The position numbers and the translations under genes were made by a program. A stretch of DNA of 32,923 nucleotides, taken from positions 1 through 32,923 of the forward strand of contig NIVC01004864.1 in NCBI GenBank assembly GCA_002269645.1. The letters run 5' to 3'. This stretch comes from Macrostomum lignano (Eukaryota). The notes under the pieces are model-generated. The model searched no databases and was not told the origin of the DNA. It saw nothing but the letters and a program-made list of their open reading frames with translations. Position 1 is the first letter of the stretch. Each line of letters begins with the position of its first letter. Positions 1 to 32,923 of the stretch are shown one piece after another.

Positions 1-572
1 ATTCCAGAATTACACCTGGGAAATCCCAAATACCAGAATTAGATCTGGGAATTCCGAATTGCAGAATTAGACTTGGAATTCCCAAATACCAGAATTAGAC
101 CTGGAATTCCCAAATACCAGAATTAGACCTGGGAATTCCCAAATACCAGAATTAGACCTGGGAATTCCCAAATACCAGAATTAGACCTGGGAATTCCTGA
201 ATGCCAGAATTAGACCTGGGAATTCCCGAATTGCAGAATTAGACTTGGGAATTCCCAAATACCAGAATTAGACCTGGGAATTCCCAAATACCAGAATTAG
301 ACCTGGGAATTCCCAAATACCAGAATTAGACCTGGAATTCCCAAATACCAGAATTAGACCTGGAAATTCCTGAATGCCAGAATTAGACCTGGGAATTCCC
401 GAATTGCAGAATTAGACTTGGGAATTCCCAAATACCAGAATTAGACCTGGGAATTCCCAAATACCAGAATTAGACCTGGGAATTCCCAAATACCAGAATT
501 AGACCTGGGAATTCCTGAATGCCAGAATTAGACCTGGGAATTCCCGAATGCCAGAATTAGACCTGGGAATTC
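1..572. repeat. 29-bp tandem minisatellite (GGGAATTCCCAAATACCAGAATTAGACCT), about 19 copies, intronic
   Basis: Period 29 (e.g. GGGAATTCCC at 131 and 160). It lies upstream of a splice acceptor at 689-690 and runs off the window start. Confidence 0.95.
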
Positions 573-690
573 CTAATATTCAATTATAATTTAATCTCCT
601 TTTTCAGAATTTGTTATTCAAAATCCAAATTTTCGAGATTCCCTGGCCAAATTCCTAATTTAACAGCCAGAATCCCCCCCTGTTATCCAG

Positions 691-1305
691 GTACGGACCG
701 GTGCAGTTCGCCCTGAACTCCGACATCACAATCCACGGCCTGATGCCCAGCACGGACTACAGCATCCGGGTCAGGGCCAGAAATGCTGTAGGCGTCACGG
801 CCGACAACATGCAGCTACCGTTGCAGATTCGAACCAAGGACCGAGGCTCGCCCGATCCCGTGATCTTCCTGTCGTCGAACCGCAGCACCTACCCGTACAG
901 CCAAACGCTGCGCTGGAAGGTGCCGGTCAACGGCGGAGACCCCCTGGTGGGCTACGAGATCCGCGTCCGGCCGGTGTTCTACGACCCGGCCAGGCGGGCC
1001 ATCACCGGCTACAAGGGCGGCTGGATTCTCTACGGCCGCCGTTCTACAATCCGTACCTGAGCGAGTACCGAGTCACCGATCTGGAGGCCAGTACCTGGTA
1101 CGAGGCCGAGATCAAAGCGCTGTCGCGGGTTGGCGAGTCGCAGACTCAGCGCACCGTGTTTCTGACCGCCGCCCCTGACGCTCTGGGCCGGCCGGATCGC
1201 GTGCTGAGCCGGGCGCCGCCAGCTCTGGCGCCGTCCTGGCGCGGCGCTCTGCTGACGGCGGCGCTGCTTGCCGCACGGCTGCCTTTGACTGGCGGCTTCC
1301 TTTGA
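691..1305 (+). CDS. Terminal exon of an FN3-domain cell-adhesion protein (NCAM/Fasciclin-2-like) with a hydrophobic GPI-type C-terminus; one frameshift near 1022-1042
   Basis: Acceptor TTATCCAG|G at 690. FN3 signatures are TIHGLMPSTDYSIRVRARNAVG and LRWKVPVNGGDPLVGYEIRVRP. After a one-base frame change the second FN3 completes as FYNPYLSEYRVTDLEASTWYEAEIKALSRVGES. The frame ends WRGALLTAALLAARLPLTGGFL-TGA (1303-1305). Confidence 0.75.
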   Translation, partial: VRTGAVRPELRHHNPRPDAQHGLQHPGQGQKCCRRHGRQHAATVADSNQGPRLARSRDLPVVEPQHLPVQPNAALEGAGQRRRPPGGLRDPRPAGVLRPGQAGHHRLQGRLDSLRPPFYNPYLSEYRVTDLEASTWYEAEIKALSRVGESQTQRTVFLTAAPDALGRPDRVLSRAPPALAPSWRGALLTAALLAARLPLTGGFL

Positions 1306-1339
1306 TGCTGCGACTTTGTCCGACCAGTTTACAGTGGGA

Positions 1340-1700
1340 TAATTTTCGGGAATTCCCCAGCTTTTGCCAGGTTATTTTTGGAATACATCAAGGAAACCCC
1401 GGAGATTCCTAAGTAGGGGACAGTTCGTAATGGGATTCCCCTTAATTTTTTGACGGCTCCACAGAATTTTGTATTATTTCCTTTCCCTGGAAAGTATTCT
1501 TAAACCTGTGAGAATTACCTTCCGGATTCTCCAGGTTATTTTTATAATCTACCAAGAAACCCCGCAGATTCCCTCACGGGTCAATTTTTAATGGGATTCA
1601 CCTAAATATCCTTACGGCTCAGCAGAATTCTATTATTTAGTTATCCACCGAAAAGTCCAAGAATTACCTTCAGGATTTTCCAGGCTATTTTTAGAAGTCG
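1340..1700. repeat. Degenerate 150-165-bp tandem duplication, about 2.3 copies
   Basis: CCAGG(T/C)TATTTTT recurs at 1367, 1531 and 1680. The first two copies share downstream blocks (AAACCCC-AGATTCC, TAATGGGATTC, ACGGCTC-CAGAATT). Confidence 0.6.
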
Positions 1701-2278
1701 GAAATTGAGACAAAAACATATCCATGATGGCGATGAACTTGCCGTCAATCGCTTTTTTTTCATAAATATCTGTCTTTTATACAATACTTAGCCGTTTAAT
1801 TGGCAATGCAATTAGCTTATTCAACCGCGTTCATGTGCATGAACTGCTAACTCTAATTAGGAGTGCCACGATTCATGAATTTACAGTACAATTGTTAATT
1901 TTATTGCAAAATTGATTTTACCTGCGCTAAGCTCAGCATTCCAATGTATAATCTATTGTTTATTGTTTTACCAAAACCGCCTGCCAGGGGACAATTTCAA
2001 GTTGCCCCTCAGTTACCGAACGGAACATTTTGATACGACGGCACTTTTATATCGCCTATTTACAGTGTACATATTGTGCCCCTTTGTATTGCACACCTGT
2101 AAATGCAGCTTGTTGATACATTCCCCTATATCAGAGAATCGCTTCGATCTGTGCGTATTATTTATTGATAAATATACTAATTGTACTACTGATCAGCGTG
2201 CCGTGCGGACATTGCTGTCTATATTTGCGTGCGCATCGGAAACTGACCATGAATTTTCTTCGGAAACTTGTTCTGCTC

Positions 2279-2357
<79 letters not shown>

Positions 2358-2376
2358 GTCTGCCTGTCTGTCTGCC

Positions 2377-2409
<33 letters not shown>

Positions 2410-2440
2410 GCCTGTCTGTCTGCCTGTCTGTCTGTCTGCC

Positions 2441-2473
<33 letters not shown>

Positions 2474-2516
2474 GCCTTTCTGTCTGTCTGTCTGCCTGTC
2501 TGTCTGTCTGTCTGCC

Positions 2517-2553
<37 letters not shown>

Positions 2554-2612
2554 GCCTTTCTGTCTGCCTGTCTGTCTGTCTGTCTGTCTGCCTGTCTGTC
2601 TGTCTGTCTCTG

Positions 2613-2651
<39 letters not shown>

Positions 2652-2682
2652 GCCTGTCTGTCTGCCTGTCTGTCTGTCTCTG

Positions 2683-2715
<33 letters not shown>

Positions 2716-2766
2716 GCCTTTCTGTCTGCCTGTCTGTCTGTCTGTCTGCCTGTCTGTCTGTCTCTG

Positions 2767-2797
<31 letters not shown>

Positions 2798-2815
2798 GCC
2801 TGTCTGTCTGCCTGT
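2279..2815. repeat. (TCTG)n microsatellite with TGCC variants
   Basis: Directly visible; source of the LSVC/QTDR ORFs. Confidence 0.97.
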
Positions 2816-3791
2816 CCGAGCACAGGAGTGAGCAGGCGATGCCTCAAGCAGTTTGCCAGTCACGCTCGCAGCCTCGGTGCCGCAGTGCAGCGGGAATCAG
2901 AGGCTCGGCCTGCATTCTGAAGAGCCGGCGGGCCGAGCAATCAAAGGGCTGCCTGATTAGGCAGGAAACTCGCAAGGAGAGCGAGCAGGGAAGCGTGCGA
3001 AAGGCTGGTTTTGAATTCGGTATGAGCTCCGGCGGGTGGTGCAGGGGATGAGAATGAAACTCAAAGCTCGGTGCCGCTGTTTATCTGAGCACTATGGAGA
3101 GAGAGAGAGGGGGGGCTGCTGGATGCTGAGCACAGTTGGGAATTTAGATAAAGAGGCCAGTGGCAGCCGGTAGGGGGAGCGGCATGAGGGCATCGGATTT
3201 CCAATTGTTGAGCCCGAGCTGCCCGCCAGCAAAGTGCAGTCCCGGCGGTTTGTTGACCCAACCCGTCTCAGTCCCGGCGCACTGCTTATTCCGTGCTGGC
3301 CGGTCTCTGCGCCCACCGCTTATCCCTTCAAGGCCGAAATAAGAGATCCCTATTGAAAGAAAAGTGCTTCGAGCTCTTCCGCATCACAGGGAATTGGGAT
3401 TTGGGATCTCCCGAGCTGCCATGGCTCTTTTATAAGGATCTGAAATGTAGGGGAAAGGATAGAATGGGACTCCAGGGCTGCTAACGCATGCAAGTTGTGT
3501 GCAGCCTGCCTTCGTTCCGTGTCCAGTCAGGCAACTTGCTGCCCGATTTTCAACTGGGGCTTTTGAGAGCCGGACAGTTGGGAATTGCAAGGGGAATATT
3601 GATGCGGCGAGCGGGCTGCTCCTCTGGGCTGTGCGGAGAGAGAATTTTTTATGGCGACTGCATCGGCCGCTTGTGTGGGTGATGCGGCCTGAGCTGGCGG
3701 GCTTGGGGTTGGGGTTCTGTGCTAACATTGGCGATGGGTTCGGGATGGGATTCGGGGTGGGTTTCAGATTGGTTTAAGGATGCATGGGTTC

Positions 3792-3839
3792 ACAGACAGG
3801 CAGACAGACAGACAGACAGACAGACAGACAGGCAGGCAG

Positions 3840-3871
<32 letters not shown>

Positions 3872-3966
3872 GCAGACAGACAGACAGACAGGCAGGCAGA
3901 CAGGCAGGCAGACAGGCAGGCCGGCAGGCAGGCAGGCAGGCAGACAGTCAGCAGACAGACAGGCAG
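3792..3966. repeat. (CAGA)n/(CAGG)n microsatellite, the reverse complement of the 2279-2815 array
   Basis: Directly visible. Confidence 0.95.
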
Positions 3967-4934
3967 GTCCTTAGCTGCAGTCATGACCCGCAGCGCTGAG
4001 CATCTGTAGCGAGAGCTCCCCAAAGCGCCCCCAAAGAGCTCCTGGCAGGCCCGCATTGAAGTATCGACTTGGACAGCCCCCCGCTGCTGAGTCCCAGCCG
4101 CTGGAGAGGGGAAGAGACGGGCGGATTGGGGAAAGATAAATCTTCTTTTGATAGACAGAAAAGAGAGGGAGGACAGAAGGCTGCAAGGAGAGGAGAGGGG
4201 AGACCTTGGAGCATCGCAGTGCGCCCCCCGAGGCTGGGGCATTCTGGGCCAGCCCAGGCTAGCGGGTTCGATATTTGGAGCGGGGAAGGCGGGCAGGCAG
4301 GGAAGGGATGAGGCGCTGGCACCCACTTGGAGCCGGCTGAGTCGGCCAGCTATCTCTGCCCCCCCCGCCGCTGTGTATCCAACAAGCCCGGCAACTGGCC
4401 TGGCATTCCCTCTTTTTTCTCCCAACATCTTGCCGGCCAGCCCCCTCTGTAGCTGGGTTTCCCTCCTGGACAGCAGCGGACAGCCTGGAGACCTCCCTGG
4501 CGACAGCGGCTCGGGCTGCAGGGGAGACACAACCATGAAGAAATGGATGGACAAAAAAGCAGAGCATAGCAAAGCTCGAGATTGAGATGAAAGAGCGAGG
4601 CGGGGGACGGAGAGAGAGGGGGCGCAGCGGCAAAAGTGCAGCGACAGCAGGGGGGGCAGAAATGGGAAGGTCGAGTTTCTGGCTCTGCGAACAGGGAGGC
4701 CCGGAGCAAGGAGCGCTTGAGCTGGGATCTGGAGCAGCACCAACTCTCGCGCAGACGTGATGGAGCCGTGGCAGCCAATTGTTCATCCTGACTTCCATTT
4801 CGTTGAGCCAGCAGGTTTTCATCGATTTTTGTCTTCGTTGGGGCGACAAGCCATTTAGTTTCAATTTCCAACAAGATTTTTTGAGGAAACACGATCAAGA
4901 CCCTCTCTTGATTGAGGGGTCAATACCTAACGGG

Positions 4935-5330
4935 GAGCGGACTCGGGGGTCAAGACCCAAAGGGAGGCGGATTCAGGGGGTCAATACCCAAAGGGAGGTG
5001 GATTCAGGGGGTCAATACCCAAAAGGAGGTGGATTCAGGGGGTCAATACCCAAAGGGAGGTGGATTCAGGGGGTCAATACCCAAAGGGAGGTGGATTCAG
5101 GGGGTCAATACCCAAATGAGGGCGGATTCAGGGGGTCAATACCCAAAGGGAGGTGGATTCAGGGGGTCAATACCCAAATGAGGGCGGATTCAGGGGGTCA
5201 AGACCCAAATGAGGGCGGATTCAGGGGGTCAAGACCCAAAGGGGACGGATTCCGGGGTCAAGACCCAAATGAGGGCGGATTCCGAGGGTCAAGACCCAAA
5301 TGAGGGCGGACTCAGGGGGTCAAGACCCAA
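4935..5330. repeat. 31-bp G-rich minisatellite (GGATTCAGGGGGTCAATACCCAAAGGGAGGT), about 12 copies
   Basis: Period 31 (TCAATACCC at 4981 and 5012). Confidence 0.93.
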
Positions 5331-5801
5331 AGAGGGGCCTCCTTGCCCCTCCTGGTTGCGCCTCTGATGTCAATGCCAGAAGGGCAGTCGGTGCCTGAGC
5401 AGTCATGGAGCTCTGAGCAGTTTCACGTGAGCTAAGAAGCTAAGAATAAGAAGAATAAGATTCTGGGGAGAGCTGGGGCACCCCAGGTTCTGGCTGAAGG
5501 CCTCCATGGCTAGGGGGGAGGCCGGGCCACACAGAAATGTGGGGAGGGGGAGAGCAAGGAAAGCGGGGGCTGGGATGGAACGGGGCGAGTCGCATTGCCG
5601 GGTGGGGGCGGGCCGCTCGCACCCGTGCCTGCCAGCCAATATAGCGAGCGGCTCAGCTCGGGCCGAGAGCCCCGGGACGGAGCGCGCCGTTACAGCTGGT
5701 TCGCAGCTCGCCAGATCCGTGACCTGAGCTGACACGCCACCGAGCTTGTAAGCGAGCTGGGCACCGAGAAACTGCCGCGCCACCAGCTTTCAGCGGCCGC
5801 T

Positions 5802-8800
5802 TTGGCCGTCGCAGTCACCGTCGTCGCGACGGTCACCGGCGCCAGCGCGCTGGAGTCGTCAGCCGCAGCCGAAGTGACGCCGTTGGCCAACGACTCGGCA
5901 GCTGCTGCGGCGGCGGCCGACCTGCCGAATGGTCGCGACTGCGTCAGCCAGCGCAAGTGGTACATCTTCCTGGCCAGCAGCGGCATTGTGCTGTTCGGAG
6001 GCGTCACGTTCGTGATGCTCTACCGCCTGCTGGGATGTCTGGCCGACCGCCTCGCCGGGCCCACCAAGGACGCCGCCGACGAAGACGAGGACGAGGCCGC
6101 CGGGGAGGAGGCAGGCAAGTCGGGCGCGCCCGCAGGCGGCGGCCTGGCCAAGGACGACGACGAAGACGCGGACGGGGAAGCTGCGGCGGAGGCGGCGGTC
6201 GCGGCAGCCTCGGAGGCTGTGGAGATCGGCTGGCTGACGGAGGCGAAGGACTGGGCGGGCGAGCTGATCTCCGGCCAGACCACCACGGGCCGCATCCTGG
6301 TGGTGCTGGTCTTCGTGGTGAGCATCGCCTCCCTGGTGGTCTACATCATCGACACCGGCCGGATGTCGGAGACCGAGGAGTGCGTCCGCTGGGTGGACAG
6401 CCTGTCGCAGCAGGTGGACCTGGCGTTCAACGTCATCTTCCTGATCTACTTCTTCATCCGGTTCATCGCTGCGCAGGACAAGCTGTGGTTCTGGTTCGAG
6501 ATGTTCTCGCTGGTGGACATCCTCACCATACCACCGTCCTTCGTGGCCATCTACCTGAACCGCACCTGGATCGGGCTGCGCTCCACCCGCGCTCTGCGCA
6601 TCCTCAGCCTGCCAGACGTGCTGCAGTACCTGAACGTGCTCAAGACCAGCACGAGCATCCGGCTGTTCCAGCTCATCACCTTCTTCGCCTCGCTGGTGCT
6701 CACCGCGGCCGGCTTCGTGCACCTGATTGAGAACTCGGGCGACCCGCCCTACTTTGACAACCGAAACCGCAGCTTCAACATGTCCTACCCGACCTGCATT
6801 TACTTCGTCATCGTCACCATGTCGACGGTGGGATACGGCGACGTCTACTGCACCACCACCACGGGCCGCATCTTGTCCGCCCTGGTGATCATGGGCGGCC
6901 TGGCCGTGTTCGCTAACTCCATCCCGGAGATTGCCGACATCCTCAGCTCGCGCAACAAGTACGGCGGCTACTTCCGCAAGGAGGCCGGCAAGCAGCACAT
7001 TGTGCTGTGCGGCCACATCACCTACGAGTCCGTGGCCAACTTCCTCGGCGACTTCCTGCACGAGGACCGCGAAGACGTTGACGTCCAGATTGTGATTCTG
7101 GACAAGCACGTGCCCGACCTGGAGCTGCAGGGCCTGTTCAAGCGCCACTTCACCCAGGTGGAGTTCTTCCAGGGCTCCGTGATGAACTCCAAGGACCTGT
7201 GCCGCGTGGGCCTGGAGACGGCGGACGCCTGCCTGGTGCTGGCCAACAAGTACTGCCCCGACCCGGATGCTGAGGACGCGGCAAACATCATGCGCGTGAT
7301 CTCGATCAAGAACTTCTGCGACCGGATCAAGGTGATCATCCAGCTGATGCAGTACCACAACAAGACCTACCTGCTGAACATCCCCAGCTGGGACTGGAAG
7401 CAGGGCGACGATGCCGTCTGCGTCGCCGAGTTGAAGCTGGGCTTCCTGGCGCAGAGCTGCCTGGCGTTCGGCTTCTCCACCCTGCTGGCCAACCTATTCA
7501 CCATGCGCAGCTACAAGGACGACAAGGCCATGCCGAAGTGGCTCAACAACTACCTGGAGGGCGCCGGCATGGAGATGTACACCGAGTACCTGTCGCCGGC
7601 GTTCGACGGGCTGACCTTCCCGATGGCCGCTGAGCTGTGCTTCACCAAGCTGCGGCTGCTGCTGATCGCCGTCGAGGCCAAGAACGACCAGGGCACAGAG
7701 AGCTGCATCGCCATCAACCCCAAGGAGAACATCCGCATCGAGCAGGGCACGCAGGGCTTCTTCATCGCGCAGTCAGCTGAGGAGGTCAAGAAGGCGTTCT
7801 TCTACTGTAAGCGCTGCCACAGCGACGTGGACGAACCCAGGATGATCAAGAAGTGCCGCTGCAAGGCCTCCAACAAGCTGCCACCGAAGCAGCAGCAGCA
7901 GCAGAGCACAAAGAGCAAGCAGCCGCAGCCGCAGCCGCAGCCGCAGCAGAACTCGCTGACACCCAATCAAGGCGCCGTCCCAGCTGGTGCCAGCGGCAGC
8001 ATCGCCTCGCTGCAGAAGCTGCACGAGCAGCAGAAGCTGGAAAGGAAATTCGACTCGACCGGCATGTTCCACTGGTGCCCGGATGTCAACTTCGACGACG
8101 GAATTCTGGACCGCGAACAGGTGTCCACCACGGTGTACACCAACCACATCGTGGTCTGCTTGTTTGCTGACGCGTCCAGCCCGCTGATCGGCCTGCGCAA
8201 CTTCGTCATGCCGCTGCGGGCGAGCAACTTCCACTTCCACGAGCTCAAGCACATCATCTTCGTGGGCAACCTGGACTACATGCGGCGGGAGTGGAAGACG
8301 CTGATGAACTTCCCGAAGCTCAGCATCTTCCCGGGCTCGCCGCTCAACCGATCCAACCTGAGGGCGGTGAACATCAACCTGGCCGAGATCTGCATCGTGC
8401 TCAGCTCGAAGCAGAACTCAAACATGGACGACCCGACCCTGGTGGACAAGGAGGCCATCCTGTGCTCGCTGAACATCAAGGCGATGAAGTTCGACGCCAA
8501 CCACGCGGTTGGCGGTCCGGAACCGCCCGTCGCCACGTCCTCGTCCGGCGCAGTCGCCGGCTTCGACGCGCTGTCCGTGCGCATCCTCACCGAGCTGGCC
8601 GTGGACGACAACGTGCAGTTCCTCGACCAGGACGACGATGACGACCCTGACATCGAACTGTACATGACGCAGCCGTTCGCCTGCGGCACAGCCTTTGCTG
8701 TCAGCGTGCTCGACTCGCTCATGAGCACCGCCTACTTCAACGAGAACGCGCTGACACTCATCCGGACCCTCATCACGGGCGGGGCGACCCCGGAGCTGGA

Positions 8801-9299
8801 GCAGATCCTGGCCGAGGGCGCCGGCATCCGCGGCGGCTTCGGCACGCCGGAGTGTCTCGCCAACCGGGACCGGGCCCGCGTGGCGCAGATCCCCATCGAG
8901 GACGAGCGGCTGAGGGAGTTCGGCGGCGCCGCCTACTCGGAGCTGTTCCTCGGGGCGCTGCACAAGCACGGCATCCTGTGCATCGGGCTCTACAGGTTCA
9001 TCACGCCGCCCGAAGATGCCCGGCAGGCTCTCAAGAAGCGCTACGTCATCACCAACCCGCCTGACAAGTTCCCCGTGCTGCCCTCCGACATGGCGGTCTG
9101 CCTGCAGCGGTTCACTGGGCTGCAGCCACAGCAACAGCACCAGCACAGGCATCAAGAGCAGCGACACCAGGCTGCTCGAGCGGCAACGACTCTAGGCGGC
9201 CCGCATCATCACCACCTCCAGCAGCTCCAGCAGCAGCAACAGCAGCAGCCGCCACAAAAGCAGCAGCCGCAGCCACTGTATCATCACCGACCAGCGTGA
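5802..9299 (+). CDS. KCNMA1: Large-conductance Ca2+-activated K+ channel alpha subunit (BK/Slo1), single uninterrupted ORF; true start unresolved
   Basis: S0 is [18 protein letters not shown]4 is GLRSTRALR, the pore is STVGYGD, RCK1 includes DFLHEDRED, the heme motif is CKRCH, and the calcium bowl is [33 protein letters not shown]. The frame is open from 5733 to TGA at 9297-9299. Position 5802 is a TTG; the first in-frame ATG is at 6015. Confidence 0.96.
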
Positions 9300-10250
9300 A
9301 ACGACTGTTGAAACAAGTTTCTATATCTAAGCCACTTTAACGACTGCTGAATGTTTTGAGTTCTCCGGCAATATAATCCAAAGCGAAGTCTTAGAAATTT
9401 GTTATTATTAATCAGGGTAGAATTACCTAGCCCCCCCTGCCTTGTCCCCCTTGTAAGTCATCAGCTACACAGTTCAGCCTCTCCGTAGCCCTGTGGTGTA
9501 ATATTATTTGGGACGGGCTGGGCGACGCAGAGCTCAGGAAGGTTCTCCTGCTCCCCGCTTCTGCCCCCCCCCCCTCTCTCTCAACTCACTCCAGCTTGTT
9601 TCCCAGGCTCAGTTCTGGGAGCAGAGCAGAGCAGCGCACTGCCGCCTAATGGCGCAGGGAGCCTCCCGAGCTCTCGGAGCAGCACGCAGCTCGCTCGCTT
9701 CCGTCCTCGCCCGAAATCTCGACCCCCGGCCGGACTGGGGCTTCGGAACTCTCTCCCCCAATACCCAATTATCCCGCTAATGCGCCCGCCAGCCCCCCCC
9801 CCCCCCCCCCATACGAGCTCGCAAGTCGCGGCCCGAGGATTAGGGAGATTCTAGTCTAGTCAAGGGATCATAAAACAGCTGCAGAAAGCTGCACATCACT
9901 CCTGTACGTGTTCGCACGCCAGCGCTCTTACAGACGCCCCATCACTGTTAGAACTGACTTCTGCTTACCACTGCGAATTGTTTTCTATCTGCGCAGCCCT
10001 CCATACTGGTAGAGTAATAAATCACTTTAGCTAATCGTTGAATGCCACACATTCGCTAAGCCGTACAGTACGAAGCGGTTTGAAAGCATTACGGTACCGT
10101 CTTCACTCGTCAACACGAGTCCAAGAGTGCAAAATTCCGCTTTTCAATAAAAGCACAACTTATGCTCATGGCTATTTTAAGCTGCAGCGCTCTCGCTTGC
10201 TTCTTTGATGTGTCGCTGGTGAATGAACGACAAGCTGTGTTGACTGGATT

Positions 10251-10560
10251 GGATTGCTAATCTAGCCAGCATCACTGATGAAGGATAGAATGGATTGCTA
10301 ATCTAGCCAGCATCACTGATGAAGGAACAGAATGGATTGCTAATCTAGCCAAACATCACTGATGAAGGAATAGAATGGAGATTGCTAATCTAGTCAACGT
10401 CACTGATGAAGGAATAGAATGGATTGCTAATGAAGCCAGCATCACAGATAAAGGAACAGAATGGATCGCTAATCTAGCCAACATCACCGATGAAGGAATA
10501 GAATGGATCGCTAATCTAGCCAACATCACCGATGAAGGAATAGAATGGATTGCTAATCTA
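10251..10560. repeat. 42-bp tandem repeat (GAATGGATTGCTAATCTAGCCAACATCACTGATGAAGGAATA), about 7 copies
   Basis: Visible periodicity of about 42; the early units carry indels. Confidence 0.9.
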
Positions 10561-11034
10561 CCCCCAGGGGTGAAACCAAAGGTATGGGTTTGCAGCCAAC
10601 AAATTTAAAAATAGACGCTACCAAAGCAGATGCAGGGAGAGAAGGAATGGAAAAGTGAGGAGCAGGGGCACAGAGGGGCGGACAGCCCAAGGGCAGTGTG
10701 CGCATCCAACGCATTGGAAAATTAGATTTCTCGTTTGGGAATCGTTTCCTACACTCGCAGCTCCTACGCGAGTTCGGGGCAGCCCCTCAGCTGATCTGGC
10801 ACTGCGATATCCTGCCAATGCGAGTTCCCCCACTGATCCGCAAGCATTGGCTACGGTGAACAGAAAATCCTCAAACGTATTTTTGTTAATCCCTAAAAAA
10901 TAAAATGGTCGACAAATCCTAACGATTAAAAGACGCAAAATCAGTATTAAATGCAAGGAATGTAAAAGCCGGAGCTTTGAAAATTGTGCATGACTTTTAG
11001 ACTAGATATGTAAAATGCCCCTCTCCGTTCCTGC

Positions 11035-11466
11035 CCGGGCACCCTTCTCACGACCCTGGGGCATCAACTCTTTCCATTCCTGCCCCACATGGCACCCACC
11101 TCACGCCCCTGGGGCATCAACCCTCTCCATTCCTGCCCCACACGGCACCCACCTCACGCCCCTGGGGCATCAACTCTTTCCATTCCTGCCCCACACGGCA
11201 CCCACCTCACGCCCCTGGGGCATCAACTCTCTCCATTCCTGCCCCACACGGCACCCACCTCACGCCCCTGGGGCATCAACTCTCTCCATTCCTGCCCCAC
11301 ATGGCACCCACCTCACGCCCCTGGGGCATCAACTCTCTCCATTCCTGCCCCACATGGCACCCACCTCACGCCCCTGGGGCATCAACTCTCTTCATTCCTG
11401 CCCCACACGGCACCCACCTCACGCCCCTGGGGCATCAACCCTCTCCATTCCTGCCTCACATGGCAC
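11035..11466. repeat. 53-bp minisatellite, about 8 copies; left part of an array split by the transposon
   Basis: CACGCCCCTGGGGCATCAAC at 11102, 11155 and onward; the same unit resumes at 19549. Confidence 0.95.
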
Positions 11467-11809
11467 CCCGCTGGGACCCAACTCCGATTTTCAACTGTAA
11501 ACTAACTGACTCAAAGAAGAGGAAAATCAAGCCGATTTTCATCCGATTTTCATCTTGTTGGAACGTCAATGTCGTCGGCTCGATTTTAGGCAGATGAAAG
11601 TATAAAAAAACGGATGAAATTCGGACTAACATTCATCTTCGTTCGATTCTCACCGGTTTTTGTCGGACCGAAAGAGAAAAGTCGGTCCGACAAAATCGAC
11701 GACTCATCGATTTCTCTAAGAAAACGTAACAACTACTCCGACATTCACCAGATATAAGTCCGACTTTCAGCGGTGTGTAAACCTGCATAAATATGACGAT
11801 GTTATTCAC

Positions 11810-12222
11810 TCCGATTTTCACCGATTTTCATCTGCACAAGTCGGACTAACTGCTACGCGACTTTCACCAGATATTGAAGATCCGATTTTCACCGATTTTC
11901 ATCTGCACAAGTCGGACTAACTGCTACGCGACTTTCACCAGATATTGAAGATCCGATTTTCACCGATTTTCATCTGCACAAGTCGGACTAACTGCTACGC
12001 GACTTTCACCAGATATTGAAGATCCGATTTTCACCGATTTTCATCTGCACAAGTCGGACTAACTGCTACGCGACTTTCACCAGATATTGAAGATCCGATT
12101 TTCACCGATTTTCATCTGCACAAGTCGGACTAACTGCTACGCGACTTTCACCAGATATTGAAGATCCGATTTTCACCGATTTTCATCTGCACAAGTCAGA
12201 CTAACTGCTACGCGACTTTCAC
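11810..12222. repeat. 71-bp subterminal tandem repeat of the transposon left end, about 5.8 copies
   Basis: Period 71 (CCGATTTTCACCGATTTTCATC at 11882 and 11953). Confidence 0.93.
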
Positions 12223-12598
12223 CCGACAATGATGGCTCGAATTAATGGAACAATGTTGGTCTCAATATATATTCACCAAAGTAAGAAACTAACAGTGTTT
12301 GACTCAAGATTTTGCGGTTTGTAATTATAAAATTAAATGTTGTAGCAAGTTTTAAAATATAATTAAAGTTGACAGCTTAATTACTATATTATTTTTTACA
12401 AAAGTACCATTAGTTTGAAAAATTATATTGGCGTTTACCTTTTAGTTTGTTAAAAATTATTCGTTTGTATAAACTTTAGAAAAAATGCTGAAGTATGTTT
12501 AAAGTTTAATATGAATAATATGCATATGATATGGAAGTACGATAAAGTAGATAAAATTGTTATAAAACAGTTTTAAGTGACTTCCACCCTCTCCCAGA

Positions 12599-13870
12599 TC
12601 AGGCAGGACCAGATTTTTCGGCCTTGTCCGCCGTTTTGTCGGCCTCGTCCGCCGTTTTGTCGGCCTTGTTTGCAGGCTTGGTCGCTTTCGCTTCACGTTT
12701 CTCTAACGGGTGTCCCGCCCTCTTCTTTGCCTGGTTAATGGCGTCGACGCATGCCGCGTAGGCCCGCTGAATTTCGGCGCGAGACACTTTGACACCGTTA
12801 TTATCCAGATGCTGGATAATGACGTCAATTCTGGTGCGGTCCGCCGCCACTCGCGTGTTCTCCCCGGAGCTACGGCCGGTAAATGATGTGTCTTCTAGCT
12901 CTATTTTTTCAAAAAGAGCGCGAATACAAAATCGGAGCAGGCTCCCGCGAAGTTTCGACAACTTGTCAACGTCTTCGCAGCGCTTCAACTGCTCAATTTG
13001 TGTTAGGATTGACGCACGATCCATAGCTCGCACCTGTGTGTATTGTGATCATCCGAAAGGTGGGGCATAATAAGTCTGTACATTGTAACTTGTATATTGT
13101 CTGTGAAACAATATTAGATTTCGGATAATAATAATAACGACGGAATCTAATGATTTATGCGTCATTACCTTCTGGGTCGGAAATTCCTCAGAGAGTGGAA
13201 CGTAAATGCGATCACAGCCGGACTTCGACCGGCCAGCGGATTTTAGCTGACATGTAACGTTTAGCGGCGCAACACTTTCAGAGGTACAATCCTCGTCGTC
13301 CTCGTCGTCGGCATCGGCCGCAGAAGTGATTGCGGCAGCGACTGATAAAAGAGCGCGTCGCCTGACCTGCGCGGCATAAACCATGGCTTCAGTTAACTGC
13401 TCCTGCAGCCGCGAGGTAGATTCGCGAAGAGCTGCTACTTCATTAGCCCTGTTGTCCAGCAGTTTTAAGAGCTCAACACGCTCCTGACGGAGGGCCATTA
13501 GTTCAGTTTTCCAAGTTTTCTGTTGCTCGTCCTTTCTGGAGCATTCAGGGCAGCTATCGACATTTGTTGGCAGCGATGTCGTGGGTGGAGGATCTGCCTC
13601 TGATTCCACACTGTGGCAGAGTTTCAGAAATTTCCTGCCCTGCTCCATAGAAGCAAACGGGCCCTTGATAATTGTGGCCGGATGCCGAGCAGCACTTTGT
13701 TTATTTCTCTTGGCCAAAACAACTTCCACCTGTTGGCCAACAGTGCGGACGTAGCCGTCGTCCAAGTCGACACCCTCGTCTAAAACGTCGACGTCATTAA
13801 CGAGGGCGCACTGCTTCTTGCCCAGTTTAAACTGTACCAACCAAATAATCTCAGCTGCTTTGGGCGGCAT
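12599..13870 (-). CDS. Transposon gene 3: N-terminal globular domain, coiled coil and BEN-like domain, about 378 aa; exons 13870-13169 and 13033-12599
   Basis: ATG at 13870. A phase-0 intron 13168-13034 (AAG|GTAATG...ACACACAG|GTG) joins the two track ORFs in frame. The C-terminal region LLRFCIRALFEKIELEDTSFTG...ADRTRIDVIIQHL...IQRAYAACVDAINQAKKR matches the BEN helical pattern by eye. Confidence 0.65.
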
Positions 13871-14271
13871 TTTTTAGGCAAATTGGCCTTTAAGTCTGTA
13901 ACAATTGGTGTGGGTAATTTAGGTTTATCGCAAATAATAGAATTAACTGGGATATATTCGGAGTGGAGTTATACAGAAAACTATGTAGATAAACAGATAG
14001 ATAGATAGTACAAACAGTACGGAATGGCGGCGCATCGGCGCAGTCTAAGTTGGCATTTGAACTGTTGTGCATACGATAGGTACGCGTCTAATTACGAATA
14101 TAGGTGTCTATACTGAGAAAACGTGACACTGGCAACATTAAATAAATAAAGTATAAATGGAGACAGAAAGGAAGTATCAAACCTTGATTTATATATTTTT
14201 GTTCGTATCCGTACATAAAACTGACATGAATTATTGCTGTTCGAATCTGTACATAAAAAAACTGACATGAA

Positions 14272-15242
14272 TTATACATTGGCAAATGCATTATGCAGAT
14301 AGCAATAGCGTCGCGATGCTACACCTCCGACGCCTCTCCACAGGCACACACACTCAAACGCCATCGAGGGCGGAGGTTCATCTCGCTCATCCTGCGTCTC
14401 AGCTGCGGTTGCGTCCTGGCGATCCTCACTTTCTGCAGTCTCAGCTGCGGTTGCGTCCTGGCGATCCTCACTTTCTGCAGTCTCAGCTGCGGTTGCGTCC
14501 TGGCGATCCTCACTTTCTGCAGTCTCAGCTGCGGTTGCGTCCTGGCGATCCTCACTTTCTGCAGTCTCAGCTGCGGTTGCGTCCTGGCGATCCTCACTTT
14601 CTGCAGTCTCAGCTGCGGTTGCGTCCTGGCGATCCTCACTTTCTGCAGTCTCGCAATCCAGTCGAGGCTGCTTAATTGCCAGGTAGCCGTAAAACTCGCT
14701 GCGCTCGCTGTCCTGTTCCTCGTGATCCACAACGACCTGTTTAACGGTATGGGAGCACTCTTGTCATACTAAATTGTACGAGCTAATGGATATATTGCAT
14801 GTAGAGTAAGTGGGCAGCTTACCCTGGGACGCGGATATACCCGGCGGATGCACTCCGCTCGCACGCTGAGCGCTAATTTTTTGCCATTGGCTGAAATGCT
14901 AGCGGAGGAGAGGGCACCGCCTCCCAAAATAAAAATTTTGGGAGACTCCAGCAACAGAGTTGCGCCGGGTAGGAGCTCGGGAAACAGTCTCGTCGCCCGG
15001 ACGTCAACGACTGCTTCAATATAAGTAAAGTCGTCACACAAAGTTGCGGTGAGGAAACTCTCAGGTTCCACGACTTCGAGTGCTCGGACAAACGCAAGTA
15101 CGACAGACTTGGTCTTTTCGACTGGTGCGTCGCATAAGGTTGCATGGCACTCCAGGTACGCCAGATCGTCTGGGCACAACGCGCGAGTATCCATTTGCGC
15201 CGCAACCCACGATGGGGATTCGTGAATGTTGAAATTCGACAT
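14272..15242 (-). CDS. Transposon gene 2: OB-fold-like domain plus acidic 14-aa repeats; exons 15242-14823 and 14736-14272
   Basis: ATG (MSNFNIH) at 15242. A phase-0 86-bp intron 14822-14737 (AGG|GTAAGC...TTAAACAG|GTC) joins the two ORFs in frame. The segment LCDDFTYIEAVV...ELLPGATLLLESPKIF...LSVRAECIRRVYP is OB-fold-like. The extent of exon 2 is uncertain. Confidence 0.6.
14396..14655. repeat. 42-bp tandem repeat, about 6 copies, coding (AAETAESEDRQDAT)n on the minus strand
   Basis: TCTCAGCTGCGG at 14439 and 14481. Confidence 0.92.
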
Positions 15243-15849
15243 TCTGAAAGTTTTTGTGGTATTCAAATGTATTGCGATCCTTCAGATCTAATCATAATCT
15301 GAAGTGAGTGCACTCAATTTAAGGAACACGAAGGAATAAAAAGTAAAAAAGAAGCACGATTTACATAATATATTTCCTGATATGTAAATTATATATTTAT
15401 TATTAATTTATTATTATTATTTATTATATGTAAATACATATTTACAGCATATTTACAATGTATTTACATTTGGATAAAATTTTAAATATAACACTGCTTG
15501 GTGGGCCAGCTAGCAAGAAAAAGACAAAGAACGGAGAAAGTGAAGTGCATGGCAAATGCACTTAATAATTGTAGCCCATACTCGTACTTTGCAAGTTTCG
15601 TCCCCTTTTTATTACGTGCTAACTGTAGTAGTCCCCATTCACTTATGTCTATGACCACGACCTTAAAACCCTCGTATTGCCTCCCCCCGAGCGCGTCTTC
15701 TCTCTAAGTTTTTCTTCGGCCCAAAGCTTTCGTAATCGCATGACAAATAAAAAGCAATATCAGCCATAAGAGATAATCTGCAACAAGACAAATACGTCAG
15801 TTACCAGACACAACAGAAAGAAAGCGAGAAAGATAAAAAGACCGCTAGC

Positions 15850-18622
15850 CTACGAATAATTCAGCTGCGAGAACGGCATCAGAGCAATATGCGTTCTGCT
15901 CACAAGGCACGTGCCCAGGATTTTGTCGGTGCCGACTGTGTATGCAGCAGCGTCCGATTCATCGTCGCTGCAGAAAGGATCCTCCATCAGGCGCACGACA
16001 TGCGCGAGCCGACAACCACGACTGGGTGATTGTGGAGGCAATGAACAGAGTGGAGCGGCCGGATAATATACCAGCTCCGCCGTCTTGATGAGCCTAAGAG
16101 TGGTTTTCACGATGTTGATGTCCACGTCAGCTTGAATCGCTTCTACTTTGCTGAAAATTATTTCAGTGGCTGCCTGGCCTTGAGTAGCTACGAAGCAGGA
16201 TGCCGTCTTCGAAGCCCTAGCTGCAGCTGTACAGACTTCGATGAAAAGTCCATTGGGGAGAGTGGCTGTACGGAAGCTCTCCGCCTGATGCGGCACTGGG
16301 TTCTGCAGTTTAACGCCTCCAACGAAGACTGCAGTTGTGCCTCGGTCTTCGTTAGGCTCCTGGTCCCGCAGTGTCTCCACATGGCGACTGATTGATTTCA
16401 GTATCTCGACATCTTGCAGCCGCGATCCGTGGATCATGCTGCGGAGACGGAAATGAGTGGCTTCGAACAGCGAAGCGGACAGCCGTTGAAGAGGCCCGAA
16501 CTGGAACACGGCAGAGGTCATGTGCGCGCACAATTGGTGCGAATTGTATGTGAGGGCCCGCAACGAGTACAGCGTCGGTAGGCACCTGGTGTGTGCAGTA
16601 AGGATGTAGATATTGCAGATATAAGCTTCAACAGCTAGGATGTAAGGTTTAAAACAGGATATTGCACTCACTTTTGAAATAGCTCCAAGGAAGTCTGTGC
16701 ACGCATAACTTCCACAAGCGACGCGCCTTCCAAACTTAGCCAAAAAATAGCGGAGCTCAACAGTAGCAGATGCAAATAATAGTCGCGGGTCGTAGGGTCC
16801 GTAAGAAAGTCGCCAAGGACCATTGGACCGACTGCAAAGGCCCAGACCGCGAACTCATGGCCACGGAAGCGGGACAGCTCACGCAGTGACCGCAGATTTC
16901 TGCGGTGAACGCTTCGGGCACGATAATTTCGCCCACGACTGCGTCGATGTCATCCAGTCGCGAATGCAGGCCTGGAGTATCGGCATCTGGATCCGGCCGC
17001 TCTCTGCGCTGACAAAAAAGCTGCCGCAGAAGCCACTTCACTTGACCGATTTCAAGCTGATGCAAGCAGCACGGAGGGCAACCAGATGTGAAATCAAAGC
17101 CGTTTAGATTTCGCAAAGGGGAGACGGCTTTCACCTGCATAAAATGTGTGGAAAAGCAGCTGTGTATGTATATGTACTTTTTACTCATTATAGCCAATAA
17201 AACATTACGTCTTACCCCAAGCACGTCGTCAGCACGCGGAGGAATATTTGCAGCTAGATGAAGCGTATCTCGCTTGCACCGGAGGGTCGTCACCCTGCAA
17301 CCGGCACGTCTAGCAGCTCTCTGAGTGGTACTGGTTATCGCCAGCGGGTAGTAACGACAGCCCCGTATTAGTGGGTGCGTCTCCATGTAGCATTTGTCGC
17401 AGCCGTAGCGTGCGTTGTAACGCTTAATGCCAATGGCATCGGCGCGGACAGGGGCGTCGAATATCCCGATGAGCGGATGCAGGTAAATCTGGCGACAGGC
17501 ACCGGTTTCGTCGGTGACTCGAATGCCCTCCTCGCGCAACATGTTGAGCATGGGCACCACCAACTGCAAGAAGCGCGAGGCTCGCAATGATTTTTTGCCC
17601 GACCACACGCCGCAGAGCACGACAAAGCGCATCTTAAGCTTGTCGGCTATCTCATTTATAACAAGATACACGGGGCAAACTTCAGCGCCGGATGATCTTG
17701 CGACCGCGAAGCTGTCCGTACATAGCGTGTATGATAGGTCGCATCGATCGTGCGGCTGAATGCGCTGCATAAAATTTTGATACGCCATGCTCCCCGCGAA
17801 GCTTAGACAACCTGGAGTATATACTTGATCACAGGGAAAAGTGACGTGGCGCAGCAGCCCATTTTGATCAATCATAACACGCAGCTGGGGGCGAACATCA
17901 AGCACCCAAAATTTCACGAGGTGCGCCTGGCATTGCTCACAGCGCGCGCCAGCTGGTGCTTCTCCGATGTGACTCAAACTGCAGGAGCAGCACACGGAGT
18001 GGCAAGTCGCATTTTTAGGTCGAAAGCAACCCTTTGTAGGCGCAATTCCCAGTGCCTTGTCGAGCTGCTTTATTGTGCGGGGAGCATTGTTGCCCCTTGG
18101 CAAAAGTCTTTGAATCAATTGGAGTAGCGAGGTTGTCGACTTTCGGCGTAGCTTGCTTTTTCTACGAAAGGCCTCGATTGCTGCAGCTGCTTCACTAACA
18201 GTTATTGATGCTCCACCAAATAAAAGGTGATCTTGACGAGTCGGTGGCGAATCAGCGGGACCGCCGCTGGCACCGGAAGGCGAAGCCCCGTCGGCCTGGG
18301 AATTATGCAGCGGCTCCTCCGATGCTGGCGAATCAGTGGGACCGCCGCTGGCACCGGAAGGCGAAGCCCCGTCGGCCTGGGAATTATGCAGCGGCTCCTC
18401 CGATGCTGGCGAATCAGCGGGACCGCCGCTGGCACCGGAAGGCGAAGCCCCGTCGGCCTGGGAATTATGCAGCGGCTCCTCCGATGCTGGCGAATCAGCG
18501 GGACCGCCGCTGGCACCGGAAGGCAATGCTTCGTTGCGTCTTTGTTTTTTTATTTCTTTCTGGCGCTGCCTCCACTCCTGTTGCCGCTTTCTATTGGACT
18601 TCGGCATTTTGAGTAAAGACAT
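15850..18622 (-). CDS. CMC/EnSpm-type DDE transposase, about 868 aa after repair of a 1-nt frameshift near 16903; exons 18622-17216, 17134-16672 and 16585-15850
   Basis: Motifs: CCSC...CEQC zinc knuckle, LCTDSF, IFDAPVRA, YGCDKC, CLH...IGQVK. After the frameshift: RRNLRSLRELSRFRGHEF...GPMVL...YYLHLLLL, then TYNSHQL, FGPLQRLSASLFE and IHG. The GT-AG introns of 81 bp (17215-17135) and 86 bp (16671-16586) have consistent phases. Confidence 0.88.
18250..18525. repeat. 81-bp repeat, about 3.4 copies, coding a 27-aa unit in the transposase N-terminus
   Basis: CCGCCGCTGG at 18261 and 18342; unit SGASGGPADSPASEEPLHNSQADGASP. Confidence 0.92.
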
Positions 18623-19177
18623 GCGTCGAACACAGCTGCGGGAGGGATTTACAACTCAAATTATTGCTTCAGCAATGAGAACAAAGTTAACTAAAGTAAT
18701 TAAAGAAATAAAGCTGCTAAGAAATTATCCGAAAATCAATGAGATGTCTGATCTGACTATTGATAGATATGACCCGACATATGATAGACACGAACTAAAT
18801 TTTGATATACAATGCTGCTTAAACCCTAAATATATGGACAGGAAAAACAGGATACAGGAAAATGGACACTAAGAGTGAAAATAAAGCACTAAACATAAAC
18901 ACAGTGATTGCAGATTCACACTGCATTTCAATAGTTTTAGACATCAGTATATTTGATATGGACACAATTTAATGTCAATTTTAATGTAGGCATGTACTAG
19001 TGTATAATATTACATAAGGCATGTAATACAAAGAGCCACCGGCAATGTAGACTGGCATAATTAAGCGGGTGGTGGAAGAGCCAGATCAAGCGACAGGGGA
19101 TGGATGACTATGACACTCTTCAATCAGCAGACGGCGCCCAGACGCAGCGCCGCAGCATCTTATAGCACTTTATCCAA

Positions 19178-19383
19178 GTAAGGTGAAAAATGGGTAAATG
19201 TCGGTGAAAAATCGTGCCAAAACTCCACGGAACTTAAGCCGACTTTTCTCCGACAAAATGTAGGTGAAAATCGGGTAAACGTCGGTGAAAAATCGTGCCA
19301 AAACTGCACCGAACTTAAGCCGACTTTTCTTCGACAAAATGTAGGTGAAAATCGGGTAAATGTCTGTGAAAAATCGTGCCAAA
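19178..19383. repeat. 81-bp subterminal repeat of the transposon right end, about 2.5 copies
   Basis: TAGGTGAAAATCGGG at 19261 and 19342. It contains TGAAAATCGG, the reverse complement of the left-end motif. Confidence 0.88.
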
Positions 19384-19548
19384 ACAATTCAGACTTTAGT
19401 CTGCTTTTATCGGCCTGAAAAACGAGCGAAAGTCGGGAAGAAATCGTGTATATTTCAGTCCGATAATCGAATCGTATAAAAATCGTGTGAAAATCGGGTT
19501 GATAATGATCAGACAGTTTGCAAGATGTCGGAGTTGGGTCCCAGCGGG

Positions 19549-19637
19549 ACCCACCTCACGCCCCTGGGGCATCAACTCTCTCCATTCCTGCCCCATACGG
19601 CACCCAGCTTACGCCCCTGGGGCATCAAACCTCTCCA
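19549..19637. repeat. Right remnant of the 53-bp minisatellite, about 1.6 units
   Basis: ACCCACCTCACGCCCCTGGGGCATCAAC continues in register after the TSD. Confidence 0.93.
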
Positions 19638-20284
19638 TTATTAAAAAAAATTGGTCAGGCAACACGATTAATTTGTTGAAAGTATAACAAATAGAAACGC
19701 AAGACAGGAATTTTGTTTCTTGTCTTGCAGCATGCAGGAAGTTGGCGTTTTTATTAAAAGCAGAGAATTTTCACTTTTGCAAACACTACATTTACTAGCA
19801 GCAGAGTGGCATCGCTATTGACAAAAATATATTTAATTGAATAAAATTGAACAGATGAAGCATAGGCAGTCAGCAGCCATGACACTTTGCTCTTGTCTGT
19901 TGGCGCCATTCCAAAAAACGCTGGGGAAAATGGGAAACGCGCGGCACAAATACATCGACTTAATTATTTCTCGAGGGTTTGAGCAAGACTGCTCAAATAA
20001 TTCACACTAACTAAGATGAGAAACAGGACGCACAGATCGAATAAATGCCATTATATTTGTGAATTAGCCAGGAACAGGCTGCTCCAATGCGAAAGATATC
20101 GGTATTGTTATATTATAACATCACAAAACTTTCATTTATACTACTTTCAGTAAGTCAAGCGAGTAGTACAGATGGGAAATTCTGGGTCCAGCGACTACAG
20201 AATAAATAAAAGAAATTCCAATAGTTGCTATTTCGGCATAGGAATTTAAGAAGCCCCTACTCCCGGTACGGAAAAACACCAACT

Positions 20285-20755
20285 ACCGATTTGGAGAGCT
20301 ACATCCGGTTCAGTTCGAAAAGTTACTTCCGGTTCTGATAGTTACTTCCGGTTCAGAGTGCAACTTTTGGTCTGGAAAGCTACTTTCGGTTCGGAGAGCT
20401 ACTTCCGGTCTGGAGCTACTTTCGGTTTGGAAAGCAACTTCCAGTTTGGAAAGCTACTTTCGGTTCGGAGAGCTACTTCCGGTTTGGAAAGCTGCTTTCG
20501 GTTCGGAGAGCTACTTCCGGTTTGGAAAGCTACTTTCGGTTCGGAGAGCTACTTCCGGTTTGGAAAGCTGCTTTCGGTTCGGAGAGCTACTTCCGGTTTG
20601 GAAAGCTACTTTCGGTTCGGAAAGCTACTTCCGGTCTGGAGCTACTTTCGGTTTGGAAAGCAACTTCCGGTTTGGAAAGCTACTTTCGGTTCGGAAAAGT
20701 ACTTCCGGTTCGGAGAGCTACTTCCGGTTCGAATAACTATTTCCGGTTTGGACAG
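20285..20755. repeat. ~19-bp satellite (GAGCTACTTCCGGTTCGGA) downstream of GTF2H1
   Basis: Visible degenerate array; the same family occurs at 21398-22205. Confidence 0.9.
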
Positions 20756-20824
20756 CTACACCCTTTACAAATCATACAATTTTTGCGGTAACTGCGAGTC
20801 AGCAGCCAGTTTGGGTGGCAGTTG

Positions 20825-23279
20825 TCACCGCTTAGGCTGCTTCTTGCTCAGCCATTGATCGTGCTTAGCAAAGGCGGTGCTCAGCAGGCTCCTGAGCTGG
20901 CTGACGGCTTCGGGCCGGCGCTGGGCCAGCGGCTGTATCCGGTCCGAGTCCAGCTTGGTCAGGGCGGCCCGCACCCTGGTCAGCTTGGCCTCCAGAGCGG
21001 CGCTGGTCACGGGGAAGCAGGCCCAGAAATGGCGCAGCAGCTCTGCAAGGGTGCGCGCCAAAGCGCGGATCTCCTCGATATGGGCACCAGAAGCCTGCTG
21101 CTGCGCCTCTTGACGGGCGCGCCTGGAGCCGGGGACAACGCCGGACAGGCGGCCGCCAACAGACAGATCGCGCAGCGCCTCCACGGCCTCCTCGGCGGTG
21201 CAGGCTGACGATAGGCGCAGATTTGGCCAGGAGTCCAGGTGGTTGAGGCTGCGAGCCACTGCGCGGGACAGCTGAGGGTTGAAGAGGACAAAGGTGCGGT
21301 TCAAAGTCCAGGGTGTAAACCAAACTTAAGGAGTGGAAATTTAGACTGCCAGGGTCTGCTATAGAGTCAATAGGTGCAACTAAGAACCCAGCAACACTCG
21401 GAGAGCTACTTCCGGTTCGAAAATTTACTGCCCGTTTGAAGAGCCACTTCCGGTTCGGAGAGTCACTTCCAGTTCGGAGAACTACTTCCGGTTTGGAGAG
21501 CCACTTCTGGTTCGGAGAGCTACTTCCCGTTCGGAGAGCTACTTCTGGTTCGGAGAGACACTTCCGGTTCGGAAAGTTACTTCCGGTTCGGAAAGCTACT
21601 TCCGGTCTAGAAAGCTACTTTCAGTCTAGAAAGCTACTTCCAGTCTGGAAAGCTACTTCTGATTCAGAGAGCTACTTCCGATTCGAAGAGCTACTTCCGA
21701 TTCGGAGAGCTACTTTCGGTTCGGAGAGTCACTTCCGGTTCGGAAAGTTACTCCCGGTTCGGAAAGTTACTCCCGGTTCGAAAAGTTACTTCCCGTCTGA
21801 AAAGCTACTTTTGGTTCGGAGAGCCACTTCCGGTTTGGAACTACTTCTGGTTTGGAAAGCTATTTCTGGTCTGGAAAGCTTTTTCTGATTCAGAGAGCTT
21901 TTTCGGGTTCGGAGAGCTACTTCCGGTGGGGGAGCTACTTCCCATTCAGAGAGTTACTTCCGGTTCGGAGAGCTACTTCCGGTTCGGAGAGCTTACTTCC
22001 GGTTCGGAGAGCTACTTCCGGTTCGGAGAGCTTACTTCCGGTTCGAAGAGCTACTTCCGGTTCGGAGAGCTACTTCCGGTTCGGAGAGCTTACTTCCGGT
22101 TCGGAGAGCTACTTCCGGTTCGGAGAGCTACTTCCGGTTCGGAGAGCTACTTCCGGTTCGGAGAGCTACTTCCGGTTCGGAGAGCTACTTCCGGTTTGGA
22201 AAGTTACGTCCTACGGTGCAGACCAGTCTCAAGGGGAGTGTAAACTTAGACTCACAGGGGTGTGACCTAGAGTCAATAGGTGCAACAGAGCCCAGCAATC
22301 TGGCACGCTTGGCACAAAAATGACAGCTCTCACCTGAGCATCGGGCAGCCGAGAAGGCAGGTCACCAACAGGAGCCCCGCTACCGCTGCTGCCCTCGTCG
22401 CCGCCAGACTGCGCCGCGGGGCCGAACAGGTACCTCTCGATGCGCTCCAGCGCCATAGCGTCAGCTGCCGCCATCTCGGCCTCGGCCTCGTCCGCGCCAA
22501 CGTCGCCCAGATCGTCAAACCGGGTGAGCTCGCGCAATTTCCTCCGCTTGCTGGCCAGCTGTCCGTCGTCGTTATCGCCGTCCCGATCGGCGCCAGCAGC
22601 GCTGGAAGCCGCAGCTGCCGCATCTCCGTTAGTCCCGTTGGTGGCGGCCGCTGCCGACCCGGACGTGTCCGGCTCCGACTGCAGCACCATCAGCGAGTGC
22701 TGGTTGCACCGCCGGATCAGCTGCTGCCCGCCAGTTGTCGACGAACTGCCGCCGCCAGCCGAAGCGCCGGTTGCTGCAGCGCCGCCGCCAACGGAGCTCG
22801 GCGCCTCCTCGTCCCTGTAGGTGTCCGCGTCCGCCAGCCGCGTGAGGTCCACGAACACGTCCGGGGTGATTCGCTCCATCACTCGGCGGAACGCGGCCTC
22901 GTCCTCGGCTGCGCAGTCGGCGAACACCTCGTCGCGGGCCACGTGCAGCCGGTCGCGGTGGAAGTAGTGGCTCTGGAAGAAGCGCAGCCAGAACTCCTGC
23001 TCGGAGACGGCCTGCGGCACCAGCTGCGCGTGCTTCCTGCGCACCGCCGGGTAGGTGGCGAAGATGGCCTGTATGATGTCGGCGGTGAGGCTGTACTTGA
23101 ACCCGCCGTCCTGCGACACCGGCTTGATGGCCGACAGAAAGTCCGCGCTGACGCCCGCCCGCTGCTGCTGCTGCTGGCTTGTCTGGGCCGCTGATGCCGA
23201 CGAAGCTGACGAGGAAGCTGGCGCGGGCTGGGGAGGCTTCTGCTGCTGCCTGAGGATGGGGAGTCCGGGTTGGCTAGAC

Positions 23280-23354
<75 letters not shown>

Positions 23355-23379
23355 GAGATAGATAGAAAGACAGATAGAC

Positions 23380-23418
<39 letters not shown>

Positions 23419-23468
23419 AAGACAGATAGACAGATAGATAGATAGACAGATAGACAGATAGATAGATG

Positions 23469-23499
<31 letters not shown>

Positions 23500-23509
23500 G
23501 GATAGATAG

Positions 23510-23540
<31 letters not shown>

Positions 23541-23551
23541 GATAGAAAGAC

Positions 23552-23602
<51 letters not shown>

Positions 23603-24228
23603 AAGACAGATAGATAGATGGATAGATAGATAGATAGATAGATCTCACTGGACTTGCAAGGCGATTGTCAAGGACAACCACCAGACAGGACTGATCGGGC
23701 ACGGGACAAACACACCAGACAGAACAGCAGCTACTCGGTAAGCAGTACTCAAGAAACCCACCGGGGCTCTGCCAGGTGCTGGTAGGTGGACCAGAACTCG
23801 TCAGCTCCCACAATGCCGGTGGGCACCAGGTCCTTGTACAGCTGCAGCAGCTCCGGGTTGCGCTCCAACAGGCTGGTTTTGCCTTCAAATTCGGCGAATA
23901 AATGCTGACGGAATCTGGGCAGCAACTGCATGAGCAGCTCCTTGACTGCGTCCCGATCCTTGAGCTGCTGCTCGTGGCCAGCGGGGTTGCTGAACAGGAA
24001 AGTCTCCTTCACGCCCGAGTGCAGCTCCAGCTGCAGCTGCACTTTCTCCTTCTTCATCGGTGACACCAGCTGAGCTTTGACGTCCTGGTAAGCCACGGTC
24101 AGCTTGAGCAGGTCGCTGCGCTGACTGGACCAGCCAACCCGCGTGGCCATGAGGTACAGAGTGCCCTGAGTAGTCTTGTAGCGAACATGCTCAGTGCTCA
24201 GCAGGATCTCTTCCCCGCCGCCGGACAT
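20825..24228 (-). CDS. GTF2H1: TFIIH subunit p62 (Tfb1), 617 aa; exons 24228-23762, 23273-22334 and 21271-20825
   Basis: PH domain EEILL...VRYK...[12 protein letters not shown]...[16 protein letters not shown] regions LLQLYKDLV...EEFW and [18 protein letters not shown]...[17 protein letters not shown]-terminus [11 protein letters not shown]. The GT-AG introns are phase 2 and phase 0 and give a continuous 1854-nt frame. Confidence 0.93.
21398..22205. repeat. ~19-bp satellite array in GTF2H1 intron 2
   Basis: Near-perfect GAGCTACTTCCGGTTCGGA units at 21950-22200; degenerate to the left. Confidence 0.93.
23276..23642. repeat. (GATA)n microsatellite in GTF2H1 intron 1
   Basis: Directly visible; it abuts the acceptor. 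Confidence 0.97.
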
Positions 24229-26376
24229 CTCAGCTCAGCCTGATGATGGAGGAGAGGCTTGGGGTGGCTGGCCGCCACAGTGACAGACAATTCAGGCTGG
24301 GATTTGTATTGGGACTGGTGACAAATAAGTCGGAATGAGGGAAGTTGAGCAGAAAGCAAAGTGGGCGGAATCATGAGCTCAGGCATTAAGATCCTGAGTT
24401 TTGGTAGAGAGCATTAATTATCCACTATTATACTCAAATTGCACAATAATGACACTAAGTCTTCAGTTGAATATTGTTATTATTTAAGGTCTCAATAAAC
24501 AGTTTTTAATTTTACTCTTTTAGGCCAAGATAAAAAATTGATTTATATTTTCAAACCAAAATGCCTAATTTAACTATACTCAGTTATGAAATCAGTTAAT
24601 AAAATAAAATTTATAAAGCATGAATATCCAATATGCCATTGCAAAGTATAGACTGGATGAATACTTATTTTAAAACTTAAAGACCAAATGCTTTCCCTAC
24701 ATATTGCTTTAAATTCAAATAGTCCTTGGTTGACTCATTCCTTGCTCTGCTCTAGTCATGTTTTTAAATAAAAAACAAGTAAAACATTTTTGTAATATTC
24801 ATTGTGTTATAACTGGTTATATAATCTTGAATCTAAAAAATACTTTTAAATTATTCCAACATTCCTCTATAAAATAGGTGCTAAGGTTAAAGATGATCAA
24901 GAAGTGGCCTAGCAAGTTGCAGTGAAAGAATTATCTTCTATTATGTCATTATGACACTATGCCAGTGTATACTAGCATTACTAGTAGATAATAAGAATGC
25001 ATACTAGTAAAAAGCAATAAATACTTATTCTTAGACTTATTTAGACCAATAATTAGACTATACATAGATCTATTCTAGACTTGTATATAGAAATTAACCC
25101 AAGGAATTCAGGTCTAACTAATAAATAAATTATATTAAAGATAACCTATCACAACTTTAGTGTTAATAGTAAAATATTAAAGAGAAAAAAAGAGGCTTAT
25201 AACAATTTCATTTTACTTTTTAAGATTGAAGTAAAGCATTATGACAATTTTGGTATTAGCTATAGAATAGAAGAAAGATCTATTATATTATAGCTTTGAT
25301 ATTAATAGATAAAATTTATGAGACAAGGGAAACCCTTAGCCCTAGGACAACTTTTGTGACAATAGTAGAATTGAAATAGACTTAGCATTAGGCCTATCAT
25401 AGCATTGAGGGCAAAGGTAAGCCTAGAATATTCTTAAAATAATACAAAACCCTTATTAGGCCAACAATTTTGTCTTTGGCATCAGGTTTTGCAACAGAAA
25501 TAACCCCTACTATATTATAAAGCCAAAATGTTGGGCTATTCTAGTTTTTTTATATTAGACATTTTTATCAATAGATAGAGGATAAAAGGTTAAAAAAATA
25601 TTGAAAAGAAATTTATTAAGTAAAAAAATAAATTAAAAATAATTTTAACAAACCTAATCTATAGGAAAGATATACAATATACAAGGGAAATTTCTATTAT
25701 ATATTGGCTTTACTTGTTATACCTATCAAATATATGATCAGGCCAAGTTATGTTTATAGCCATTGCATGCATTAAAAACTATTATAGGCCTATATAGCTA
25801 TATTTGCAATAATAATTATTATATAGTATGACTTAGTCTAACTTAATGACTAATAAATATTTAGCTAAAATGATTATAACAATATTAATGCTAAGCTAAT
25901 AGACAGTTAATAATTATTCAAAAAAGCATTAATAAAAAAATTATATTATCGCTTTTAGAAAATGTTCTTTTTTGTACAATAGCTATAAAATAGTTTAAAA
26001 TTTGAAGTCCATTAAAGTATTTTCCTTCTTTGTAAGCTCTAGAAAACTATAGCATTGGTAATGGTATTCTTATATTGTTTGCAATTTTTTAAATTAATTT
26101 TATTTTGCATTGCTTTTATATAATAATTTTGTTCTGGCTTTCTATTGTATCTCTCTATTAATTGAATTATATACAAAGTCCATTTTAAAATTTACCTTCT
26201 ATTATGCAAAAACATGTTATTTCTTCCCATAGTTTGGATTATACATTAGTATACACCAGGTCTAATGTTGGAAAAAATTGAGAACATTTGTACAATAGAA
26301 CAAAAATATATACTCTTGTCTTGATATATGCTAAGAAATCTTGGTATACATGTTACCTTCTAACATGCTTGGGCAT

Positions 26377-26524
26377 AACCTAGGGATTTACCCAGCCATT
26401 TCTATTGGCAACACACACATGTAAGTCGCTATTGGACGGAATAGTAGTCACGTGACTACTCTCAGCTAATAGTGACTTACATGTGTGTGTTGCCAATAGA
26501 AATGGCCAGGTGAATCCCTAGGTT
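26377..26524. mobile_element. 148-bp foldback/MITE-like element
   Basis: 57-bp inverted arms (26377-26433 and 26468-26524, 4 mismatches) around the perfect 18-bp palindrome AGTAGTCACGTGACTACT (26443-26460). No clear TSD. Confidence 0.6.
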
Positions 26525-28970
26525 GCGCATATATGCCTTCTAAGCTATAAATCTCTTTGACTATGGACATAATAGGCCTACAAACAAGTTTTTAGGCAAA
26601 AAAACATGGTGCCTAATAGGTAAAATACATTAGGAAGGCCTACAAAAGTGTTGAAAATTTAAAATACAAAGTCTAAAGATTTTTTTCAAATTATAAGATA
26701 ACCTTTTTATTGATCAATTTTCTAAAGTAAGGTGTCCTTATATTTGGACAAGTAAGATTTATCAAATAAAAAATAGGCCTATACTAAAAGTTATTTTCGA
26801 ATTCTTACTGGAGTCCCTACTGTGGCCACTAGGCATAAAGCAAATAGTAGCTAGGCCTAGCCATGATTGCAATTTATTCATATTTTAAAACTCAATGACA
26901 ATAAAAGTTTGACTCAATTAAAATTTTAACAAAGCACCAACCATCATTTTAGGCCTATTAGGACATGAAAGTCTTCCAAAGTAGTGCTGTAATATAGTGA
27001 ACTTAGTGTACTATATATAAAGTCATGAACAAAAAACAAGGCATTGAATTAGGTCAGGGCTATTAGTTAGTATTATTACTAGGGCAACTCGGCCAGCTGG
27101 CCAGGGCAAGGGGCAATAAGAATTTAGCTTTTTCTTTTCATTTATTTTATAAAAGTAACATAAGTAGGCCTTAGTAATATCATATAATATCAAATAGTCG
27201 TCGCTAGCAAATATTACATATGATTCAGATTCTCTTGCGGCAGTCGGGTTACCACCTTGTTTATTGAAATTTCATAGTAATAATATTTACACACCGTCGA
27301 TAGTAAATTTTTTGTGAATTTAATTGCGTGCCCCCAACTCCCGGAAATTTTTCGCGTTGCTTTCCCAACGTTTGTTTAATACGTCACCTTCCCGTATGTT
27401 GACTTTGTTCGTCCTTGTCTTGTCCTTCTATTTTGTCCCACTGATGAATCGATGCTTTCCCACTCTTGTTTGCTGAATTTTGCCGTTTATTTCTGCGCTA
27501 TTTGTTTTTTCTCAACCCTGTGCCCACTTCCTTGTCCAACCTGCTGCCCAACTGCCCGTCCAAGTCTCGTCCTTGTTGTTGAATTTTTGTAAACCTATTT
27601 ATTGCGAGTCTCAGGCTCTTCTGCCAAAAACCTCCCCCTCCTTCCTTCTCGCAACCACCCGTGACCTTTGCGTTCAGTGAAGTTAAGTTAGAGTTGAGCC
27701 TGCGATAATATTTTAGTTTTCATTTAAGCTACTAGCAGCCGCACTTCACTTATTTATAGCGCACCGCGGCTCTGCTCGTTGTATTATTATTCGACCTAAA
27801 TACTTAATACCTGACTTCTAAACTAATTTATTTCTTAATATTCACTAACAACAATAAATAATAATAATAACAATCATCAGTAACTTTATTTTCGTCAATC
27901 AATTAATTAAGCCCATAGCCTATCTTGAGTCTTTGACCGCGGGGCGTAAAATAACCAAATAATTCTCATCTCAAAGAAAGCTCTGAGAATAGCTTCGTTC
28001 CGCAATTCGAGAATTACGGTGGTGGCAGCTTTACCCTACTGAAAGTAATCAGCTCAACAAATCGACGCATTAATTTACGGTGTCAGGATCTCCGGTGTTA
28101 CCATTTTGAACGACCGTGCCGCTAAAAGACCGCTCGCCTACGATTGAAACTACCCTCCCCCCGGAATTTGAGGACCCCGACTGTCGGAGTAAAACAGGAG
28201 AAAGAATTTCGTTGTGATTCGTCTGCGCGACTTTTCCGGATTTATTCGTGCGAATGCAACATCGACCGGTTTTCCAAGAAAACCCACTACAAAAATTCCA
28301 CTATTTTTTCTCCACCCCACCTCACTCTCTTACGAACTATAGTTCTTCGAAACATCACAAAATTTTGTCAAAAAGAAAGATTTAACAAACTCAATTTAGT
28401 ATGATTAAATAAATCAATATGCATTATTTGCAGGATGGCTGTGAAATCACTGGTGCAACGCCTTATTGAAATCGTTCCAAACCATAATTAGCGCTTTGGC
28501 GCCAATTTTCCGTTGACTGAGCACATACAAAGCGCACAGATTAGCCTACTGCACGCAGGCACGCACCGTAGTGATGCACAAGCTCATACAGATTGTACTT
28601 GTACAGCGGCCCTGACTGTATAATCGTCAGGGGCCCGTGCTATAGAATACTCTTAACTCCTAAATCCTTAAGAGTGTCCTAACTCCTAGCTCCTAGCTGG
28701 CTTTTCTGTGCTATAGAATCAAGAGTAAATTTTAAGAGCTAGGAGGCTCCTTAAGGACGTTAGGAGACTCCTGGGTGAATTTAGGAGAACTCATTAAGGT
28801 CCGTGGCATGCTATAGAATTAGGAGAGGAAGTCTAGGAGCTAGGAGTTGGCTTTTAGGAGTGATTCTAGGAGCGCGTGTCCTATAGAATGAGAAAATTTC
28901 GCTCCTAACTCTTGACTCCTAAGCAAGAGTTCAAGGGCCAATTTTCACTCTCAGACAAGCTAGGATTATA

Positions 28971-29129
28971 ATGTTTTCGGACAGCGAATCGGATTCTGAT
29001 GAGGAAAGAGTCAATGATAGACGCCGTCGACAATTTAAGGCAAGAATTAATTTTTTTAAAGAAGATCCAGCCGAGAGTGCTATGCGTTTTAGACTTAACG
29101 AGATCCAGCTAGCTAGCTTTCAAGCCTAA
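28971..29129 (+). pseudogene. Truncated Harbinger transposase N-terminus (52 aa)
   Basis: MFSDSESDSDEERVNDRRRRQFKARINFFKEDPAESAMRFRLNE: the acidic start, R-rich stretch and RFRL motif typical of Harbinger transposase N-termini. Confidence 0.55.
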
Positions 29130-29179
29130 CAGGTGGAATTCGACACAGAATCGAATATCCAACACGGTGCACATAGCAA

Positions 29180-29279
29180 TCTTCGCATTCTTAGTTATGG
29201 TTGTACTAAACGCACCAAAGAGAACCTCTTTGGGTGCAGCGACGGCTCTCACAAATGATATTTTTTGAGCAATTTGCAT
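29180..29279 (-). pseudogene. Truncated Myb/SANT-like ORF of Harbinger
   Basis: MQIAQKISFVRAVAAPKEVLFGAFSTTITKNAK resembles the start of Harbinger Myb/SANT-like domains (VLFGxFS..IT). Confidence 0.5.
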
Positions 29280-30233
29280 TTTCACTCCTGAGATTCAATC
29301 CTTAAGGATCGTAAAGTTAGGATTGTGATATAGCACACAATTCTCTATCATCCTTAAACGATTGCGCAACACTCCTTGAACACACCCCCTACTAGGCTGC
29401 ACTCCTTGCAAGAACTCCTATAGCTCCTAACTCTTAACTCCTGATTCTATAGCACACAAAATCCAATCACTCCTTGTCAAGAGTACTCTTGAGTCCTAGC
29501 TCCTAGCTCCTGATTCTATAGCACGGGCCCCAAGTCACACACGCAGTCACACTTCACACGCAGCCACAAAGTTTGGATCAAGAACAGAAAAATCCGAGAT
29601 TACGAGATTCCGATGCAGCACCCTGAAGCAAAATTATTGATTTCCACAACGGGTCACAAGGTGGGGTGGGGGACAAAGCATTGGCATGCCCCCCCATAGA
29701 TTTAACTGGGGGGACATGCCCCCCCCCCTGGTGGCGACGCCCCTGCTTCTCTCCTCTCCTCTCCTCCTCTCCCTTCTCTCCTCTCCTTTCTCTCTTCTCC
29801 CTTCTCTCTTCTCTGGCGCAAGCAAACAGTACTCAGTTCTTGCCAAAAACTTGTTATCCAAATACTCGCTGACAAAACAGCTTTGGAATCAATGCACCAG
29901 CGACCTGCTTGGGGTTTCTGTCCACGAAAAAATGTCTGCGTGCATCCGAAAATGTAGAAAAAAAGAAAATAATGAAATCGCACTGTAGTCATTTAAAGCA
30001 ATGAAATCATCGCGGGAAATGCAATCGCGCGCATCCGTTACGGCGCACTTGTATTTAAATGGATCTCTGAAGCCAAGCACAGACAGCAGTTCAGGACCAA
30101 GGACTACTTAAGGAAATTTTTAGGAGGCCGGTTTCACCGAAGAAATACAAATTAGAAAGAAAAATTGAAAACCTGCCTTCTAAAATTTTCCAAGAAGCGT
30201 AGTTTCCCGTCTTTCTACTTGAGCAGTCCTTGC

Positions 30234-32638
30234 TCAGGACTCAAGCCGCACACAGTGCCAACCCAGCTCAGGCACGAGGCCCTCCTCAGACTCAGTGGCA
30301 GACTTGGGCAGCGCAGTGAGCAGATGCATCGGGCCGCCGATCTGTGCCTGGTTGTCGGCCGTCAGCTCGGGCACGTCGGACCTTTGCGGCGACCCCAACG
30401 GCGGCAGTGCGGCGCCTTTCGTGGCCGGGGCGCGAAAGAAGATGTGCCTGGCCAGCTGCCAGTCCACGAACTCGTGGCGCTGCCAGGCCAGGTAGGAGTG
30501 GTCCCGGTACGTGTCATTGCTCAGAATGTGACAGCGCGGGCCCGAGCTGAGGGCGGCGTGCAGAGCGAACAGGTCGTCAGCTGCGGCAGTTTGGAACAGG
30601 CTGATGGCGCCGATGCCTCCGTGCTGGGAGCGGAGCTTTTCCAGCAGAGCCTGCGGTTGAAGATGTTTCTTGGAAAATTTACTGCTAATACTGGGAAAGG
30701 TGTCCCGTGCATACAGTAACGCTGGCACTGTATAAGAGTCGCTCAATGTGTCACTCATTGTGTTGCTCATTGTGTCGCTCAATGTATTGCTCATTGTGTT
30801 GCTCATTGTATTGATCATTGTATTGCTCATTGTATTGCTCATTGTGTTGCTCATTGTGTCGCTCATTGTATTGCTCATTGTGTTGGTCATTGTGTCGCTC
30901 ATTGTATTGCTCATTGTGTCGCTCATTGTGTTGCTCATTGTGTTGCTCATTGTGTCGCTCATTGTATTGCTCATTGTGTCGCTCATTGTATTGCTCATTG
31001 TGTCGCTCATTGTATTGCTCATTGTGTCGCTCATTGTATTGCTCATTGTGTCGCTCATTGTATTGCTCATTGTGTCGCTCATTGTATTGCTCATTGTATT
31101 GCTCATTGTATTGCTCATTGTGTTGCTCATTGTGTCGCTCATTGTGTTGCTCATTGTGTTGGTCATTGTGTCGCTCATTGTATTGCTCATTGTGTTGCTC
31201 ATTGTGTCGCTCATTGTGTTGGTCATTGTGTCGCTCATTGTGTTGCTCATTGTATCGCTCATTGTGTTGCTCAATGTACTGCTCATTTTGTCGCTCATTG
31301 TGTTGCTCATTGTATCGCTCATTGTGTTGCTCAATGTACTGCTCATTGTGTCGCTCATTGTGTTGCTCATTGTGTTGCTCATTGTATTGCTCATTGTGTC
31401 GCTGACTGTGTCGCTGACTGTGTCACTGACTGTCGCTAATTGCAACACCAATTCAGGTTTTATTTACCTGAAATTTGCGCAGCTGGGCGTCCCGGCCGGT
31501 GCTATACTTGTACAGCAAGCCAATGTGCAGCGGTTTTGGCGCCCGCTGTCCACGAATCATCCAGTTGACAGCGTCTGACAGGTGCTGACTGCTTCATCGT
31601 GTAATGAAGCTGCGAATAAAAAGGTAGGTTAAGCGAATAAGTTACTTAACTTGACTTAATCTGATAATTGTCAGGCCAATGCTCCTTCGTACATGGTCTT
31701 TGTTAGGAACAAATGACATCATAGTGTGACTCGACCGATTACGGGTCATTGTCTAAGATCTCTGACTAGAAGTCTTTGTCCAATCTAAATCTGACTAGAA
31801 GTCTTTGTCCAATCTAAATCTGACTAGAGGTCTTTGTCCAATCTAAATCTTGTTCGTTTTTTGGGACGAGTAAGAAAATTGATCGAGTCTCAGCCTTTAG
31901 CTTAACTCTGCAGACGCTTGGTCTTTTCAATTATATAACTTTTAAGCCACCGAATTGAACTGTTGTCCATAGACATCAATAGGATTCTCAGCCGTTGACG
32001 GCTACTAAGCAAAGTGCATTCTCTAATAAATAAAAGTTACAGTAACAAATCTGACTAGAGGTCTTTGTCAATCTAAATCTGACTAGAGGTCTTTGTCCAA
32101 TCTAAATCTGACTAGAGGTCTTTGTCCAATCTAAATCTAGAGGTCTTTGTCCATTTGAATCTGACTAGAGGTCTTTGTCCAATCTAAATCTGACTAGAGG
32201 TCTTTGTCCAATCTAAATCTGACTAGAGGTCTTTGTCCAATCTAAATCTGACTAGAGGTTATCTAAATCTGAAAGAGGTCTTTGTCTTTGTCCAATCTAA
32301 ATCTAGGGTCTAGATACATACATAGTTTTACCATATTAAGTCCAGCATACTAAACAATATAACAAAGACTCACCCATTGTGTATTGACCAGCCGGCCCCT
32401 GTGCAGCAGCAGATTGCTGGTGTCAACCACCAGATCGAAGGGCCCGTTAGCAGCCGACGTCTCAGCCAGCCAGCGCCTGTAGGCGGCCAAGACGGCCGGG
32501 GCGCGGCTGGCCGGCGCCGCCTGTCAGCACCCTGGAGACCGCGGCCAGGAGTTGGCAACCTCGCTTCGGTGGCTTCGGTGGGCTCCGGCCGGTAGGCAGC
32601 TGGTGGAAAGCGGCAGCCGCAGGCTGGGCAGCTGCGAG
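30234..32638 (-). CDS. PRORP: Protein-only RNase P (PRORP/MRPP3)-like, last three exons (32638-32374, 31609-31468, 30727-30234); several frameshifts; 5' part outside the window
   Basis: CPACG zinc pair; PFDLVVDTSN; ADDLFALHAALSSGPRCHILSNDTYRDH; FVDWQ; terminal MH...WHC. Splice sites TATCAG|, TGG|GTGAGT, TTATTCGCAG|, CAG|GTAAAT and TATACAG|. Confidence 0.8.
30740..31436. repeat. 12-bp tandem repeat (CTCATTGTGTTG variants), about 58 copies, in a PRORP intron
   Basis: Directly visible; source of the MSNT/MSDT and LIV ORFs. Confidence 0.96.
31762..32305. repeat. 29-bp repeat (CTGACTAGAGGTCTTTGTCCAATCTAAAT) in two blocks, 31762-31850 and 32047-32305
   Basis: Visible periodicity inside a PRORP intron. 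Confidence 0.92.
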
Positions 32639-32682
32639 CTGATAGGTGTTCGAGAATTGCCTTTTCGAGCTTATTTATATGT

Positions 32683-32905
32683 ACAGGTCTTTGTACCCAG
32701 CCTAAATTATATGCACAGGTCTTTGTATCCAGCCTAAATTATATGTTCAGGTCTTTGTACCCAGCCTAAATGATATGCACAGGTCTTTGTACCCAGCCTA
32801 AATTATATGCACAGGTCTTTGTATCCAGCCTAAATTATATGTACGAGTTAAATTATCGTACAGATCTTTGTACACAGCCTATATTATACGTATAGGTCTT
32901 TGTTT
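32683..32905. repeat. 32-bp repeat (CAGGTCTTTGTACCCAGCCTAAATTATATGCA)
   Basis: Visible periodicity upstream of the 32638 acceptor. Confidence 0.9.
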
Positions 32906-32923
32906 CCAGTCCATTTGCCTACG

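What the first reader, a model, noticed from the sequence alone, without database searches (positions are those of the whole stretch)
11467..19548. Complete three-gene CMC/EnSpm-like transposon: transposase, OB-fold protein and BEN protein
Seen: perfect 21-bp TIRs, an AC TSD, inverted subterminal repeats, and three separately spliced minus-strand genes in tandem, each with its own ATG, stop and phase-consistent introns. Known: plant CACTA elements encode TnpD plus the subterminal-repeat-binding TnpA, and BEN domains occur in animal transposons and viruses. Inference: this element uses a three-component machine (DDE transposase, sequence-specific DNA binder, ssDNA- or helicase-interacting OB-fold). 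I do not recall that combination being described.
Basis: partly seen in the sequence, partly recalled or inferred. Interest (0 to 1): 0.82.

Follow-up and report, generated by a model that had tools for sequence, protein, structure and literature searches.

The report
Flatworm CACTA-type transposon with BEN-like partner gene
This is a real, recently inserted cut-and-paste DNA transposon of the flatworm Macrostomum lignano from the known CACTA/Mirage/Chapaev superfamily; its conserved core is two genes (transposase plus a probable BEN-type DNA-binding partner), the proposed "OB-fold" third gene is a family-specific passenger, and this copy's transposase gene is broken by a one-base deletion.

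Summary
The structure is real. There are perfect 21-bp TIRs, a true 2-bp TSD, inverted subterminal CCGATTTTC repeats and three minus-strand genes with four in-phase GT-AG introns. The element is not "complete". The transposase ORF has a 1-nt deletion in a C-run (16916-16918) that removes the H(4)H motif and the catalytic E.

The host is Macrostomum lignano. A second 97-99% identical copy has the same TIRs and a TA TSD.

The transposase has no direct Pfam hit. It is strongly homologous to Transposase_21/DUF1258 proteins and keeps the CMC signature D, D, C(2)C, H(4)H, E. CCC termini and a 2-bp TSD match the animal "TRC" group first described as SmTRC1 in Schistosoma.

Gene 3 (new N-terminal domain, CxxC, coiled coil, BEN-like C-terminus) follows the transposase in all five clade members examined. 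It is the likely TnpA analogue.

Gene 2 is found only in this family. Four related elements lack it, and one of them carries an F-box/LRR gene in that slot. Nothing supports an OB-fold.

Verdict: a two-component CMC transposon with variable cargo, not a three-component machine. It is a new variant of a known kind, of modest interest.

The parts
11467..19548 (-). Whole transposon copy (8,082 bp); genes run on the minus strand
   Evidence: TIRs, empty-site reconstruction, second copy with the same ends at L002 3480-12150
11465..11466 (.). Target-site duplication, left copy (AC)
19549..19550 (.). Target-site duplication, right copy (AC)
11467..11487 (+). Terminal inverted repeat at the 3' end relative to the genes, CCCGCTGGGACCCAACTCCGA
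19528..19548 (-). Terminal inverted repeat at the 5' end relative to the genes
11484..12223 (+). Subterminal repeat field: 15 CCGATTTTC motifs, 12 of them within the 71-bp tandem array at 11810-12223 (5.8 units, two per unit)
   Evidence: (D1, D5)
19181..19506 (-). Subterminal repeat field in inverted orientation (GAAAATCG motifs), including the 81-bp array at 19181-19385
   Evidence: (D6, I2, I4-I16)
15850..18622 (-). Gene 1, DDE transposase. Exons 18622-17216, 17134-16672 and 16585-15850; introns 17215-17135 (81 nt) and 16671-16586 (86 nt). About 868 aa once the frame is corrected. Start ATG at 18622, or 18607 as in the other copy.
16916..16918 (-). Frameshift site: a CCC run where the paralogous copy has CCCC. 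A 1-nt deletion truncates the ORF before H(4)H and the catalytic E.
18245..18524 (-). 81-bp (27-aa) tandem repeats in the transposase N-terminal region; copy number differs between copies
14272..15242 (-). Gene 2, 294 aa, family-specific and of unknown function. Exons 15242-14823 and 14736-14272; intron 14822-14737. It has a 140-aa N-terminal domain, six 14-aa acidic repeats (42-bp array 14392-14652) and a Cys-containing tail.
12599..13870 (-). Gene 3, 378 aa. Exons 13870-13169 and 13033-12599; intron 13168-13034. It has a conserved N-terminal domain (aa ~8-85), CxxC (aa 107-110), a coiled coil (aa ~108-188) and a BEN-like domain (aa ~220-340).

Best explanation
The feature is a young copy of an autonomous-type class II (cut-and-paste) transposon of Macrostomum lignano. 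It belongs to the CACTA/Mirage/Chapaev (CMC) superfamily, in the animal 'CCC-terminus, 2-bp TSD' group typified by SmTRC1. Shown here: the TIRs, the 2-bp TSD, the subterminal repeats, the gene models, the superfamily homology and catalytic signature, a second copy in the genome, and conservation of gene 3 next to the transposase in five divergent elements. Inferred: the DDE transposase (N-terminal CxxC..CxxC finger, D303/D389/E665) cuts at the CCCG termini and integrates with a 2-bp stagger. The gene 3 protein plays the role that TnpA plays in En/Spm. Its BEN-like domain would bind the family-specific subterminal repeats (CCGATTTTC here), and its coiled coil would dimerise to pair the two ends and/or regulate the element's transcription. 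Gene 2 is a lineage-specific passenger in a variable slot between the two core genes and is not a conserved part of the machinery. This copy cannot make active transposase as sequenced, because of the 1-nt deletion. It would have to be mobilised in trans, unless the deletion is a homopolymer assembly error.
For: Structure. Host and second copy with a TA TSD. Transposase: P0001 is 40% identical over 99% of the query. phmmer gave 4,254 relatives; 29 of the top 40 hit Transposase_21, 18 DUF1258, 5 Plavaka and 3 DUF4218. Direct BLAST of the window protein gave E=2e-39 to P0017 and 2e-35 to P0015, and both carry Transposase_21. All invariant D, D, C(2)C, H(4)H and E positions are retained; the signature definition is from PMC12730594. 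Gene 3 homologues with the same architecture lie directly downstream of the transposase in L001, L003, L004 and L005. A profile search of the loci confirmed this, though each of the six top rows contains one of the sequences the profile was built from, or a 96%-identical copy, so their E-values (1e-36 to 1e-48) are circular. BEN: source label; consensus to Pfam BEN, sole hit, E=2.3e-4. Each family has its own subterminal motif: window CCGATTTTC, L001 CCGGTTTT-type, L004 GTCGGCACTG. Gene 2 is absent from the relatives. L004 has F-box/LRR ORFs in the middle slot. Frameshift.
Against: The window's transposase clade has no direct Pfam hit, even with its consensus sequence. No single gene 3 protein reaches the Pfam BEN threshold. 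PDB sequence and profile searches and Foldseek on a low-confidence model did not recover BEN structures. No binding of gene 3 protein to the subterminal repeats has been shown. L001 and L004 do not show intact 2-bp TSDs. Gene 2 shows 7 synonymous to 7 non-synonymous differences between the two copies, a weak hint of constraint, so it may have a function. Only five clade members could be examined.
Confidence: 0.75

Rival explanations
1. One reading: a three-component transposition machine in which the gene 2 protein is an OB-fold ssDNA- or helicase-interacting factor required together with the transposase and the BEN protein.
For: Gene 2 is a clean spliced ORF with its own ATG and stop. It is present in both sequenced copies. 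Its 7:7 synonymous to non-synonymous differences are slightly fewer non-synonymous changes than neutral expectation.
Against: Gene 2 has no homologue in L001, L003, L004 or L005. L003 has only about 170 bp between the transposase and gene 3. In a 5.8-billion-protein database the only hits are M. lignano copies of the same element. There is no Pfam or PDB match, the AF2 pLDDT is 40, and no OB hit came from Foldseek.
Confidence: 0.07
2. The gene 3 protein is mainly a transcriptional regulator or repressor of the element (or of host genes) that uses a BEN-type DNA-binding domain. It is not a structural cofactor of the transpososome.
For: Cellular BEN proteins are sequence-specific transcriptional regulators (reviewed in PMC11601247, PMC8887127). 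Maize TnpA itself both regulates the promoter and assists transposition (summarised in PMC1636069). Gene 3 is annotated as an expressed spliced gene in M. lignano, with an alternative acceptor seen in P0004.
Against: Gene 3 co-occurs strictly with the transposase across families that are 35-40% identical. Family-specific inverted subterminal repeats fit an end-binding role. The two roles are not mutually exclusive.
Confidence: 0.2
3. Gene 2 is not a functional gene. It would be a captured host fragment or a fortuitous ORF built around a 42-bp tandem repeat, wrongly read as a gene.
For: It has no homologues anywhere outside the element. A third of the protein is a six-fold 14-aa repeat encoded by a 99%-identical 42-bp array. 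The same slot holds an unrelated F-box/LRR gene in another family. In L002 it is interrupted by a nested insertion.
Against: It has a canonical in-phase 86-nt intron of the same size class as the transposase introns. A database model, P0005, carries the spliced junction RPR|VVVDHEEQ. The 7:7 synonymous to non-synonymous count is also against it.
Confidence: 0.3

Closest known systems
SmTRC1 and other animal 'TRC' elements (Schistosoma mansoni, Tribolium, Aedes; DeMarco et al. 2006, PMC1636069)
   Same: Flatworm host. The transposase belongs to the CACTA superfamily. The TIRs begin with CCC rather than CACTA. The TSD is 2 bp. There are tandem repeats near one end. A second protein is encoded downstream of the transposase.
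   Different: SmTRC1 is about 4.7 kb with 54-bp TIRs, and its transposase hits Transposase_21 directly. Here the transposase clade gives no direct Pfam hit. The second protein here is a separate gene with a BEN-like domain; the SmTRC-PrA proteins had no recognised domain and their homology to gene 3 was not tested. There is also an extra middle gene.
Maize En/Spm (CACTA) TnpD/TnpA system
   Same: A DDE transposase works with a second element-encoded protein. Multiple subterminal repeats lie in inverted orientation at both ends. Extra or captured genes are tolerated.
   Different: Termini are CACTA and the TSD is 3 bp. TnpA and TnpD arise from one alternatively spliced unit. TnpA has no detectable similarity to gene 3. 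Here the genes appear to be separate.
CMC/CMCT superfamily as defined by Yuan & Wessler 2011 and Kojima 2025 (PMC12730594)
   Same: [quoted passage not shown] The TSD falls within the 2-5 bp range.
   Different: Most CMCT lineages end in 5'-CA..TG-3'; this one ends in 5'-CCCG..CGGG-3'. Placement as Mirage, Chapaev or EnSpm could not be tested without Repbase references.
PIF/Harbinger (transposase plus a Myb/SANT DNA-binding protein)
   Same: The functional design is the same: two separate genes, a catalytic transposase and a dedicated DNA-binding partner.
   Different: The transposase superfamily is unrelated, the TSD is 3 bp, and the partner has a Myb-like domain rather than a BEN-like one.
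Cellular and viral BEN-domain proteins (Insensitive/Elba, BANP, BEND3, NACC1; polydnavirus BEN genes)
   Same: The C-terminal domain of gene 3 matches the first two thirds of the Pfam BEN profile. It is predicted to be all-helical.
   Different: The score is below the Pfam threshold. The domain is combined with an undescribed N-terminal domain, a CxxC pair and a long coiled coil. It is encoded by a transposon.

Membership tests
CMC (CACTA/Mirage/Chapaev) transposase superfamily | [quoted passage not shown] | tested here: met
   D303, D389, C408-x2-C411, H640-x4-H645 and E665 align with invariant columns of a 40-member alignment
CMC (CACTA/Mirage/Chapaev) transposase superfamily | Significant sequence homology to recognised CMC transposases (Pfam Transposase_21 / tnp2) | tested here: met
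   The link is indirect but strong. BLAST of the window protein gave E=2e-39 to P0017 and 2e-35 to P0015, both with precomputed Transposase_21 hits. 29 of 40 relatives hit PF02992.
CMC (CACTA/Mirage/Chapaev) transposase superfamily | Direct match of the protein itself to Pfam Transposase_21 | tested here: not met
   No Pfam hit at E<=10 for the ORFs, the spliced protein or the clade consensus
CMC (CACTA/Mirage/Chapaev) transposase superfamily | Short TSD (2-5 bp) | tested here: met
   2 bp: AC here, with empty-site reconstruction, and TA in the second copy
CMC (CACTA/Mirage/Chapaev) transposase superfamily | 5'-CA(C)..(G)TG-3' termini | tested here: not met
   Termini are CCCG..CGGG in the window, L001, L002 and L004
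Animal TRC group (SmTRC1-like) | TIR starting with CCC and a 2-bp TSD (PMC1636069) | tested here: met
Animal TRC group (SmTRC1-like) | Closer transposase relationship to SmTRC1 than to other CMC clades; homology of gene 3 to SmTRC-PrA | not tested
BEN domain (PF10523) | Score above the Pfam gathering threshold (23.2 bits) | tested here: inconclusive
   Single members: nothing, or E=0.03. The five-family consensus hits BEN as sole hit at E=2.3e-4 and 21.8 bits, covering profile positions 1-47 of 76. UniProt labels three M. lignano copies as BEN domain-containing.
BEN domain (PF10523) | All-alpha fold superposable on solved BEN structures | tested here: inconclusive
   The AF2 model has four helices at aa 240-339 but pLDDT of only 52-67. 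Foldseek against the PDB gave no hit with E<0.7.
BEN domain (PF10523) | Sequence-specific DNA binding | not testable with these tools
   Needs EMSA, DAP-seq or similar
OB-fold proteins (claimed for gene 2) | Five-stranded beta-barrel, or homology to any OB family | tested here: not met
   No Pfam or PDB sequence hit. The AF2 model has pLDDT 40.6 and the order strand-long helix-two strands-helix-two strands. No OB structure appeared in the Foldseek list. The model is too poor to exclude an OB-fold absolutely.
En/Spm-type two-protein system | Multiple subterminal repeats in inverted orientation at both ends, plus a non-catalytic element-encoded protein | tested here: met
   Binding of the protein to the repeats was not testable.

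The most novel reading that the evidence does not exclude
A deep clade of marine-animal CMC transposons would have, as its obligatory TnpA-like partner, a protein built from an undescribed N-terminal domain, a coiled coil and a BEN-type DNA-binding domain that reads the family-specific subterminal repeats. The clade includes at least three M. lignano families and three metagenomic families. Such elements could be a source, or a vehicle of spread, for the BEN domains now found in animal transcription factors, insulator proteins and large DNA viruses.
Probability: 0.2. Interest if true: 0.6.

Novelty: new variant of a known kind. Interest (0 to 1): 0.38.

Why it matters
The finding gives a concrete, testable case of an animal CACTA-superfamily transposon with a conserved two-gene core. 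The second gene is a probable BEN-type DNA binder. That association did not turn up in the searchable literature. It could bear on where animal and viral BEN domains came from. It also bears on how CMC transposases, which are relatives of Transib/RAG1, recognise their ends.

M. lignano is a transgenesis model, so a recently active endogenous cut-and-paste element with defined ends could have practical value. The comparison also shows that the slot between the two core genes takes up unrelated cargo: gene 2 here and an F-box/LRR gene in another family. This parallels gene capture by plant CACTA elements.

Tried and rejected
(1) I considered a 40-nt GT..AG mini-intron (about 16943-16904) to bridge the frame change. 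I rejected it because the residues it would remove align with P0001. The paralogous copy simply has one more C.

(2) Direct Pfam scans of all ORFs, the spliced transposase and the clade consensus gave nothing.

(3) The AF2 model of the gene 2 N-terminal domain had pLDDT 40.6. The model of full gene 3 had pLDDT 48.9. Foldseek against the PDB gave only noise for both.

(4) PDB sequence and profile searches with gene 2, gene 3, its C-terminal profiles A2 and A5, its N-terminal profile A6 and the L003 BEN-like segment gave no credible hit. The RSV F, DC-SIGNR and BAG5 hits are repeat or coiled-coil artefacts.

(5) Scans of JGI metagenome contigs and IMG/VR with the transposase alignment found no relatives.

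(7) Look-ups of more distant CMC relatives returned 3-kb contigs with no room for neighbouring genes. Whether BEN-like partners occur outside this clade therefore stays open.

(8) Differences between the two copies are too few for a meaningful dN/dS.
Full report
OBSERVATION

The ends of the claimed element are as described. The 21-bp inverted repeat CCCGCTGGGACCCAACTCCGA lies at 11467-11487 and 19528-19548 and is perfectly complementary (I3). These are the only two matches in the window even with three mismatches allowed. None of 100 shuffles produced a match.

The element interrupts a 53-bp minisatellite that runs from 11038 to 11468 and resumes at 19546 (D3, 8). Deleting the element and one copy of the flanking AC restores the array in phase, with 134/140 matches to an ideal array. 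Keeping both ACs puts the right side out of phase, with 27/72 matches. The 2-bp target-site duplication is therefore real.

CGATTTTC occurs 15 times on the + strand between 11485 and 12184. Twelve of these lie in a 71-bp tandem array. The motif occurs in reverse orientation at 19208-19496, and only once elsewhere in 33 kb.

GENE MODELS

All three genes are on the minus strand.

Gene 1 starts at 18622 and has two introns. The first is 81 nt and in frame (17215-17135, GTAAGA..CAG). The second is 86 nt (16671-16586, GTGAGT..CAG). The stop is at 15852-15850.

Gene 2 runs from the ATG at 15242 to the stop at 14274-14272. It has one 86-nt intron at 14822-14737 and encodes 294 aa.

Gene 3 runs from the ATG at 13870 to the stop at 12601-12599. 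It has one 135-nt intron at 13168-13034 and encodes 378 aa.

The transposase frame, however, changes between ..IIVPEAF and RRNLRSLRELSRFRGHEF.. near 16910. I considered a 40-nt mini-intron and rejected it. The only close homologue in a 5.8-billion-protein database, P0001, aligns without gaps across the junction (..IKVPCSVQRRGARPLKD..). The second genomic copy has CCCC where the window has CCC at 16916-16918, which gives ..IIVPRSVHRRNLRSL...

So the window copy carries a 1-nt deletion. As sequenced, its ORF ends at 16757 without the H(4)H motif and the catalytic glutamate. Whether this is a real mutation or a homopolymer assembly error cannot be decided here. 'Complete' is therefore not confirmed.

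HOST AND COPIES

Gene 3 is 96% identical to Macrostomum lignano BOX15_Mlig032649g2 (P0002). It is 91-100% identical to two further UniProt entries.

The contig that carries P0002 is GCA_002269645.1 NIVC01000094.1, fetched as locus L002. It holds a second copy of the whole element at L002 3480-12150. That copy is 97-99% identical, has the same 21-bp TIRs and is flanked by TA/TA.

That copy is also defective. Its first ATG is ACG. It has an in-frame TAG in an extra 81-bp N-terminal repeat unit. Gene 2 is split by a 1.15-kb nested TIR element with a 5-bp TSD.

The family is therefore multi-copy and young. Two of two copies have a perfect 2-bp TSD of different sequence.

TRANSPOSASE FAMILY

No ORF, the spliced protein or the clade consensus hits any Pfam model.

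An exhaustive phmmer search with P0001 against 1.8 billion representatives found 4,254 relatives at E<=0.001, and 72 at E<=1e-30. Of the top 40, 29 match Transposase_21 (tnp2, the CACTA TnpD family), 18 match DUF1258, 5 match Plavaka and 3 match DUF4218.

The window protein itself gives BLAST E=2e-39 to P0017 and 2e-35 to P0015. Both carry precomputed Transposase_21 hits.

All invariant columns of the 40-member alignment are kept in the window protein. These are D303, D389, C408xxC411, H640xxxxH645 and E665, plus an N-terminal CxxC..CxxC at 211-231. [quoted passage not shown] Superfamily membership is therefore solid. The clade is nevertheless divergent, at 24-28% identity to Transposase_21-positive proteins.

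The termini are CCCG..CGGG, not CAC..GTG. That feature, together with the 2-bp TSD, is what DeMarco et al. reported for SmTRC1 of Schistosoma mansoni and for related elements of Tribolium and Aedes. [quoted passage not shown] Sub-assignment to Mirage, Chapaev or EnSpm needs Repbase references and was not possible.

WHICH GENES ARE CORE

Four further members of the close clade could be read with their flanks. Their transposases are 35-40% identical to the window's.

- L001 is a Tara Oceans contig with a full 9.9-kb element. Its TIR is CCCGCTGAAAAAATCG... and it has its own CCGGTTTT-type subterminal repeats.
- L003 and L005 come from a JGI metagenome.
- L004 is a second M. lignano family. The element is 13.85 kb, with TIR CCCGATTGAAAATC and GTCGGCACTG subterminal repeats.

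In all four, the ORF downstream of the transposase has the gene 3 architecture. It starts with a small conserved N-terminal domain with invariant W, V, K, GP, L and a CxxC pair. A coiled coil follows, and then a C-terminal domain with the motif ..LlRaLFs.eEL...s.tGR... tblastn first linked these ORFs to gene 3 and to one another. HMMs built from the two domains then recovered all six loci at E=1e-36 to 1e-48, but those HMMs include each family's own sequence, so the E-values are circular.

The same search found fragments of a further gene 3-like gene on both sides of the L002 copy, on the opposite strand. That copy apparently inserted into another such element.

Gene 2 behaves differently. tblastn and phmmer find it only in the window and L002 copies. 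The protein database returns only M. lignano fragments of the same element. L003 has about 170 bp between the transposase and gene 3. L004 has F-box-like/LRR ORFs in the middle slot instead (Pfam F-box-like E=4.6e-5).

The conserved unit is therefore transposase plus gene 3. The middle position holds variable cargo.

WHAT THE ACCESSORY PROTEINS ARE

BEN assignment for gene 3:

- UniProt names three M. lignano copies 'BEN domain-containing protein'.
- Individual sequences are at best sub-threshold in Pfam. Only L003 gives a hit, at E=0.03.
- The HMM consensus of the five divergent C-terminal domains hits BEN (PF10523) as its only Pfam match. The E-value is 2.3e-4 and the score 21.8 bits against a cutoff of 23.2. 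The match covers profile positions 1-47 of 76.
- AF2 predicts four helices there, but at pLDDT 52-67. Foldseek and PDB sequence searches were uninformative.

I rate the BEN-like assignment as probable, at about 0.75-0.8.

The gene 3 N-terminal domain has no Pfam or PDB relative. It looks like an undescribed domain.

For gene 2 there is no evidence of an OB-fold. There are no family or PDB hits. The AF2 model has pLDDT 40.6 and a non-OB order of secondary-structure elements. No OB structure appears among the Foldseek matches.

Between the two copies gene 2 shows 7 synonymous and 7 non-synonymous codon differences. The transposase shows 9:14 and gene 3 shows 5:13. This is a weak hint of constraint on very small numbers.

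MECHANISM

Shown: a CMC-type DDE transposase gene, defined ends, a 2-bp TSD, family-specific inverted subterminal repeats and a co-inherited probable DNA-binding protein with a dimerisation module.

Inferred, by analogy with En/Spm TnpD/TnpA as summarised in PMC1636069 and with the established sequence-specific DNA binding of BEN domains (PMC11601247, PMC8887127):

- The transposase cleaves at the CCCG termini and integrates with a 2-bp stagger.
- The gene 3 protein binds the subterminal repeats through its BEN-like domain.
- It pairs the ends through its coiled coil and/or regulates the element.
- Gene 2 is a passenger of unknown function.
- This copy needs transposase supplied in trans unless the deletion is an assembly artefact.

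NOVELTY

The element belongs to a known superfamily and to a known animal type (CCC termini, 2-bp TSD, two proteins). The three-component machine and the OB-fold are not supported.

Two things appear new within the literature I could search. One is that the conserved partner protein is BEN-like and carries an extra undescribed domain. The other is that this pairing defines a clade spanning a flatworm and unidentified marine organisms. Searches for BEN domain together with CMC or transposon terms found nothing relevant. Repbase and Dfam could not be consulted, so prior description there is possible.

I class the finding as a new variant of a known kind, with modest interest.

Noticed in passing
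window 5802-9299 (+): An uninterrupted 1,165-aa ORF encodes a Slowpoke/BK calcium-activated potassium channel (Ion_trans, BK_channel_a, Slo-like RCK and Slowpoke_C domains, E down to 1.6e-72). It is the upstream host neighbour of the transposon. It is unusual in having no introns across the whole ORF.
   Followed up: partly
window 22229-23119 (-): An ORF with a BSD domain (E=2.2e-17). It is the host gene on the other side of the insertion.
   Followed up: partly
window, whole (e.g. 4-573, 2279-2816, 4916-5332, 10250-10560, 11038-11468, 20309-22211, 23275-23643, 30741-31433, 32047-32841): The window is very rich in tandem repeats, with 34 TRF rows and periods from 4 to 129 bp. The transposon sits inside one of them, a 53-bp minisatellite.
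   Followed up: no
window 18245-18524, 14392-14652, 12614-12669: Each of the three genes contains an in-frame coding tandem repeat, of 81, 42 and 21 bp. Copy number differs between the window and L002/P0002 copies. Repeat expansion therefore seems active inside the element's own genes.
   Followed up: partly
L002 7842-8990: A 1.15-kb non-autonomous element is nested in gene 2 of the second copy. It has GAAGTG../..CACTTC ends and a 5-bp TSD (CATTT). The UniProt model P0005, labelled 'AP2/ERF domain-containing', starts inside this insertion, so that label is probably an artefact.
   Followed up: partly
L002 12672-12433 (-) and 2726-1932 (-): Fragments of another, more divergent gene 3-like gene flank the L002 copy on the opposite strand. 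One is a CxxC plus coiled-coil piece at E about 1e-3, and the other is a BEN-like piece at E=7.7e-8. The element apparently inserted into a related element of a third M. lignano family.
   Followed up: partly
L004 9053-22906: A 13.85-kb M. lignano element of a sister family (transposase P0009) has TIR CCCGATTGAAAATC and GTCGGCACTG subterminal repeats. F-box-like/LRR ORFs at 15326-17371 lie between the transposase and its gene 3-like gene. This is likely captured host sequence.
   Followed up: partly
window 15243-15250, 13897-13904, 18638-18644: A pyrimidine-rich ..CAG acceptor-like site lies 1-27 nt upstream of the ATG of each of the three genes. In a species with SL trans-splicing this could mean that the three genes are processed from one precursor. 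This was not tested.
   Followed up: no
P0004 versus window 13033-12989: The UniProt model P0004 joins ..EEFPTQK directly to LKRCEDVDK.., skipping 15 codons of exon 2. This suggests an alternative 3' splice site in gene 3.
   Followed up: no
L001 850-2170 and 8474: The 3.8-kb region upstream of the transposase in the Tara Oceans element has no long ORF. It carries repeated palindromic TGTACATGTA motifs (D12-D17). ACATGT is the motif reported for the NAC1 BEN domain (PMC7764960 abstract, listed). This may be coincidence.
   Followed up: no
L001 95-96 / 10044-10045 and L004 9051-9052 / 22907-22908: These two related elements show no matching 2-bp flanks (AT vs CC; AG vs TC). Possible causes are age, chimeric metagenome assembly of a repeated element, or rearrangement. 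This was not resolved.
   Followed up: no

What the first reader, a model, noticed from the sequence alone, without database searches (positions are those of the whole stretch)
14823..15242. OB-fold cargo gene resembling HROB/MCM8IP (DUF4539) inside the transposon
Seen: the segment VVLAFVRAL...LTATLCDDFTYIEAVV...ELLPGATLLLESPKIF...LALSVRAECIRRVYP, spliced to an acidic repeat tail. From memory, the HROB OB-fold has a close ELKPGSVLLLKQIGVF...YLNVTPNNLVHIYSP pattern; RMI1 and TPP1 folds are more distant alternatives. HROB binds ssDNA and activates MCM8-MCM9 in homologous recombination. Inference: the element may steer repair of its excision gap (restoring the donor copy) or protect ssDNA at its ends.
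Basis: partly seen in the sequence, partly recalled or inferred. Interest (0 to 1): 0.75.

Follow-up and report, generated by a model that had tools for sequence, protein, structure and literature searches.

The report
Transposon gene with HROB-like OB domain
An apparently intact 8-kb cut-and-paste transposon in what is most likely the flatworm Macrostomum lignano carries, beside its transposase, a real two-exon gene whose first exon weakly but consistently resembles the OB-fold of the DNA-repair factor HROB and ends in an acidic repeat tail; the resemblance stays below the accepted family threshold, so it is a good lead, not a proven case.

Summary
Bases 14823-15242 (minus strand) are a 140-codon first exon. 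An 86-nt GT-AG intron joins it in frame to an acidic 14-aa x6 repeat exon. The gene lies inside an 8,082-bp element with perfect 21-nt inverted ends, a 2-bp target duplication and a transposase with the CACTA/Mirage/Chapaev-type motif pattern.

- Ordinary searches find nothing: Pfam gives no hit, phmmer against 1.84 billion proteins finds only a Macrostomum lignano fragment, and AlphaFold without an alignment fails (pLDDT 32-37).
- When HMMER's speed filters are bypassed, residues 51-104 align without gaps to positions 9-62 of Pfam HROB (PF15072) and add about 11 bits.
- Twenty non-OB controls add 0-0.7 bits, E. coli SSB adds about 2, and the rival TBP profile gains only 2.4.
- Trimming an 18-aa beta4-beta5 loop gives an unaided HROB hit covering positions 8-84 of 85 (24.4 bits, E 2.9e-5). 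This is still below the 30.8-bit cut-off.
- The Phe matching HROB F553, the MCM9 anchor, is kept. HROB's MCM8-binding motif and PRR18 region are absent.

My reading: an HROB-like OB accessory protein that probably engages host recombination factors. No function was tested.

The parts
14823..15242 (-). Exon 1 of the cargo gene (140 codons). Residues 1-45 are an unassigned N-terminus. Residues about 46-138 are the putative OB fold: beta1 VVLAF, beta2 FLTATLC, beta3 YIEAVV, short helix, beta4 ATLLLESPKIF, an 18-aa loop ILGGGALSSASISANGKK, then beta5 LALSVRAECIRRVY.
   Evidence: ORF and splice donor. Codon usage. HROB profile alignment 51-104 to positions 9-62, and after loop trimming to positions 8-84. 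Strand order from a low-confidence AF2 model.
14737..14822 (-). 86-nt GT-AG intron (GTAAGC...ACAG), phase 0.
   Evidence: Sequence. The same junction peptide occurs in UniProt A0A1I8GUH7.
14272..14736 (-). Exon 2. It has an acidic/aromatic linker (VVVDHEEQDSERSEFYGYLAIKQPRLDCE), six 14-aa acidic repeats (TAESEDRQDATAAE; DNA 14392-14652, 42 bp x6.2, 99% identical) and a short C-terminus. The stop is at 14272-14274, though a further downstream splice is not excluded.
11467..11487 (+). Left terminal inverted repeat CCCGCTGGGACCCAACTCCGA. The 2-bp target-site duplication AC lies at 11465-11466.
19528..19548 (-). Right terminal inverted repeat, 21/21 complementary to the left one. The 2-bp target-site duplication AC lies at 19549-19550.
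11484..12223 (+). Left subterminal region with 15 exact copies of CCGATTTTCA, including a 71-bp x5.8 array at 11810-12223. This is a likely accessory-protein or transposase binding array.
   Evidence: 23 matches in the window against 2.5 expected by chance.
19181..19503 (-). Right subterminal region with the same motif in inverted orientation (81-bp x2.5 array at 19181-19385).
15850..18622 (-). Transposase gene. My spliced model is 875 aa, with introns at 16832-16890 (59 nt) and 16586-16671 (86 nt). It has an in-frame N-terminal 27-aa x3.5 repeat. The motif order is D ... D(FDAPVRAD) ... C(2)C (GCDKC) ... H(4)H (HQLCAH) ... E (FEATH).
   Evidence: ORFs, splice model, CMCT signature as described in PMC12730594. 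No Pfam or database homologue was found.
12599..13870 (-). Third gene of the element. My spliced model is 378 aa with an intron at 13034-13168. It has an N-terminal domain, a coiled coil, an acidic stretch and a C-terminal helical domain. Function unknown.

Best explanation
Bases 14823-15242 are the first exon of a genuine accessory ('cargo') gene of an apparently intact, probably recently inserted 8.08-kb cut-and-paste transposon of CACTA/Mirage/Chapaev type. The host is most likely Macrostomum lignano.

The exon encodes a roughly 95-residue OB-fold domain that is a remote relative of the HROB/MCM8IP OB fold (DUF4539). It carries an extra 12-18 residues in the beta4-beta5 loop. Exon 2 adds an acidic, partly aromatic linker and a six-fold acidic repeat.

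Inferred mechanism, not shown: the OB domain docks on a host replication or recombination partner, as HROB's OB fold docks on MCM9. The candidate keeps the Phe equivalent to HROB F553. The acidic tail may bind a basic cleft such as RPA70N, as HROB's own acidic motifs do. Together they would bias repair of the excision gap or of transposition intermediates in the element's favour.

The protein lacks HROB's MCM8-binding motif, so it is a stripped-down relative or mimic, not an HROB orthologue.
For: The gene is real. It has an ORF, phase-0 GT-AG splicing and a junction shared with UniProt A0A1I8GUH7. Its codon usage matches the element's other genes and differs from the host gene (GC3 0.58 against 0.92).

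The element is real. It has 21/21 inverted ends, a 2-bp target duplication that restores the host repeat, subterminal motif arrays and three same-strand genes.

HROB similarity:
- Candidate plus a short true-HROB helper scores 63.0 bits with 2 stretches. Nine shuffles and the reversed sequence score 52.0-52.1, and nine real 140-aa segments score 52.0-52.7.
- Residues 41-140 give +11.5 bits, more than the two halves added (+4 and +2), as expected for one collinear domain.
- The stretch is 51-104 against profile positions 9-62, equal in length and so apparently ungapped.
- With the loop trimmed and no helper, PF15072 scores 24.4 bits, E 2.9e-5, positions 8-84 of 85. The runner-up is the OB-fold family PF01336.
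- With the helper attached, the true beta5 construct scores 25.8 bits against 17.1-17.4 for reversed or shuffled beta5. All four trimming variants score 19.5-25.8, against 14.4 untrimmed.

Specificity: E. coli SSB OB adds about 2 bits and the TBP profile adds 2.4.

Pairwise against the human HROB OB sequence (PMC11055865 Table S1): Smith-Waterman z 3.3 intact and 5.7 trimmed.

Candidate F104 aligns with HROB F553. The F553E primer confirms that residue is the F of QIGVF.
Against: - The native sequence gives no Pfam hit at E<=10. Its own contribution of about 11-14 bits corresponds to a Pfam-wide E of roughly 0.03-0.3.
- Even the trimmed construct (24.4 bits) is below the 30.8-bit gathering score. 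Trimming was my own edit, and four variants were tried.
- phmmer against 1.84 billion representatives finds no HROB or any other relative.
- Identity to human HROB OB is only 13 of 84 residues. The intact pairwise p is about 0.01.
- The strongest segment (ELLPGATLLLESPKIF) is a common helix-end/strand pattern that also weakly hits TBP.
- AF2 models are unusable (pLDDT 32 and 37) and Foldseek gives nothing.
- No MCM8-binding motif or PRR18 region is present.
- A five-fold concatenation test did not bring up HROB. That is probably a filter effect, but it remains a negative result.
- No sister copies, expression data or biochemistry were available.
Confidence: 0.4

Rival explanations
1. It is a real transposon accessory protein whose fold is not an OB fold or is unrelated to HROB. 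The HROB signal would then be a sub-threshold coincidence built on a generic beta-strand / Pro-Gly / beta-strand pattern. Its function would be something else, for example a TnpA-like end-binding or regulatory protein.
For: No standard search reports any family. The best single segment also matches TBP in the PDB at E 0.18. The score stays below the Pfam cut-off even after trimming. AF2 and Foldseek are uninformative. The element has dense subterminal motif arrays that need a binding protein.
Against: 20 of 20 non-OB controls give no more than 0.7 bits, against 11 for the candidate. The signal is collinear over the full model, and both halves and beta5 contribute. The runner-up family is another OB fold. 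The TBP profile adds only 2.4 bits.
Confidence: 0.3
2. It is a generic single-strand-DNA-binding OB protein with an acidic C-terminal tail. That architecture is analogous to bacterial or phage SSB and to the RPA-like genes of Helitrons. It would coat ssDNA in transposition or gap-repair intermediates, with no link to MCM8-9.
For: The architecture is an OB-like domain followed by an acidic tail. [quoted passage not shown] There is precedent for OB-fold ssDNA binders carried by transposons: Helitron RPA-like genes (PMC4683698, listed).
Against: There is no hit to SSB, RPA or other ssDNA-binding OB families. HROB scores about 13 bits above PF01336 on the same construct. Cut-and-paste DDE transposition has no obligatory long ssDNA intermediate (general knowledge).
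Confidence: 0.15
3. It is a decaying or non-functional ORF: an old transduplicated fragment of a host gene (possibly host HROB), or an exon kept open by chance, with no role in the element.
For: CACTA-type and other DNA transposons often carry captured gene fragments (general knowledge). Both tandem repeats inside the element's ORFs are near-identical and so very young. The only database relative is a chimeric gene model that enters exon 1 at an internal acceptor. No conservation could be measured.
Against: The ORF is intact with in-phase splicing. Its codon usage matches the element's own genes, not the GC3-rich host gene. No similarity to any host-type HROB is detectable by phmmer, so any capture would be ancient and yet the ORF is still open. 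The element as a whole looks intact, with perfect inverted ends and target duplication.
Confidence: 0.1
4. The domain is a TBP-like (helix-grip) half-domain rather than an OB fold.
For: The top four PDB sequence hits are archaeal TATA-binding proteins (E 0.18-1.1). Both TBP repeats align to candidate residues about 69-116.
Against: With the same filter-bypass test, the TBP Pfam profile gains only 2.3-2.5 bits from the candidate (63.7 against 61.2-61.5), compared with about 11 for HROB. The match covers only about 40 residues.
Confidence: 0.03

Closest known systems
HROB / MCM8IP / C17orf53 OB fold (Pfam PF15072, formerly DUF4539)
   Same: Collinear similarity runs over profile positions 8-84 of 85. 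It includes the ELxPGxxLLL-xxxxF beta4 segment, the Phe equivalent to F553 (the MCM9 anchor) and the L-x-V...[IV]-Y-x-P beta5 end. An acidic region is present in the same protein, and HROB uses acidic motifs to bind RPA1 (PMC7290032).
   Different: The score is below the family cut-off, and identity to human HROB OB is about 15%. There is an extra 12-18 residues in the beta4-beta5 loop. The protein is about 294 aa rather than about 647 aa. It has no MCM8-binding motif (human 396-413, L405) and no PRR18-like region. Its acidic part is C-terminal and tandemly repeated. It is encoded by a transposon with the transposon's codon usage, not by a host gene.
RPA-like (RPA70-derived) genes carried by plant and some animal Helitrons
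   Same: Both are mobile-element-borne accessory genes encoding an OB-fold protein taken from the host replication or recombination toolkit.
   Different: The element class differs (rolling-circle Helitron against a DDE cut-and-paste element), and so does the OB family (RPA70 DNA-binding domains against HROB-like). No RPA-family signal was found here.
CACTA/En-Spm two-component design (TnpD transposase plus TnpA accessory protein binding subterminal repeats); CMC/CMCT clade including Mirage and Chapaev
   Same: The transposase motif order is D, D, C(2)C, H(4)H, E. The target duplication (2 bp) lies within the clade's 2-5 bp range. There are dense subterminal direct and inverted motif arrays, and several genes on one strand.
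   Different: The termini are CCC...GGG rather than the usual CA...TG. No detectable sequence similarity to described transposases was found with the tools available. The accessory genes are unrelated to TnpA.
Bacterial and phage SSBs (OB fold plus acidic C-terminal tail)
   Same: The domain logic matches: an OB fold followed by an acidic tail that in SSBs recruits partner proteins.
   Different: There is no sequence relation. In the helper test the E. coli SSB OB added only about 2 bits to the HROB profile, and no hit to the Pfam SSB family was reported for the candidate in the Pfam scans. The tail here is a long tandem repeat.

Membership tests
HROB / DUF4539 (PF15072) | Scores at or above the Pfam gathering threshold (30.8 bits) against PF15072. 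| tested here: not met
   The native sequence gives no reported hit at E<=10. Its own contribution is about 11-14 bits. The loop-trimmed construct scores 24.4 bits, E 2.9e-5.
HROB / DUF4539 (PF15072) | Collinear alignment across the whole OB domain (beta1 to beta5) that exceeds controls. | tested here: met
   Residues 51-104 align to positions 9-62 with equal lengths. After trimming the loop, positions 8-84 of 85 are covered. The candidate adds +11 bits, against 0-0.7 for 20 non-OB controls and about 2 for SSB. With the helper attached, the true-beta5 construct scores 25.8 bits against 17.1-17.4 for scrambled beta5. Caveat: the trimming was chosen by me.
HROB / DUF4539 (PF15072) | Conserved apolar residue equivalent to human F553, which anchors the OB fold on MCM9. 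| tested here: met
   Candidate F104 (SPKIF) falls on profile position 62, which is human F553 (QIGVF). The numbering was checked with the F553E primer and the 492-575 domain limits. This is shown in an alignment only. The Phe could be conserved for fold reasons.
HROB / DUF4539 (PF15072) | MCM8-binding motif upstream of the OB fold (human 396-413, L405) and a PRR18-like region. | tested here: not met
   Only 45 residues precede the domain. BLASTP and phmmer of the full candidate against human HROB find nothing beyond the 16-aa OB core. The comparison used the human sequence only.
HROB / DUF4539 (PF15072) | Acidic RPA1-binding motifs. | tested here: inconclusive
   An acidic/aromatic linker (EEQDSERSEFYGYL) and a 6x acidic repeat are present. 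They are C-terminal, not N-terminal, and show no significant similarity to HROB's motifs.
HROB / DUF4539 (PF15072) | Three-dimensional OB fold (five-stranded barrel). | tested here: inconclusive
   AF2 without an alignment gave pLDDT 32.0 and 36.7. Strand order in the model is compatible with an OB fold but unreliable. Foldseek against the PDB gave no match at E<=0.001.
HROB / DUF4539 (PF15072) | Binds and stimulates MCM8-9, and promotes homologous recombination. | not testable with these tools
   This needs biochemistry or genetics. Whether M. lignano has MCM8, MCM9 and HROB was not established.
CMC/CMCT DNA transposons (CACTA/EnSpm, Mirage, Chapaev, Transib and relatives) | [quoted passage not shown] | tested here: met
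   By inspection of the spliced model: FDAPVRAD ... GCDKC ... HQLCAH ... FEATH. The signature is as stated in PMC12730594. This is motif reading only.
CMC/CMCT DNA transposons (CACTA/EnSpm, Mirage, Chapaev, Transib and relatives) | Target-site duplication of 2-5 bp. | tested here: met
   Removing 2 bp (AC) restores the 53-bp host repeat unit exactly. A duplication of 3-4 bp would require asymmetric termini.
CMC/CMCT DNA transposons (CACTA/EnSpm, Mirage, Chapaev, Transib and relatives) | Termini 5'-CA...TG-3' (in most families). | tested here: not met
   The termini are CCCGCTGGG...CCCAGCGGG.
CMC/CMCT DNA transposons (CACTA/EnSpm, Mirage, Chapaev, Transib and relatives) | Detectable sequence homology to described transposases of the clade. 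| tested here: inconclusive
   No Pfam hit. Two word-index searches returned nothing, probably because they were saturated at 8000 candidates. The metagenome scan was negative. No Repbase or HHpred was available.

The most novel reading that the evidence does not exclude
A cut-and-paste DNA transposon encodes a stripped-down HROB: an MCM9-docking OB fold plus an RPA-binding acidic tail. It would recruit, or compete for, the host MCM8-9 long-tract gene-conversion machinery at its own 8-kb excision gap. The donor copy would then be restored from the sister chromatid, and each excision would become a net copy gain. This would be the first transposon-encoded modulator of the MCM8-9/HROB pathway.
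Probability: 0.12. Interest if true: 0.8.

Novelty: new variant of a known kind. Interest (0 to 1): 0.5.

Why it matters
How cut-and-paste transposons gain copies is usually put down to passive reliance on host gap repair. A transposon-encoded factor related to HROB would show an element actively steering repair-pathway choice. HROB's loss specifically impairs long-tract gene conversion (PMC7290032), and long-tract conversion is what an 8-kb excision gap needs.

Macrostomum lignano is transgenesis-competent (general knowledge), so the idea could be tested directly there. Even without the HROB link, the locus is an apparently intact three-gene DNA transposon whose transposase and accessory proteins are invisible to Pfam. 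That is useful for flatworm genome annotation and possibly as a genetic tool.

Tried and rejected
1. Standard Pfam scans of the exon and of the full spliced protein, at E up to 10, found nothing.
2. The word-index homologue search and exhaustive phmmer against 1.84 billion representatives found only the M. lignano fragment A0A1I8GUH7.
3. That fragment is not on record in the contig collection. None of seven exact window ORF products is in the protein collection. Sister copies therefore could not be fetched.
4. Both metagenome scans, with the cargo protein and with the transposase core, were negative.
5. Two transposase homologue searches returned nothing, each saturated at 8000 word candidates.
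6. AF2 without an alignment, on 169 aa and then on 100 aa, gave pLDDT 32 and 37. Foldseek on the second model was meaningless.
7. A five-fold concatenation of the candidate, meant to push weak hits past HMMER's filters, did not bring up HROB. Shuffled controls produced stronger spurious hits, so I judged the test uninformative, probably because of the ungapped first-pass filter.
8. The PDB holds no HROB OB chain to compare with.
9. The TBP-like reading suggested by PDB hits was tested and rejected: +2.4 bits only.
10. Treating the 18-aa loop as a hidden intron was rejected. The only GT...AG pair spans 27 nt, and the UniProt model reads through ISANGKK.
11. Pfam found nothing for the spliced transposase or for gene 3. 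The C-terminus of gene 3 looks BEN-like by eye, but that is unsupported.
12. A literature search for MCM8/MCM9 in flatworms was unproductive.

Full report
**Context.** The window is eukaryotic. It holds a single-exon Slo/BK potassium-channel gene (5802-9299, +) and TFIIH p62 exons (22229-24228, -) with very GC-rich third codon positions. It also holds many tandem repeats. The only database relative of the feature is a Macrostomum lignano UniProt entry, 96-98% identical over the part it covers. The source is therefore almost certainly this flatworm or a very close relative.

**The observation.**
- The first ATG is at 15242. A GTAAGC donor begins at 14822 and an AG acceptor ends at 14737. Exon 1 is therefore exactly 14823-15242 (140 codons).
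- It joins in phase 0 to VVVDHEEQDSERSEF..., followed by six near-identical 14-aa acidic repeats (42 bp x6.2, 99% identical).
- The junction peptide ...RRVYPRPRVVVDHEEQ... is present in UniProt A0A1I8GUH7. That model reaches exon 1 from an unrelated upstream exon through an internal acceptor, so it vouches for the junction only.
- Codon-position GC content (0.586/0.464/0.579) matches the transposase and the third gene of the element, not the host BK gene (GC3 0.915).
- A codon-usage log-odds trained on the element's other genes is +26 in the proposed frame and between -19 and +5 in the other five frames.
- I conclude the exon is real coding sequence that has evolved with the element.

**The element.**
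- Perfect 21-nt inverted repeats lie at 11467-11487 and 19528-19548.
- They interrupt a 53-bp host tandem repeat. Joining the flanks after removing 2 bp (AC) restores the unit exactly, which indicates a 2-bp target-site duplication.
- Inside both ends are arrays of CCGATTTTCA in inverted orientation: 23 matches in the window against 2.5 expected. They include 71-bp x5.8 and 81-bp x2.5 tandem arrays.
- All three genes are on the minus strand.
- My spliced transposase model is 875 aa (introns 16832-16890 and 16586-16671). It shows the motif order D, D(FDAPVRAD), C(2)C (GCDKC), H(4)H (HQLCAH), E (FEATH).
- PMC12730594 describes that order as the signature of EnSpm/CACTA, Mirage, Chapaev, Transib and relatives, which make 2-5 bp duplications.
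- The termini are CCC...GGG, not the usual CA...TG.
- No Pfam family or database homologue was found for the transposase or for the third gene (378 aa after splicing).
- The superfamily call therefore rests on motif reading and the target duplication. I give it moderate confidence.

**Standard tests of the HROB idea were negative or failed.**
- Pfam gave no hit for the exon even at E<=10.
- The PDB sequence search gave only weak TBP matches at E 0.18-1.1.
- Exhaustive phmmer against 1.84 billion representatives found only the M. lignano fragment.
- AlphaFold without an alignment gave pLDDT 32.0 (169 aa) and 36.7 (residues 41-140). The second model's strand order is compatible with an OB fold but cannot be trusted. 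Foldseek found nothing.
- Sister copies could not be retrieved.

**A sub-threshold test of the HROB profile.**
- hmmscan drops weak matches at its speed filters. To get past them I appended a short genuine HROB segment to the test sequence.
On its own it hits PF15072 at 8.8e-15, positions 47-84. It is confirmed in the human HROB sequence in Table S1 of PMC11055865.
- With this helper attached, HMMER evaluates the whole sequence.
- The candidate raised the PF15072 score from 52.0 to 63.0 bits and added a second matched stretch.
- Controls stayed flat:
  - nine shuffles scored 52.0-52.1;
  - the reversed sequence scored 52.0;
  - nine real 140-aa segments from other proteins of the window scored 52.0-52.7;
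  - E. coli SSB, a genuine but unrelated OB fold, added about 2 bits.
- Residues 41-140 alone give +11.5 bits, more than 41-88 (+4) and 85-140 (+2) added together, as expected for one collinear domain.
- With a 10-residue helper the best stretch becomes the candidate's own: residues 51-104 against profile positions 9-62, equal lengths.

**The beta4-beta5 loop.**
- The profile's last third was not aligned. The candidate has 18 residues (ILGGGALSSASISANGKK) where HROB has about 6.
- I trimmed the loop to six residues. The construct then gave a direct hit with no helper: PF15072, 24.4 bits, E 2.9e-5, positions 8-84 of 85.
- The OB-fold family PF01336 was the only other hit (E 0.26).
- With the helper attached, the true-beta5 construct scored 25.8 bits against 17.1-17.4 when beta5 was reversed or shuffled.
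- All four trimming variants scored 19.5-25.8, against 14.4 untrimmed.
- The rival TBP profile, tested the same way, gained only 2.3-2.5 bits.
- Against the human OB domain alone, Smith-Waterman z is 3.3 intact (p about 0.012) and 5.7 trimmed (p about 7e-4), with 13 of 84 residues identical.

**How much this proves.**
- The native contribution corresponds to a Pfam-wide E of roughly 0.03-0.3.
- The trimmed score involves an edit chosen by me and still falls short of the 30.8-bit cut-off.
- The strongest segment is a common structural motif.
- A five-fold concatenation test did not bring up HROB. I attribute this to the ungapped first-pass filter, but it is a negative result.
- I put the chance of an OB fold at about 0.6, and of specific relatedness to the HROB family at about 0.4.

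**Function.**
- PMC11055865 shows that HROB lacking its OB fold (492-575) binds ssDNA normally but cannot stimulate MCM8-9.
- In that paper the OB fold contacts the MCM9 hinge through F553, and a separate disordered region (L405) binds MCM8.
- The F553E primer places F553 at the F of QIGVF. That is profile position 62, which is candidate F104. The anchor residue is therefore conserved in the alignment.
- The candidate has no counterpart of the MCM8-binding motif or the PRR18 region.
- HROB binds RPA1 through acidic motifs (PMC7290032). The candidate's acidic/aromatic linker and repeat tail could do the same, but this is inference.
- HROB loss impairs long-tract gene conversion (PMC7290032). 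It is the most novel reading, and I give it about 0.12.

**Comparison and novelty.**
- Transposon-borne OB-fold genes are known from Helitrons, which carry RPA-like genes (PMC4683698).
- Multi-gene CACTA-type elements with subterminal binding arrays are also classical.
- An HROB-like OB gene in a cut-and-paste element did not turn up in my one literature search on transposon-borne OB-fold genes, and I know of none.
- I rate it a new variant of a known kind and give it moderate interest, because the central assignment remains sub-threshold.

Noticed in passing
window 11038-11466 and 19551-19640: The transposon sits inside a 53-bp tandem-repeat array (about 8 units to the left, about 1.7 to the right). 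The clean 2-bp duplication and the perfect inverted ends suggest a recent insertion.
   Followed up: yes
window 18245-18524 (transposase N-terminus) and 14392-14652 (cargo exon 2): Both element genes contain very young in-frame tandem repeats: 81 bp x3.5 at 98% identity and 42 bp x6.2 at 99% identity. Their unit lengths are multiples of three, giving Ser/Gly/Pro-rich and acidic low-complexity arms.
   Followed up: partly
window 12599-13870 (-): The third gene of the element is 378 aa after removing a 135-nt intron. It has an N-terminal domain, a coiled coil, an acidic patch and a C-terminal helical domain that looks BEN-like by eye. Pfam finds nothing. It is a candidate binder of the CCGATTTTCA subterminal arrays.
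   Followed up: partly
window 15850-18622 (-): The transposase is invisible to Pfam and to the homologue searches, although it shows the D-D-C(2)C-H(4)H-E order of CACTA/Mirage/Chapaev-type enzymes. The read-through stretch AIMSKKYIYIHSCFSTHFMQVK may hide another small intron.
   Followed up: partly
UniProt A0A1I8GUH7 (P0001) compared with window 14880-14900: The only database relative is a chimeric-looking gene model. An unrelated upstream exon is apparently spliced to an AG inside cargo exon 1 (…tccgctag|C ATT TCA…). It carries the odd name 'AP2/ERF domain-containing protein'. This suggests a second, differently embedded copy of the element in the genome.
   Followed up: partly
window 5802-9299 (+): An intronless 1165-aa Slo/BK-type calcium-activated potassium-channel ORF (Pfam Slo-like_RCK at 1.6e-72) with GC3 of 0.92. 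This contrasts sharply with the transposon genes (GC3 about 0.55-0.60).
   Followed up: partly
window 22229-24228 (-): TFIIH p62 (TFB1) exons, with a PH_TFIIH domain and BSD domains. They are flanked by long 19-bp tandem arrays (20313-22211) and (TAGA)n.
   Followed up: no
window 30234-31451 (-): A 405-aa ORF made largely of a 12/24-bp coding repeat (TMSN/TMSD units), followed by a non-repetitive C-terminal region (…HILSNDTYRDHSYLAW…). It was not searched.
   Followed up: no
window 4-573, 31761-32259, 32675-32841: Arrays of 29-32-bp tandem repeats lie near both ends of the window. (TCTG)n and (ACAG)n microsatellites at 2279-2816 and 3792-3966 generate long spurious ORFs.
   Followed up: no
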